Origin: a virus
Taxonomy: Duplodnaviria > Caudoviricetes
IMG/VR virus record: IMGVR_UViG_3300037420_002479
Span: 1-50,965 of that record
Strand: one strand, 5' to 3'
Length of the DNA stretch: 50,965 nucleotides
Of the stretch, positions 1 to 50,965 are shown one piece after another. The notes beneath the pieces were generated by a model. It searched no databases. It was not told the DNA's origin and saw only the letters and a program-made list of their open reading frames with translations. The number at the start of each line of letters is the position of its first letter. Positions within the stretch are counted from its first letter, which is position 1. Made by a program: the position numbers and the translations under genes.

Positions 1-726
1 ATGACCAAACAATCGCTAGAAGCGTTGTTTCGGGAGTACCTCCAGGCGCGACAGCAAGGTTTACGAACCGATCTCGCAATTCGACTGAGAAACAAGCTAG
101 TCGAGTTGAATGTAGGACTAGCTCGTGAAGTTGCCCATCGCGCTGCATCGGAATGCCCAGAACCCTACGAAGATTTAGAGCAAATCGCCACGATCGGGCT
201 GATTCGCGCGGTGGAACGATTCGACCCCAACAGCGGCAACGCCTTTAGCTCGTTTGCAGTGCCCTATATCAAAGGGGAAATCCAGCACCACAATCGAGAT
301 CGGGGCTATAGCGTGATCAAGAAGCCCCGTCGAGGGATTGAGCTGGTGTCACGGGTGAAGCGGGTGCAACGCAAACTCAAGGCTCAAGGGTTTGAGGTTG
401 ACGAGTCGCGGGTGGTGAGAGGGCTAAACATTGCTGAGTCGAAATGGCGTGTGGCGTGGGATGCCTACAACTTAGCCCCAGTTGGCAGTTTAGATGAGTC
501 GCTCAACGGGGAAGACGATATCGGCGGCATTGTCAAAACTGACTATTCCTGGTTTAGAGGTTCGATCGCTCGTGTCAGGGAGCCAATCCAAAGCGTACTG
601 ATTGATAAGCATGTATCTGGGATGACTGAGAGTGCGATCGCCAAGAAGCACAAAGTGACGATCGAGCAAATTCAGCTCTGGCTAGAGCAGGGGTCAAAGC
701 AGTTAAAGACGTTGAGCGAGGGTTAG
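1..726 (+). CDS. Phage-encoded sigma-70 family sigma factor, SigB/SigF/SigG type
   Basis: Region 2 motifs RNKLVELNVGLA, EDLEQIATIGLIRAVERFDP, FSSFAVPYIKGEI; degenerate region 4 HTH. Confidence 0.9.
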   Translation: MTKQSLEALFREYLQARQQGLRTDLAIRLRNKLVELNVGLAREVAHRAASECPEPYEDLEQIATIGLIRAVERFDPNSGNAFSSFAVPYIKGEIQHHNRDRGYSVIKKPRRGIELVSRVKRVQRKLKAQGFEVDESRVVRGLNIAESKWRVAWDAYNLAPVGSLDESLNGEDDIGGIVKTDYSWFRGSIARVREPIQSVLIDKHVSGMTESAIAKKHKVTIEQIQLWLEQGSKQLKTLSEG

Positions 727-729
727 ACG

Positions 730-1515
730 ATGACGACAGTAGAAGTGATGCAGAACTTTAATTACGAAGCGCTAGATCTCGAAACTCGTGTGGTGGTGCA
801 GCAGAGAACCAGCGAGATTCGGTCTTTGATGAAGCGGACGGCTCAAGACACGGTTGAAATTGGGCAAAAGTTGCGTGAAGTCAAATCTCGTCTAGAGCAT
901 GGTCTATTTGGCGGTTGGCTCAAGAGCGAGTTTGATTGGGGTTGGCGAACGGCGAACAACTACATTTTGGTGGCAGACAAATTCGCAAATTTTGCGAATA
1001 TCGACACGATCGCTCCGTCGGCACTCTACCTACTAGCCTCATCTTCCACTCCGGAGGATGTGAAGCAAGAATTTCTAGAGCAAGCCGAAGCTGGGGAGCC
1101 GGTGACCCATAAGCAGGTCAAAACCGCCCTTTATACTGCCAAGCCCCAAAAGAGCGCCGCCTCAAAGCTAGAGCCAGGGGAGCAACACACGGTTACGGAG
1201 AAGGCAAGCCCTTACTATGGGCAGTCGGTTAAAGTTGAGCGATCTGAAGGGGAGTTCGTTTACTGCGAAACTCCCGACGGGAAAACAACCCCCCTCCTCC
1301 CTGGTTGGATTGGTGAGCAGCCGCCAGAGAAGGTGAAGCCCGAACCCAAGCCCGACCAAAAAACCGAGCTTTTGGTAAGTCTGGAATTTAAAGTCGGAGT
1401 GAAAGAAGAGCGCATTAGACTGCTAGAGGAGTGGATGACCCGCGTTCTGAATGAAGTAGAACTACCCCCAGACCTTTGCTTAGAGGCTCAAGAGCTACTC
1501 GGTTGGGCATCTTAG
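730..1515 (+). CDS. DUF3102 domain protein
   Basis: EIGQKLREVKSRLEHGLFGGWLKSEFDWGWRTANNYI motif followed by SALYLLA. Confidence 0.8.
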   Translation: MTTVEVMQNFNYEALDLETRVVVQQRTSEIRSLMKRTAQDTVEIGQKLREVKSRLEHGLFGGWLKSEFDWGWRTANNYILVADKFANFANIDTIAPSALYLLASSSTPEDVKQEFLEQAEAGEPVTHKQVKTALYTAKPQKSAASKLEPGEQHTVTEKASPYYGQSVKVERSEGEFVYCETPDGKTTPLLPGWIGEQPPEKVKPEPKPDQKTELLVSLEFKVGVKEERIRLLEEWMTRVLNEVELPPDLCLEAQELLGWAS

Positions 1516-1565
1516 CTTTAGGCGAACGAATTTTGAGCGAGGCGAGCACCTGGTGACAGGTGCTT

Positions 1566-1958
1566 TTATTTTTTGAGAATTGGTAGAGGGCAGGACAAAG
1601 ATTCGAGCTGTTGCATCTTCTGCTCAAGCTGACTGATCTTCCGATCGTGCATCTCAAAGCTTGTTTTCACCGCTTCGCTGAGATTGGTGATCGCTGCCTC
1701 AAGTTTGACCAAGGCTTGATATTGATCTCTTTGTGCCAAAACCAGTTGATCGAACAGCTTCTCTTGCCCAGTTTGCTGCGACTGGACAAGTCTGGTCACA
1801 AGGTCAGATTCTTGCTTTTCTTTCTGAGAAAAGATTTCAAAGCCCTTTTGCAGAATCAACAGGGTTGCTGCTCCCAATACCCCCCACCCTGCTTGTCCAG
1901 GAATGTCAGGCGTGTGGGTTGTAGGTTGTGTAGCCTGAACAAGGATTTGAGCGTGCAT
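1566..1958 (-). CDS. Hypothetical protein with one hydrophobic segment and a coiled coil (possible lysis accessory)
   Basis: GWGVLGAATLLIL segment then heptad-rich region; preceded by AGGAAC late motif. Confidence 0.6.
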   Translation of the reverse strand: MHAQILVQATQPTTHTPDIPGQAGWGVLGAATLLILQKGFEIFSQKEKQESDLVTRLVQSQQTGQEKLFDQLVLAQRDQYQALVKLEAAITNLSEAVKTSFEMHDRKISQLEQKMQQLESLSCPLPILKK

Positions 1959-2022
1959 GGTGGTGATTTCAGATTTGCTTCAGAGTTCCTTCTCTGGGAA
2001 TTCTTCAGAAAATCTTTAGGCT

Positions 2023-2364
2023 ATGGAACTAACCGAATTTCCCCAAGCTATTGCAGATCTGCAAACTGAGCACCTAAAGGCAGAGCAAACCGTTCGGCAC
2101 TGGCAATCGCAGGTAGATCGAGTGATTGGCGAGATTGAGTCTACGATCGCCTTTGAGAAGTCGCTAACGAACGAAGCGCAACGAAAAGCAATGCGACTGG
2201 AATTGATGCAGCAAACCGAAGTGCAAACGGCAATGGAAACGCTGCAATTGGCACAAGATCAGAAAACAGAACGAGCCATTCAACTAGAGCTACTGAGAAA
2301 CCAATTTAGTGTGGCGAAATTGGCGGAACGGCGTGCTATTGCTCAGTTAGAGACGACATGCTGA
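2023..2364 (+). CDS. Hypothetical coiled-coil protein
   Basis: 113-aa helical ORF preceded by GGGAAT motif at 1996. Confidence 0.65.
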   Translation: MELTEFPQAIADLQTEHLKAEQTVRHWQSQVDRVIGEIESTIAFEKSLTNEAQRKAMRLELMQQTEVQTAMETLQLAQDQKTERAIQLELLRNQFSVAKLAERRAIAQLETTC

Positions 2365-2460
2365 TCAGCCTAGCTATTCTCGCAATGTTCGTGGGTATGT
2401 CGATTGGTCTATGCACCCTGTCTTGAGGTTATAGATGCGTGCCCTGAAGGGGCTTTTTCA

Positions 2461-3300
2461 TCACAATTTTGCGATGAGTGACGCCGTTTTCCCTGTAAAT
2501 GCCTCCCACCGTTGAAGAATCACTTCGCAGTACTCTGGCATTAACTCACACCCATACACCATGTGCTCGCTTGATAGTCTCTCTGCGGCAATGATGCTCG
2601 TTCCTGAACCGAGAAAGGGGTCGAAGCAGGTGAATGTTGTCTTGGCATATTTCCGCCAGAACCACTCCACCATCTCAACCGGCTTTTGATTGGGGTGTAT
2701 CCGTCTTTCGTTCGCCGCAATCCCTTGCTTGACCATGCCGTTCCATCGCCAAGCAAACTTACGAACGGCTGTCTTTTGATTCGTCCATGCCAGCTCGCAA
2801 TCCGCAAAACTTGTCGCACCGTTTAGCTTGTCCCAAACAATCCAACATCGGCTGAAGGGGAGCCCGTGTGAGTAGTGGTTAGCGCCCCACCAAATGTGTG
2901 CAGCTTTGGGAAAGAGCTGTTGACATAGCTTGAAAGATGCAATTGCTGTGTCAGTTGTGTCATCCCCGGCAATGATTGGGTAGGGCCGGGCTTCAGCGTC
3001 TATGGGTTTTCCGCGAGAAAAAGTGCTGACCTTGCCTTTACTTCCTCCACCAATCCGACCGTCTTTGTTCTGAATTTTGATGCCGTAAGGTGGGTCGCTC
3101 CAAATTAAACCAGGCGGAGTTGTGCCCAGTAGTTGCCGAATAACTTGCTCATCGAGCGAGCTACCGCAGCAGATGTGATGCCGTCCTAATTGCCAGGTTT
3201 CTCCTGGTTGGACCCGAATTTGAATTGAGCCGTCTGCGATTTGTTGGAGTACATCGCCAACGACTTTTCTACTTTTGATTGACTCAATTTGATTGCTCAT
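2461..3300 (-). CDS. DNA methyltransferase (N6-A/N4-C, beta-class motif order)
   Basis: SDPPY catalytic motif, HPNQKP, FDPFLGSGT SAM-binding motif. Confidence 0.9.
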   Translation of the reverse strand: MSNQIESIKSRKVVGDVLQQIADGSIQIRVQPGETWQLGRHHICCGSSLDEQVIRQLLGTTPPGLIWSDPPYGIKIQNKDGRIGGGSKGKVSTFSRGKPIDAEARPYPIIAGDDTTDTAIASFKLCQQLFPKAAHIWWGANHYSHGLPFSRCWIVWDKLNGATSFADCELAWTNQKTAVRKFAWRWNGMVKQGIAANERRIHPNQKPVEMVEWFWRKYAKTTFTCFDPFLGSGTSIIAAERLSSEHMVYGCELMPEYCEVILQRWEAFTGKTASLIAKL

Positions 3301-3344
3301 AACTCTGGCGCAAAAAATGTGCTCCAGAATTCCTGCACACCAGG

Positions 3345-4151
3345 TTAAAACTCTAGATAATCGTTGGCTGACTGATCTGGGAACGAAGACAGATAAAAAT
3401 TCGTGGTGGCTACTGAGGCGTGACGAAGGGTATCTCTAACCAAATGAATGGGCGCACCCGCTTCTAAGGAATGCTTGGCTAAGGCGTGTCTCAACCAATG
3501 GAGTGATATCTTTGGATTCAAACCCGCATTCTTCACTGCCTGCTTGATGATGTTGTGTGCTTCCCGACGCTCGAAACGAAACAGTCGCTCATCAGATCCC
3601 CGCAACACTTGAAGTTTCTCCCAAACTGAATTCGGAACGATAACCGATGCTGTTTTACCCCCCTTGCCGCAAATACTCACCTGCACTTTGCCGTCTGACC
3701 TAACCGTGAAATCTTCCCACTTGAGACTACAGGCTTCTGATGCTCGAAGGGCTAGAGCATAGGTCACGAGCAAAAACAATCGATCGCGCTCTGATTTGGC
3801 AGAGTCAATAATTTTATTGACCTCTTCACGGGTGAGAATTCGACCTGCGAGGTTAGGAGAATGTTGTGGGGGCTTCATCCCAGCCGCGACGTTAATCGAT
3901 AAATGCTGCTGTTCGGTGGCGAACGTGAACAACGATTTGACCGCATTGATTTTGCGCGTCTGACTGGTCGGTTTGAGTTGACGACGCTCTAGCTCAGTGG
4001 CAAATTCCTGGATTTCTTTCAGCGTTACATCTTGCAATGGACGGTCCACAAAGCCTAAAAACTGCCCAACATCCGTTCGATAACTCTCGATCGTTCGCTT
4101 CGATCGACCGTGTAACCACATCTCAATAATTTCACTATCAGGACGACTCAA
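3345..4151 (-). CDS. Tyrosine recombinase / integrase (XerC/D-like)
   Basis: SAM-like N-terminal domain; LRASE, GKGGK, HWLRH, LRH, FY catalytic residues. Confidence 0.9.
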   Translation of the reverse strand: MSRPDSEIIEMWLHGRSKRTIESYRTDVGQFLGFVDRPLQDVTLKEIQEFATELERRQLKPTSQTRKINAVKSLFTFATEQQHLSINVAAGMKPPQHSPNLAGRILTREEVNKIIDSAKSERDRLFLLVTYALALRASEACSLKWEDFTVRSDGKVQVSICGKGGKTASVIVPNSVWEKLQVLRGSDERLFRFERREAHNIIKQAVKNAGLNPKISLHWLRHALAKHSLEAGAPIHLVRDTLRHASVATTNFYLSSFPDQSANDYLEF

Positions 4152-4378
4152 AATTCGATTCCAAAATCATCGCCTCAAGTGTTCCTATATCGATTGCTCC
4201 TAAGGCTTGTTAGGTGCAAGAAAACGCTGTCAATCATCCCCCAGCCCCCACACCGCGCCTGTTTCACCCCCTGAAAACCGACCATACGAAAACGGAAAAC
4301 CTCTGAGCGATCGCATCTCCTCAAATCCCCGCTCCGTAGGAACTTTACAAGCGTTAATGGTTTTCGCACACTCCGAAA

Positions 4379-4849
4379 ATGCCTGCCCCGATCGACCCGA
4401 AATTAAAAGCTCAAATTCGACGTGCCTACGTCAATAGCAAGCTCACGTTTGGGGAGCTGGCAAAGCAGTTTGATGTCAGCGATCGCTCAATTCAGAATTG
4501 GGCAAAGGCAGAAAATTGGGATGCAGAGCGCAAGGCTGAGAACGTCATCGAGTTTGCTCGTCAGCCCAAACAAGAGCGTCCTCCTGTGCGTACCAGAGTC
4601 AATTCTGACGATGCCCTAGCGATCGCTGATCTCATTATTTCCGACTTGCAAGGTGAAATGGCGCGGGGCGATGTAACCGCAAAAGATAAAGCCTCCGTTG
4701 CCAATGCGCTGAAGGCGTGGGTCGAGTATCGTCGCAAAATTCACCCCCCTACCGTTGCCGAATTGGTCGAACTGGCGATCAAGTTGAATGTTGGACCCGA
4801 CGAATTTTTGACTGAGTTGAGAAACGCTTGGAAACGAAAAGCCGTTTAA
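4379..4849 (+). CDS. terS: Terminase small subunit (putative)
   Basis: N-terminal HTH (TFGELAKQFDVSDRSIQNWAKAENW) immediately upstream of terL. Confidence 0.75.
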   Translation: MPAPIDPKLKAQIRRAYVNSKLTFGELAKQFDVSDRSIQNWAKAENWDAERKAENVIEFARQPKQERPPVRTRVNSDDALAIADLIISDLQGEMARGDVTAKDKASVANALKAWVEYRRKIHPPTVAELVELAIKLNVGPDEFLTELRNAWKRKAV

Positions 4850-4855
4850 TGATGC

Positions 4856-6460
4856 GTGGCAAAAGAAAACATCAGACAGCAATGGGAAGCCGCGATCGCG
4901 CAAATAGACGACGGGCGGACTGAGAATGCAGTAATTTGGAGTGCGATCGACGAATTAGATCGTTATCACCTGATTAGTGACTGCCTCGATCGTCGAAAAC
5001 AGCTTTTAGAATCCACTGAAGAAAATCCCGATTTAATCGATGCCATTTTGACACAATGCGCCAATGACCCCGCCCAATGGGTGAAAGACTGGGTGTGGAC
5101 CTATGACCCCCGTCGATCACCGGCTGTGATCCCGATGAACTTGTTCGATCGTCAATCGGCTTACCTCTACTGGAGGCAAGAGCGCCGATCTCGCAAGGAA
5201 CATGGGCTAATTGAGAAGTCTCGTGACATGGGGTTAACCTGGCTCAACTGTTGCGCCCAGCTCCATGCGTGGCTGTTTGAATCAGGCTACAAGGGGACGG
5301 TGGGATCTCGCAAAGAAATGCTCGTCGATCGCATTGGTGATCCGGATTCGATTTTCGAGAAAATGCGGTTCATCATTCGCTATTTGCCCGACTGGATGCG
5401 ACCCCAAAACTACAGTGATGGCAGTCTGAAGCTGATCAACAAGGATAAGGGATGCTCTATCACGGGTGAAGCAGGCGATAACATGGGGCGCGGCGGACGC
5501 TCTAGCGTTTACGACGTGGATGAAGCGGCATTTATTGAACGAGCCGAGCGGGTAGATGCGGCAATCTCTCAAAACACGGAAGTGGTGTTCTACACTTCCA
5601 CACCCAACGGACCCGGCAACCCGTTTGCTCAGAAGCGACTCAGCGGCAAAATCGAGGTATTTACGTTCCACTGGCGAGATGATCCCCGCAAAGATGACAA
5701 GTGGTATCAGAAGCAGGTTTCAACCCTTGATCCTGTGATTGTTGCTCAGGAAATTGATATCGACTACAACGCCTCGATCGAAGGGGTGACGATTCCCCAT
5801 AAGTGGGTGTTGGCAGCTATCAATTTAGACTTGCCGATGAGGGGCGATCAGACGGCAGGGTTAGACATTGCCGATGAGGGTAAAGATTCTAATGTCTTGA
5901 TTGCCCGTCATGGTCCGGTGGTGACAGATATCGAGTCTTGGGGTGAGGGCAACACCACGCAGACGGCATACAAAACCATTGAGCTGGCGAGAACCCTGCA
6001 ATTTGCCCACCTCAATTACGACGCGATCGGAGTGGGAGCGGGTGTGGGTGGTACGCTGTCGAGCGCGGATCATCTCCCGTTCACGATTCAGCCGATTAAC
6101 GGCAGCGGGGCGGTGAGCGATACGGTCTGGAGTGAGTTTGACGATCGGACGAGTTCTGAAATCTTTAAAAACTTGAGAGCGGAGCTTTGGTGGCTGCTGA
6201 GGCGACGGTTTGAAAAGACCTATGAGCACGTCAATGGGCTGGCAACTTACCCCCTAGACGAATTGATCTCAATTCCCAACCACCCGATGTTGATTGCCCA
6301 GCTCAGTCAACCTCTGAGGAAATTTAATGAGTCTGGGAAAATTGTAATTGAGAGCAAAGAGGACATGGCGCGTCGGGGCATTAAGTCGCCAGACTATGCG
6401 GATGCCCTTGTTTATGCCTTTGCCCGTTACCTCAATGCTGCATGGTGGAGCCAAATCTAA
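4856..6460 (+). CDS. terL: Terminase large subunit
   Basis: Walker A-like KSRDMGLTW, Walker B VDEAA, STPNG, nuclease GLDIADEGKD and SPDYADA. Confidence 0.93.
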   Translation: MAKENIRQQWEAAIAQIDDGRTENAVIWSAIDELDRYHLISDCLDRRKQLLESTEENPDLIDAILTQCANDPAQWVKDWVWTYDPRRSPAVIPMNLFDRQSAYLYWRQERRSRKEHGLIEKSRDMGLTWLNCCAQLHAWLFESGYKGTVGSRKEMLVDRIGDPDSIFEKMRFIIRYLPDWMRPQNYSDGSLKLINKDKGCSITGEAGDNMGRGGRSSVYDVDEAAFIERAERVDAAISQNTEVVFYTSTPNGPGNPFAQKRLSGKIEVFTFHWRDDPRKDDKWYQKQVSTLDPVIVAQEIDIDYNASIEGVTIPHKWVLAAINLDLPMRGDQTAGLDIADEGKDSNVLIARHGPVVTDIESWGEGNTTQTAYKTIELARTLQFAHLNYDAIGVGAGVGGTLSSADHLPFTIQPINGSGAVSDTVWSEFDDRTSSEIFKNLRAELWWLLRRRFEKTYEHVNGLATYPLDELISIPNHPMLIAQLSQPLRKFNESGKIVIESKEDMARRGIKSPDYADALVYAFARYLNAAWWSQI

Positions 6461-6871
6461 ATGTCAATTTACACAGATCTAGCTGAAGCACTGGGATTCG
6501 TAAAGGAACTGACCTTGATTTCTGGGCGAGATGCAATTCTGACGCAAAAGCTCAAGGCTTCAGCAGGCAAACTGAAAGCTGATACTGAGGTTGAGGGAGA
6601 AACGATCCCATCGGGTACAAAAATTTACCGCTTTTACTACGTTGCTGCTAAAACACTCCAACAGGATCGACAAACGCAATTCATCAAACAAGCGGATGGG
6701 GCAACGTTCGGTGGAATGGCAGTTCCGATCGACTCCCTAATGGATGAGCAACTCGCGATCGACACTGCATTTAATCTGGATGTGCCGAATGGGTTTGTTG
6801 CAACGATCGATCTAGATGGTTCAATGAATGCGGGCGATAGTTCGCCCGTGATGTCGATTTTGGTTGGCTAG
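6461..6871 (+). CDS. Hypothetical virion protein (possible head-tail adaptor)
   Basis: 136-aa ORF coupled to the terL stop; function inferred from position only. Confidence 0.55.
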   Translation: MSIYTDLAEALGFVKELTLISGRDAILTQKLKASAGKLKADTEVEGETIPSGTKIYRFYYVAAKTLQQDRQTQFIKQADGATFGGMAVPIDSLMDEQLAIDTAFNLDVPNGFVATIDLDGSMNAGDSSPVMSILVG

Positions 6872-6873
6872 AT

Positions 6874-7098
6874 ATGGATCATGAGATTTGCGAGGCGATC
6901 AAAACCTTATCTAGATATGAGTATCGCGGGCACTCAAAATGGCAAGCGACACAATCCGCCCGCTATGATGGCGGTGAATTTCACTCAAAAGATACAAGTG
7001 TGCAATCTATTGACGGCGAAATTCAATTCACCGAATTTGAGGCATTAGCGATCGCTCGGGGCTTGAAGGACGGCACGATCAGCCAGTGTATGGGGTAG
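6874..7098 (+). CDS. Hypothetical protein
   Basis: 74-aa ORF tightly packed in operon. Confidence 0.5.
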   Translation: MDHEICEAIKTLSRYEYRGHSKWQATQSARYDGGEFHSKDTSVQSIDGEIQFTEFEALAIARGLKDGTISQCMG

Positions 7099-7100
7099 CA

Positions 7101-7304
7101 ATGTTCAAGAAGTTTGAGAATTTTCTAGTTGAACGGTGCAATCGTTGGATTTGTATTTGGCTGCTCTCGTTCTTTTTTGCATACCCTCTATGGCGTTGCC
7201 TACTTTGGATTGCTCCGTTGAGCTATTGGCAAATGTTAACGATGTTAATAGCGATCGGGCCGATTGCTGATTTTGTGGCATTGGTGGTCAAGAAGCCTGT
7301 GTAG
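7101..7304 (+). CDS. Small membrane protein
   Basis: Two hydrophobic segments; ATG 7101 follows the upstream stop. Confidence 0.5.
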   Translation: MFKKFENFLVERCNRWICIWLLSFFFAYPLWRCLLWIAPLSYWQMLTMLIAIGPIADFVALVVKKPV

Positions 7305-7309
7305 CTCAT

Positions 7310-7344
7310 AGGAACTCTCACCCAGAACGAATCACGGCTGGGCA
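7310..7344 (+). promoter_or_regulatory. Representative late-gene motif RGGAAH plus leader hairpin (14 copies listed in findings)
   Basis: AGGAAC 29 nt before the portal ATG, followed by a CCCAG/CTGGG stem. Confidence 0.7.
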
Positions 7345-8967
7345 ATGAGTGACGAAACGACGGCAATCGAACTAACCAGGAACGATGGAGCGCTACTTAA
7401 CGCATTTGGCTCTCTCATTGGTAATCGCAACACGGGTTTAGGGCAGTCAGGGCGCGATAAATTCCTTGACACGTCAATCAATACGATCGTTCTGCCCCTC
7501 GATCGAATGGAGCTTCACGCGCTCTATCGCAATAGCAAGATCTGTGAAAAAGTCGTAGACCTCCTCCCAAAAGCAGCCACGTCCAAAACATGGCTCGAAA
7601 TCACGCTGGGCAAAGGGCGAAAGAACATCCCAGCTAAGGCGCTTCAGTATGCCAACGATTTAAAGCTTCGCGATGCTGTGAGAGAGGCGGCAATTCTCGG
7701 CAGATTGGAAGGCGATGGTTTTATTGTGATGGGCATTGATGACGGGCAACTCCCAGACGTCCCCGTTAACGAGAAAAACATTCGTCAGATTTCGTGGCTG
7801 GAAGTTGTCACTCGCTACCAGCTCATACCGGAAACCAATACAGGACGACCGGGTAAACCAGAGTTTTACCGTCTGGCATTGCCCCAGAACCAGGGGTTGG
7901 GGGACGGCATGACCTTTGGGCGCATCCATAGATCGCGCATTCTCCGCTTCCCTGGCAAACGGCTCTATGGCGATATGCTCAGCTACAACAGCCACTACCA
8001 TGATTCGGTGCTGTTGGCGTTTTGGCAGAGTTTTATCAAATATCTGACCACGATCGAGTATTCGGTTCGCATGGTGCAGGACTATGACACCTTTGCTTAC
8101 AGCTTGAAAGGGTTGGGCGAACTGATTCTGCGCGGCAAGACAGAGGACATCCTCAAGCGTTTTCAGGCGATTCTGCTCTCTAAATCGTCGCTAGGTGGCA
8201 TTGCGATGGATGCCGAAGAAAGCGCATCCTATGTCTCTCGCAACTTTAGCGGTTTGGATGCCCTGATTGAGCGAATGAAGGATGATACTTCAGCATCGGC
8301 TGATATGCCCCCGACTAAACTATGGGGGAGTTCTCAAAAGTCCGCTCTCTCGAATAGTTCTGAAGGGGACAAGTATCATTGGGCAGATTGCGTTGAAGAC
8401 TATCAGGCAGAAGCGATCGACGAACCTGTAACCGATTTTTTCCGCCTCAGTTTCTTAGCCCAAAACGGTGCGACGGGTGGCAGAGTACCGGAAGGATGGA
8501 GCCTGAAATACAAGTCGGTGCTGCAATTGAACCTGAAAGAGCAGGTGGAACTGAGAGCAATGCAAACAAAGGATGTCGATGTGCCCTCAGTACAAGCTGG
8601 ATTCTTGAGCCAAGAAGAGGTTCGCCAAGCTGCCTGGAGTGGATCAGAGTATTCGATCGAGCGCACACTACTTTCAAGCGAATTGCCCCAACCCCAAGCC
8701 TTGGCAGTTGGGGCTGGAAACACAGCAATGGGCGAAAAGTTGCCAACAGACAAGCAATTGCCCTCAGATAAACAAACTCAAGTGGCTGCAAACCAAGTGA
8801 GCAAAGCAGACGCGGCTGAACCGCTGAAAATTGCGGGTGAGGTACTGAGTGAGGATGAGTACGGCGCGATCGCAGAAATCAATCAGCCTGATATCGATGC
8901 GGCGTTGAAGGAGTGGCGATCGAGTGCCCCGGATAAGTTCAAGGGGTTGCTCGATGGTCAACCTTAG
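7345..8967 (+). CDS. Portal protein (DUF1073 family)
   Basis: LYRNSKICEKVVD, IHRSRILRFPG, ADMPPTKLWG motifs; position after terL. Confidence 0.87.
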   Translation: MSDETTAIELTRNDGALLNAFGSLIGNRNTGLGQSGRDKFLDTSINTIVLPLDRMELHALYRNSKICEKVVDLLPKAATSKTWLEITLGKGRKNIPAKALQYANDLKLRDAVREAAILGRLEGDGFIVMGIDDGQLPDVPVNEKNIRQISWLEVVTRYQLIPETNTGRPGKPEFYRLALPQNQGLGDGMTFGRIHRSRILRFPGKRLYGDMLSYNSHYHDSVLLAFWQSFIKYLTTIEYSVRMVQDYDTFAYSLKGLGELILRGKTEDILKRFQAILLSKSSLGGIAMDAEESASYVSRNFSGLDALIERMKDDTSASADMPPTKLWGSSQKSALSNSSEGDKYHWADCVEDYQAEAIDEPVTDFFRLSFLAQNGATGGRVPEGWSLKYKSVLQLNLKEQVELRAMQTKDVDVPSVQAGFLSQEEVRQAAWSGSEYSIERTLLSSELPQPQALAVGAGNTAMGEKLPTDKQLPSDKQTQVAANQVSKADAAEPLKIAGEVLSEDEYGAIAEINQPDIDAALKEWRSSAPDKFKGLLDGQP

Positions 8968-9607
8968 CGACCCGTTGCCAATTCGTCTAGATTCACCCGA
9001 CTTTACTTGGGATGCCCGATCGCGGCGCTATCGCTATGCCGATTCGGGTAAATTCGTCCCCCGTGAGGCAATGCTCAATCTCCAAAAGGGCTATGTGGAG
9101 ACGATTAAGGGTGATTTGCAAACGTTGGGGGGGTTGGTGGCAGACGGCAAAATAAGTTTAAAGACATGGCAAGAAACCACAGCTCAAACGATTAAAACGT
9201 TGCACATCAACCAAGCTATTTTGGGACGCGGTGGCGTTGACCAGATGACCCCAGCCGATTATTTAGCAGTCGGTCGGGAGTTACGATCGCAGTACAAATA
9301 TTTAAGGCAGTTTGCGGTAGACCTCACCCAAGGCACCATGACCCGTGCTCAATTTGAGGCAAGGCTGAACCTGTATGCCAACAGCTCAAACATCAGTTTC
9401 TCGCAGGCACAGCAGCAGAATTCCGTGGATAACGGCGATCGCTACATGCGAAGAATTCTCCATGCCCGTGAATCGTGCCCGGATTGCATTCGCTATGCAG
9501 CGGCTGGGGTAGTAGCGATCGGCTCGTTGCCATTACCGAAGCAGAATTGCCAATGTGGTGCAAACTGTAGGTGCAGTGTTGAGTATTTGCAGGAGTTGCC
9601 TACTTGA
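8954..9607 (+). CDS. Head morphogenesis / minor capsid-like protein
   Basis: Follows portal; C-terminal CPDC...CGANCRC typical of Mu gpF/SPP1 gp7-like proteins; ATG 8954 preferred. Confidence 0.7.
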   Translation: MVNLSDPLPIRLDSPDFTWDARSRRYRYADSGKFVPREAMLNLQKGYVETIKGDLQTLGGLVADGKISLKTWQETTAQTIKTLHINQAILGRGGVDQMTPADYLAVGRELRSQYKYLRQFAVDLTQGTMTRAQFEARLNLYANSSNISFSQAQQQNSVDNGDRYMRRILHARESCPDCIRYAAAGVVAIGSLPLPKQNCQCGANCRCSVEYLQELPT

Positions 9608-9954
9608 ACGCCATTGATCGCCCCTCGCACTACCAGGGAGCCGCGCATAAAGCTCGCTACGTCCTCAATGTCTTGGGAATTCCAACCGAGTATCTAGATT
9701 CGGAGTGCATCAAGGTTATTGAAGGTTTCGATCTCAATTTCCACTTGGGTAATGCGGTGAAATATCTCTGGCGTTGTGACAGAAAAGGTCAAGAAAATGA
9801 GGATCTAGAAAAAGCAAAGTGGTATCTGCAACGCTGGCTCCAGTGGACAGACGATCCAGTCGATGACTCGCCAGAAGAGCAGAAGGCTCGTCGAGCGATC
9901 GCGCTGATTGATGAATTGCTGAAGGAAGGCGAGGGTATTGGCTCATCACCTTAG
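9604..9954 (+). CDS. DUF3310 domain protein
   Basis: PSHY...FHLGNAVKYLWRC..K...EDLEKAKWYL. Confidence 0.85.
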   Translation: MNAIDRPSHYQGAAHKARYVLNVLGIPTEYLDSECIKVIEGFDLNFHLGNAVKYLWRCDRKGQENEDLEKAKWYLQRWLQWTDDPVDDSPEEQKARRAIALIDELLKEGEGIGSSP

Positions 9955-10248
9955 CCAGTCTAAGCCACCACTTCTTATCACTGGCTTGACCTTCCTGAAG
10001 ATGCGATCTCTGACCAACTTTGTGCGACTCCCGCTAGGTCAATCGGTAGGCGTCGGAGATGAAGTATCAGTCGCTTTCTGATTTGTCTTTCACTGCATTG
10101 ATAGCGGTCAACGCCCCCCGGACTCTCGACTATCGCAGCTACAGTCTTATGCCGAGTAACTCGGCTCTCTCCCTAGTTTTAGAAGCGATCGCAATGAAAT
10201 TCTAACTCAAGGTAGGAATTCCAACAGCAGTTTAACCCACTGCTGACA

Positions 10249-11445
10249 ATGGTTTTTCACGTCGATCGCGGCACAATTTTCAAACACGAAAGAACGCCTG
10301 AAGGCTTTCTGCGGGTTCACATGCGGATTGCCCGTGTGGGCGAACTGACCTACCGCAACGCAGATGGCTCAGAGCGAGTTGAGGTGGTTAGTCCTGAAGT
10401 TCTGTTTGATAAGGACAGCACCGACAGCTTCAAGATGAAGCCGATCACGCTGGGGCATCCACCTGTCAAAGTCACCTCTGAAAATGCAAGGCAGTATGAA
10501 CGCGGCATGACCGGGCACGCCATCACGATCGATGGTGATTTTTTGGGCATTGTCGGAACCGTGACTGACAAAGAAGCGATCGACGCGATCGAGCGAGGCG
10601 ATGCCAGTGAAGTCAGTTGTGGTTATGACGCTGAAATTGCCCTGAGAAGCGATGGCAAATACGACCAATTGAATCGATCTGGCAACCATGTTGCAGCGGT
10701 GAATCGTGGGCGTGCAGGCTCTGAGGTGCGCTTTGGGCTTGATGCGGCTGATTCGGCAGATGTTTGGGTGCAGAACAGTGACGAGGGAACAACAGAGCAA
10801 ATTAATCAACCTGTTAAAACCCCTACGCCCACACCCGAACCCAAACCTATGCGCCAAATCACGATCGGTGGAGAAGTGTTCTCGATCGACAACGACAAAC
10901 TCGCTGATTCTGTGCTGAAACTGCAAACTGACAGCGCTGACTCAGTTGCTAAAGTAACCGACCTGCAAAGCAAGCTTGATGCTGCTGAAGGTAAAGCCAC
11001 GGGTCTAGAAGCACAAGTTACAACTCTCACAACTAAATTGGATGCCGCAGAACAGACCCGCATGGATGCGGATCAAGTTTCTACCACCGTGTCAGAGCGC
11101 TTAGATGCTTGGGCTGTTGTTCTACCTGTGCTACGTGCCGATAAAGCCGACTATCAGCCTGACTACAAACTGCCTGTAGCTGACATTCGCAAGTTAGCGA
11201 TCGCTCTCAAGCTTCCCAACGTCAAACTCGACGGCAAATCGGATGAATACGTGAATGCCGTTTGGGACACGATCGCTCCGCAGTTGCAAGCGACTGAAAC
11301 CCGCGCAGACAGTAGCGATCCCCTGCATGAATTGGTGAGAACAGCTCAGAAAGAATTCGGTCAACGCCTAGACGCGATCGACGCTGCTAACCAAAAAGCA
11401 GCGAATGCTTACGAAAACGCTTGGAAGCAAGGAAGTGACAACTAA
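10249..11445 (+). CDS. DUF2213 prohead protease/scaffold
   Basis: TPEGFL, KPITLGHP, EVSCGY, NHVAAVNRGRAG; coiled-coil scaffold C-terminus. Confidence 0.88.
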   Translation: MVFHVDRGTIFKHERTPEGFLRVHMRIARVGELTYRNADGSERVEVVSPEVLFDKDSTDSFKMKPITLGHPPVKVTSENARQYERGMTGHAITIDGDFLGIVGTVTDKEAIDAIERGDASEVSCGYDAEIALRSDGKYDQLNRSGNHVAAVNRGRAGSEVRFGLDAADSADVWVQNSDEGTTEQINQPVKTPTPTPEPKPMRQITIGGEVFSIDNDKLADSVLKLQTDSADSVAKVTDLQSKLDAAEGKATGLEAQVTTLTTKLDAAEQTRMDADQVSTTVSERLDAWAVVLPVLRADKADYQPDYKLPVADIRKLAIALKLPNVKLDGKSDEYVNAVWDTIAPQLQATETRADSSDPLHELVRTAQKEFGQRLDAIDAANQKAANAYENAWKQGSDN

Positions 11446-11957
11446 TGGGAATCACCAACTACGGCGATTTAGCACGCGGGTATGAAGGGCAAATCGCCCG
11501 CACCGAAGATTACACAGTTCGGTCTGGATTTAACGCAGACACCAAAATTATTCCGTTTGGTCGGGTGGTTGTGCGTGGCACAGGTTCATCTGGAACTGAT
11601 GTTGCCTTGGCATTACCTTCTGCCACGGGTCAAGAGTTCATGGGCATTGCGGTTAAAACCGATGTCCATGAAAAGAACGAAAAAACCGTTGATGCGAATG
11701 GTGACCTTGGCTATGAACTGAAGCGACCGATGGGACGCATCGTTGAAGGCTTGTTCTATGGCTATGTCGAAGAGGCGGTAACGACTACCGACACCGTGTA
11801 TTTCCGCCATACCCTCAATGGCACACCCGGTGCCTATGAGCGAATTGGACGCTATCGCAATGACGCCGACACAGCAAAGTGTGATGCTGCCCCCCGTTTG
11901 AAATTCCGTGAAGCAGCAGGTCCTGGTCTAGTTCTGATGGAAATCATCAAGGGGTAA
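11445..11957 (+). CDS. Capsid cement/decoration protein
   Basis: IPFGRVVVRG motif; between DUF2213 and major capsid. Confidence 0.7.
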   Translation: MGITNYGDLARGYEGQIARTEDYTVRSGFNADTKIIPFGRVVVRGTGSSGTDVALALPSATGQEFMGIAVKTDVHEKNEKTVDANGDLGYELKRPMGRIVEGLFYGYVEEAVTTTDTVYFRHTLNGTPGAYERIGRYRNDADTAKCDAAPRLKFREAAGPGLVLMEIIKG

Positions 11958-11963
11958 TTTGAC

Positions 11964-12893
11964 ATGACGACATTTCGTACTGATAGCGCGGGTCTATTTC
12001 TCAAACGTTGGTTAGAGCAGAAGCTTCCTGGAGTTCTAGAGAAGCGCTACCGCAAACTGCAATTTGAAAACGGCACGATCGTGCCCACAATGGCAGACTT
12101 GCAGCCCGGAGCTGCAACGCTGATTCAAGAGCAAATGGAAGTGGTCGGAGAAGCCGCGATCGTAGCGGATGAAGCCTTCGACATTCCCCTTGCAGATGTG
12201 GGTTCTGAAGAAGTCCAGTTCAAGATCATTGCGGTCTTTTCTGGCTTCCATTTCACATTCCGGCAGATGCAGGCAGCACAGTTTTCTAATGTGCCTCTGA
12301 GTGATAAGAAAGCATTTGCAGCTCGGCGCGCGATCGCAGAGAAAATGAACAAAATTGCGGCATTTGGTGCTGCAAAATACGACTGCACAGGTTTTCTAAA
12401 TAATCCCGATGTGCCCGTAGACAACAGCTCATTTGATCCAGACGCTGCTACAGCAGATGAATTTGTTGAATGGTTCATTGATGAGATTATTTCGGTTGAG
12501 TCGAGCACCGAACTGACTGAATCGCCTACCACGGCACTGGTTACGCCAGAACTGCACGGCACTATGCTGAAGAAGCGGCTGAGCGGAACCGATATGAATG
12601 TCAAGCAGTACATTCTAGAGAACACCGACCTGGTAGACATTCGCAAGGTGACGGAACTCAAGAGCGCTACCCTCGAAGCCAACGGCGTACAAGCCGGTGG
12701 TACCAACAAGGACCGCGTTCTACTCTATCCGCTCGATCCTGAGATTGTTGAACGTCATATCGAGATGACCAAACCATTGCCTGAAGAGTATCGCAATGCG
12801 AAATACATCACACCGATGTATGCGTGCACCTCTCCTGTAATTTGGAATTTCCCCAAAGCAGGACGGGCGATCGATTACGTTAAAGCATCATAG
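11964..12893 (+). CDS. Major capsid protein (DUF2184 / encapsulin-like HK97 fold)
   Basis: KAFAARRAIAEKMNKIAAFG...GFLNNP motif; 309 aa; synteny. Confidence 0.85.
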   Translation: MTTFRTDSAGLFLKRWLEQKLPGVLEKRYRKLQFENGTIVPTMADLQPGAATLIQEQMEVVGEAAIVADEAFDIPLADVGSEEVQFKIIAVFSGFHFTFRQMQAAQFSNVPLSDKKAFAARRAIAEKMNKIAAFGAAKYDCTGFLNNPDVPVDNSSFDPDAATADEFVEWFIDEIISVESSTELTESPTTALVTPELHGTMLKKRLSGTDMNVKQYILENTDLVDIRKVTELKSATLEANGVQAGGTNKDRVLLYPLDPEIVERHIEMTKPLPEEYRNAKYITPMYACTSPVIWNFPKAGRAIDYVKAS

Positions 12894-12903
12894 GGGGAAC
12901 TAA

Positions 12904-13278
12904 ATGAAACTCGTTTTATTCCGTCCTGAGAAGCTCAATCCTCCCCGTCGTGGAGAGCAATACTACGATCGTATGCGCCTTGACCCAGGCACGAATCATC
13001 GTTCTGAAGAGGATGTCAAGAAGCTGCAAGCTCATCCTGACTATGCCCAGCACAGCGGATGGGGCGCGATCGAAGTGATTGAAGAGAAAACGACCATCGC
13101 TAAGAAAACCCCTGTCGAATCTGGCTTGGATAAACTCTCTGAGGAAGATGCTCAGAGAGTGATTGAAGCCACCTTCGATATTCCGTTGCTTGAAGGCTAT
13201 CTTGCCAAAGAGCAGCGCAAAGCGATCGTCAATCTGCTAAATCGTCGTATCACTGAGCTGAAAAAAGGCGCGGCATGA
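12904..13278 (+). CDS. Hypothetical head-associated protein
   Basis: ORF after capsid with GGGGA RBS; helical C-terminus. Confidence 0.65.
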   Translation: MKLVLFRPEKLNPPRRGEQYYDRMRLDPGTNHRSEEDVKKLQAHPDYAQHSGWGAIEVIEEKTTIAKKTPVESGLDKLSEEDAQRVIEATFDIPLLEGYLAKEQRKAIVNLLNRRITELKKGAA

Positions 13279-14027
13279 GCCTCTCACCGTTTCCCACAAA
13301 CGCTCGATTGACATTCCATCTCCCCACAGGACAGACCGTGACGGACCCCGCAACGGGCAACGTCATCTCTGTGCTGGGGGATTTGGATATTGAATGCTAC
13401 TTAAAGCCAGATGGGGTGCAATCAAACCGTGCGGTAGCTGATTTATCGCCAGGGGTGCAAACCCCCACGGAAACGATGAGCGGGCGCATGACGAACCCTA
13501 TCTATGTGCCCGCTTCAATTCCGGTGCTGGCAGAAGCTGATGCCATTATTGGTGGTCGCACAGGCAAATTTCTAATGCGAGTTCCAACTCAGGACGTGTG
13601 GGGCATCCGGGATGTGTTGGGTGACAAAATCTACGGGACCTTCACCGCACTCAAGGAGACAACACCCGTGCCAGTGGTAGATAGTGGGTTGACGAGTGCG
13701 ATCGCGCTTGAGACTAATCGCCTTGTTGCGGTGATTGATGGGCTATTGGTCTATGCGGATCAATCCATCTTGGCTCATGCCTATGCGATCGTTGGTATGA
13801 CCAAAGCCTCTACAAATCCCGGTCAATCGGTGGTGTTGCTCTCAGAAGGAGTGATTAGTAGTTCAGAGTGGAATTGGACGCCGGGAGAACCGTTATTTGT
13901 GGGCACCAATGGGCAACTGACACAGGATGCAGACTCAATCACAAGTGGGTTCTTCGCATCAGCAGGGCGCGTGATTACGCCACAGCAGATTTATCTTGAT
14001 GTGGAGGAAGACCCCATTGAACTTTAA
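13275..14027 (+). CDS. Putative head-closure / neck protein with C-terminal beta domain
   Basis: ATGA overlap; C-terminal WNWTPGEPLFVGTNGQLT motif seen in phage structural proteins. Confidence 0.55.
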   Translation: MSLSPFPTNARLTFHLPTGQTVTDPATGNVISVLGDLDIECYLKPDGVQSNRAVADLSPGVQTPTETMSGRMTNPIYVPASIPVLAEADAIIGGRTGKFLMRVPTQDVWGIRDVLGDKIYGTFTALKETTPVPVVDSGLTSAIALETNRLVAVIDGLLVYADQSILAHAYAIVGMTKASTNPGQSVVLLSEGVISSSEWNWTPGEPLFVGTNGQLTQDADSITSGFFASAGRVITPQQIYLDVEEDPIEL

Positions 14028-14418
14028 ATTAAATCCTCAAGGAATTAAGAAATTAAATGGAGCGATCGACAAAGCATTCAAGGCAACCGTAGAGGCATAC
14101 GGTGATGAATGCAAGGCAGCGATCGAGTCTCCCATTTGGGAGTGGGACGGCATTACCCATCGACGCAACGGCTCGATCGCATCCAGTCCGCGTGACATTG
14201 TTGATTTGGGTGAACTGCGTGATTCGCAGGAAATCAGCTTCCCCGACTCAAGTACAGGAAAAGTCGAGTATACGGCTGCTCATTCTGCGGCAGTTCACGA
14301 GGGGCATGTTACGAGCAACGGCTCGATCGTTCCTGGTCGTCCGTGGACAGAGGAAGCTGCACGAAACACCGATTTTGAAGGCATTATGGGGGAAGTTCTG
14401 AAGCGAGAATTGTCGTGA
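14017..14418 (+). CDS. HK97 gp10-like tail completion protein
   Basis: RDIVDLGELRDS, AVHEGH, PGRPW; TTG start with GGAGG RBS. Confidence 0.72.
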   Translation: MNFKLNPQGIKKLNGAIDKAFKATVEAYGDECKAAIESPIWEWDGITHRRNGSIASSPRDIVDLGELRDSQEISFPDSSTGKVEYTAAHSAAVHEGHVTSNGSIVPGRPWTEEAARNTDFEGIMGEVLKRELS

Positions 14419-15143
14419 CTGAGCAAATTTGGGAATTTCGAGAAGTGCAGTCCAATTCGAGCACGTTTCGGAGAACGATCTTGCAACAATTGGTCGTTAT
14501 TCAGGGCGATCTACGAACTCGACCTATTCATGTGCATGGGGTTCGATGGGAGAGTCGCTTAAATGAAGCCACTCACTTTACGATCAGTCTCTCGCTGCAA
14601 TCAGAGCGGGTTCTGTGTGACTCGTCAGGCATTGCAATTGATGGAGTAGCTTTGTCAGCAGAATCTATCGAAGCAGTTTCGCAGCCTGGTCATTTTTGTT
14701 GGGATTTAGAAGTTGAATTAATACCTAGAGAGCGAATTGATTATCCCCACGAAAACATTCATCGCCTTTTTGCCCCCGTTCACCCAATGGTCGTGACAGC
14801 ACAACGGCGTCGGATGCATTCTGCTGGTGTATATTTTACGTTTGCTGCCGCAGAGGGTATCCGGGCAGGAGTTGCAGTAGAGAATATACGGGTAGGAGAG
14901 TTTGTTGAGTTGGGTGCAGATAGGTTGCTGCGACGTGCCCGATCCATTCCAGAAGAATTTTCTCATTTGCCTCGCGTTGGGTTAGTCGGGATTGACTATG
15001 CTGAGGCAGAACCACCAAAGCCTCAAGCGCCTACCATCTGCCAAAATTGCCGCAACTATCACGGGCAATCCTATGGTGGTAATTTCATGGTGTGTGGCAT
15101 TCATCCCTATGGCAATGGAGAAGACTGTAGCGATGCAGAATGA
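14415..15143 (+). CDS. Hypothetical protein with C-terminal Cys/His cluster (CxxC...CGIHPYG)
   Basis: GTGA overlap; CQNCRNYHG...VCGIHPYG. Confidence 0.6.
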   Translation: MTEQIWEFREVQSNSSTFRRTILQQLVVIQGDLRTRPIHVHGVRWESRLNEATHFTISLSLQSERVLCDSSGIAIDGVALSAESIEAVSQPGHFCWDLEVELIPRERIDYPHENIHRLFAPVHPMVVTAQRRRMHSAGVYFTFAAAEGIRAGVAVENIRVGEFVELGADRLLRRARSIPEEFSHLPRVGLVGIDYAEAEPPKPQAPTICQNCRNYHGQSYGGNFMVCGIHPYGNGEDCSDAE

Positions 15144-15320
15144 TGCAATTCCCATTGGCTCTACCGTTGTATTTAATGGGCTTGTTCTAACAAAAATTGC
15201 TGATGATGGGGTTGAGGTCTACTTAAGCCCAACCTGGAAAAGCGATCGGGGCGATACGTTTGTGCTCAGCGATCAGGCGATTCGTAAGTTTGGCTGCTTC
15301 AAGGACTTAAAGGTTGCTGA

Positions 15321-15722
15321 ATGAACGTTACAGAACTCCGCACCCAGATTCAAGACGCATTAGTTGATGAAATTGGCACTTATGCCCTCACAGGTGGCGC
15401 TACAACACCTGCGATCATTGTGCTTGATAGTGGTGATGTGGTCAGCGATCGGACAGTGACGGGACTAGAAGTGGTAATTCGTCGCACTCCAATTTCTGAC
15501 GACGGTAAGCCTACCTTTGACGCTGTGAGAGCTGCTAAGGTGTGGCAAATCTTCTTGGTGCAGTGGAATGGAAACTACACCCTAGAAGCCGCCAAGGATA
15601 AGCTCAGACGAAAATTCCCTAACACTCGCGCCGTTCCTATCAAGGTAGAAAAAGGCAGCGGTATTAGGGAACAAATTTCAGTCAGGATTCCGGATGATCT
15701 AGAGTTCGACGACTGGCTCTAG
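15321..15722 (+). CDS. Putative tail terminator protein
   Basis: 133 aa; position upstream of tail tube; WQIFLVQW strand. Confidence 0.55.
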   Translation: MNVTELRTQIQDALVDEIGTYALTGGATTPAIIVLDSGDVVSDRTVTGLEVVIRRTPISDDGKPTFDAVRAAKVWQIFLVQWNGNYTLEAAKDKLRRKFPNTRAVPIKVEKGSGIREQISVRIPDDLEFDDWL

Positions 15723-16165
15723 GCTTGGGGTTCAGCGTGTTCTGCATCAGCTTCATCTAAGGAGCCGTGGGACTCTTCAGCAGGTTCAGCTTGGGGTGCA
15801 GGGGTTTCCTCGGTAGGAGCTGGGCTGGTTTCAGGAGCGGGGGCTGGTTCGGCTGCTGGTGCAGGGGCTGCGACGGGAGATAGTACTCCAGAGATCGCTT
15901 CATTCAATGCCTCAACTTTGTGCGCTAACTCAACCAATGCCTCTTGCTCTTCGGTTTCTAGACCCGTTTGCATTTGGGCAATCTGACCATTTAGGTTTGA
16001 GATCGTTGCATCTTTTAACTGTGATTGAGCAAGGGCATCGTTGAGTTGCTGTTGAAGTTCTTGCTTCTCAGCTTCTTTACGATCGACCAATCCCTTAAAG
16101 TGCTCAATGTTTTTGCTCATTGAGTCGAGCAGTTGATTGTAGAAAAGAATGTTGATGGTTGTCAT
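15719..16165 (-). CDS. Hypothetical coiled-coil protein with Pro/Ala/Glu-rich tail
   Basis: 148-aa ORF on opposite strand with its own GGGAAA motif (16200-16205). Confidence 0.65.
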   Translation of the reverse strand: MTTINILFYNQLLDSMSKNIEHFKGLVDRKEAEKQELQQQLNDALAQSQLKDATISNLNGQIAQMQTGLETEEQEALVELAHKVEALNEAISGVLSPVAAPAPAAEPAPAPETSPAPTEETPAPQAEPAEESHGSLDEADAEHAEPQA

Positions 16166-16255
16166 AGCGATCGGGCGTTGTGTAAACGTCGCCGTTAGCT
16201 TTCCCGTGGGTAGGAATTCTCAGCCTGATCATCCAGATCTGGAGACAGAATTTCA

Positions 16256-17189
16256 ATGGGAAAGAAGTTTCAAACTGGGGCAGGCGACAAATGCAAAATG
16301 TATGTCGCGTTGCTACCCTTGGGCGATCGGACGGAACCCGTTTCGATCAACGGAATTGCAACTAGCAGCAGCGGCATTACTGCCAACGCGACCACGATCA
16401 ACTTAGGTGCTGCTGTCGGTGGTGTGGGAATTGGCGGCGGAACTCCACTAGAGTTTGCTAACTCAGGTGGTACGAAGGTCAAGGTTTACTTGACGGCTGA
16501 TGCAAAGGCTGATGACACAGTTTTGCAGATTGAGCCTGCTGCAACGACCGTTGCTGGGGTTTGCACCGCAACTTACGTTCCAAAGTTACGCCTCGTGGGT
16601 GGCACGTCATCTAGCCCTAAGATCTCCAACAAAACCCAAGATTCCTTGGTGTTTGAAGATCAGCTAGGTTTTGATGACAGCTTGGTGGTATCTTCGTCAT
16701 GGGAGATCCCGTGGACGGCAAACTTACTGGCTGATGACGACGCCTATCGACGCATCTATTTCGCCGCCACACACGGTACGTCAGGACGGGAAGTGTGGGT
16801 ATGGCAGACAGATCCGCCTCCGACTGGCTTCACCACAGGCGACGGCTTGAAGGGTGCGTGTATCGTGACTGATTTCTCGAAAGATCTGAAGAGCGACGGT
16901 ATGTATGATGCCGCCTAATCCAGGAATGGATTAGTGAACCGGGGTGAATTGCTGGAAACCTAAAGCGGTAACGCCAAGGCAATCAGCAGCCAAGCTAGGG
17001 ATACATCCTTAGAAGGTTCAGAGACTACCTGAGAGGTTCAGACCTCTTAATAACAGGCTAGAGTGCCCCGCATCCAGAACGGATGAAGATATAGTCCAAC
17101 CCTGCCGGAAACGGAGGAGTAAGTTGATCCTTACATTTCAGACAACTTTCCGAGGAAATGGGTCACCTACGATCACCCGCTATTTGTAA
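16256..17189 (+). CDS. Tail tube (major tail) protein, spliced: join(16256..16900,17127..17189), 235 aa
   Basis: Removing the intron restores ...DLKSDG|ILTFQTTFRGNGSPTITRYL*, a typical tail-tube C-terminus; sits upstream of the chaperone. Confidence 0.85.
16901..17126 (+). ncRNA. Group I self-splicing intron (226 nt, no homing endonuclease; P7.1 suggests subgroup IA)
   Basis: P AATTGCTGGAAA 16947, Q AATCAGCAGCC 16981, R GTTCAGAGACTA 17016, S AAGATATAGTCC 17086; exon ends in U, intron ends in G; P1-P10 pairings found. Confidence 0.93.
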
Positions 17190-17197
17190 TTCGTAGG

Positions 17198-17233
17198 ACA
17201 AAAGCTAGGCAATTGAATCTGCCTAGCTTTTGT
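17198..17233 (+). terminator. Rho-independent terminator after tail tube gene
   Basis: ACAAAAGCTAGGCA / TGCCTAGCTTTTGT stem with T-tract. Confidence 0.75.
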
Positions 17234-17393
17234 TTATTTGCCCTTCAATTTTTCGTAGTCTTGAGGTGTGTCAAAGTTGCTGACAAAGAAACCGCACAAT
17301 CGGAGGAGTTGAGCGGAAATGCGATCGTGCGGCTACGCTAGACATTCCTACGGGGTGGGAATCTCTAAGGCGTTGTTGAGCGAGAGAAACGCT

Positions 17394-18167
17394 ATGCTGC
17401 CTTTTAAAGTTGCACCCACCAAGAAATACGAAACCGTTGATGTTGGCAACGAAGAAATCGGAATTTTAGCGATCGAGAAGTACGAAAATCTCACCCAGGT
17501 TGAACGACGCTTTGTTAAAGAACAGAATCTATATAACTACAGCTTTGAGCTTGCCACCCTTGCCAAGCGGGTTTCTCGCGAAACAGGTGCTCATTTTGCC
17601 TATGTCAACGATCGAATCAATGCCTATCTCTTCGGTGGCGTGATCGAAAATGACACCGTGACGGTAGATGGCAAGCAAGGTAAGGTCATCAAGGTTGAGA
17701 CTGTTGGTGGAGCTGAATCTGTCACGGTGTCGTTTGATAGCAATGTAGAAGTCACGACCCCGATCGAGGGTATTGAACTGGTTAGCCCGGATTGGTACGC
17801 AGACTACTACAGCGATATCAATGCTCTCACCACGGCATATATTGAGTCTCTGCCCATGCAGAACTATGTCTATGCCTGCGCCATTATCCGGTTCCGCCTT
17901 GACCCAAGCTGGACATTAGAGCAAACGCTGAATCCAGACGAGATCGACTACGAATTGGTGTGCGCGATCGCTAACTTTGCCTACCAGGAAAAGAATGGCT
18001 GGGCAAAGGCAGAACCCAAGCAACCTTCTACCGATGAAGAGTTGGGAAAATCCTCGACGGCGAGCAAGAACCCGACTGGGAAGGAATCTACTGGCGACTC
18101 CAACGCTACTGGGGACATGATCCCCGATTCAACCACAGAAACTTTGCCTTCCAGCCCATCAGCTTAA
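17394..18167 (+). CDS. Tail assembly chaperone (gpG-like, 257 aa)
   Basis: ATG 17394 follows GGGAAT motif; between tail tube and TMP; contains slippery G GGA AAA. Confidence 0.75.
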   Translation: MLPFKVAPTKKYETVDVGNEEIGILAIEKYENLTQVERRFVKEQNLYNYSFELATLAKRVSRETGAHFAYVNDRINAYLFGGVIENDTVTVDGKQGKVIKVETVGGAESVTVSFDSNVEVTTPIEGIELVSPDWYADYYSDINALTTAYIESLPMQNYVYACAIIRFRLDPSWTLEQTLNPDEIDYELVCAIANFAYQEKNGWAKAEPKQPSTDEELGKSSTASKNPTGKESTGDSNATGDMIPDSTTETLPSSPSA

Positions 18168-18688
18168 TTTTTCAAGCCCTAGAGTGGGGAGCAAAGCTGC
18201 ACCATGAAGAGTTACATCTGCATGAACTCGGCATCGCCACCCTCTCTAGTTTGTTTGTTAATGCCAATCGCGGCAAAGACAGTGAGGCGGCAAAACCGTC
18301 TGATTTTTATTACTTTCAATCTGCCAGTGGGGAATCGGTTTCGATTCCGGCTGCGGCGTGTGATGCCTTCTTTAGTTGTGTGCGCGATGGCTTGATGCCT
18401 GCGTGGTCAGTGCCCCTGTGCCCGATCGATAGGCTCCAATCGAGTCGAGCAAATGGCAAAGTCCCCCGTCCGCGTGTGTGGGTTGGGGATGGCGTTGTGC
18501 TGTTGCTCCCTCGCGTTGAGGGTAAACAGGTGCTTGCTCCGTTTGCTGTGATTGAGGGGGCAGAGGGCATTGTGGATGTGAAAGACCCGGATAGTGAAAC
18601 CTGGTTCGCGATCGAGGTTCCGGGTGAGGATTGCTGGATGTTGGATGCTGAGTTTGCATTGGTTGAGTCGAAAATCATTCTGCTTTGA
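17394..18688 (+). CDS. Tail assembly chaperone frameshift product (gpGT-like, about 431 aa)
   Basis: -1 frame is open from the slippery site 18044 into ORF 18251..18688. Confidence 0.75.
18044..18050 (+). other. -1 programmed ribosomal frameshift heptamer GGGAAAA
   Basis: X XXY YYZ in the correct frame (TTG GGA AAA), analogous to lambda G-T GGGAAAG. Confidence 0.8.
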
Positions 18689-19036
18689 TGGGTTTTGTGT
18701 ATGATGTTGGCGGGCGTTTTATGCCGAGTAACTTAGCCCTTCTCAAATTGGCTCGGTTGACAATCGGAAGAATGAAGCGATCGAGGCTCTGACGTTAAGG
18801 AGCACAGAATTCCCGTTGAGCCGTGTCTTTGCCTGTGTTGCAGGATTTGCGACCAAAGATGTAGGGATTGTGCGAAGCACGTTAACGGCTCCCTCACTAG
18901 CGCAACGTGTGAGGACTATACAGATCAGGCAAGAAGCGATCGTTGCTAGTCGGCTTGCAGCAACAGAACCTCTATCCATTGGGTAGGGGTTTTGTGTTGA
19001 GTAGGAAATCTGCGATCGTCGTTTCACACGATCGTA

Positions 19037-19471
19037 ATGACTCAATTAATTGACTGGAATAACCCCTCTGCCTCAGTTAGCCAACATTTCACCGTGGCAG
19101 AAGTCACTCAAAATGACGATCGCCGCATCCCTGCGGTTGGCTCGGATGAAGAGGCTGCCATCCTCAAACTGGCAGCGGAATTAGACAAAATTCGAGAGGC
19201 ATGGGGTAGTGCGATCGGGGTTACGTCCTGGTATCGCCCCTATGCCTTAAATCTCGAAGTGGGTGGTGTGTCGAACTCGCAGCACATCTATGGTTCTGCG
19301 GCTGATATCTACACGATGGACGATCGGAATGAGGAGTTTGAAGCCTTTCTAGACAAAAACTGGGGCGGTGGCTTGGGCTATGGCATTGCCAGTGGACGCG
19401 GATTTACCCACTGCGATTTGCGTGGAGGTGGGTTTAAATCTGGCGATGGATCGATTCGCTGGATGTACTAG
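19037..19471 (+). CDS. Peptidase M15 family zinc peptidase (likely endolysin)
   Basis: TSWYRP..N..VGG..NSQH.YG.AAD...FTHCD. Confidence 0.88.
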   Translation: MTQLIDWNNPSASVSQHFTVAEVTQNDDRRIPAVGSDEEAAILKLAAELDKIREAWGSAIGVTSWYRPYALNLEVGGVSNSQHIYGSAADIYTMDDRNEEFEAFLDKNWGGGLGYGIASGRGFTHCDLRGGGFKSGDGSIRWMY

Positions 19472-19584
19472 ACAAAACAACCCCTCCTCGACAGTGAGAG
19501 AAGGGGCATATATTCAGGGTGCATCTACCAGCCCACCATTCTAATTGCTCATAGGAACCCTACCTCAGAAATTTGGGCTAGGGC

Positions 19585-22500
19585 ATGACTGAGATTGCTG
19601 GGACTTTGGGGATTGAGCTGGTTTTACTCAGAGACGGGTTCAAACGTGACCTACAAGCGCTGCAATCGCTCAAGGGCGGACAGATTGCCCTACAAGCTGT
19701 TTTAGATACACGGCTGCTAAGGCAACAAATCAACAATCTCTCCCAACTTAAGCCCACGATTCAAGCTCAAGTTGCCATTACCAACCTGAATCAGGTTGAA
19801 TCGCAGCTTAAAACGCTAACCCGCGATCGACGAATCAGAGTTGGGATTGAGCTTGACGGTGCAGGACTCGATCGATTAGAAGCGCGATTAGGTCAACTAG
19901 GCAATAGATCTGTCAGGGTTGGCATTGCGGTTGATGACAGCGCGATTGATCGGCTCAATGGCAAGTTAAATGCACTGAGCGATCGTGTGGTTCGCGTTGG
20001 CGTAGCGATCGATGAATCAGGATTAACTAATCTAGAGAAACGCTTAGGGCAGTTCAGCAACAAGTCGTTTAGGGTGACGGCTCAGGTTGATGACAGGCAG
20101 TTAACCGCCCTCAATAAGCACCTTGACCTCAAACAAAAGCACTTCACCCAAGTCAACAACTATTTCAAATCATCCCCACTCACGCCACGAGTTGATTTCT
20201 CTGGATTAGATGCCCTCGATCGACGGCTGAATGACTTTAAGAATCGCTCGATCGATATCAAGGCGAATATTGCCGATGTTCGGCAGTCGATCTCCCAGCT
20301 CAAGCAAGAACTATCGGGAATTGAAATTCCGGTCACGGTTCGCACTGCCAACGGAGTGGCGTCATCCGCAACACAAACAATCTCACCCAAGATCGACTCA
20401 TCCAGCATTGAATCTGCCATTACAAAGGCTCTAGATAATTCGTTTAAGGGCTTTGAGAAGAATCTAGAGGGAGCTTTCAAGAAAGTTGGCAAGGGCAACA
20501 TTCTGGGCGGGTTGGGCGATATTCTCACCGCTCCCTTGAAACTTGCCACGGGTGCGATCGGAAGTGTCTTTTCGGGCGTTGGCTTAGGCGTTGGGCAGCA
20601 AATCAGCAAAGATTTAGGCAAGGGCATTTCTGAAGGAATTGACGCCCAACTAGCTCCCATCATTGGCAGTTTCCGGCTCGTGGGGCGTGAACTGGCATCG
20701 AGTCTCGTTAAAGAGTTGGTTGATAGCTTAGGGCAAGATGCAACCCTAGTTCAAGGCGTTATTCAAGATCTAGTAGGCAAGGATAACATTCTCGTTGAAT
20801 CGGGGGCAGTCAGATCTCGCCAAAAGCAGCAGCAGCAAAAAAACACTGTTGAAGCTACTCGATTCTTTCAGAATGAGGCGGAAAGCGCCAACGTAAGCCA
20901 GCTCCAAGCCGAACGACAGAAGTTAGGGGGGCAATTTGCCGCCGTTCAAGAATTAAAAGCAAACACGGCTCAAAAAACTGAGGCAGCCGCCAATAAATTA
21001 GGGGCGGGCAAGGTTAAACAAAACATTGAGCAGGCATCAGCTCAACTTAAGCAGAATCAGGAAACCGCCGCCACTCTCAATAAACAAATCAATTCAGAGA
21101 TCGGTGGCATTGAATCTGCCCGCAAATCACTCAGCCAACTAAAATCGAGCGGCACCGCCGATGCTTCTCAAATTGCTGAGGTTGAGAGTGGTATCGCCCA
21201 AAAAACCGCAAAATTATCACAACTGCAATCTGAGCTAGGGACTACCACGAGCAGTAGCAAGCAGATTGCCGAGCGGATCACTCGCTTAACTGACTCCCTA
21301 GCTGAAATTAATCGAACCGCTGAATCCTACTTTAGAGAAGAAGTTGAGCGGATCACCGAGATTGAGGATAAGCTGAGCGTTGCTCAACGTAAGTTAGAGC
21401 AAAAGCTACAGCCGTTTGAGGCAATTGAATCTTTAGGCAAAATTCGCACGCCCGAATCGATCGGGGCAGAGGTTCAAGCTCGGAAACAGAACATTTCAGG
21501 GCTGCAAGGTAAGCAGTCACAGCTTAGAGCTAGTGCAAAAGTAGATTCTACAGCGATCGACGAGCTGAGGCAGGCAAGGAATCAGGAATTACAAGTCCCT
21601 GATGCTCTGCAAGATAAAGATAAGATCCAATCGATCGAACGTCGAATCATTCAGATTCAAGAGCGGCAAGCGAAACGCAAGGCACTATATAACGACATTG
21701 GCAAAGCGATCGCTCAAGAGGAAACGCAACTTAGATCGCTCGATGCTCAAAGTGCTCAGCCTATTGCAGTACAGGCAAGAGCGTCGGGGCTAAATGCCTC
21801 TCTCTCGCAACTCGCACAAGATGAAGCTGAATTAAATCGGCTCGCTCAAGAGGCACTAGCGAAAGGAGATGAGGCGCGGGCGCGGCGACTCTTAGCGGGT
21901 AAAAAGCAGGCTCAAGAGGATCAGCAGGCTCTCCGCTCTAAGTTGGCATTACTAGGAGTTGCCCCCGCTGAAGTTAAAAAAACCGCTGCCAAGCCTGCTG
22001 AGACTCGCCCAGCAGATCAATCTAAAGCCTTGCCCGCGTCGCTTCAAAGCATCTTAGAAGAAACCGCCGCCCTTTCTGGTGTTGAGATTCCCAAAGGCAA
22101 AGCCCCCCGCTTAGTCGTTTCAGACAGCATCCAGGGCACAGGTCAATACGACAGCGATACCAATACCGTTGCCGTTAGCTCTCAAGTCGCTAAACAAGCG
22201 TTTCAGGGCAAATTGACCGAGGACATGGTAGAAACCTTTGTCCACGAGTTTCGCCATGCGGTTCAGAGTGCATTTGGGCAGATTGATGCACTGACTCAAG
22301 GATCAGCAACGCCACTACTTCAGCCAACCGCCGAAGAGTTAGCCAATGCCCCGATCGTGCGGGGGCGAACATTAGCCCAACGGATTGAGGGATCAGCTGC
22401 CAATGTTGCAGAGCGTAACCCCAACGTCAGCCGCGATCGGACTGAGAAACCGGCTCGATTATTAGAGGCAGATGCCTATACTTTCGCTGCTCGCAATACC

Positions 22501-25500
22501 TCACAAGTGTTTCAGAAGGTCGGGAAAGACGCTGCGATCGCTGACACGCTGCAACTCAGTGGCATTGGCGGACAGAAGATTCGAGACGCCTATAAGTCGC
22601 TGCAATCGGTGGTGGGTGAGGTTGGATCAACGGCAAAAGCAGCAGGGCTGAATATCGCCAAGGAATTAAACCAAGAAGTTGCAGATATTGCTCAAATTGG
22701 GGGTAGGCTCAAGCCGCTGATTGCGAAGTTAGGGGAGCTGGATGTTCTCCCAGCGGATGAGATTCGCCAAGTTCAGCAGCAGTTTGAAGTCGAACTTGCA
22801 GAGATTGAACAAGCAAAATCGCGGTTGAGAGGTGTTCTCGCAAATGCTCAGCAAGACCGAGCCATCGACGTTGCGGTTCAGAATCCGTTAGACTCAACCG
22901 TTGATCCCGAGGCGCTGCAAGGGTTTATCGAAAGAAAGATTGCCGCATCATCTCAAGGTGCTGTTAATCCTAAATATCAGATTGCTGATCCATTCGAGCC
23001 ACCCAAATCGCTGCAAAAACGGGCACAGGAATTCGGACAGTCTGCATCTAATGCGGCGGGCAAGGCTAAGAACTTTATTTTCAACCCCGATCGTGAGGTG
23101 ACGATCGATGTAGACAAACTGAGTAATTTTGCTCAGAAAGCTGGCGGCGTGGCTCGGGGCGGGATTGAGACGGGCAAAAATGTCGCCAGTGCTGTGCAGT
23201 CCGTAGCCACCTCTCAGCCCGTGCAAGCAGTGCTCGGGGCTACGGGCGGGGCTGTGAAGGCGCTCGGGGCAGTTGCTAAAACTAGCTATCAGCTTGCATC
23301 GGGTCTGGAATCGATCGCGCTGGATATGATCCCGCTCGGTCGGACCATCAAGGGGGTCACGAAGCAGCTCGTGATTCCGGCTGCTGGGTTTGCGGCTGCG
23401 ACTCATCTTCTCCCAGGTGGGGCGATTGCTGCTGAAGGGTTGAGCCACCTGGTTGGTGGGGCAATTACACCGCTAACTCAGGCAGCAGGCGGAGCGGCAT
23501 CGGCATCAGCATCAAGTCTGATTGCTCAAGCCATCCCTCAAACGGCAACGCTGTTTGGGCATACCGTTCCGAATGTACTTGCGCCTGCAGCTGCTCCCAT
23601 TACAAGCGCTGTCACGGGAGCCATTCAGGGCTTAAGTGCTTCCGTTGGAGAAATGGCAGTGCAAGCGGGCACGGTGATTCTCGGTGGCAAGTTGCTTCAG
23701 GGCACAGTGGGCAAGGCAGGAGAAGCAGCACTCAAGTCTGCACTGCCTCAAGAATCAAACACAAGAGCTTTACCTGCTGCATCTACTCGTGCATTGCCCC
23801 CAGTCAGAGAGAAGTCTGGAACCGTCGCGGTTACTGCTAATGCCGTTTCTCCTCAAGTTGAGATTGCCCCCACCTTTGAGCAGTTCACTAAGCCTCAGTT
23901 ACTGGCTGCCACACGCAAGTTAGGCATTCAGGGAACCAATACCAAGACTTCTAAGGATGACCTGGTTGAACGGTTGAAAGGATTTCGCAATCAGTCCCAA
24001 GTCGATCAAGTTCTCACGCAGGTTCAGTCTGAAATTGGCAGAGATGGAAAACCGATCGCTGGGTTTAATCCGGCTGCTGAAAAAGCCGCATTAAAGCAGT
24101 TTCAGAAGGCTGAGAAAGACCTCCATCGCAAGCTAGAGCAACTTGCCAAAGCATCTGGGAAAAAGCGAGAAACGCTACTGAACGAAATTCTTTCAGGGAT
24201 TGATGAGCAAACAGCCGCGATCGATGCGGCGAAAGCTCAAAACTTCTCTGGTGAAACGGTTAAACAACTCTCTGGCATTCAAGGGCGCTTACGCAATGCA
24301 GGCAATAACAATCCTGCATTAGTGGATGCTCGAAACGAACGGATTACCACAATTCGCAGTGCGGCGGTGGATTCGCAGAATGCCCGGATTCGGGGACTCG
24401 CTAGAGTTGCCATTGAAGAAGCGGAACCTGCCACAGCAACACTCGGCACAACGCTGAAAGAAGGATTTCGCAAACTCACCAACTTTGCGGCAAAGCAATT
24501 TGAGGTACAGCCCCAACCGACAATTAAGGGGACATTGGGCGCGATCGCCAAGTCACCCAAGGCGCGAGATTTAGCCACTGATCTAGCAGTCAATGGAGCC
24601 GGATTTGCTGCCTCACAGCTAGGTAGTCAGTTCGGCATTTTGCCAGAGCTAACGGGCGATCTGGGGGGTGCATTAATTGCTCGTCAACTCATCTCTCGTG
24701 GTAGACCCAGCGCGAAAGATTTGACGGGTGATTTGGCAGGGTTCGCGATCGGTAACACAACTGCCAAGATTGCCAATGCAGGACTCGATGCCCTCTCAGG
24801 TGTGGTTCCCGGCGCTGGTCTGCTGAGGGCACTACCGTTTAAGGGTGCGATCGCGGCATCACTCACGGTTCCCAAAGTCACCAAAGCCGCAGAACAGTTT
24901 CAGCAATCCCCAATTGAGGGACTTGCTAGGGCGCAAACGCCCACAGGCTTTACAGGGCTAGTTGATAAATTTAGATCTCTGCTGCCCAATAATGAGCGCA
25001 AACTTGCCCAAATTCAGCGCAATTATGAATCGATTTATCGGGAGATTGCAGCAGTATCAGGGGCAGCATTCGATCCTGCCAACATTCCCAAACTCTCGAT
25101 CGATAACAAGCGACTGAAGCAGCTCGGAGCGCAAGCCTATTTCGAGATTGAGCAGAATTTAATCACTATAGATCGAGAGATTGCCAATGCTCTTGCTAAA
25201 CCTGCAAACGAGCTGAGCAAGTACACCGATAAGCTCACGGGGTTGATCCACGAGGGTAGACACAGCATTCAACTCGACGGCGGACGCCTCAGCATTGATC
25301 AGGCAGCAGCATCGGGGCAGCTCGCCAATGGTGACAAACTCAGCATTGATCAACGGGCACAGGTTGAAAAATCAGTCGATGTTGCCCGCAAGCAAGGGGC
25401 AAGTGCTCAGCAGCTCGAATCGGTGAGGAAACTTGAAACCGATGCCTACGCCTTTGAAGGTAACGCGGGGCAGATTGTTTCTAAGGCATCTCGTCCTGAT

Positions 25501-28500
25501 CCATTGCAAGCGGCACGTCTTGAGGCTGAGCTTGCATCGAGAAGCATTGGGTCAGGTGCAACAATTCAAGGGTTGACTAGCGATCGGGATATTGCGATCG
25601 TGGGTCGGGCGCAGAGCAATGCTGAGAAGTTCGATCAAAAAGCAGCCCGAATTCAGCGTAGTCAGGACAAAGTATTTGCCAAGCAGGTTGATCCGCTTCA
25701 GGGCGGTGGTGAGGATGCAGCATCACGGCTCAAGGGCACGATCGCGAAGGAAGCGGGCGACTATGCTAAGGCGGCGAATGAAAGCCTCAAGGCACTTGGC
25801 GTCAATCTTCCAGGCATTGGTAAAGCGTTGTCAGGATTGTTCTCAGGTGGAGCATCTGATGGCTTTAGCAAGATCAATGGTGGCTTAAAGTTCCTCGCTC
25901 AGAATGCAGCGATCGCGATTAAGGGATTTGTCGCGTTCCAGGTTCTATCTACTGTTGTGCCTGCTATTCAGCAGTTTGCAACCGAATCAGTTAACGCAGC
26001 AATCAAGTTAGATAACCTTAAGACCGCCCTCAGTTTTGGCTCAGGTGGGGCGAGCAATGCTGTCAAAGATTTAGCATTCGTTCGAGGCGAGGCAACACGG
26101 TTAGGGGTGCCGCTGTCTTCCCTGCAAGATGGATTCGTGAAGCTCTCGGCGTCTACCAAGGGCACCTCAAGTGCTGGGCAAACCACGAAAGATTTGATTA
26201 CGGGGTTAGCTCAGGCGTCTACCACCTTGGGGTTGAGTGCTGAAGAGTCGGGCGGAGCAATTCTGGCGTTGTCTCAAATCGCCAGCAAGGGTTCCGTCCA
26301 AGCCGAAGAATTGCGGGGTCAGCTCGGTGAGCGAATTCCAGGGGCTTTTGGCATTGCGGCTAGAGCGATGGGTGTTACCGAGGGGCAATTAAATAAGCTC
26401 TTAGAAACGGGTTCAGTCACGGCGGATGAGTTTTTGCCGAAGCTCGGAAGGCAGTTGCAGATCGAATTTGCGGGTAGCGCCGAATCTGCCTCAAAGAACG
26501 TTCAATCGTCCTTTTATCGGCTGGGCAATTCGTTTCAGCAGTTACAGGAAAAGACTGGAAAGGTGTTTACACCGAATACCTTTGCAGTTGATGGGGCGGC
26601 AAAAGGGATTGATGCTCTTGGTAATAGCCTAGGCGTTGTCATTCCTTCCGTCATCACGTTTGGCTTAGTGTTGGGCGTTCCGCTTCTAGCTCCATTGTTT
26701 GAAGCCGTGACGGGCATGGGTAGAGCGAAGATAGCATTGGATGCTTTGGGGAAAGGCTTTAACGCAGTTAAAGGCAATATTGGCAGTCTTGCGCTAAAAG
26801 CCGGAATTTCGACGATCGCAACTCTTGGTGCAATCGAAGCGGGTCGAACGATCGGGGAAGTTTTCAGCCTGGACGAGGAAGGCAAGCAGTTTGAGGATCT
26901 TGGAAATAAAGGGCAGCAGAATCTAGAGCGGATTGCAGAAGCGGCGAAACGGGCGAAGGGTGAAATCGATAAGGTTTCTGAGCCGAAGAAGTCCACGTCT
27001 AAAGGCTTTGATTTTACCCTCGGCTTAGCAAGCGCTACAGGGCTAGATCAAACGGGTTTTTCGCTCAAATCTGACGATCTGATCAAGCTTAACAACAAGT
27101 CTTCGATCTCTGGATTTATTCCAGGCTTCAAACCATTTGCAGATTTCGCTGGAAGATTCAGCGATCCAATTGCGCAGATTTCATCACGACTCACAGGAGG
27201 ACGGTTTGAATTCAGACCTGGAACCACTGTTGAAGAATTGCAGCAACAGCGTGACCAAATCAGTTTCAACCGCTTTCTTGACCAAGGAAACAATTTAGCC
27301 CAGCAAGCGTTTAGCGGTCAGATTGATGTCACGGGCAAAGATGGCAAGCGTCAGCAAGTCGATATTGGCACGTCGCTGAAAGACCTTAAGGCAACTGACG
27401 ATCGTATTCAACAACTTCGCAACGAACGAGGTCAAGTTGCCTCACAACCCAAGGCAGATAAGGTTCGTGTCGGGAGGATTGATGATGAGATTCAGAGGCT
27501 TACGACGGAACGGGCACAAAAAGCATCTCCGCTATTAGAACTGCAAGCCTCAATTCAATCAAAAATTAGCGACGATCAAAACCTACTGAAAGATGACAAG
27601 CTGTCAGGATCTAGAAAAGATTCGGTAAGAAGCGAAATTCAGGGCTTGGAGAACGCTCAAGCATTGTTGAATCGCCTGCAAAATCGCTTTGAAACTGCTG
27701 CTGATACGGTTTCAGATTTTAAGGCGGCACTCAACGCTATGAACGTGGAGCTAGAGCAGGCGAAGCGAAACGCAGACCTAAAGTTCAGTATTGATACCAC
27801 GGGTGATATCAAAGCTCAAATAGAGAACTTCGGTAGCGACATCAACGCAAGTATCAAGGCTCCAGTTCAAGCCGCAATTCGAGAGGCAGAGAGATCTCAA
27901 GCTCAACTAGAAGATAGTCGTGCGGCAATTGAAAGGGCTGAGAAGAAGGCTCAAAAGCCAGGTGTTAAGTCGGCTTTAGACAATATTCGCACCTCAACAG
28001 GTCAGTCGATTTCGCTTGATTCAAGCGTTAAAGAGTTGGAGGATGCGAAAGCGGCGTCTGGTCAGGACGAAGCTAAGAAAAAGCTGATTGATGAATTAAT
28101 CGATCGGAAGCGGGCACTCGATCAAGAATCTGAGCTAGAGCAAAAAGCTTCAACAGATCGACTTAATGTTCGTAAGGCTGAAGAACAGGCGAAACTGGCT
28201 TTGATTCAAAAAGCTTCAGCAGAGCGTGAGTCGCAGATTAAACGTGACTCCAACACAGCCCAAATTGGGTTGCTTCAGAAACAAAAAGCTGGAAACACCT
28301 ATGAATCTGATATCCAGGTTGAGAATGCGAAGCAGACGCTCTCGAAAGGTCAAGCTGAACTGGACAGCACCAAGCAACAGTTAGATGCGATCGAGTCTGC
28401 CTACGCTGCCAATCAAATTTCTGCTGAAGAGTATGAGAAGCAACGCAGGGAAATCGGCGACCGCATCAGCGATCAGGAAGTTCAAAATGCTCAGAATGAG

Positions 28501-30234
28501 GTTGCCTTAGTCAAAGCAACCGAGCAGGCGAAATTATCTGAACTCGATCGGGCGGCTCGTAAGCGTGAAGCCTCTATCAAACAAAATGACTCACGGGCTA
28601 CCGCATCACTTGTCGGAGACAAAACGAACGGTTTAGTTTCCGACGATGTATTCTCAATTGCCCAAGCCAAAAACTCACTCACCACGACTAATGCCCAACA
28701 GTCCAACGTTCAAGCCCAGTTAGACGAGATTGAGCAGGCTTACGCCCGTGGGATTGTCAAAAAAGAGGAATACGAAAAACGATCGCAGGATTTGACCAAT
28801 AGCCTTGCTGATTTATCTGTGCAGAAAGCGCAGAACGAACTCGCTCTGAGAGAAGCGATCGACAAAAAAGCGATTGAATCTCAGAAGCGGTTGTTAACGG
28901 GCACTGGGTTGGATCAGGGGTTGCTTGGGAACCAAGGGCAAGCTGCCCTGATTGGTATCGATTTAGCGGTGTCTCAGAAGCGACTGGGCAAGCAAGAAAC
29001 CGAAGCAAGTAGTCTTCAGCAGCAGTTAACCGAAGCGAGCGGGGCGGTGAATGCAGGCGGAGATATCTTTGCTCAATTTGATAATGCCAAGAAGGTTGGT
29101 AGCGCGAAGGAGATTGAAGAGAGGCTGAACCGTATCACCGCCAGTTCTAGCGAGGAACGGACTAAGATTCGGGAGCTGGAACTGCAACGGGATCTTAAAC
29201 TGATTCAAGCTCGTGCTGAAGCCGAGGAGCGAGAACTAGATCGAAAGAAATCGGCTTTGGATTCTGAATTGAAGTTGAGCCAAGCGATCGCGGATTCTCG
29301 CCAGAGTCAATTGAAAATTGGTATCGATCGTAACGGCGAATCGGTTGACGCCTTCAAACAGCTTCAGGGTAAAAATGCCGGATATCAACTGAGTAAAGTT
29401 CTGAAGGATCAGTTGACTGAAGCAGGCTTTAATACCTCAAATACCCAACAAGGGGTGATTGACGCTCTGCAAAACAAACAGGCACTGGAGGCTGAAGCTG
29501 ACAGAGAAAAAGTAGCGGCGTTGTTGCAGCAACAGGCTCTAGAGCGAGAATCAGTGAAGCTGGGTTTACAGAAAGAGCAAATTAGCGCTCGGACTGCATT
29601 AAATGAAGCGAAGCGAGTCAAGGCACTGGCGAAACTGAATCTTGCTGAGGCTCAAGGGGGACTGGCTAAGGCGCGGCGTTCTGGCAACGCAGACGAGATT
29701 CAATCGGCTCAAGAGCAGCTTAAATTTGCTCAAGAGGCAGTGGGACTGGCAGGGGAGAATAAGGGGTTAGCTGAACTCAACGTGCAGTCCGTTGACAAGC
29801 GGGTTCAGAATGAGCTTGCAGCAAGCGATTTTAGACAGGCACAGCAGCGCTCTGAACTGGATGCTCAGAATCAAGCTGCTTACCGGGCACGTCGCCGTGA
29901 AGCTGCTTCGACTGCCGACGAAGTTAAATTTACAGGTCAGCTTAATTTCGCTAACGTCGCACCAAGCGCTGTTCTGCAAGCTCCTGAAACGACTGGGCTA
30001 CCGTCCATTGTTCCGACCGTGACGCCCAACACGAATCAGGTAAGCCAAACAGTCAGCACAGCGGCTTCAACGACAAACAATGCCGATGTAGTCGCCAAGT
30101 TGGAACAACTGTATACCGGGATCATTGAGTTGGCGAATAAGCCTCGTTCTCTCACCTTCAACACAGCTCAACCTGTGGACGATTATGCGAAATTCATGAA
30201 TGATGCCGCAGGCTCTAGCTTGCGTTCTCAGTAA
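19585..30234 (+). CDS. Tape measure protein, 3549 aa, multidomain
   Basis: Tape-measure domain (ALSQIASKGSVQAEELRGQLGERIPGA), long coiled coils, two HExxH regions. Confidence 0.92.
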   Translation: MTEIAGTLGIELVLLRDGFKRDLQALQSLKGGQIALQAVLDTRLLRQQINNLSQLKPTIQAQVAITNLNQVESQLKTLTRDRRIRVGIELDGAGLDRLEARLGQLGNRSVRVGIAVDDSAIDRLNGKLNALSDRVVRVGVAIDESGLTNLEKRLGQFSNKSFRVTAQVDDRQLTALNKHLDLKQKHFTQVNNYFKSSPLTPRVDFSGLDALDRRLNDFKNRSIDIKANIADVRQSISQLKQELSGIEIPVTVRTANGVASSATQTISPKIDSSSIESAITKALDNSFKGFEKNLEGAFKKVGKGNILGGLGDILTAPLKLATGAIGSVFSGVGLGVGQQISKDLGKGISEGIDAQLAPIIGSFRLVGRELASSLVKELVDSLGQDATLVQGVIQDLVGKDNILVESGAVRSRQKQQQQKNTVEATRFFQNEAESANVSQLQAERQKLGGQFAAVQELKANTAQKTEAAANKLGAGKVKQNIEQASAQLKQNQETAATLNKQINSEIGGIESARKSLSQLKSSGTADASQIAEVESGIAQKTAKLSQLQSELGTTTSSSKQIAERITRLTDSLAEINRTAESYFREEVERITEIEDKLSVAQRKLEQKLQPFEAIESLGKIRTPESIGAEVQARKQNISGLQGKQSQLRASAKVDSTAIDELRQARNQELQVPDALQDKDKIQSIERRIIQIQERQAKRKALYNDIGKAIAQEETQLRSLDAQSAQPIAVQARASGLNASLSQLAQDEAELNRLAQEALAKGDEARARRLLAGKKQAQEDQQALRSKLALLGVAPAEVKKTAAKPAETRPADQSKALPASLQSILEETAALSGVEIPKGKAPRLVVSDSIQGTGQYDSDTNTVAVSSQVAKQAFQGKLTEDMVETFVHEFRHAVQSAFGQIDALTQGSATPLLQPTAEELANAPIVRGRTLAQRIEGSAANVAERNPNVSRDRTEKPARLLEADAYTFAARNTSQVFQKVGKDAAIADTLQLSGIGGQKIRDAYKSLQSVVGEVGSTAKAAGLNIAKELNQEVADIAQIGGRLKPLIAKLGELDVLPADEIRQVQQQFEVELAEIEQAKSRLRGVLANAQQDRAIDVAVQNPLDSTVDPEALQGFIERKIAASSQGAVNPKYQIADPFEPPKSLQKRAQEFGQSASNAAGKAKNFIFNPDREVTIDVDKLSNFAQKAGGVARGGIETGKNVASAVQSVATSQPVQAVLGATGGAVKALGAVAKTSYQLASGLESIALDMIPLGRTIKGVTKQLVIPAAGFAAATHLLPGGAIAAEGLSHLVGGAITPLTQAAGGAASASASSLIAQAIPQTATLFGHTVPNVLAPAAAPITSAVTGAIQGLSASVGEMAVQAGTVILGGKLLQGTVGKAGEAALKSALPQESNTRALPAASTRALPPVREKSGTVAVTANAVSPQVEIAPTFEQFTKPQLLAATRKLGIQGTNTKTSKDDLVERLKGFRNQSQVDQVLTQVQSEIGRDGKPIAGFNPAAEKAALKQFQKAEKDLHRKLEQLAKASGKKRETLLNEILSGIDEQTAAIDAAKAQNFSGETVKQLSGIQGRLRNAGNNNPALVDARNERITTIRSAAVDSQNARIRGLARVAIEEAEPATATLGTTLKEGFRKLTNFAAKQFEVQPQPTIKGTLGAIAKSPKARDLATDLAVNGAGFAASQLGSQFGILPELTGDLGGALIARQLISRGRPSAKDLTGDLAGFAIGNTTAKIANAGLDALSGVVPGAGLLRALPFKGAIAASLTVPKVTKAAEQFQQSPIEGLARAQTPTGFTGLVDKFRSLLPNNERKLAQIQRNYESIYREIAAVSGAAFDPANIPKLSIDNKRLKQLGAQAYFEIEQNLITIDREIANALAKPANELSKYTDKLTGLIHEGRHSIQLDGGRLSIDQAAASGQLANGDKLSIDQRAQVEKSVDVARKQGASAQQLESVRKLETDAYAFEGNAGQIVSKASRPDPLQAARLEAELASRSIGSGATIQGLTSDRDIAIVGRAQSNAEKFDQKAARIQRSQDKVFAKQVDPLQGGGEDAASRLKGTIAKEAGDYAKAANESLKALGVNLPGIGKALSGLFSGGASDGFSKINGGLKFLAQNAAIAIKGFVAFQVLSTVVPAIQQFATESVNAAIKLDNLKTALSFGSGGASNAVKDLAFVRGEATRLGVPLSSLQDGFVKLSASTKGTSSAGQTTKDLITGLAQASTTLGLSAEESGGAILALSQIASKGSVQAEELRGQLGERIPGAFGIAARAMGVTEGQLNKLLETGSVTADEFLPKLGRQLQIEFAGSAESASKNVQSSFYRLGNSFQQLQEKTGKVFTPNTFAVDGAAKGIDALGNSLGVVIPSVITFGLVLGVPLLAPLFEAVTGMGRAKIALDALGKGFNAVKGNIGSLALKAGISTIATLGAIEAGRTIGEVFSLDEEGKQFEDLGNKGQQNLERIAEAAKRAKGEIDKVSEPKKSTSKGFDFTLGLASATGLDQTGFSLKSDDLIKLNNKSSISGFIPGFKPFADFAGRFSDPIAQISSRLTGGRFEFRPGTTVEELQQQRDQISFNRFLDQGNNLAQQAFSGQIDVTGKDGKRQQVDIGTSLKDLKATDDRIQQLRNERGQVASQPKADKVRVGRIDDEIQRLTTERAQKASPLLELQASIQSKISDDQNLLKDDKLSGSRKDSVRSEIQGLENAQALLNRLQNRFETAADTVSDFKAALNAMNVELEQAKRNADLKFSIDTTGDIKAQIENFGSDINASIKAPVQAAIREAERSQAQLEDSRAAIERAEKKAQKPGVKSALDNIRTSTGQSISLDSSVKELEDAKAASGQDEAKKKLIDELIDRKRALDQESELEQKASTDRLNVRKAEEQAKLALIQKASAERESQIKRDSNTAQIGLLQKQKAGNTYESDIQVENAKQTLSKGQAELDSTKQQLDAIESAYAANQISAEEYEKQRREIGDRISDQEVQNAQNEVALVKATEQAKLSELDRAARKREASIKQNDSRATASLVGDKTNGLVSDDVFSIAQAKNSLTTTNAQQSNVQAQLDEIEQAYARGIVKKEEYEKRSQDLTNSLADLSVQKAQNELALREAIDKKAIESQKRLLTGTGLDQGLLGNQGQAALIGIDLAVSQKRLGKQETEASSLQQQLTEASGAVNAGGDIFAQFDNAKKVGSAKEIEERLNRITASSSEERTKIRELELQRDLKLIQARAEAEERELDRKKSALDSELKLSQAIADSRQSQLKIGIDRNGESVDAFKQLQGKNAGYQLSKVLKDQLTEAGFNTSNTQQGVIDALQNKQALEAEADREKVAALLQQQALERESVKLGLQKEQISARTALNEAKRVKALAKLNLAEAQGGLAKARRSGNADEIQSAQEQLKFAQEAVGLAGENKGLAELNVQSVDKRVQNELAASDFRQAQQRSELDAQNQAAYRARRREAASTADEVKFTGQLNFANVAPSAVLQAPETTGLPSIVPTVTPNTNQVSQTVSTAASTTNNADVVAKLEQLYTGIIELANKPRSLTFNTAQPVDDYAKFMNDAAGSSLRSQ

Positions 30235-30322
30235 GTCAGGAGTTCCAGACTACTGATGACTGAATGAGTGCCAAAATTTTACAATAGGGGTGTATAAGTA
30301 GAACGGTTTGCCTAGAGTAACC

Positions 30323-30880
30323 ATGTCAATTGAGTTTCGGTTTCATCCAGAAAAAGCTGTTGAAGCCGCAGCGACACTTCTAAAGCTGCATGGTAAGCCT
30401 ATGAAATATCTAGGCTTACTTAAGATGCTTTACATTGCTGACCGAATTGCATTAGAACGCATAGAGCAACCAATTACAGGTGATCACTACGTATCAATGA
30501 AGTATGGTCCTGTTCTTAGCGGTGTCTATGACCTGATCAAGGGGAAGCCGGTTGATAATGCCTTGCCTCTCTGGTCTAAATTCATTTCTCATCGTCACAA
30601 TAATTACGTTCGTCTACTGAATGATCCAGGCAACGAAGAACTCTGTGAAGAGGAGGAAGAAATTCTTCGGGGGGTTTACAAAATCTTTGGTCATATTAAC
30701 CCTTTTACTGTTGCCGATTGGACTCACGGTCTTCCAGAGTGGGAAGACCCTGGTAAGTCTATGAACCCAATTGCAGTAGAAGACGTTCTCAAGAACTTGG
30801 GTAAAAGTGACGAGGAAATTGAGGAAATTGAGCAAGAAGCCCTACGAGAAGCGTATTTAGATAAAGTTTTGCATGTCTAG
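30323..30880 (+). CDS. Panacea (DUF4065/SocA/GepA) domain antitoxin-like protein
   Basis: LLKMLYIADR...ITGDHYVSMKYGPV...WTH.LPEW. Confidence 0.85.
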   Translation: MSIEFRFHPEKAVEAAATLLKLHGKPMKYLGLLKMLYIADRIALERIEQPITGDHYVSMKYGPVLSGVYDLIKGKPVDNALPLWSKFISHRHNNYVRLLNDPGNEELCEEEEEILRGVYKIFGHINPFTVADWTHGLPEWEDPGKSMNPIAVEDVLKNLGKSDEEIEEIEQEALREAYLDKVLHV

Positions 30881-31262
30881 CATCACCATTAATTTGGGGG
30901 ATGCTTTTCTGATAGATACACCTCCCACTGGCGAACATCTCTATATCGCCATTGCCCAAACTTCTGCAAGCAACTACCTGTTTGTCAATGTAACTACTCG
31001 GAGAAATAATTCCGAAACTTCTTGCATTCTTCAACCGGGTCCAGATGTGCCCTGTTTTATTACTCGTGAGTCTGTCATCGCCTACCAATTTGCTCGCGAT
31101 ATGGACGCTGCCCAATTAGCCTCATTGATTACTGTTGGCAGTCCTATTCCAAAAGGGCGTTGTTCGATGGCTGTTCTTGCACAGATTCAGCAGGGTGGTC
31201 TAGCCTCCAAACGCTTAACGAACAAGCACAAGACAGCTCTTAAATCCTTCTTAGGGGTTTGA
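30873..31262 (+). CDS. Putative toxin partner of the Panacea protein (PemK/MazF-like topology suspected)
   Basis: Overlaps the antitoxin stop; GDAFLI...HLYIAI...VNVTT...FITRESVI pattern. Confidence 0.5.
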   Translation: MSSITINLGDAFLIDTPPTGEHLYIAIAQTSASNYLFVNVTTRRNNSETSCILQPGPDVPCFITRESVIAYQFARDMDAAQLASLITVGSPIPKGRCSMAVLAQIQQGGLASKRLTNKHKTALKSFLGV

Positions 31263-31302
31263 TTTCAGCGCTAAACACCGCAGACCCTTCTTTCCGCTCT
31301 CA

Positions 31303-31388
31303 GTAGGAATTCTGGGGCAGTTTGAGCGCTGCCCTGTATGACCCGCACTTTAGTCCTCAAGCTCGTTGCAGCGCGCCGTTCAGTTTAA
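31303..31388 (+). pseudogene. Truncated duplicate of the promoter and first 7 codons (MTRTLVL) of the distal tail gene at 43557
   Basis: gtaggaattctggggcagtttgagcgctgc...atgacccgcactttagt is nearly identical to 43521-43573. Confidence 0.85.
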
Positions 31389-31686
31389 TTTGCGCTTGGG
31401 CAATGCCTTGGTCCTGTTAGTTTGCACGAACTTTGCCCCACTTTAGAGAGGAGTCCTTCATTTTTGACCTTATGCAGAAAGCTACTACCTATCTGAGGCG
31501 AATTCGCATTAGTTCCATCATCGGATACTTGTGTTGATGGGCACGTCGCCCGCTTTCAGACATGAAGTCTTTGTAGATTGTTTATCATAACCAGACTAGG
31601 CTGGTATCGAAGATGTATACTTTGAACGATTAAGTCATCAACGTAAAATTTTAAGCTTGATTTACAGGGGTTGGAGGGAGGTTTGA

Positions 31687-32418
31687 TTGAGTATTAATCA
31701 AGCAGCAATTGATGAAGTGTTTCCAAGCAACCCACTTCGAGATGTTACCTTTGAAGTTCGCTTTCCGTTCAGCTTGCGGGTAAACGGAGCAATTTACGAC
31801 ATTCAGTCGGAGCTTGAGAGTGACTACCCAGTGGTTAGCCGGAAAATGCTAGAAACCGACGAAGATGACTCTAAAAATCTTTACATCTTCACAAATCGAG
31901 AAGCAAGCCAACAAGTTATTGTCAGTGAGGACTACCTCACAATTTCTTTCAACTATTACAAAAGCTTTGAGTACTTCCTTCAAGAGATACTGAAATGTAC
32001 TAAGTTAGTTTTTCACTCTTCTTCGATTAAGGCGTTGACGAGGATTGGGCTTCGATACGTTAACTATTTTAGCCACCCAGAAGCAGTCGATGATGCAGCA
32101 TGGCTTAAGAAGATTGTCAAACCCTTGATCAGCTCTGAGCGGATACAGATGGCACAAACAAAAAGATTTGTGGCAGAAGCTTTATTTAAGAAGCCAAATT
32201 GCTTCTTGAGCAGTCGCACTGTCTACTATCAAGGAGATGAAACAGATGAAGATAAGGAGAGTTTTTACGTTCTAGATATTGATGCTTATACCGAGCAATG
32301 TGTAGCGTCTGAAGAACTAGAAGCAATACTGCATAAGCTTCATCACGAAATTCAGTTAGAGTTTCTGGCAAACATCACTGACGAGTATAAAAAAGAGATG
32401 CGAAGAAAGAGTAAGTAG
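31687..32418 (+). CDS. TIGR04255 family protein
   Basis: NPLRDVTFEVRF, Y.SFE.F, RIGLRYVN, YVLDIDAY motifs. Confidence 0.8.
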   Translation: MSINQAAIDEVFPSNPLRDVTFEVRFPFSLRVNGAIYDIQSELESDYPVVSRKMLETDEDDSKNLYIFTNREASQQVIVSEDYLTISFNYYKSFEYFLQEILKCTKLVFHSSSIKALTRIGLRYVNYFSHPEAVDDAAWLKKIVKPLISSERIQMAQTKRFVAEALFKKPNCFLSSRTVYYQGDETDEDKESFYVLDIDAYTEQCVASEELEAILHKLHHEIQLEFLANITDEYKKEMRRKSK

Positions 32419-32421
32419 ATT

Positions 32422-33201
32422 ATGGCTCGTAAAGAAAATCTTTTAGCTAAACCGAACGCTAGACAGATAGCTATTGAGCGAACAGGAGAAAGTTCAGTCG
32501 ATGCGATTATTGAAGAAAAGCTGCATACGAAGCGAAGTGGGCGAGCGCCTATCCTGCTTCCAAAACTCCCCCTAGAACCGCTAAGCGGTTCTACGACTGA
32601 TGCCGTTTCTAGAACTAGATTTTTTCAGCAGCTAGCAAAAAACTCGGCAAATTCAGATATAAATACTGAATTAACTAATTCAATTGCTGCGAGTCTTGGC
32701 AGGATTGAAGGCTACAGATTAAGGCGAACTGAAGATGAACAGCGTGAGCGAGATCAAAGACTACGTGCTTATCGCGAAGCTTTTCGCCAGGATGCTTGGA
32801 GAATTTACTGCTATCCCCCAGAAGCGCAATCGATAAACAAAAAAATGATTGCATTGATAGACGACGCCCTCGCAATGGCTATACAGGAACAATTGTCGCG
32901 TTCTGACACAGCCGCTATTGAATCAGTCGAAATCTTACGACTAATTCAGCGGCAACCGATGACTATGCAGAACATTGCGGATAGCTTCAAAGTCTCGATT
33001 GAAGATGTTTATCCACTTGTCGGAAAACTTCTTAGTCGCGGCTTTATTGACAAACTGGATGGAAATTTCTTACGAAAGCTCTTTCCATTCATTGGAGCTA
33101 ATCGTCGTCGTGTAACTATAATGACAGATCCTAACACCCACTTTACATTGACGCTGAAGGGGTATTTCAAACTGAATCCTGTTATTACAATTAACAATTG
33201 A
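32422..33201 (+). CDS. Hypothetical protein with C-terminal winged-helix-like region
   Basis: ILRLIQRQPMTMQNIADSFKVSIEDVYPLVGKLLSRGFI. Confidence 0.6.
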   Translation: MARKENLLAKPNARQIAIERTGESSVDAIIEEKLHTKRSGRAPILLPKLPLEPLSGSTTDAVSRTRFFQQLAKNSANSDINTELTNSIAASLGRIEGYRLRRTEDEQRERDQRLRAYREAFRQDAWRIYCYPPEAQSINKKMIALIDDALAMAIQEQLSRSDTAAIESVEILRLIQRQPMTMQNIADSFKVSIEDVYPLVGKLLSRGFIDKLDGNFLRKLFPFIGANRRRVTIMTDPNTHFTLTLKGYFKLNPVITINN

Positions 33202-33202
33202 T

Positions 33203-33922
33203 GTGCTGTTTGCGCTGATAAGTCTAATAAAGGATTGGGCACCCTGGGTTCTGCTTGCCTCGTTTCCATCAGTGCTCAATTTGGTAATTGCTGTTCAAGA
33301 CCTGCAACGAGAAAGCAAACGATTACCTTTCTTTAACCCGTGCGCCTGTTGGGGTTTCTGGATTTTTTGCCTTGTGCAGCTACTGCTACCTGCAATTGCA
33401 TTTTGGCTGTTCTTTTCAATTGACAAAAAGCCGTCAATCGACCTTGTACTTTATATTAAAGCTGGTCTGTTTGGTGTTGGCTTCAATGCCTTCGTTAATA
33501 ACTCAGTACAAGTTGGACCGATTGGGTTTAATGTCAAGGCTTTCTATGATGTGTTTATCGGAATCGCGATTGAGATGATTCTGGCAAAAGAGGCGAGCCG
33601 CACCGCTATCTTCTGGGCAACGCTGACAAGTGAGTTTAGTAACAGTGATACCAAGTTTGAACCAGCGCTGGATTTTTTGACCCAATACGTTAAAACAAGT
33701 GCCGCTCTCGACAGCTCGTTAAAGAGCGATGCCCGTACTAGCATAATGCAGCAGCACGAAGAACTAATAAAGACTGCGAAAAGAAAGAAGTTAGCACCTC
33801 AGAAAGCTGATGCAATTGTCAATGCAATAAAGCAAATTATTAGGCGATGCGATTTGCCTCATGCCTTGCATGAATTTGGCTGCACACAAACTTTAGACAA
33901 ATGCTTTAAGAAAAAACCTTAG
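33203..33922 (+). CDS. Hypothetical membrane protein (N-terminal TM helices plus soluble C-terminus)
   Basis: 3-4 hydrophobic segments; coupled to upstream ORF. Confidence 0.65.
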   Translation: MLFALISLIKDWAPWVLLASFPSVLNLVIAVQDLQRESKRLPFFNPCACWGFWIFCLVQLLLPAIAFWLFFSIDKKPSIDLVLYIKAGLFGVGFNAFVNNSVQVGPIGFNVKAFYDVFIGIAIEMILAKEASRTAIFWATLTSEFSNSDTKFEPALDFLTQYVKTSAALDSSLKSDARTSIMQQHEELIKTAKRKKLAPQKADAIVNAIKQIIRRCDLPHALHEFGCTQTLDKCFKKKP

Positions 33923-33987
33923 TGTTCTTAAGGAGCAGTTTCAGAAAATGTCAAGACAACGCTTATGAATCCTCTGCCAACCCGCTC

Positions 33988-34287
33988 TTAGTCCTCCCAA
34001 ACCAACTCTCGCCAGTTGGGAGGAATTAAGCCTTTTCTGAGTGCCTTGAAGACAAGTCCTTGATGACTTCGATCTGCTCTGAGTGTATGGCAGATCACGC
34101 ACAGCGTTCTTAAGTTTTCATCGATATTCATTCCTCCTTTGCTTAAAGGTGTTTTGTGATCAATGTGGCAGTCGTTGAGATTGACGGGTGTGTTGCAGTG
34201 TTGGCACTGACCACGATCGCGGTCGTAGATGCGCTGTCTTGTCAGTTTCCAGATTTCTCTGGGTTGTCTTCTGTGTTTCCTTGCCAT
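33988..34287 (-). CDS. HNH endonuclease (99 aa); start ATG lies inside the last array tract
   Basis: CQHC...HIDHKTPLSKGGMN...NLRTLCVICH. Confidence 0.9.
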   Translation of the reverse strand: MARKHRRQPREIWKLTRQRIYDRDRGQCQHCNTPVNLNDCHIDHKTPLSKGGMNIDENLRTLCVICHTLRADRSHQGLVFKALRKGLIPPNWRELVWED

Positions 34288-34615
34288 GCCTTGCCGTACC
34301 CTAACTGACCGCGCCGAGACCCACCGCGCCAAGACTCACCACACCTGACCAGACCTGACCCGGACGCACCAAGCCTAGTTGCGACTGATAGCCGCTTTAA
34401 TATGAGTTCTGTATAATCCTTGCCTTGCCAGAACTCGCCTCACCGCACCTGAACACGCCTTGACCCGCCTTACCGAGCCGCACCATGCCTGATTGCGACT
34501 GATAGTCGCTTTAATATGAGTTCTGTATAATCCTTGCCTTGCCTTGCCAGAACTCACCGCGCCAGAACTTAACGCACCGCGACTCGCCGTACCGCGCCTT
34601 GCCACGCCAGACCGC
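34278..34615 (-). ncRNA. Putative guide-RNA array: three (GKY-NN)n tracts with 16, 14 and 19 internal NN units, separated by two 41-nt constant repeats
   Basis: Strict 5-nt periodicity; constant repeats 34490-34530 and 34376-34416 are 38/41 identical with a GCGAC-TATCA-GTCGC hairpin; NN strings decode to TMP segments. Confidence 0.85.
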
Positions 34616-34621
34616 GTGAAC

Positions 34622-35239
34622 CTATGCCGCTTTCTTTAGCTGTAGTTCAGCCACATCAAACGACACAAGTTCAAACCTACCATAGCCAACGGAACGCCCG
34701 TCAGCGATGCCCGTAAATCGACCCGCATCAATGACAGCAGCTTCCATCTCACCGCGAGAGACGATCGTTTTATCCCACTGAATATGAAAGCTGGCTGTCC
34801 ATCCAGACGATGCGCCGATACGATAGCGGAGATTTCTTGCCCGTGTGCTTGGGTTTCTTACGCCCTGAACATCCAGAAACACAGGCAGTTCAGGATTTTG
34901 CTCAGGGATCTCTGGAACTCGCAACACCTCACCGTCGCGCTCAATGAAGATAAAATCTTCTTCAACTTGCAATGTTGCAGAAATGAACGGCTGCAATGTG
35001 CCACGTTTACGAGGGGTGTGTTTTGCTCCATCTCTAATGGCTGCAAACAAATAGCTCGACTTGACGTACAGCCTACGATCGCTAGTCATCAAAACGGTTT
35101 TCTTCCATTCTTCAGGATCGTGCCCTGCTACCCCTGTTTTCTCTTGCTTTTCCAGTGGTAGTGCATCGGGTCCGAAATGATGCCATAGCATGGCTCGAAT
35201 GCCAGAAATTTGAATGTTAGCTCTGAGAATATTTGCCAT
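34622..35239 (-). CDS. Stand-alone Cas7/RAMP-like protein (putative guide-RNA-binding effector)
   Basis: N-terminal beta strand and loop, LYVKSSYLFAAIRDGA helix, C-terminal Gly-rich loop GIADGRSVGYGRF; directly upstream of the array; no other cas genes. Confidence 0.75.
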   Translation of the reverse strand: MANILRANIQISGIRAMLWHHFGPDALPLEKQEKTGVAGHDPEEWKKTVLMTSDRRLYVKSSYLFAAIRDGAKHTPRKRGTLQPFISATLQVEEDFIFIERDGEVLRVPEIPEQNPELPVFLDVQGVRNPSTRARNLRYRIGASSGWTASFHIQWDKTIVSRGEMEAAVIDAGRFTGIADGRSVGYGRFELVSFDVAELQLKKAA

Positions 35240-35261
35240 GATGTCTCCTGAAATATTGTGT

Positions 35262-35723
35262 TTAACCCAACTGATACACGCAAATCTGCTCTGCCCTCTC
35301 TAGCCCCAGCTCTTGCAGAATGGAGTCTGCGATCCGATGAGGAAATTGAGTGAGGGAGAGTTCAACCTGATTTGCAAACACACCTAAAAAGCGAGATCGT
35401 CCAAAGGTGACAACTGCCTCCTCAATCAAGGCGTCCAGATTGCGAATGATAGGAATCAACAGATCGATCTCATCACCGCCACCCTGTAAACCGTCTTGAA
35501 CGTAGCGGATTAGAGGAGCGGCTTCAGGAGGTAAACAGGAGTGTTTCAGAACTAACTCTGTGTCAATGAGATCAAGACAGTCTTTCGCGAGTTCTCTAGC
35601 CGCTGTTTCTGCCTGCTCTACGGTAGACACAGCGTATTCTTTGCCGTTGATGAGGAAGCACGTTAAGCCGTAGAAATCATCTTGAAGCTTTCGGATTTCC
35701 GTTCTAGTTGCTGTAGTTACCAT
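35262..35723 (-). CDS. Hypothetical protein in the Cas7-like operon
   Basis: 153-aa ORF co-oriented 22 nt upstream of the RAMP gene. Confidence 0.65.
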   Translation of the reverse strand: MVTTATRTEIRKLQDDFYGLTCFLINGKEYAVSTVEQAETAARELAKDCLDLIDTELVLKHSCLPPEAAPLIRYVQDGLQGGGDEIDLLIPIIRNLDALIEEAVVTFGRSRFLGVFANQVELSLTQFPHRIADSILQELGLERAEQICVYQLG

Positions 35724-35795
35724 GACTTGCCCTAGTTCCAGGATGGGGATGTAGCGATCTGGACAGTCACCCGTTTGGGTGACTGTCGTAAGGCT

Positions 35796-36110
35796 TTAAG
35801 CGATCGGGCGAACTTTCTTTAGGGCTAACTCAAACGCGCGGCGATTGTAGGCGTGTGTTGAATTGCTGTCTGTGCAATGAAACACAGCATCCTCTACCAA
35901 GGACTCGATCGAGAGTTCAAGCCAGGTAATGAGAGCTTTCTGGATATCCTCACGACGATATTCAGTTCCTTGCTCAAAGGCAAGATTCGACTGAATCACG
36001 AGGGCAGATTGAAAAAGTTGAGTCTGGATAGCGTCGTTGTCTAGGTAAAGGCTGAAAGTATCCGATTCAACAGACTGAACTTGTGGCTTAGATTCAAGAG
36101 TTGTTAACAT
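35796..36110 (-). CDS. Hypothetical protein, first gene of the leftward operon
   Basis: 104-aa ORF downstream of the leftward promoter. Confidence 0.65.
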   Translation of the reverse strand: MLTTLESKPQVQSVESDTFSLYLDNDAIQTQLFQSALVIQSNLAFEQGTEYRREDIQKALITWLELSIESLVEDAVFHCTDSNSTHAYNRRAFELALKKVRPIA

Positions 36111-36187
36111 TGTTATTGGTTCAATAAAGGACTTTCAAGAAAGGCACTGTCTCTGATTGGCGTTGGTGACAGTGCCTTTCTGTATTC

Positions 36188-36256
36188 AATCTAGCTAAAA
36201 CGTACAACATTGTCAATAAGTAAATAATTGACAATCCGTACAACAATTAATATGAT
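36188..36256. promoter_or_regulatory. Back-to-back sigma70 promoters with CGTACAACA boxes in both spacers
   Basis: + strand TTGACA(36228)-17-TATGAT(36251); - strand TTGACA(36216)-17-TAGATT(36193); CGTACAACA at 36201 and 36237. Confidence 0.8.
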
Positions 36257-36289
36257 GACCACAAGTTGATAAAGTTTAAGAGGTCAAAA

Positions 36290-36637
36290 ATGTACGGGAT
36301 TCTTAGTCCGCCGATTAACGTGGTTCCTCTGTCCAAGCTTAGGCAAGGTCTTTCGCGCTATCGTCGTCAAGTTCAAGGCGGCGAGGTGGTTCCTGTGGAC
36401 TACTACAAAGACCGTATAGGCTACTTAATTCCGCTTACCATTGCCGAAACGCTACAGTTCTCGTCAGAGCGGGAGTTGAGCCTAATTGAGTTCAGAGACG
36501 ACCTTAATTCAGCTTGGGAGTCGATCGATTCTGGTACTGATTGCATTTGGTTGACTTACCACGGTGAGCGACGTATCGCCTTTGTGTCAACCAGGGTCTA
36601 TCAGCCTGAAGAGGAGAGTACGGACAGCCAGCAATAA
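36290..36637 (+). CDS. Tandem Phd/YefM-like DNA-binding protein (putative repressor)
   Basis: Two repeats of the Phd-like pattern (VPLSKLRQGL...; LSLIEFRDDL...LTYHGERRIAFV). Confidence 0.55.
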   Translation: MYGILSPPINVVPLSKLRQGLSRYRRQVQGGEVVPVDYYKDRIGYLIPLTIAETLQFSSERELSLIEFRDDLNSAWESIDSGTDCIWLTYHGERRIAFVSTRVYQPEEESTDSQQ

Positions 36638-36693
36638 ATTCCTAATCGCAAAGCTAGAGGTTTATTGCTGAATAAGGTATCAGAAGCAATTAA

Positions 36694-37227
36694 TCAGTTG
36701 ACAGGCTCATAAGTGAGAACGCAGAACGGATTAGAGGAGAACTCTTCTCGCTTAGACACAATTGGATGACTCTTGGCGGTCGGAGTGTCACCTACTGCTT
36801 GCTGAATCTGTCTTACCGACTCCATCACTTGAGCACCTTTTCGGTTGAAATTGTCCCAAGTTCGCTTATCCGACTCAAACAACTCATTCGAGTTCCAGAC
36901 TTTAAACTTCCAGGTGTGGTCAACAGTTACCCCACCGATACTTTTTTCTTGAATCTTCACAGCTACGAGATGATACTTCGCTTCTGAATCTCGTCCGTCC
37001 GTCTTCGTTTCTTTTCCGATAACCTCCCACTTCTCCACTGCCTGCAAAGGCTGCTCTACTTTGGGGGACTCGTTCGCATGACATCCAAACTCTTTCTGCT
37101 TCTCGCTCTGCCCACTTTTCACAGTCTCCAGATATGCATTCACAACGCTCTCCGGACTTGACGCATTCTGACATCCGAACAGGGATGATACAACGATCGC
37201 GCACAGCGCAAATCGAACCAATTTCAT
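36694..37227 (-). CDS. Lipoprotein
   Basis: Signal peptide with lipobox LFGC. Confidence 0.75.
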   Translation of the reverse strand: MKLVRFALCAIVVSSLFGCQNASSPESVVNAYLETVKSGQSEKQKEFGCHANESPKVEQPLQAVEKWEVIGKETKTDGRDSEAKYHLVAVKIQEKSIGGVTVDHTWKFKVWNSNELFESDKRTWDNFNRKGAQVMESVRQIQQAVGDTPTAKSHPIVSKREEFSSNPFCVLTYEPVN

Positions 37228-37350
37228 TGTGTTTTCTCCAAGGGGTCGGCTTTAAAGTCCCCAAAAATCAAACAGCAATCGCTCTCCCCTTGGAAGTTAG
37301 AACGATCGCTGCTGTACCCCACCTACCGTTTTACCTAGAGGTGAAGCCTT

Positions 37351-38118
37351 ATGGAATTCTCGCACGAGCGAGCCATCGCTCTAGTCCGCTCAACTGAAGA
37401 TTTCCCGGTAGATTTTGATGACGCTTGGCAATGGATCGGCTACTCCACCAAGCAGATGGCTCGAAAGAAGCTAAACAACAATTTCGAGCACGGAGTAGAC
37501 TTTTTAATCAAGGGATTAAAAAGCTCTCAGGGAGGACGATCTAGCGAACATATTGTTCTTACGATCGACTGCTTTAAGTCTCTTGGCATGATGGCAGGTA
37601 CTCAGAAAGGGAAAGAGATTCGACACCACTTTCTAGACTGCGAACGTCAGCTTAAAGAAGTACTGTTATCGACCGCTCCCGACCCCATCGCCACAGCCTT
37701 CAGCATTGCAGATCACTTCCGGTCATTGCTTGCCAACGCAGGCATCGACCCCGCGATCGCCACTCTCATCGGCTTGAAATACATCGAGCGTCAGCTTCCC
37801 CAGCTAAAGCCAGAAGTTGAGGAGAGCCGCGAATTGATCGGCAAGCATCACGCCTCAGACAGTCACTATCTCACCCCAACTGAATTGGGACAGCAAACGG
37901 GCAAGAAAGCGAAAGACATCAACATCGCCCTAGAGCTTGCAGGATTTCAGGTCAAGAAATCAGACGGCAAGCACACTCGATGGGATCTGACCGACACAGG
38001 TAAGAACTACGGCAAAGTATTTCTCGCTGCTGCCCAAACAAGTCGCTGGTCAGGGGGGCAAGTGAAATGGAAGCCTGACGTATTGCAAATTCTAGGACTG
38101 GAGGTAAGCCATGTCTAA
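37351..38118 (+). CDS. Phage antirepressor-like protein
   Basis: FPVDFDDAWQWIGY...LTIDCFKSLGMM...GKEIRHHFLDCE N-domain; LTPTELG...W.LT..G C-domain; GAGG RBS. Confidence 0.78.
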   Translation: MEFSHERAIALVRSTEDFPVDFDDAWQWIGYSTKQMARKKLNNNFEHGVDFLIKGLKSSQGGRSSEHIVLTIDCFKSLGMMAGTQKGKEIRHHFLDCERQLKEVLLSTAPDPIATAFSIADHFRSLLANAGIDPAIATLIGLKYIERQLPQLKPEVEESRELIGKHHASDSHYLTPTELGQQTGKKAKDINIALELAGFQVKKSDGKHTRWDLTDTGKNYGKVFLAAAQTSRWSGGQVKWKPDVLQILGLEVSHV

Positions 38119-38392
38119 TGTACCTGTAAATTCAAAGCTTCAGGCATTTGAGCAGAAACTAAAACAACTCATTGAGAATCCCGACCCCAAGCCCAAATAC
38201 GAACTCTGGCAAATCGTTCGCTGGAAAATAGCTGATTACAAGGAGGAAGATCAAGGCAGAATTGCAGGCTTCTACTTCATATCGGTTGGAATTGCCTTTC
38301 AAGATGCCTCTGAGCCGGGTTGGTACTACCACATTGAGGACGGCTACTGTCATGCCATTGTCCACGAAGACAGCATTGTAGGAGCAGTATAA
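38111..38392 (+). CDS. Hypothetical protein (SH3-like, DUF1392-like)
   Basis: PKYELWQIV...G.IAG...GWYY pattern shared with the next ORF. Confidence 0.55.
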   Translation: MSNVPVNSKLQAFEQKLKQLIENPDPKPKYELWQIVRWKIADYKEEDQGRIAGFYFISVGIAFQDASEPGWYYHIEDGYCHAIVHEDSIVGAV

Positions 38393-38442
38393 GGACGCTT
38401 GCTGCGTCTTCAGTTTTCATCCACTAACCATAGGTAAAAGCC

Positions 38443-39231
38443 ATGACTTTAAGCGCCACTGTTTCAGCAGTAAAGCTACAAATTCCGATCGCCCGATCGT
38501 CCGATATCCCGGCTCCAAAATTCGCCTTTAATCAGCGTGTCCAGTGCAAACACGGCGAAGGCATCATTCGGGGACTGGAGTATATGAATCAAGAAACGGC
38601 TGACATTCACAACTTTGATGGCGTTGGCTGGTGGTACATCATTTTGCTCGATGAGGACAACCCAGCGTACCAACAGACCCCAACGGTGAACAGCGCTGAA
38701 GATGAGATCACATCATTGCAAACCCCCAAGAGTGACGTGAAAGCCTTTTATTTATGGCATCTCAGCCGCTCCTACCGGGGCTATGTCGTGGTTCCAATCC
38801 AAGAAGGCGATACCTATCGAGTGGGCGTTTTTAATCCGGTTGGAGACGCTTTAAACCTGCCGACAGAGCAGGTAGAGCGGACACAAAGGGTATGGCTTCA
38901 AGGGCAAGATGCCATTGACCAAGACATTGAGGCATCCACTTGGCACAGTGATCCGCGTCTGATTGCTCATCTCACCTCTGCTGCTTACATTCGGGGTCAA
39001 CGTCGCTTCGATACCCTGAAATATGAACTACACAGCCTGATTGAGCGTTGCACGTTGCCAGAAGTGCTGGATCGGCTAGCGGAGTCGGTGTTTGAGCAAT
39101 CTCGCTGTGAGAAAGATGAGCCGACAAAACGAGCCTGGATGAACCTGGAAATTCAGATCCAGAAGGCAACAGAAGTGGCACTGTTAGCGGTGAATCTCAA
39201 GGCTGAACAACGTCTGGATTTATGGGGGTAA
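38443..39231 (+). CDS. Hypothetical protein with DUF1392-like N-terminus
   Basis: PKFAFNQRV...GIIRGLEY...GWWY. Confidence 0.6.
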   Translation: MTLSATVSAVKLQIPIARSSDIPAPKFAFNQRVQCKHGEGIIRGLEYMNQETADIHNFDGVGWWYIILLDEDNPAYQQTPTVNSAEDEITSLQTPKSDVKAFYLWHLSRSYRGYVVVPIQEGDTYRVGVFNPVGDALNLPTEQVERTQRVWLQGQDAIDQDIEASTWHSDPRLIAHLTSAAYIRGQRRFDTLKYELHSLIERCTLPEVLDRLAESVFEQSRCEKDEPTKRAWMNLEIQIQKATEVALLAVNLKAEQRLDLWG

Positions 39232-39263
39232 TTCAATAAATTCAGCTTGGGAACGTAGATCGT

Positions 39264-39296
39264 AAAGAAGGGTAGCTCTAGGGTTGCCCTTCTTTT
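39264..39296 (+). terminator. Rho-independent terminator
   Basis: AAAGAAGGGTAGC / GTTGCCCTTCTTTT stem. Confidence 0.7.
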
Positions 39297-39401
39297 GATC
39301 ACATTCCTAACCTGTAATCAAATTATCAACCTAGTCGACTACACTAGTTGACATAGGGTTTCCGATTGCATTCGGAAGCAACGCTCTGGTCAAGCGGATT
39401 T

Positions 39402-39992
39402 ATGTCTATCAACACCCGGAAAAAGCTGACTTTCGAGGAATATTTGTCCTATGATGACGGGACAGATAATCGCTATGAGTTGGTAGATGGGGAGTTAGTT
39501 GAGTTGCCACCGGAATCCGAGCCGAACAGCGCGATCGTAGACTACCTCTTTCTCAAGCTGGTAGAGATGGGAACTCCGTTTCGCCTGATTAAGCGCCACA
39601 CTTGTGAAATTCAAGTTCCCGTTCTGCAATTGGGCGATGCTCAGAATCGATTCCCCGATTTAGTTGTGTTGAGACACGAGCATCTAGCTCTGACTCGAAA
39701 ACGACTCACGATTAAGCTAGACATGCCTCCACCTCAGCTAGTGGTTGAAGTGGTAAGTCCAGGGCAAACCAACCGCGATCGAGACTATAAAAGCAAGCGT
39801 GAGCAGTATCAGCGCGTGGGGATTCCTGAGTATTGGATTATCGATCCCGAACATCAGGCGGTCACGGTCTTAAAGCTTGAAGTCAGCCAGTATATTGAAA
39901 TTGGCAGTTTTAAGGGTAGCGATCCCATTATTTCCGAGGCTTTCCCTCAACTGATGCTGACGCCAGCAGAAATCTTTGCAGAGGCAGATTAA
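39402..39992 (+). CDS. Uma2 (DUF820) family PD-(D/E)xK protein
   Basis: RYELVDGEL, RFPDLVV, LVVEVVSPG, RDY..KR..Y...GIPEYWIIDP. Confidence 0.92.
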   Translation: MSINTRKKLTFEEYLSYDDGTDNRYELVDGELVELPPESEPNSAIVDYLFLKLVEMGTPFRLIKRHTCEIQVPVLQLGDAQNRFPDLVVLRHEHLALTRKRLTIKLDMPPPQLVVEVVSPGQTNRDRDYKSKREQYQRVGIPEYWIIDPEHQAVTVLKLEVSQYIEIGSFKGSDPIISEAFPQLMLTPAEIFAEAD

Positions 39993-40008
39993 TTACTCCT
40001 TAGTGCCT

Positions 40009-40242
40009 TCAGGGTAGTGAATTTGCCCACTCTCTTGCTGATTCAGGGGAGTCGATAGTCCTTCCTTCCTGAATCCATTCTTCGACTAGTTCCTCTATCC
40101 TATGCTTCTTGCCATATTCTCTGGCAATTTCGACGTACTGATTCACCGAGTCCCTGGTCATACGACTTTGAATTGAATATTCAACAGCATTTAAAACCTT
40201 CTGGCGATCTAAGTGCCGTTGAGGATATGAGTTTGTGGGCAT
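40009..40242 (-). CDS. Hypothetical protein downstream of an inverted TMP end
   Basis: 77-aa ORF with AGGAG RBS. Confidence 0.6.
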   Translation of the reverse strand: MPTNSYPQRHLDRQKVLNAVEYSIQSRMTRDSVNQYVEIAREYGKKHRIEELVEEWIQEGRTIDSPESAREWANSLP

Positions 40243-40278
40243 AAAGCAACTCCTACTTCACAGTGTCCAACACTAACA

Positions 40279-40331
40279 CTAAGTCCCTCTCAGTGAAGCG
40301 CCCGCTGCATCATTCATAAACTTAGCGTAGT
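40279..40331 (-). pseudogene. Inverted third copy of the extreme TMP 3' end (YAKFMNDAAGASLRGT*)
   Basis: Matches YAKFMNDAAGSSLRSQ* (30234) and YARFMNDAAGQSLRSN* (42554). Confidence 0.85.
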
Positions 40332-40850
40332 GTACGAACCCACCGGGGTAAAGCATTGAGGTCGATCGATTCTTTCAAATACGCTTATACTACTGGCTTA
40401 AATCTTGATTCTTGGAGTTGTACAGTGCCTTTAGACGGACAAGTCAGACCTAGCGAGGATTTAGAGCGTCATCTACAAAGCTCAATTCCGCAAGTCCAAC
40501 GGAAATTTCAAGCTCGTGCAACGGAGCTAAACCTGAAATACTGTGAGTTTGATGACTCGTCCCCAGTAGAGGTGGTTCGCAATTCTGTCCTGCCTGGGGG
40601 CATTCAATCCTTCACTGCAACGATCAAATTAAATGTCAGTACGTTCGATGGGAGCCAGCCGAATCGAGGCGTCGAGGAGATCGAGGACTGGTTCGACAAT
40701 TTCCTTTGCGCTTGGCTCTCGTTGCGGAACGGTTTGAGTTCTCAATCGAGCTTGCCGGAATTGAGGAGAGAGCGGGAGTTAAAGCAGTGGAATCAGGTTC
40801 CCACTTGGACTGTTCAACTGCGACGGCAATTCGATTTGAGATCGCCCTAA

Positions 40851-42554
40851 TCGGCGAAGCTGGCTGAGATTGAGCGTTCTGCCCGTAAGCGTGAGGCTCA
40901 AATTAAGCAGCAGGAATCACGGGCAACGGTTGGGCTAGTCAGTGACAAAACTCGCAAGTTAGTTTCTGATGATGAATTCTCGATCGCCCAAGCGAAAAAC
41001 TCTCTCACCACCGATAACGCTCAGCAGTCCAATGTTCAAGCGCAGATTGATGAATTAGATACAGCATTTGCCCGTGGCATCGTCAAACGTGAGGAGTATG
41101 AAAAGCGCAGTCAAGATTTAGCCAATAGTCTTGCTGACTTGAACGTGAAGAAGGCTCAAGATGAACTGGCAATTCGAGAAGCGATCGATAAAAAAATACT
41201 GGAGTCTCGTAAACGGCTTATCACGGGCACTGGACTCGATCAGGGATTGCTTGGGAATCAAGGGCAAGCCGCATTGATTGGTGTTGACATCGGTGAATCG
41301 CAGAAACGGCTCTCTGCTCAATCGGCAGAATTAGGTAATTTACAGCAACAATTGCAAGCAAGTTCTGCTCCCATCGAGGGCGATATTTTTGCTCAGATTG
41401 GTGCAGGCGATCGGGTGGCTCAAGCGAAGGAGATTGAAGAACGGATCAACCGGATTACGGCGAGTTCTATTGAGGAACGGACTAAGAAGCGTGAACTCGA
41501 ACTGCAACGGGATCTCAAGCTGATTGCAGCGCGGGGTGAAGCTGAGGAGCGAGAACTTGATCGCAGGAAGTCAGCACTAGACGCTGAATTGAAGCTATCC
41601 CAAGCTGTTGCGGATTCTCGCCAAAGCCAACTCAAGGTAGGTATCGATCGTAACGGAGAATCGGTTGATGCGTTTAAACAGCTTCAGAATAAGAACGCTG
41701 GATATCAACTGAGCAAGGTTCTGAAGGATCAGTTGACTGATGCGGGATTCAATACCTCCAATACTCAGCAGGGAGTGATTGACGCTCTGCAAAATAAACA
41801 GGCATTGGAGGCAGAAGCTGATAGAGAGAAGGTTGCGGCATTGTTGCAGCAACAGGCTCTAGAGCGTGAATCAGTCAAATTGGGCTTACAGAAGGAACAA
41901 ATTTCAGCCCGTACCGCCCTCCTTGAAGCCAGGCAGGTTGAACTGCTTGCCAAGAAAAACTTGACTGAGGCTCAAGGGGGACTGGCTAAGGCGCGTCGCT
42001 CTGGCAACGCAGACGAGATTCAGTCTGCACAAGAGCAGCTTAAATTTGCTCAAGAGGCAGTGGGATTAGCGGGAGAGAATAAGGGACTGGCTGAACTCAA
42101 TGTGCAGACGGTTGATAAGCGGGTTCGCACTGAACTACAGGCAGAGGACGTTAAGCAGGGTCAGCAGCGGTTTGAGCTGGATGCTCAGAACCAGGCGAAT
42201 GGTAGAGGGCGTCGCCGTGAACTCGCCTCAACTGCCGATGATGTGAAGTTCACGGGGCAACTCAATTTTGCCAACGTCGCACCGAGTGCGGTTCTGCAAG
42301 CCCCTGAAACGACTGGGTTACCGTCAATTATCCCAACGGTTCAGCCGAATACCAATCAGGTCGATCGAACGGTGAACACGGCGGCATCAACGACGAATAA
42401 CAGCGACGTGGTTGCCAAACTAGAGCAACTCTACAACGGCATTATTGAACTGGCGAATAAGCCACGGAGTCTGACCTTTAATACAGCTCAACCCGTAGAT
42501 GACTACGCTAGGTTCATGAATGACGCAGCGGGGCAGTCGTTGAGGAGTAATTAG
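40851..42554 (+). pseudogene. Orphan 5'-truncated TMP C-terminal copy (about 567 codons, open frame)
   Basis: Frame is open from 40851 (SAKLAEIERSARKRE...) and colinear with TMP 28525-30234; no convincing start at the homology edge. Confidence 0.88.
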
Positions 42555-42555
42555 G

Positions 42556-42587
42556 TCGTACAAGTGCGAATATTCGCACTTGTACGA
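42556..42587. repeat. Perfect 32-bp palindrome TCGTACAAGTGCGAATATTCGCACTTGTACGA
   Basis: Self reverse-complementary; lies between convergent stops. Confidence 0.9.
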
Positions 42588-42893
42588 TTATGCCGGATCA
42601 ATCACAAGCAACCCCAACTCTTTTATCTTGTCTGGAACATTTTCCGCTTCCAGCCCGCAATAGTAGTACTGTCGATCGCGCAAATTCGCCAGATAAAAGC
42701 CGTCATGCCCCCCATTGAGGCGAAATAGCTGTGTTACGACATCCCACCTTGAGAGTCCAAAATTTGTCTCAAGGTCATCAACATTGCAATTTTCCCCATT
42801 CAGCCGATAAATGGCAGACGCACGATGAAAGAGCCACTTCCCGGACCTGCACTCAAAAAATCGATAGTGAAACGGAAGCGTAATCCTGCACAT
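42588..42893 (-). CDS. Hypothetical protein
   Basis: 101-aa ORF; start uncertain. Confidence 0.55.
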   Translation of the reverse strand: MCRITLPFHYRFFECRSGKWLFHRASAIYRLNGENCNVDDLETNFGLSRWDVVTQLFRLNGGHDGFYLANLRDRQYYYCGLEAENVPDKIKELGLLVIDPA

Positions 42894-42958
42894 TGGTTAT
42901 ACTCCTATTCATACCAGGAAAGCCCCCAGGATTACTGAGGGCGTTCGCTAGCTAGGCG

Positions 42959-43192
42959 CTAGTTTTGGTTTTCGGGTTCATCGGGATCGTCTGGTTTAAT
43001 CTCTTCAGGCATATCAACTTGATCCGTTGTGTTGCCCTTGAGATCCGTTTCGATCGCGATGTCTGGGTGAACCGGAGAAGGACGGATGATCGTAACTTCG
43101 TCAGGGTCAAGATCGTGTCCTTTTCCGTTCCCATTATTCGATTGAGTCGTTGGTCTCACCTCCTGATGAGGGGTAAATTTGTTTGCCCTCAT
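42959..43192 (-). CDS. Hypothetical acidic low-complexity protein
   Basis: 77-aa ORF followed by a hairpin at about 42920-42945. Confidence 0.45.
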   Translation of the reverse strand: MRANKFTPHQEVRPTTQSNNGNGKGHDLDPDEVTIIRPSPVHPDIAIETDLKGNTTDQVDMPEEIKPDDPDEPENQN

Positions 43193-43225
43193 GCGTCTAT
43201 TATAACTCTATGTGTACATAGAGTG

Positions 43226-43441
43226 TCAAGACTTGGACGAATGTTTTTCAAGGTATTCTTTGACTGCCTGACGGATGTGATAGGAGCGATCGCCATCAAG
43301 CGCTTCGATCGCTTCAATATCAACCTTGTGAAGTCGTACAGAGACGGCTTTAGAGTTGCTTTGAGTCAACCCCGGTGCATCGGGTGCAGTCTTGGGCTGT
43401 AAATTCTGTTTGGTCTTTTCGAGGTTTTGCGGTCGCGCCAT
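43226..43441 (-). CDS. Ribbon-helix-helix (CopG-like) protein
   Basis: AVSVRL...IEAL...RSYHIRQAVKEYL. Confidence 0.7.
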   Translation of the reverse strand: MARPQNLEKTKQNLQPKTAPDAPGLTQSNSKAVSVRLHKVDIEAIEALDGDRSYHIRQAVKEYLEKHSSKS

Positions 43442-43556
43442 AGGAGAGAACTCAACTCATACCTAAATTTTAGTCTATGTGTACATAGGTTATCAATGGC
43501 GTCTTTCATGCATCTACAAAGTAGGAATTCTGGGTCAGTTTGAGCGCTGCTGCCCT

Positions 43557-44042
43557 ATGACCCGCACTTTAGTTCTGTCGATCGACACCTTTAATCTCCC
43601 CCTCTCACGCTTTGCCCAGAATGGGTATGAGCGAATTTTGGGACCCACGGGAGAAACCGAATATTCGCTCTTTGGCAGTCCGATCGACGATGGCAATTTG
43701 TATGAAGCAAAGCACGTCTGGACGCTTCAAACCTACGTCTCGATTGAGCAGTGGCGCATTTTGTGGGCAATTTTCCAGCGCAGTGAGCGGCATCGGCGCA
43801 ATCAACAAGACTATCGCATTCGCATCTCTGACTACGTTCTGCCCTACGTTGAGGACGCCACGACTCCTAGCCGATTAGTCGCAACCGATGGAGCCATCAC
43901 CACGATCGACGGTGGGGGCATCGCCTATCCTGCGGTCTACTCGGTTCGGATGTTTGAGCCAAAGGCAGAAGAAATCGGCAACACGCAATACCGCTATCTC
44001 GCTCGGTTTGTGCTGAAAGAGTTAGACCGGGTGACCGCATGA
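43557..44042 (+). CDS. Distal tail protein-like (putative)
   Basis: First structural gene after the TMP end; ATG 43557 follows AGGAAT motif. Confidence 0.6.
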   Translation: MTRTLVLSIDTFNLPLSRFAQNGYERILGPTGETEYSLFGSPIDDGNLYEAKHVWTLQTYVSIEQWRILWAIFQRSERHRRNQQDYRIRISDYVLPYVEDATTPSRLVATDGAITTIDGGGIAYPAVYSVRMFEPKAEEIGNTQYRYLARFVLKELDRVTA

Positions 44043-46363
44043 TTAATCTCTCAATTCGGAATTATCAAATTACGATCGCTGGACTCGACTGCACAGAGGG
44101 CTTGGTCAGCTTTCGAGGTAGCGATTCTAAGCTGGATCAATCTGGCTTAATCACCTTTTCGGGCGAGATTGTCTTGGGTAAACCCATCGGGTTTGAGAGT
44201 TTGGACGATCGACGCAACACGCGTTGGAGTCGAGGCAACGAAATTGATATCCAAATTGCGGATCAATCTGGCACGTTGCGCCCATCGCCTAGAGGCAGCA
44301 AATTATTTATTCTCGATAGCGCCTTCGACCTGAAGACGCGCAAACTCACCCTGAGAGTAGGTGATGTGTTTGCGCTACTCGACTTCAAAGAAGGTAAGGG
44401 GGATGTGTCGGGCATTTGCTTGGGAACCAGCGCATCACGCACAGACGTGATTAATCGGTTGCTCAATGCCGCTGGATGCCCTGCTATAGCGGCTTCTGAT
44501 TCGATTCCAGGATTTCTCAATAGCCCCACCCCACGGCTGCTCGAAGGCAATTATTTACAGCAAGCAGGGGCGATCGCAGCCGCAGCGGGATATTTTCTCT
44601 GGGTGGAGCATGGGGTTCCAAGGGCAAGCGCTATCACAATCAATCCCGCTTTGCCGTTGCTTACGGTTGATTTGACGAGTCAGGCGGCGCTGTACGATCG
44701 CTTGCAGGGTGAGCAACCCTCACAGCGCATCAGCGTGGTTGGCAAGGCAATTTACATTAAGCAGACGGGTGACCGCACTGAGATTTCGAGCCAAGAGCTA
44801 GGACCCGCGTTGCTAGCAGGGGCAAAATCTGACGCTCAAATTATCATCAAATCGACCTATACGATCGACAGTTTCAACCGAGGCAGCAAGACCCGTAAGA
44901 TTCAGACCTTCATTCAAGAGCCGCTCGGTATCCTGTTTCCAGACGATAAGCGCTATGTGGGCGCGACGGCGTTGGTCGATTCAAGCTATCAGGAAGAAAC
45001 CTACCAGTACGAAACCAATAGCCCGATTTCTGGCACCTCCGCCTCAACCAAGTGTCAGCAGGGGAACCAAGGCAGACTGAAAAAGCACAGCATCACTATT
45101 TCCCGACCGTTGGGCGTGGTGTTGCGTGAGGTGTTCGCCACTTACCCTGAATCAGTTGAGGTCACGAATAAAGCCGAATTAACCACCGCTGAAGAGACGA
45201 TTACCACCTACGAATATGACGTGGGCTTGGTGGGCAGCATCACCACGATTCAGGATGAAGATGCACAGCCTTCTGAACTCGAAACCATTGGCACAGGTCC
45301 ACGAATTACGGTCACCAAGCGTCAAGCGATCGGGGCGATTATTCCCAGTGAGTTTGCCTATGATACGACTCGCCCACAGATGATGCAGCCGAGCGAATTG
45401 GTAGACTCTGAGCTGCAAATTAATGCGTGGCGTGAGCGTAATTTGGGGGAATGGACGGCACGGGAGCAACTCTACAAGTCGTTAGCGATCGTGCAGCCGA
45501 GCATTGTCGAATTCATCAAAGATCAATACGCCAAAGATGGCTTATACCCTGATCCGCGTGACTTGGTGAGGCTGATTTCAACTCAGGATCAGACCACTAT
45601 TTCTAACTCTGGGCAAGCTCAACCCCCGGCACCCGATACCTATCCGGCTCCATTTAGCACCCAAGCAATCACCGTCAAGGGCAGGGCAAATTTTCCTATT
45701 GATGCGGTCACTCCCTACCGACAGCGCACCCGTGAACTGAGTTTTGAATATTTATCCACCGTGTCAAGCGGAGTGCCAAATATTGGAGCTGCCCAAACCG
45801 AGGCAGAACGACTGGCAAAGATTTGGGGCGTCATTCTCTGGGGACGCTACAAAGGCTCAACTTTGACCGTCGGATTAGACGACCAATGGTTTGACTATCA
45901 GCCGATGATGCGGGCTGACATTACAGAGCCGGAAGGAATCAGCGCTCACCTCACCGATGGGTTTGCGATCGCGATGTCTGATCGTCGTTGTGTGGTGTCG
46001 TTCGATGGCATGTTGCTCGGCTTTACTGATGCAAACAATTCTGAGATCGTCACTCCTATTTATAAGCAAACCGATGAGGGGACGTTTACATTAGGGTTTG
46101 CGTTCACGAGCCGAGATCGGGATTATGATCTCACTCCAATTCATGAGGTGGGTGAGTTTGCTCTTGGATTTGCCATTCGTCAGCAGTCGGATGAGCGAGC
46201 TGAGTTTGCTCTGGGATTCAGCTTTGTGGGCTTCTCGAACCCTGAGCAGGGCTTGTTTGCCTTGGGATTGAGTAGCGATGGGGTTGGATCAATTGACTGG
46301 GAGGATATGACCGAAGCTCAGTGGGAGAGCATGAGCCAATCGCAGTGGGGCAACTTGCTCTAA
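44039..46363 (+). CDS. Tail tip / baseplate hub-like protein
   Basis: 774 aa, ATGA-coupled, beta-rich; C-terminal G.F.LGF repeats. Confidence 0.6.
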   Translation: MINLSIRNYQITIAGLDCTEGLVSFRGSDSKLDQSGLITFSGEIVLGKPIGFESLDDRRNTRWSRGNEIDIQIADQSGTLRPSPRGSKLFILDSAFDLKTRKLTLRVGDVFALLDFKEGKGDVSGICLGTSASRTDVINRLLNAAGCPAIAASDSIPGFLNSPTPRLLEGNYLQQAGAIAAAAGYFLWVEHGVPRASAITINPALPLLTVDLTSQAALYDRLQGEQPSQRISVVGKAIYIKQTGDRTEISSQELGPALLAGAKSDAQIIIKSTYTIDSFNRGSKTRKIQTFIQEPLGILFPDDKRYVGATALVDSSYQEETYQYETNSPISGTSASTKCQQGNQGRLKKHSITISRPLGVVLREVFATYPESVEVTNKAELTTAEETITTYEYDVGLVGSITTIQDEDAQPSELETIGTGPRITVTKRQAIGAIIPSEFAYDTTRPQMMQPSELVDSELQINAWRERNLGEWTAREQLYKSLAIVQPSIVEFIKDQYAKDGLYPDPRDLVRLISTQDQTTISNSGQAQPPAPDTYPAPFSTQAITVKGRANFPIDAVTPYRQRTRELSFEYLSTVSSGVPNIGAAQTEAERLAKIWGVILWGRYKGSTLTVGLDDQWFDYQPMMRADITEPEGISAHLTDGFAIAMSDRRCVVSFDGMLLGFTDANNSEIVTPIYKQTDEGTFTLGFAFTSRDRDYDLTPIHEVGEFALGFAIRQQSDERAEFALGFSFVGFSNPEQGLFALGLSSDGVGSIDWEDMTEAQWESMSQSQWGNLL

Positions 46364-46465
46364 GTTTGTTGTGCATTTATGAGCCACAAATTTGTTTGTC
46401 GTTCACTTATTGCCAATTTATGAGCGACAAAGTTGGTAGCGTAATGAATTACGGCACCATTCATC

Positions 46466-46753
46466 TCATTCCAATCCCCAAAATTGCTGAAGGTAAGATT
46501 CAGTCCTTGCGTTCTCTGCTTCAACAGCTTCAAACGTCCCAACCTCAACAAATCTAGGTCGTCCATCCCGATTCGTCCCATACCATTCGTCGATCGGTCT
46601 ACGTCTGTATTGCCCTTCTGCCCAATCCTCGTCCCGATACAGCACTTCCCAATCGTCCTCATCGGCACAGGCAGAAACGACACCAAGAACCGTGTAGTTT
46701 CTCTGCTTGCGATTGTTGAACCAGATTGAACCTGGCTTGGGGAAGTTTTGCAT
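46466..46753 (-). CDS. DUF1653-like protein
   Basis: Y.VLGV...VLYR...RRPIDEW...RPRF. Confidence 0.6.
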   Translation of the reverse strand: MQNFPKPGSIWFNNRKQRNYTVLGVVSACADEDDWEVLYRDEDWAEGQYRRRPIDEWYGTNRDGRPRFVEVGTFEAVEAENARTESYLQQFWGLE

Positions 46754-46856
46754 CTTGCAATAGTTCTTTTAATTCAGGGCGATCGTAGGGCTTCCGGCTC
46801 ACAGACCTTATTCTAGGTTTACAGAGTCCCCACGATCGCACGATGATCGTAACCCA

Positions 46857-47066
46857 TCAACCCTTCAAAGAATCAACGAACTGCCTTGCCGCTGCTTTGC
46901 GTGTCGCCTCGTTTGGGATGCCTTTAGTTCTGGCGGTTTCCATAGCCACATGTCCTGCCCTGAACACATCTATTAGCTGAGTATCAACGTTTGCGTCTTG
47001 CGCCGCTTCTTGGACATCCTCCATGAACTGTCTGACAAAACTGAACATTGCATACTGTCCGCTCAT
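46857..47066 (-). CDS. Hypothetical protein
   Basis: 69-aa helical ORF. Confidence 0.5.
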   Translation of the reverse strand: MSGQYAMFSFVRQFMEDVQEAAQDANVDTQLIDVFRAGHVAMETARTKGIPNEATRKAAARQFVDSLKG

Positions 47067-47152
47067 AAAATTATCTAGCTAAGAGAGCGATCGCATCCCC
47101 ATTATGACCTCAATTTGTAGGAAATCTACAGCCGATCCTTTGAGGTTGGGCG

Positions 47153-47854
47153 ATGACCAGGTACTTTCATAACGATTGGGTTTCCTATCACTTCATGCTG
47201 CCCTTTGGCAGCAACTTATTGCCCAACCCTGCAAAGTATTATCTTTGCCTAGCTGATACCACACTGCTGACCCGTGCCAGCACAAGAGCAGACTTTATTG
47301 GGGCAGAACTGCTGCAGCAAAATGGCTATGCCAGAGCAAATATGGTTTTCCCGGATAGCGGCACATTTAGCAACAGCAACAAACGTCACGATGCCCCCTT
47401 GGTTACGGGTGATTTTCTGGCAGATGGTGGATCGTTGCAGTTTCAGACCGTGTTTCTGATCGCGAATGGCAATGCTACGGCAAATAAAACATTTGCTGAT
47501 ACAGATGTGAATGCGAGTACAAATGTAATTACGGTGACGAGCCACGGACTCAGCACAGGCAATGAGGTTTTGATTCAAGCCCAAGCGGGATCAACGCTGC
47601 CAACTGGACTCGTCAGCGGCACTATTTACAAAGTTATCGGTACGACCACCAACAGTTTCCAGGTTTCAACAGATGGCGTCACACCCATCGACATTACCTC
47701 TACAGGTTCAGGCACGTTCTATTTGCGCTATGTGCCTGATCGAATTGTTTTATTAGACATTCTTGCTGATCCAAGGCTGTTGCAAGACGGTAAGCCTTAT
47801 TCCTATGACCTGTATCTAGCAGGCATGAACGAAACCTATGGGGCAGGTGTGTAA
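47153..47854 (+). CDS. Virion structural protein (tail/baseplate-associated)
   Basis: NGYAR motif; inserted ITVTSHGLSTG...LPTGL...YKV...FQVS beta domain; late motif upstream. Confidence 0.65.
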   Translation: MTRYFHNDWVSYHFMLPFGSNLLPNPAKYYLCLADTTLLTRASTRADFIGAELLQQNGYARANMVFPDSGTFSNSNKRHDAPLVTGDFLADGGSLQFQTVFLIANGNATANKTFADTDVNASTNVITVTSHGLSTGNEVLIQAQAGSTLPTGLVSGTIYKVIGTTTNSFQVSTDGVTPIDITSTGSGTFYLRYVPDRIVLLDILADPRLLQDGKPYSYDLYLAGMNETYGAGV

Positions 47855-48468
47855 TGCAGACCGGATATGCTGTGAGCACTGCTGCTGACCTAAGAGCCAT
47901 TCCTGCGAACCGTCGCACGGATGGGATGGCAAAAACGATTGTTGCTAAGAAAAAGTGGTATCAGTACGATGCGACCATCACTGGAGTGACCGACGACGGC
48001 GACACAATTCTGATTCCAGATGACAGTGTGGGAGCATGGCTGGTCATGCATCCCAGCTCTGGCAGTGGAGGGGGAGGGGGCGGAGCCGTTGCCACGGTGC
48101 AGAACGGAAAGCCCACAGGGGCAGCGGACACAGGAACGATCGTGGCGGACAGTAGAAGCGATCGGGGGATTCTGTGGACGAAAACCGCGTCAGACTGGCA
48201 AGTGTTTGGATTTAGACCGATTTATCGCAGTGTTGCCCGTAGCGTAATTTCTAACGACTACAGCGACTCGATCGATCTGTATATCAACACCATTACACCT
48301 GATTTTCCGGGTCAGCTTTTAGTGGTGTATGAGCCTTACGATGTGGGCGATACGTCGCAAATGTATGTGTATTACCGCATTGCGTTACCTGAAATTGTGA
48401 CAACTCGCACCAGCGGTGAGTTTATCTGGGTTGAGTTGGTAACGCCTCAGTCGTTTATCGAGCTATGA
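47854..48468 (+). CDS. Tail fibre / receptor-binding-like protein
   Basis: ADLRAIP...DDGDTILIP...GAW N-terminal module, Gly linker. Confidence 0.6.
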   Translation: MQTGYAVSTAADLRAIPANRRTDGMAKTIVAKKKWYQYDATITGVTDDGDTILIPDDSVGAWLVMHPSSGSGGGGGGAVATVQNGKPTGAADTGTIVADSRSDRGILWTKTASDWQVFGFRPIYRSVARSVISNDYSDSIDLYINTITPDFPGQLLVVYEPYDVGDTSQMYVYYRIALPEIVTTRTSGEFIWVELVTPQSFIEL

Positions 48469-49832
48469 CCGATCCGATCCAACTGATTCGTCAAACGCAG
48501 GCTGAAAATCAGCTTCAGTATGCCGAGCAACAGGAGCGGCAACAGCGGATCGATCAGCAGCGATCGAAGAGCTATAAATATCAGGGATATAACGCGGAGA
48601 CAGGACAATCGATCGTCAGTAATGGCGATGACACGGTTAATGTCAATGGCAGCAACACCAACGGACTGATTAAACCAAATCAGTCTGTGAAGTATTTGCA
48701 ATCGGGAAATCAGAACTCGATCGACCAAACACCCCGACCCAAACAGCAAGAAACTCAGACAGCATCGAGCGTGAGCGGCAAAATCAAAGTGCTGTTTACC
48801 ATTGCCGAATCTGATCACGTTAGCGTCTATGTGGGTGGCTGGAAGCAATCACCAATTAAGATTGCCGAGTACCCCACAGGAACGGGCATTAGCAAGGTAC
48901 GGCTCAATAATTTAGGGGGAGATCGCTTTATTGCCAGTTGGCTAGTCGGTCGGGATGGGCAAGTGATTGATGCAGTAGTGCGAACCAATAGCGGCGGATG
49001 GACACTAAAAGAACTGCATCCTGACGCTGATATCCCAACCCTATTTCCGCCCTTTGGAAGCGATCATTTAGGGCAAAATCTAGGTTTTGGGGTGTGGACG
49101 TTTGAAACGCTAGGCATGGGGGTTGGCTCGTTCCCTGATGTCACGTCTAACAGCACGCGCGGCATTTGGTATCGAGATGTTTTGCGATCCGAGGATTATG
49201 TCGATCGTATTATCAACACCGACCAGTATGAAGACTCTAGCTCAGAGGGCAAAATCTTTGTGCTGCCGGAGAGATCGGAAACCGTGTCAATGTCCAGCAG
49301 ATTGCCTAATACAGGGGCAGATCAGACTGTCTTTTATCGCAATGTTTTGGTTTCCAATGCCTTTTTGATTAACTCATCTCTGACGCAATCCTACGGCTAT
49401 CGGTATCACACCACCCAAACCAATGCGAATGGTCGCCAGTTGCAGATTCAGGGGGATAGCGGCGTGATTCTGTTTGGTGCAGAGCGCGATCGATTGCTGC
49501 TCTCTGGATTATTTGATGACACCAGCTTTAGACAGCTCGGAGACAACAGCGCCTATAACTCGCTTGTTTCAGTGAATTGGGTGGGAGAGAAATTGCTCAC
49601 CGTACCTGCATTTCTAGATGGCACTACGCTGAACTTTGCGTTTGATCAGCCTGCGAAGTTTAAACAAGCGATCGACCTGTTTGTGGTTGAGAGTGATTTC
49701 GCCGCGATCGGGAATTTGGGCTTTGTGCAGATTCCCGAATCACGGCGGTTTAAAGCAAAAATCTATCCGCTCAAATCAGGACTGAACGTAGATAAGACAA
49801 CGATTTTCACCGCATCCTATCACCCCAACTGA
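48465..49832 (+). CDS. Putative tail structural protein
   Basis: ATGA-coupled; N-terminus paralogous to the 49836 ORF. Confidence 0.55.
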   Translation: MTDPIQLIRQTQAENQLQYAEQQERQQRIDQQRSKSYKYQGYNAETGQSIVSNGDDTVNVNGSNTNGLIKPNQSVKYLQSGNQNSIDQTPRPKQQETQTASSVSGKIKVLFTIAESDHVSVYVGGWKQSPIKIAEYPTGTGISKVRLNNLGGDRFIASWLVGRDGQVIDAVVRTNSGGWTLKELHPDADIPTLFPPFGSDHLGQNLGFGVWTFETLGMGVGSFPDVTSNSTRGIWYRDVLRSEDYVDRIINTDQYEDSSSEGKIFVLPERSETVSMSSRLPNTGADQTVFYRNVLVSNAFLINSSLTQSYGYRYHTTQTNANGRQLQIQGDSGVILFGAERDRLLLSGLFDDTSFRQLGDNSAYNSLVSVNWVGEKLLTVPAFLDGTTLNFAFDQPAKFKQAIDLFVVESDFAAIGNLGFVQIPESRRFKAKIYPLKSGLNVDKTTIFTASYHPN

Positions 49833-49835
49833 CCT

Positions 49836-50111
49836 ATGGACGCTCTCAAACTGATTCAACAAACGCAGGCAGAGAACCGTTTCGCCTATGCCAAGAAACT
49901 TCAGGCAGAGCGAGATGCTGACGACGCGAAACAGCAATTTAGTGGACGAATTTTGGGCAGCAATGCGGAGTTAGGAGCAACGATGGTGCAACTCGATAGC
50001 GGTGGAACCATTGCCTGTCAAAGCGTCACCAATGGCAATTTGAAAGCCGGATCACGAGCGATCGTCACCCTCAACGGCTCGAAAGCGTGGGTGGATGGGA
50101 TGCCGCATTAA
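49836..50111 (+). CDS. Small protein paralogous to the N-terminus of 48465..49832
   Basis: LIQQTQAEN..YA vs LIRQTQAEN..YA; TNG.LK vs TNGLIK. Confidence 0.6.
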   Translation: MDALKLIQQTQAENRFAYAKKLQAERDADDAKQQFSGRILGSNAELGATMVQLDSGGTIACQSVTNGNLKAGSRAIVTLNGSKAWVDGMPH

Positions 50112-50616
50112 CTAGGGAGATGGGCTTTAACTCTCGGGGCAAGTAGAGGGGATGTTGGGGTGATCCGCCCTTGGTGAGCTTGAGGCAGTAAAGATTTGAG
50201 AGCATGTTGATCACTTGAGCATCTCTGTTAAGGTGCTTACCGTGACAGCCCCAAGCGGCAATCACCATCTCTGCCTGAGTTGCATGATCAACTAGATATT
50301 GATCGTTCTCCAATCCGATAGGCTCAGGCTCGGCAAACATATCTTTCGGGTTTGTCGCCCTGTACGAAAATAGGTTTGTCATACAAAGCCCTGAATATCC
50401 CAAATCGCGAGCAAAACCAATGCAGCGGCGAACGGTCGGATCATTGATTCGCTCATCTGCTGTAGATGGATTCAAACCTATAAACATTAAATAATTTGCC
50501 GCCCAATTTTCAGCCCACCCCCGCCATAAAACATAACGATATTTTCGGCATGGAGAAAACACAGCGCTACTCACTTGTGTTTGAGCCTCAGTGTCAAAAA
50601 TTGATGGCTGCCTCAT
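50071..50616 (-). CDS. DUF1643 domain protein
   Basis: YRYVL.R.W, FIGLNPSTAD, DPTVRRC..FA, NLFSYRAT.P, AAWG, P.HPLY. Confidence 0.88.
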   Translation of the reverse strand: MRQPSIFDTEAQTQVSSAVFSPCRKYRYVLWRGWAENWAANYLMFIGLNPSTADERINDPTVRRCIGFARDLGYSGLCMTNLFSYRATNPKDMFAEPEPIGLENDQYLVDHATQAEMVIAAWGCHGKHLNRDAQVINMLSNLYCLKLTKGGSPQHPLYLPRELKPISLVNAASHPPTLSSR

Positions 50617-50965
50617 TGAATGGAAAATCCTTAGTGACTGATATTACTTTACTTGCCCCGTGGGAAACATGCAGTAGTTTGCTGGACGCCCCATGCCTGA
50701 AGGATTTATCAAGCAAATTGGAAAGCGCAAGTTGCTCCGATATCCCACGATCGAGGAGATTGAGGGGTTATCTGATGCGTTGAATTCTGCCCAATCAGCA
50801 GAAACAGATAATGCATGCCTGATTGGGCAGCCGCTGTATTTACAGCGAATTTCAAGTAAATAGACCGCAGTGATTGAACCAACCGATGGCATCATCTTCA
50901 GTGATGTAATCGACTGCTTCAGTCATCGCTTGGTCGAGAGCTTCATAGGTACGAGTCGCTTTGGA

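Follow-up and report, generated by a model that had tools for sequence, protein, structure and literature searches.

A compact cassette in the phage studied here likely acts as an RNA-guided, free-standing homing endonuclease whose specificity is set by RNA. It combines a VIPR system, that is, a vipr gene and an array of guide-bearing vrRNAs, with a small HNH nuclease gene, and its three guides map with mismatches to the phage's own gene for the tape-measure protein (TMP). Judging from the guides and their targets, the phage likely spares itself and likely cuts its relatives, and it probably spreads the cassette as an RNA-guided homing element. The points observed directly are the identity of the system, the mapping of the guides, the mismatch with the carrier's own gene, an excess of Leu/Ser/Arg codon-family swaps, the proximity of targets to the cassette, and scars at its junctions. 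An earlier reading of the same DNA left out the HNH gene, a displaced half-target and the clade-wide proximity, all of which point to homing.

The window, meaning the whole stretch of DNA analysed (50,965 bases), is a whole virus record with phage gene content: terminase, portal, capsid, and a 3549-aa TMP. The closest named relatives of the phage are prophages of Myxacorys chilensis (L116/G001) and M. californica (L117, L226/G002), from which we infer that the host is a cyanobacterium related to Myxacorys. The cassette lies on the minus strand, 4-5 kb beyond the TMP stop, and consists of a 205-aa gene, three tracts of 5-nt G(G/T)Y-NN repeats with two 44-nt tails between them, and a 99-aa HNH gene, arranged as follows:

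34622..35239, minus strand: vipr gene, 205 aa, RAMP protein (profile match to SUSP1 Vipr 36pp, E=1.8e-7; fold match to Csm complex chains, E=3e-8)
34549..34618, minus strand: vrRNA guide 1, 14 units, then AA AA AA (sequence)
34490..34533, minus strand: conserved vrRNA tail 1, 6-bp hairpin (sequence and fold)
34430..34489, minus strand: vrRNA guide 2, 12 units, then AA AA (sequence)
34376..34419, minus strand: conserved vrRNA tail 2, 6-bp hairpin (sequence and fold; same tail in the array of G001)
34301..34375, minus strand: vrRNA guide 3, 15 target-reading GKY/NN units, with repeats running on to about 34271, into the HNH start (sequence)
33988..34287, minus strand: HNH nuclease gene, 99 aa from ATG (Pfam HNH above cut-off; alignment of 71 homologues; model pLDDT 92.6)

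The cassette is a VIPR system as defined in the available text of the discovery preprint (bioRxiv 10.64898/2026.04.26.720920), and has all of the VIPR features that can be tested from sequence. A 50-sequence profile of the 205-aa protein matched SUSP1 Vipr, its predicted model matched Csm complex chains (Foldseek), and its C-terminal loop is G-rich and invariant, corresponding to the G-loop of VIPR. The vrRNAs have 9-16 or more GGY/NN pentamers (some units being GTY, not GGY) followed by a conserved structured tail, and the window contains neither a CRISPR-like repeat family nor a Cas Pfam match. In the prophage G001 the same cassette occurs with two guides that differ from these, and both map to TMP. 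A single Vipr query of viral contigs returned no relative, whereas the Vipr profile did find relatives; scans of viral contigs with the tail motif gave nothing or nothing new. The HNH gene lies outside any intron or intein and has an intact catalytic motif, with D43, H44 and H67 invariant, N58 at least 90% conserved, and the zinc-finger Cys residues conserved across the 71 homologues.

The sites in TMP to which the three guides map are:

19585..30234, plus strand: resident TMP gene, 3549 aa, holding all three mismatched guide sites (ORF; Pfam TMP_3 at aa 2135-2324, E=6e-29)
26278..26313, plus strand: site 2, aa 2232-2243, IASKGSVQAEEL, target of guide 2; 19/24, with Ser and terminal Leu swaps and Ser against Lys/Asn (guide alignment)
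26443..26487, plus strand: site 3, aa 2287-2301, target of guide 3; 20/30, with four swaps and F>L, A>G, V>I and Q>E (guide alignment)
28504..28545, plus strand: site 1, aa 2974-2987, target of guide 1; 23/28, with two Leu swaps and A>Q and A>S (guide alignment)

When read with a 1-nt skip, the top-ranked match of each guide in the window was TMP, in the sense orientation and with the skip falling on the wobble base, the raw scores of guides 2 and 3 being tied with other places in the window. In-frame TMP matches for all three guides appeared at a skip of 1 and at none of the skips 0, 2 and 3, in keeping with the 1-nt skip rule of VIPR (skip on the codon wobble), and scores in relatives reached 24/24 and 29/32. 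The nucleotide score of guide 1 was reached by 0/300 unit shuffles, that of guide 2 by 2/300, and that of guide 3 by 59/300, which alone is not significant; for an amino-acid-compatibility score, 0/200 shuffles reached any of the three. The mapping of guides to TMP is beyond chance. The sites make up about 1% of the TMP gene, and guides 1 and 2, together with one guide of a relative, share the end GA CT AA AA. The match of guide 1 to the resident gene is 82%, above the 80% target cut-off in the available text of the discovery preprint (10.64898/2026.04.26.720920), an observation that counts against homing.

The preliminary description listed ten positions of six-fold-degenerate residues within these sites and counted nine as swapped to the other codon family. 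All ten codon/guide pairs are present, at 26278-26313, 26443-26487 and 28504-28545, and eight of the nine valid positions are swapped; the other pair, Leu CTC vs TT in site 3, was ruled out as a synonymous swap because 6/6 close relatives have TTT (Phe) there, making it a Phe>Leu residue change. The terminal CT had been excused as possibly structural in site 1 yet counted in site 2, and if both are dropped, 7/7 positions are swapped. The statement that Leu, Ser and Arg swaps are the only synonymous changes at codon positions 1 and 2 does not hold, since stop codons (TGA vs TAA/TAG) offer the same possibility, and one such change was seen in a related carrier. Nor was the mismatch all recoding of this kind: of the 20 mismatched bases over the three sites, 11 fall in eight swaps, while nine, omitted earlier, fall in seven non-synonymous codons.

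The proposed comparison of swap rate with the background between related TMPs was carried out, and equality was not found; the excess stands in the window and in other loci. Under a null conditional on the resident's codon family, 3.7 of 9 swaps were expected (P(≥8/9)=0.002), an unconditional null gave 2.5 (P=1e-4), and a saturated-usage null gave P=0.006, the outside-site rates for these nulls coming from seven related sequences that are not independent of each other. With the second TMP copy in the window as background, 28 swaps were seen in 116 shared Leu/Ser/Arg positions. The excess of swaps in the resident sites is real and represents about half of the mismatch story.

The suggestion that the guides discriminate self from non-self was supported for guides 2 and 3, which relatives fit better than the resident does, but not for guide 1, which known relatives fit about equally well. 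Guide 2 scored 19/24 on the resident versus 21-23 in 7/9 relatives (two diverged alleles scored 15 and 17), and guide 3 scored 20/30 versus 24-28 in 5/9 relatives (19-21 in the other four). For guide 1, four relatives scored 22-24/28 against 23 in the resident, and no full-length relative was ahead by more than one base, so that its true target was not found among them; a phylum-wide search of 401 genomes for site-1 relatives returned just the two Myxacorys genomes. The first 11 units of guide 2 are matched perfectly in 8/141 distinct TMP alleles, including those of L117, L119 and L220, and score 18/22 on the resident, with 50/141 alleles lower. The closest protein (P0242, compared as protein) has all 15 of the guide-3 residues and 13/14 guide-1 residues, and L001 likewise has 15/15 guide-3 residues. 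In the sister carrier G001, guide A scored 18/28 on its own allele versus 26/28 on L226; where it mismatches its own allele the residue differs, and neither of two informative positions is swapped. Cassette-free prophages with better-matching alleles are found in M. californica. The pattern typical of homing, in which the carrier allele differs while cassette-free relatives match, was thus seen for guides 2 and 3, G001 guide A, and the portal family described below, and no matching cassette-free allele was seen for guide 1 among full-length relatives. The carrier is likely spared, because its own allele mismatches each guide at codon positions 1 and 2. A site-3 motif scan of metagenomes gave nothing or nothing new, six small pieces from one DNA sequencing run held no variant alleles, and a search with the tail gene of L086 matched only L086 itself.

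How the mismatching states arose is a separate matter, and the earlier view that the resident gene was recoded holds for a minority of them. Two of the eight swaps (L2984 and R2289) are private to the resident; L2243 and L2291 are clade-wide states, at which it is the guide that differs from 5/6 and 6/6 relatives, respectively, and of the rest, three are polymorphic and one cannot be polarised. Within aa 2135-2305, at columns where four relatives agree at positions 1 and 2, resident-private changes occurred at 4/21 in-site versus 0/64 outside columns (P=0.003), each of the four lying in site 3 and three of them altering the residue. At site 1 this comparison was not significant (P=0.07-0.15), and a strongly resident-private excess was rejected both there and for G001 guide A (P=0.53). 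The site-3 patch is nearest to that of L227, a distant allele without vipr, both having G2288, I2293, AGY2298 and E2300, and from this resemblance a resistant patch is as likely to have been brought in through recombination as to have arisen by new mutation; the AGG of site 3 may derive from AAG. TMP is mosaic in short patches, which is compatible with co-conversion. Taken together, these data suggest mostly sorting and recombination of resistant allele patches from standing variation, with a minority new in the carrier, and not wholesale recoding.

The pattern extends beyond this phage. The set comprised the window, G001, 41 Vipr loci from viral contigs and 80 from metagenomes (the best 80 of 221); leaving out 40 loci of less than 3 kb gave 83, of which 52 provided 99 unique guides after removal of guides of fewer than nine units, low-complexity guides and duplicates, and the trimming of up to three terminal units. 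The null for self-hits was the same guides scored against unrelated loci, and swaps were counted on gene-called ORFs. With metagenome loci represented by the best 80 of 221, 29/99 guides matched their own locus at E≤0.05, about five being expected, and 26 self-like hits at 23 loci outside the window had 17/31 positions swapped versus 7.0 expected (P=3e-5), counting positions where the guide reads CT, TC or CG and the residue agrees, with the expectation taken from each gene's own usage. Over all Leu/Ser/Arg positions of these 26 hits (same best 80 of 221), 29/46 were swapped versus 19.0 expected, and the control was flat, non-significant hits having 18/54 swapped versus 15.5 expected. Hits of intermediate significance had 3/10 swapped versus 1.9. 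G-U wobble was ruled out as the source of the excess, as it accounts for just 2/17 of the swaps, the other 15/17 being true mismatches. In the same set, again including the best 80 of 221 metagenome loci, 6/17 informative loci showed no swap, and residue-change codons outnumbered swap codons by 140 to 29, two points that count against the homing reading.

The portal family, represented by the best 80 of 117 alleles, served as a replicate with many alleles. The portal guide of L099 scored 23/28 on self and higher on 59/78 non-carriers, whereas the sister carrier L098 scored 21/28 on the same guide, with AGA, AGC and AGG, and just 2/78 were as low (best 80 of 117). Among these best 80 of 117 alleles, the L098 guide scored 18/34 on self and up to 29/34 elsewhere, while an L097 guide scored 15/20 on self, with one Arg, one Leu and one stop-codon swap, and 42/70 non-carriers scored no higher than self.

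Targets also lie close to the cassette. Across 24 complete records (the window, G001 and 22 IMG/VR Vipr records of more than 30 kb), 20 of which had guides (45 in all), the genome-wide best match was nearer vipr than expected by chance, both for all guides (P=2e-4) and for the best guide per record (n=20, P=8e-6), where a median of 0.10 of the coding genome was nearer to vipr than the target. Of the matches at E≤0.2, 19/21 were no more than 10 kb from the cassette, and weak or control matches were uniformly spread. As in homing, the genes targeted are conserved and close to the point of insertion. PHROGs gave names to 8/22 candidate target ORFs, as portal, terminase, major head, tail chaperone, tail or TMP, and several of the unnamed ones read as long, TMP-like proteins. 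The target gene varies with cassette position (portal, terminase, head, tail or TMP), and well-supported Vipr clades mix target neighbourhoods, some of the neighbourhood labels being guesses. Proximity could also come from guides made of nearby DNA during recombination, a point against homing.

Scars are present at the junctions of the cassette, in the window as follows:

40854..42554, plus strand: displaced older TMP 3' part, 83% aa identity to the resident (alignment)
40279..40331, minus strand: inverted remnant of another TMP 3' end (repeat comparison)
31279..31357, plus strand: remnant of the TMP stop and the start of the next tail gene, a duplicate of 43520-43576 (repeat comparison)

Homology of the displaced TMP part starts at unit 9 of the guide-1 site, and it matches units 9-13 at 10/10 versus 8/10 in the resident; the 164-aa ORF ahead of it had no Atlas match and no PHROG match. 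In G001, a displaced TMP end starts at unit 6 of guide B, matches units 6-11 at 12/12 versus 9/12 in the current allele, and runs directly into the next tail gene, with which it is fused. This breakpoint is less improbable than it appears, because the non-carrier L226 also has a short TMP-end remnant. A 47-49 bp remnant of the HNH end adjoins the TMP stop in G001 and in the cassette-free L117. Displaced half-targets were found for just 2/32 self-like hits (metagenome loci being the best 80 of 221), and were rejected as a general feature of the clade.

A homing model brings these observations together. Once expressed, Vipr with a guide RNA would bind the TMP gene of co-infecting sister phages and recruit the HNH protein, which would nick or cut at the guide-bound site, and repair from the carrier would copy in its resistant gene patch and the nearby cassette, the carrier itself being immune. 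Because the code skips the wobble base, the only free escapes in a conserved protein are Leu/Ser/Arg (and stop) family swaps, and escape would proceed by such enriched swaps alongside tolerated residue changes. Given that specificity is inferred to come from RNA, it is preferable to say that the cassette works like free-standing homing endonucleases than that it is a member of them.

The main rival is sibling interference without homing, in which the virion genes of related co-infecting phages or prophages would be cut or silenced to win the cell, autoimmunity would maintain the self-mismatch, and no self-transfer would occur. It accommodates every self/non-self result, it is in keeping with the cassette-free M. 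californica prophages whose alleles match better, and it corresponds to the role described for type II VIPR in the available preprint text, where lower self than non-self scores have already been reported for vrRNA-targeting guides. By itself it leaves unexplained why targets adjoin the cassette wherever it is placed and why displaced, guide-perfect half-sites occur at cassette junctions, and it is possible but rather doubtful as the full account. Considerably less probable is that a silencing VIPR carries the HNH gene as an independent passenger, either selfish or packaging-related, with guides drawn from locally exchanged DNA and hence proximity without cleavage. The HNH protein belongs to a small stand-alone type, its fold matches are weak, and its nearest solved relative by sequence is 5h0m, which we take to be a phage packaging-associated HNH. 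Set against this, an HNH homologue follows vipr at 78/83 loci, including cyanobacterial chromosomal ones (metagenome loci being the best 80 of 221), the 99-aa model has no separate DNA-binding domain, and the start codon overlaps the final repeat units of guide 3.

Attenuated autoregulation, with imperfect guides damping the phage's own late genes, is very improbable: self matches of 67-82% do exist, and VIPR silences by binding coding DNA in the published systems as far as their available text describes them, but the guides encode residues of relatives and not of the resident (guide 3 agreeing with P0242 and L001 throughout), and swaps exceed even the saturated expectation, which indicates avoidance rather than retention. 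Neutral divergence, in which some distant allele of TMP was the source of the guides and the swaps reflect ordinary drift, is equally hard to credit, for although Leu swaps between close relatives run at 30-40%, AGY occurs at Ser2234 in 58/137 TMP alleles and 2/8 swaps are clade-wide states, it conflicts with the window excess under conservative nulls (P=0.002-0.006), the excess at 23 other loci with its flat control (best 80 of 221 metagenome loci included), and the concentration of resident-private changes inside the sites.

The homing reading can be compared with several known systems. In the available text of the VIPR preprints (10.64898/2026.04.26.720920,.720927 and 10.64898/2026.10.15.759431), characterised VIPRs silence transcription, with satellites and prophage regulators as targets, and no self match of at least 80% is described (type II of P. 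fulva, III, V); the word 'homing' does not occur in a search of their running text. That characterised VIPRs are silencers, and that the sister carrier G001 had no swap at its two informative positions, weighs against homing. As far as these sources go, the cassette resembles the type II VIPR of SUSP1 and a Pseudomonas fulva prophage in its RAMP-fold Vipr, GGY/NN guides, structured tail and wobble skip, and in being phage-borne, aimed at other phages, and a poorer match to self than to non-self. It differs from them in its HNH partner and many GTY repeats, and in having guides that are aimed at alleles of the neighbouring virion gene and match the carrier's own copy at 67-82%. It shares a predicted nuclease as accessory gene with VIPR types III-V, which are described there as nuclease- or helicase-associated, and the legend of fig. 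S21 of the discovery preprint (10.64898/2026.04.26.720920) refers to a Vap with an HNH domain; types III and V are described as defending the host from within defence islands, whereas this lineage sits within phage virion operons.

The likeness to intronless homing is also close, as far as the available parts of the sources describe it. The cuts made by T4 seg and mob enzymes lie hundreds to thousands of bases away from the enzyme's gene, and the flanks are co-converted (PMC2988022). As with T4 SegA-G and MobA/E (intronless homing and marker exclusion; PMC2988022) and the Skunavirus HNHs (PMC12724721), the nuclease gene lies among conserved genes, the target belongs to an essential gene nearby, at a distance of hundreds to thousands of bases, and the carrier allele is polymorphic at the site, with mosaic co-conversion tracts. 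Unlike in the Seg/Mob enzymes as described, specificity here would come from exchangeable guide RNAs and not from a protein DNA-binding domain, so that the same cassette could be redirected at any gene next to which it inserts; for Seg/Mob, both cleavage and biased inheritance have been demonstrated, while the VIPR-HNH cassette is known here from its sequence. An RNA-guided nuclease that spreads its own element also recalls TnpB/IscB OMEGA transposon retention and plasmid gene drive. In TnpB/IscB OMEGA systems, contiguous pairing directs the nuclease to the empty donor joint; here, the guides would read a homologous coding allele through a gapped code, and no transposase turned up. Neither homing by VIPR nor escape through Leu/Ser/Arg swaps was reported in the literature searched, which took in few subscription papers.

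On balance, the widespread VIPR-HNH lineage may well be a natural, reprogrammable homing drive, one that would land in virion operons, take guides against sister alleles of the essential gene next to it, cut them, be copied across with the resistant allele, leave a scar of Leu/Ser/Arg and stop swaps, and help to build the patchwork of TMP, portal and terminase genes. If true, VIPR, which was presented in 2026 as a means of silencing competitors, would gain a selfish role in homing, and T4 intronless homing would have a natural RNA-programmable counterpart. The available text of the VIPR preprints argues that wobble-skipping prevents synonymous escape, a claim in which the six-fold codon families are a loophole. 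The matched self and non-self allele pairs can be used to measure VIPR mismatch tolerance and guide acquisition, and the cassette offers a testable cause for the mosaicism of phage structural genes.

The interval between the tape-measure protein (TMP) gene and the next tail gene, 30235-43478, consists of piled-up insertions. It contains a SocA/Panacea antitoxin and its neighbour gene, the VIPR cassette, an antirepressor and Uma2, and further holds three remnants of the TMP end, as well as a duplicated start of the tail gene. The orientation of the cassette is the inverse of that in G001, the Myxacorys chilensis prophage that carries a sister cassette. One open reading frame of this region had no match in Pfam, PHROG or Atlas, and the displaced copy of the TMP 3' part starts just 3 bases after its stop codon:

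40356-40850, plus strand, open reading frame of 164 aa

Two RNA elements were recognized by Rfam on the other side of the TMP gene:

16891-17118, plus strand, group I intron (RF00028, 91 bits)
19472-19530, minus strand, NsiR1-like match, barely over the gathering score

The intron splits the ORF at 16256-16918, a tail gene read here as tail-tube-like, and lacks an endonuclease ORF. It had no match in the relatives L001, L116 (Myxacorys chilensis) and L226 (M. californica); a further relative, L228, matches it in part. The NsiR1-like element lies immediately 5' of the TMP gene and, among relatives, this region is conserved solely in the adjoining, TMP-proximal part.

Tracts of the GGY/NN type were also present in two related phages, about 2.8 kb 3' of the TMP domain in each; their self matches were not significant:

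L018, 3243-3312, GGY/NN tract
L022, 12153-12222, GGY/NN tract

In cyanobacterial genomes of the same order as G001 (L197, L205-L215), the modules comprise vipr, one short guide and HNH, with a near-identical short tract common to five of them, and the L197 module is surrounded by CRISPR-Cas-like genes. The vipr gene of G112 is broken into two pieces (G112:C1:9276-9956). In both G113 and G115, an additional, divergent vipr gene lies some 3 kb away from the first one.

At the terminase-end site of L097, a related VIPR carrier, the carrier has TAG in place of the TGA found in the guide and in 51 of 70 relatives, which is a stop-codon family swap. Within the resident TMP, TTR accounts for 12 of the 21 leucine codons outside the guide sites at aa 2135-2330, compared with 117 of 353 across the entire gene, and this raised usage possibly represents the scars of earlier guides.

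Follow-up and report, generated by a model that had tools for sequence, protein, structure and literature searches.

The window (the whole 50,965-nucleotide stretch of viral DNA that was analysed) carries a VIPR cassette, which consists of a Vipr gene, three GGY/NN guide tracts, and an HNH gene. It is highly probable that this is a VIPR system with the tape measure genes (TMPs) of related phages as its target, and this part of the reading is far more secure than the steps of cleavage and homing. We propose that the cassette encodes an RNA-guided HNH nuclease that cleaves and excludes kin phages and spreads by intronless homing, a reading to which we give a probability of about 0.55. Since the guides match kin better than their carrier and an orphan piece of the TMP gene starts inside a guide target, close relatives are likely to be cut, and the cassette would spread in the manner of free-standing homing endonucleases. 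The direct support is the anatomy of the cassette, its code, the kin matches that exceed the self matches, the excess divergence of the self sites, and the start of the orphan inside the target of the first guide.

The vipr gene is on the minus strand at 34622-35239 and encodes a single-RRM RAMP protein of 205 aa; the ORF has 938 homologues. An earlier note on this DNA had spoken of a RAMP gene co-transcribed with the guide RNA, and the RAMP gene was borne out. A profile of the Vipr family (121 sequences) matched PDB entry 36pp, annotated "SUSP1 Vipr protein", with E 1.3e-8 and matched no other entry below E 0.3. The AF2 model of the protein (pLDDT 89) found the Csm3/Cas7 RAMPs as its best folds (Foldseek E 7e-9; VIA Z 11.9, rmsd 3.3-4.3). 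Residues H17, R138, D177, and R179 of SUSP1 Vipr correspond to H20, R140, D180, and R182 in the window, each of them at least 90% conserved, and W178 pairs with G181. A single-protein scan of viral_contigs with Vipr found no relative.

Adjacent to this gene and on the same strand, positions 34276-34615 hold three tracts of G[G/T]Y-NN pentamers, with 16-21 units in each tract and 40-nt tails between them. Many of the units are GTY rather than GGY. Guide tract 1 (34530-34615) ends in a constant run of AA units and is followed by conserved tail 1 (34492-34531), and guide tract 2 (34416-34491) is followed by conserved tail 2 (34378-34417). The tails are copies of one repeat (D2) that is kept in a sister prophage, and each can form a 6-bp hairpin (34495-34509 and 34381-34395); the fold z of about -2 (-2.0 for tail 1) comes from three copies only. 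The tail pattern had 0 matches in viral_contigs. Guide tract 3 (34276-34377) has no tail copy, and its final units overlap the start codon of the predicted HNH accessory gene (33988-34287, minus strand), which encodes 99 aa with CxxC, DH, N, and H motifs (Pfam HNH, E 1e-9; also PHROG HNH families). The last units of tract 3 thus make up the HNH start codon (34276-34287), an overlap also seen in the sister prophage and in another Vipr locus, L178.

The record also carries portal, capsid, and TMP genes, indicating a phage or provirus setting. No cas family was found among 50 ORF translations scanned against Pfam, and a CRISPR reading was ruled out, there being neither cas genes nor a repeat-spacer array. 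Rfam gave no hammerhead or other family in 30000-44000, and PADLOC gave weak HNH-domain matches only. We counted 75 tracts of the YNNGG type with variable NN in 38 of the 46 loci examined, window and sister included. In three related cyanobacterial cassettes (L176, L264, and L265) the units are almost all GTY and not GGY. The DNA of the cassette itself is present in only 2 of 401 genomes of the phylum, so the close clade comes down to two full cassettes. VIPR types III-V have been assigned predicted enzymes, and HNH is among the accessory proteins of types II, III, and VII (10.64898/2026.04.26.720920); our guess is that the window cassette would be of type III.

The cassette sits within 13 kb of cargo (30235-43500) between the TMP gene and the next tail gene. 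The cargo includes a Panacea/SocA-like antitoxin gene (30308-30880) with a partner ORF, a Phd-like gene, an AntA antirepressor gene, and a Uma2 nuclease gene, and in kin phages this spot is occupied by other cargo. Two divergent sequences at 36188-36256 resemble sigma-70 promoters (10/12 and 11/12, consensus matches only), and the leftward one precedes a run of genes ending in vipr, the array, and HNH.

The TMP gene (19585-30234, plus strand) encodes 3549 aa with a Pfam TMP_3 domain at aa 2135-2324, and its closest homologues are in cyanobacterial prophages. The earlier note had read the NN dinucleotides as a gapped code in which one base is skipped after each dinucleotide, and its dinucleotide strings, coordinates, and counts were all reproduced. 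Tract 1 decodes to 28504-28545 with 10/14 dinucleotides and 23/28 bases, tract 2 to 26275-26313 with 10/13 and 21/26, and tract 3 to 26443-26490 with 7/16 and 21/32. The site of tract 2 encodes a conserved TMP_3 motif (Q-I/M-A-S-K-G-K-V-Q-A-E-E-L). All three sites are on the sense (plus) strand of TMP and in frame, with the skipped base at codon position 3. The pairing of the guides with the TMP template strand, which the note had also suggested, agrees with these sites and with the antiparallel gapped R-loop described in the accessible part of the structure preprint (10.64898/2026.04.26.720927). The sites lie 5.7-8.3 kb from the guide array, and each is the best or tied-best one-skip match of its tract on either strand of the window.

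The note had named TMP as the target of all three guides. When the order of the dinucleotides was shuffled, the observed score was reached in 0/1000 shuffles for tract 1, 2/1000 for tract 2, and 157/1000 for tract 3, so that on the own gene tracts 1 and 2 are beyond chance and the match of tract 3 alone is not. Skips of 0, 2, or 3 bases gave at most 20/28 for tract 1 and at most 18/26 for tract 2 anywhere in the window, and reversing the order of the units gave nothing comparable for either. For tract 3 a two-base skip reached 23/32 elsewhere in the window, against 21/32 with the one-base skip. In viral_contigs the exact pattern of tract 1 had 0 matches, and that of tract 2 was present in 28 viral contigs, which were not counted as natural targets because the motif is widely conserved.

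Tract 3 was rescued as a TMP guide by the relatives, whose TMP genes score 29/32 (G002:C69) and 28/32 (G489). The latter is a viral record that we found with back-translated patterns of the targets; it was chosen on sites 1 and 3 at the amino-acid level, and thus its scores are no blind test. Its three sites match the guides at 27/28, 24/26, and 28/32, together 79/86 read bases compared with 65/86 for the own gene (23/28, 21/26, and 21/32). Therefore the own TMP, which the note had taken as the target, is not the best one. Among 16 TMP genes compared at the DNA level, the best kin scores were 24/28 for tract 1, 25/26 for tract 2, and 29/32 for tract 3. A 15-unit pattern of tract 3 with at most 3 mismatches was present in one of 90 family genomes, in a TMP, and the reversed control was present in 0/90. 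We found no Vipr in G489, a record that is 82% complete. This phage lacks the 13-kb cargo region and has a single ORF between its TMP and the next tail gene.

The same preference was seen in protein comparisons. In a set of 120 TMP proteins, to which the own one belongs, tract 2 matched 13/13 codons in 10 proteins (own 12/13), tract 3 matched 15/16 and 14/16 in the two nearest proteins (own 12/16), and tract 1 matched 12/14 in the own protein and equally in one relative. With shuffled guides the maxima in this set were 10, 11, and 10 for the three tracts. These proteins were retrieved with the domain that carries sites 2 and 3, and site 1 is outside that domain. The possibility that the TMP matches are only the noise of a long, low-complexity gene is fed by the 157 of 1000 shuffles that equal tract 3 on the own gene, by the wide conservation of the tract 2 motif, and by the selection of some loci on that very motif. 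We regard it as negligible, given the shuffle results for tracts 1 and 2, the position of tract 1, which peaks at homologous codons even outside the retrieval region, and two more guides from a sister phage that match TMP in frame.

This sister cassette is in a prophage (G001:C115) whose Vipr is 90% identical to that of the window. The vipr-array-HNH order is kept, its two guides (Mc1 and Mc2) are different from those of the window, and the orientation of the cassette relative to TMP is reversed. Both guides decode in frame to TMP. Mc1 scores 27/28 in G002:C41 and 26/28 in G489 but 19/28 in its own carrier; the corresponding site in the window is at 26857-26898 (plus strand, 21/28). Mc2 scores 20/24 in the window, at 30169-30204 (plus strand), and 18/24 in the sister's own TMP. 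Thus TMP is the target of all 5 guides in the two close cassettes, and for every guide there is a relative with a higher score than the carrier.

The own sites appear to have changed away from the guides. Of the read positions at which the other sequences agree, the own TMP departs from the kin majority at 7/51 in sites 2 and 3, compared with 5/218 in the remainder of the domain (p=0.002). The same test was not significant in any of 6 kin (lowest p 0.23), and in G489 0/47 differed. Since kin match better and the read positions of the own gene have changed in excess, the self matches are best seen, at the level of sequence comparison, as escaped copies of the target. The note had described the code as blind to ordinary synonymous change. 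This holds for the wobble base, which is skipped, but Leu, Ser, and Arg can switch codon box, and such a switch is the sole synonymous change that is visible to the VIPR code. In a hand count of the Leu, Ser, and Arg codons in the three sites, the own gene was in the box not read by the guide at 8/9, with 2 of these codons common to most kin. Codon-box switches relative to the kin majority were found at 3/5 in the sites and 68/359 elsewhere, which is borderline (p=0.053). Sparing of self is not assured, because own sites 1 and 2 still match their guides at 82% and 81% and are above the 80% threshold that the VIPR paper uses for target calls, a level that no self match reaches in that paper (10.64898/2026.04.26.720920). 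These two matches, together with guides that all point to the carrier's own gene family, might be taken to mean that the system damps the prophage's own TMP or late tail operon during lysogeny. Such self-regulation is very unlikely, as divergence from the guides has gone faster in the own gene than in the sequence around it and some relative outscores the carrier for every one of the five guides of the two sister phages.

Evidence bearing on cleavage comes from gene remnants in the cargo. A start-less copy of the 3' part of TMP (aa 2982-3548) is present at 40853-42554 (plus strand) in an open frame, without the 5' part, and is 83% identical in amino acids and 75% in nucleotides to the intact gene. 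The start of the orphan falls at unit 9 of target 1, corresponding to 28527 in the intact gene, and the bases that precede it are unrelated. The note mentions neither this orphan nor the HNH gene. Over units 9-13 guide 1 matches 10/10 bases in the orphan compared with 8/10 in the intact gene. The orphan is 81% identical to the G489 protein, and the intact window copy is 76% identical to it. The three target sites make up 1.2% of the TMP gene. The coincidence has a chance probability of about 1%; it is a single event and was spotted after the fact. Nothing in 90 family genomes matched the ORF immediately to the left of the junction, and thus the junction could not be refined. The GC profile shows no sharp step there, and the one DNA sequencing run used, which may be the source run, covered only 34400-34536 and 42036-42585 at similar depth (37.6 and 36.6) and did not bridge the junction at 40853. 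A perfect 32-base palindrome (42556-42587) directly follows the orphan stop codon, and two further inverted repeats are at 17198-17233 and 39243-39314.

Smaller remnants were also found around the end of TMP. By sequence comparison, an inverted remnant of the last TMP codons in the window (40288-40331, minus strand) begins inside the site read by Mc2. In the sister prophage, a short TMP remnant that precedes the next tail gene starts at unit 7 of Mc2, and units 7-12 match 12/12 in this remnant and 9/12 in the intact gene of the same prophage. The two breakpoints fall at unlike guide units, 9 of 14 in target 1 and 7 of 12 in Mc2. Three other TMP remnants start outside guide sites, one in G002:C41 and two in the window: a piece with the last 3 TMP codons and the leader of the next tail gene (31279-31357, plus strand) and its second copy at 43518/43520-43576. 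These remnants point to the TMP end as an insertion hotspot, as judged from sequence, and the breakpoint coincidences at Mc2 weigh less for that reason. Furthermore, in G001:C115, G002:C69, and G002:C41 an antisense piece of 32-47 bases from the HNH 3' end abuts the TMP stop codon, and these pieces are relics of an earlier cassette at this position. No Vipr was found in the 20-kb stretches examined of G002:C69 and G002:C41.

These remnants bear on two further explanations. In one of them the cassette would have been inserted without guidance and the guides written afterwards from the junction, so that their adjacency would reflect acquisition and not homing. Guides acquired in this way would also yield adjacency and breakpoints inside targets, yet the cassette-free allele of G489 is intact and is matched over both halves of the site (27/28) and not as a chimeric junction, and sites 2 and 3 are about 2 kb from any junction. 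We consider this order of events unlikely. In the other, kin are excluded by silencing only: a Vipr filament would block transcription of the TMP of a superinfecting relative, HNH would be a helper, and the orphans would be chance products of the hotspot. Repression is the only activity shown for VIPR (10.64898/2026.04.26.720920), silencing accounts just as well for the better matches to kin and the escape of self, the starts of other TMP remnants lie away from guide sites, and distant loci have no excess of split sites. Silencing leaves unexplained why a 1.7-kb orphan starts inside target 1 and why guides prefer neighbours of the cassette to distant genes that are just as essential, and the HNH motifs are intact. 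Exclusion by silencing only is possible, and we hold it as a tentative second explanation.

The preference for adjacent genes was seen with 52 distinct tracts from 27 other Vipr loci, taken from viral and metagenome contigs in stretches of at least 6 kb. Within 1.5 kb of the arrays, the summed best in-frame one-skip score was 769 compared with 742.6 +/- 6.0 for shuffles (maximum 757). Beyond 1.5 kb there was no excess (787 compared with 783.0 +/- 6.1). The near-gene excess has a z of about 4.4-4.5 for codon positions 1-2; it is also present for positions 2-3 (z 3.2) and 3-1 (z 2.3), and thus the near-gene test cannot isolate the wobble phase. Skips of 0 and 2 on near genes gave z 0.0 and 0.3. 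The five best near matches are to the convergent neighbouring gene. Among them, a guide of L182 matches the final 12 codons of the gene that adjoins its cassette at 20/24 (0/500 shuffles), a guide of L010 matches the last 10 codons of a terminase at 17/24 (46/500 shuffles over the whole locus), and L002 has its match in a tail-completion gene.

The L182 cassette (10587-11171) has a vipr-guide-HNH-guide order and lies antisense inside the tail module. The end of the abutting gene, stop codon included, is spelled out by its second guide, and the copy in L182 departs from the guide through switches of Leu and Ser boxes and a different stop codon. The guide of L264 and L265 matches 17-18/24 at about 46270-46305 of the window (minus strand), near the end of a 774-aa tail gene (44039-46363). 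The position of this match is common to three kin phages and on the antisense strand, and the score is within the shuffle range (maximum 20).

Other comparisons across the family were negative. In the split-site test with perfect half-sites, 3 of 64 tracts had p<=0.05 compared with 3.2 expected. No orphan copy stood out in the seven Vipr loci inspected for them, and when 12 cyanobacterial vipr-HNH stretches of more distant kind were examined, none of their 11 tracts found a target within its own stretch (best p 0.32). We put forward a more general statement with about even confidence: Vipr-guide-HNH cassettes may be reprogrammable RNA-guided homing endonucleases that sit in virion gene clusters and direct their guides to the essential gene at their flank in relatives that lack the cassette. 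The cut would fall within the gapped target and leave orphan gene halves that start there, and the carriers would escape by amino-acid changes and by changes of the Leu, Ser, and Arg boxes.

For the window, cleavage and homing would proceed as follows. The cassette would be expressed while its carrier is spared. Each guide would be coated by Vipr, and the complex would read two of every three bases of the kin TMP, as established for SUSP1; filament assembly, one-skip DNA binding, and silencing are carried over by analogy from the SUSP1 papers. HNH would then be recruited and cut within the kin site. The outcome of repair would likely be either destruction of the rival or, with the carrier's DNA as template, replacement of the site by the altered, resistant allele, at times together with the cassette, by analogy with the T4 Seg/Mob endonucleases. 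The orphan would be the cut end of a sensitive relative that was joined to cassette-bearing DNA.

If this is true, VIPR has a role as a selfish element beside its published silencing of satellites, and the window offers natural evidence for DNA cutting by a VIPR accessory HNH, with a cut predicted about halfway along the target. There would be consequences, too, for the proposed route that leads from viral RAMPs to CRISPR and for compact PAM-free nucleases. What the accessory nucleases do, a point that the structure preprint leaves open, would become directly testable, since the protein has 205 aa, the nuclease 99 aa, and nature supplies three sets of guide, target, and escape. If only silencing holds, the cassette is an ordinary new member of VIPR with a clear self-escape.

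The gapped, wobble-skipping code that the note read is already in print. The VIPR preprint (bioRxiv, April 2026) describes GGY/NN guides, a one-base skip with wobble alignment, binding to either strand, and repression; for the characterised (type II) VIPR, repression is demonstrated, and cutting is not among its demonstrated activities (10.64898/2026.04.26.720920). The window and VIPR share a single RAMP gene beside GGY/NN tracts, a 3' tail (in the window, behind two of the three tracts), the one-base skip at the wobble position, a phage-borne setting, and targets in other phages, and HNH is named among VIPR accessory genes. For the vrRNA-targeting guides of published VIPRs, too, self scores below the non-self ones are reported (10.64898/2026.04.26.720920, 10.64898/2026.04.26.720927, 10.64898/2026.10.15.759431). 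The published natural targets are satellites, regulators of resident prophages, REP elements, and other VIPRs, with no self match of at least 80%. In contrast, all five guides of the two sister phages are directed at TMP, a gene that the carrier has itself, in the version found in kin; two self sites match at 81-82%, leftover gene pieces start inside targets, and many units are GTY. Thus the code was already known, and what is new is the targeting of kin TMP, the escape of self, and the remnants as proposed homing scars. We found no published description of an orphan TMP that starts inside a guide target, of a sister remnant that does likewise, or of an enrichment of guides for adjacent genes. 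The word homing has 0 occurrences in the main texts of the VIPR preprints; their data tables may list such targets, and most subscription journals were outside the search.

Two other kinds of element resemble the proposed homing cassette. In OMEGA/TnpB systems, RNA-guided cleavage of the element-free allele favours retention and spread of the element, but the accessible part of the source describes a contiguous guide derived from the flank, a single RuvC protein, a TAM, and a transposase (PMC13565253), and we saw no homology between these systems and the window cassette. Intronless homing endonucleases, in the available portions of two sources, cut a conserved gene that neighbours them, in the version carried by a relative, and differences in sequence set self apart (PMC2988022, PMC13565253). 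In the present case, a conserved TMP target is near the cassette and is present in G489 (79/86), in which no Vipr was found, and adjacency of guides and targets was found across the family. As far as those portions describe them, the T4-like Seg/Mob endonucleases are also intergenic nuclease cassettes with a target in a conserved neighbour gene of kin, up to kilobases away. They read their site with a protein domain, whereas in the window, where nuclease activity and mobility are predicted, exchangeable RNA guides, several to a cassette, would give the specificity.

Follow-up and report, generated by a model that had tools for sequence, protein, structure and literature searches.

A tape-measure gene breakpoint within a VIPR guide site of a cyanophage: a candidate scar of RNA-guided homing

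VIPR systems have been described as silencing satellites or prophages, and their nuclease-bearing types have been read as host defense located in defense islands (10.64898/2026.04.26.720920; 10.64898/2026.10.15.759431); structures are presented in a further paper (10.64898/2026.04.26.720927). An HNH accessory protein has been described for VIPR, and its equation with type III follows by inference from the legends of Figs S20-S21. Phages also possess homing endonucleases of the free-standing kind. In phage T4, SegF, SegG and MobE carry out “intronless homing,” with cut sites lying far from their own genes (PMC2988022). While VIPR, its HNH-bearing types, free-standing homing and homing by TnpB are each already known singly, the word “homing” is absent from the VIPR paper (main text and supplement PDF), from the main text of the satellite paper and from a third preprint covering VIPR arrays, and a search conducted mostly outside subscription journals recovered no paper joining VIPR with homing.

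The stretch of DNA analyzed here (the window) is a whole virus record of 50,965 bases with phage head and tail genes detected by Pfam; the closest relatives found were prophages of Myxacorys cyanobacteria and IMG/VR contigs. Between its tape-measure protein (TMP) gene and the next conserved tail gene (gene X) lie an island and then a second copy of the TMP 3′ end (Table 1). Within the island, a cassette resembles VIPR in its RAMP-fold Vipr of about 200 aa, its YNNGG arrays with a tail, the wobble-aligned 1-nt-skip code, the phage location and the targets in other phages. It also has an HNH accessory gene, and type III is a tentative label for it drawn from figure legends. In contrast to the published systems, the nuclease-bearing cassette is here found in a phage and targets a homolog of its own neighboring essential gene; further, it lies beside a codon-switched allele of that gene and is accompanied by gene breakpoints inside the target sites.

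Several parallels are offered by other mobile nucleases. As in free-standing homing endonuclease systems, the nuclease gene of the cassette is intergenic and close to conserved essential genes, with the presumed cut site lying hundreds to thousands of bases away (PMC2988022, PMC10448857), and with a resistant own allele and co-conversion of flanking markers, both predicted here, and tape-measure, terminase and capsid neighborhoods as further shared themes (homing endonuclease gene islands, PMC10448857; PMC2988022). However, specificity in those systems is encoded by the protein, whereas here a set of several RNA guides that can be exchanged would confer it; an orphan is not left behind by standard repair but is present at this locus; and cleavage and inheritance bias have been demonstrated there, whereas here they are predicted (PMC2988022). 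TnpB/IscB (OMEGA) of IS200/IS605 elements are likewise RNA-guided nucleases that bias the inheritance of their own element via break-stimulated recombination (10.1101/2023.03.14.532601, 10.1101/2023.11.20.567912, 10.1101/2025.02.20.638934). These are single-protein RuvC/HNH effectors with contiguous guides that act on a vacant insertion site next to a motif, in contrast to the RAMP filament, gapped guides, separate HNH and targets inside a neighboring gene predicted here, with no transposase found in the island. The TIGR-Tas systems are also phage-borne RNA-guided nucleases that include an HNH form, and a bias in the inheritance of mobile elements has been suggested for them; they differ in employing Nop-domain proteins and dual-spacer guides, and their natural targets were not identified in that study (PMC12045711).

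Table 1. Positions of the features discussed, in window coordinates
Feature	Positions	Strand	Basis or remarks
Intact TMP gene, 3549 aa	19585..30234	+	ORF; Pfam PF20155 E 6e-29; guide scores 19/24, 18/22, 21/32
Guide-2 site in resident TMP	26275..26307	+	18/22; perfect 22/22 in L045
Guide-3 site in resident TMP	26440..26487	+	21/32; 29/32 in L045
Guide-1 site in resident TMP	28504..28539	+	19/24; perfect 24/24 in L001
Panacea/SocA-domain antitoxin gene and partner ORF, 3′ of intact TMP	30308..31262	+	ORF, Pfam
Stub: last codons of older TMP and first bases of gene X (copy of 43520-43576); extra junction	31279..31357	+	
HNH nuclease gene, 99 aa, directly 3′ of guide array	33988..34287	-	PF01844 E 2e-9
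Three vrRNA guide arrays, YNNGG units	34279..34616	-	g1 34616-34532, g2 34492-34418, g3 34378-34279
Vipr gene, 205 aa, predicted RAMP/Cas7-like fold, C-terminal glycine-rich loop	34622..35239	-	
Island cargo	35262..39992	.	Pfam, comparison with Myxacorys island
Inverted remnant, last 53 nt of a third TMP allele	40279..40331	-	
164-aa ORF in frame with orphan, ended by TAA where intact alleles have GAA/GAG	40356..40850	+	
Junction zone; TMP homology begins between guide-1 units 5 and 9	40842..40854	+	
Orphan TMP 3′ end, open frame 566 aa, no own start at junction	40854..42554	+	
Gene X, intact copy, next conserved tail gene (start ~43479-43560)	43479..44042	+	ORF

The predicted structure of Vipr (pLDDT 79.8) recovers chains of the Csm/Cmr CRISPR complexes as its best Foldseek matches (E 5e-8), and the residues G173-G177-D180-G181-R182-G185-G187-R188-F189 are invariant. 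As no cas genes are present among the Pfam matches of the window, it is a stand-alone RAMP protein with a glycine-rich loop outside a CRISPR locus, recognized as Vipr by fold and layout. Counting end units that look like scaffold, the three arrays have 17, 15 and 20 units, against the 9-16 YNNGG units and conserved 3′ tail of VIPR guides; the tail is repeated after the first and second guides and folds back on the last array units. Since the guides have GAGTTCTG in common and this pairs with CAGAACTC of the tail, the fifth dinucleotide of the orphan match (GA) and the later units of guide 1 are probably scaffold and not programmable. We scored 12, 11 and 16 programmable units for guides 1-3, with the boundary inferred from the shared, tail-pairing last units of guides 1 and 2. 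When read by the published 1-nt-skip rule, each guide has its best non-self match within the window on the sense strand of the TMP gene and in codon phase, beginning at 28504, 26275 and 26440, respectively; skips of 0, 2 and 3 gave no better non-self match in the window for any of the three. The skipped base thus falls on the wobble position, and perfect in-frame matches are found in relatives.

The HNH protein retains D43, H44, N58, H67, C28, C31 and C63, which are invariant in 21 homologs, pointing to an intact active site of the kind expected of a homing endonuclease. Complex prediction for Vipr and HNH gave a score of 0.33 versus 0.01 for the best control (partner pLDDT of at least 82; runs agreeing in at least 94% of contacts); in the calibration of this score, at ≤0.60, 18 of 157 solved pairs attained the mark, as did 2 of 215 mismatched pairs. 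This lends weak support to the idea that the Vipr filament might recruit HNH.

Outside the cassette, the island shares 35262-35723, 38111-38392 and a Uma2 gene (39366-39992) with the Myxacorys island; a 72-nt imperfect palindrome (39243-39314) lies 5′ of the Uma2 gene, and a perfect 32-nt palindrome (42556-42587) directly 3′ of the orphan stop. Toxin-antitoxin-like pairs directly follow the TMP stop in three phages (window 30308-31262; L044 12573-13248; L045 12881-13556), the Panacea domain being detected by Pfam in the window only and the pairs of L044 and L045 being judged by eye. Farther upstream, a match to group I introns (Rfam RF00028, 91 bits; 16891-17118, plus strand) at the end of the ORF 16256-16918 apparently splits a tail gene, and a match to the cyanobacterial small RNA NsiR1 (RF02399, 41.9 bits with a cut-off of 39; 19472-19530, minus strand) lies just 5′ of the TMP start. 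Related tail genes are present in 5 of 401 genomes of the cyanobacterial phylum and 5 of 90 genomes of the order, and four distant cyanobacterial genomes with such genes, when inspected, had neither Vipr nor an orphan. Scans with gene X recovered two viral loci already known and one short metagenome contig of the L001 type.

The guides spell TMP sites of related phages. Guide 1 has a single exact match among 2.9 million IMG/VR contigs, in the TMP of the sister phage L001. The 70.5-kb record of this phage (82% complete) yielded no match to Vipr or the cassette, and only one short gene lies between its TMP and gene X. The earlier note had proposed that island-free relatives should retain an intact guide-matching site joined to a 3′ end of the type now stranded at 40854; L001, with its perfect site, no detected Vipr and orphan-like 3′ end, agrees with this. 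Among four relatives the best matches of guides 1-3 are 24/24, 22/22 and 29/32, the latter two in L045, and 0 of 200 shuffled guides reach these values. Guide 2 has 41 exact viral matches, and the 10 listed all represent a conserved tape-measure motif. Hence, at the sequence level, the target lies in a conserved neighbor gene of element-free relatives, and the carrier has an allele predicted to be resistant, as in homing endonuclease systems.

This resident allele mismatches all three guides, agreeing at 79%, 82% and 66% of the bases in programmable units. At 8 of 8 positions where it encodes the same Leu, Ser or Arg as the guide, it uses the other codon family, where its own codon usage would predict 3.2 such cases (P 3.8e-4, assuming independent codons); elsewhere in conserved stretches, such switches relative to three relatives amount to 22-28%. 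Apart from family switches of Leu, Ser and Arg, no silent change affects codon positions 1 and 2. Because the guide code skips the wobble base, silent escape is available only through these switches, and they are what the resident allele displays. It therefore looks like an escape allele, putatively resistant at all three sites. Two of the three guides accordingly resemble the published systems in having no self-match at 80% or above, the VIPR paper giving no self-hit at that threshold (10.64898/2026.04.26.720920).

The second TMP copy is an orphan 3′ end: 40853-42532 aligns to 28527-30212 with 74.7% identity over 1691 nt, with no identical run longer than 36 nt. Its open frame includes an internal TTG start, which would give 471 aa (41139-42554, plus strand). 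The earlier note placed the start of this copy within the guide-1 target, and indeed it coincides with guide unit 9. That note also counted a guide match of 10/10 in the orphan against 8/10 in the resident gene; the count is right, but with GA probably belonging to the scaffold, four programmable units remain, giving 8/8 versus 6/8, or 11/12 versus 10/12 with one more guide-1 unit included. A full match to units 9-12 is likewise present in L003 and L045, despite the mismatched left halves of their sites, and therefore the 8/8 match alone is no proof that the parent of the orphan was sensitive. On the 3′ side of the junction, the orphan is nearer than the resident allele to two intact alleles whose site fits the guide, those of L001 (81 versus 76%) and of the intact protein P0122 (90 versus 82%), and it is 98% identical to the latter over resident aa 3000-3149 (three successive 50-aa windows). 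In protein-level comparison, the guide-1 site of P0122 reads ALVKATEAAKLS, with Ser at unit 12.

Immediately upstream, 40842-40853 matches an intact sister allele at 8 of 12 bases (P ~0.003). All four mismatches fall at codon position 1, and one of them generates the TAA that ends the in-frame upstream ORF, for which no homolog was found among 24 candidates. Given this 8/12 match, the break lies between units 5 and 9, inside the site, and cannot be assigned to a single base. As the three guide sites make up 117 of the 10,650 nt of the TMP gene, a TMP break would fall in any of them with a chance of about 1.1%.

The hexamer GGCGAA is common to 28527-28532 and 40853-40858, and the earlier note took both places as junctions of an event that replaced only the 3′ end of the gene. 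This part is not supported: 28527 is merely the position homologous to the orphan start, because the departure of the resident allele from the guides (units 2 and 8 of guide 1 and the sites of guides 2 and 3, 2 kb upstream) and its divergence from the closest intact relative of the orphan (32-67% identity over aa 2301-2900) already extend upstream of it. The mismatched allele reaches upstream by 2.2 kb or more, and at least three junctions are found in the interval, including at least two (31357, 40331) beyond the junction zone; therefore, several events built the interval.

Integrative elements such as e14 and phage 21, which insert in icd, use an integrase and a shared att core to enter a coding gene, which they provide with a new 3′ end. 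The window shares with them an old 3′ end stranded beyond inserted DNA. We rejected att-site integration at GGCGAA, as no integrase was detected by Pfam in 30234-40853 and 28527 is not a junction; in such elements host-type sequence would lie upstream of a left core, whereas here the replaced allele extends kilobases upstream of the orphan start. A collapsed-repeat artifact was likewise rejected, given the divergence of the two copies.

A second candidate scar is found in L044, a prophage of Myxacorys chilensis, where a related island (Vipr, two guides, HNH and Uma2) occupies the same interval between TMP and gene X. This island is inverted relative to that of the window and lies in the opposite orientation to the L044 TMP. 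Both of its guides spell the TMP family of the prophage, the own allele scoring 18/26 and 20/26 and relatives reaching up to 25/26 for the first guide. Before gene X is a 48-nt orphan TMP end (20448-20495), whose start at 20448 corresponds to unit 7 of the second guide: from there 13 of 14 bases match, versus 1 of 12 before. Alone among the seven sequences compared, this orphan fully matches units 7-12 of its guide, as none of the six other TMP ends does. Thus, as the earlier note had anticipated, the junction of another island carrier falls within the site of its own guide. For a remnant shorter than 100 nt, the prior probability that its start falls within a 39-nt site is high.

Remnants of TMP ends are common in this phage group, with five seen in four loci, of which only that of L044 fits a known guide. 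The remnant of L003 (about 14400-14490) starts upstream of the site of the second L044 guide, two others are stubs of ~10-25 nt (window 31279-31305; L045, 13830-13883), and the inverted remnant of the window starts within the site of the second L044 guide without fully matching that guide; the last may be the trace of an earlier cut or of the island having been inverted. The old TMP-stop remnants directly before gene X in the window (31279-31357), L045, L003 and L044 suggest that the two genes once abutted and that cargo repeatedly entered via the TMP 3′ end. Further, at the TMP stop of L003, L044 and L045, 3′ remnants of HNH genes lie antisense in a tail-to-tail arrangement, suggesting that a cassette once stood there and was then lost.

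A single-protein Vipr scan of viral contigs found no relative, and the guide-tail pattern had no matches in them; an alignment-based scan recovered 40 viral Vipr loci, reduced to 37 on dropping three near-duplicates. HNH follows vipr in 29 of these 37. Considering guides long enough to score, 8 of 40 guides from HNH loci (8 of 18 loci) near-match their own locus beyond shuffled controls (p<0.02; binomial 1e-6), with no equal score for those eight guides in 36 other loci, versus 0 of 21 guides (0 of 6 loci) from HNH-less loci (Fisher p 0.04), a contrast confounded by the HNH-less loci also forming a more distant Vipr subclade. Of the eight matches, two fall in a tape-measure gene, two in neck genes, one each in a tail gene and a major head gene, and the remaining two in unnamed ORFs; weaker matches involve a further tape-measure gene, terminase and portal genes. 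In eleven distant loci (L005, L008, L010, L013, L014, L015, L016, L019, L022, L025 and L034), VIPR-HNH cassettes are embedded among head and tail genes that their guides near-match, the guide of L022 covering the last codons of the terminase gene adjoining its array. No orphan copies of target genes were found in 11 distant loci inspected, which is the outcome predicted if two-ended repair usually proceeds cleanly and a scar is exceptional.

In cellular genomes, Vipr matches are present in 11 of 90 genomes of the cyanobacterial order. Chromosomal units of vipr, a short guide and HNH were seen in L048 and L052-L058, with CRISPR-like arrays near several of them (L055 9184-9580, L056, L058), while in L111 a vipr unit lies upstream of a four-gene operon whose first ORF encodes 949 aa. 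In L108, a CRISPR array with Rfam DR37 repeats (11300-11916) directly precedes a distant prophage tape-measure gene, and an HNH-like ORF is found near 13173-13352.

Taking together guides that spell TMP sites, perfect sites in sister phages, a mismatched carrier allele and two independent orphans that start in the site of their own guide, we propose that the junction is the scar of an RNA-guided double-strand break, and that the cassette spreads like a free-standing homing endonuclease; we put the probability of this reading at roughly 0.6. The Vipr-guide complex would bring the HNH nuclease to the guide-matching TMP of a sister phage, and the sensitive genome would be cut during coinfection or infection of a lysogen. 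Usually, the carrier would serve as repair template for both ends, so that the mismatched allele is copied together with the cassette linked to it and no scar is left. In the present case, homologous repair would have been confined to the upstream end, at a point well upstream of the guide-2 site, with the downstream end joined to island DNA by a nonhomologous or microhomologous route, stranding the old 3′ end. Within this proposal, guided cutting is likely and drive, in the sense of biased inheritance of the cassette, is plausible. The proposal is weakened by there being only two scars, by the fit of just one of the five TMP-end remnants to a known guide and by an interval that is not the product of one clean event, as is indicated by its at least three junctions and the inversion of the island relative to L044.

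The strongest competing explanation, which we nevertheless consider unlikely, is guided cutting without drive, wherein the effect of the cassette is to kill or exclude sister phages and the scar arises incidentally; for instance, an island arriving in a sensitive phage might have led to self-cutting, with the survivors taking up a resistant allele. Such rescue would leave the same scar, a mosaic interval with several junctions agrees with it, the four first-position changes at 40842-40853 could reflect later erosion of a self-target, and the VIPR paper reads the nuclease-bearing types as target destruction (10.64898/2026.04.26.720920). Yet killing needs no target near the cassette, whereas the targets here and in the distant loci are neighboring structural genes, and the HNH remnants at the TMP stop of three relatives hint that a cassette was gained and lost there more than once.

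Two further alternatives appear improbable to us, and about equally so. In the first, Vipr only binds, silencing the sister gene, and breaks and joins accumulate at the site because replication or transcription is held up by the bound filament, with HNH not being the cutter. Silencing is indeed the sole activity shown for VIPR (type II) in the accessible text, and the Vipr-HNH complex score is weak; against this, HNH with intact catalytic residues follows vipr in most of the viral loci and own-locus near-matches are confined to loci with HNH. In the second, cargo cassettes routinely swap TMP 3′ ends independently of guides, and the location of the join in the site is a coincidence or was brought about by short, imperfect homology within a conserved stretch. 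The gene-end remnants, most of which have no tie to a known guide, fit such traffic, as does the position of the site in a conserved stretch (84-86% versus 32-60% upstream), and the 8/12 similarity just upstream of the orphan could represent microhomeology. However, the ~1.1% chance for the window orphan and the unique guide match of the L044 orphan argue against it, and it leaves the codon switches unexplained. Finally, an assembly chimera of two related phages in one soil metagenome is highly improbable: one DNA run, possibly the source, and no RNA run were listed as containing the stretch, and the DNA run yielded three short contigs, none bridging the junction and none on 39900-41900, but the two copies are 75% identical with no identical run beyond 36 nt, the join is to nonhomologous DNA, the same layout recurs in the independent genome L044, and the index of that run holds 208 of 208 sampled words of 39800-41800.

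More broadly, phage VIPR-HNH cassettes may represent widespread programmable homing endonucleases, in which a gapped-guide Cas7-like filament cuts conserved genes for tail and head in sister phages and drives the cassette with its cargo and a codon-switched, resistant allele into the population, the orphan ends mapping the in vivo cut to units 5-9; we regard the odds of this generalization as even. The breakpoints in guide sites would then be the first genomic sign of DNA cutting by a nuclease-bearing VIPR and would predict where it cuts, and the system, with its 205-aa protein, 99-aa nuclease and short guide, would be a very small programmable cutter. The guide, its perfect sister target and the codon-switched own allele make up a ready, matched test set, and the locus displays how a target might silently escape a wobble-skipping code by switches of the Leu, Ser and Arg codon families. 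If the programmable-homing reading is true, RAMP proteins would have had an origin in selfish spread before CRISPR immunity, and we offer such spread as a reason why RNA-guided RAMP systems may have persisted in viruses.
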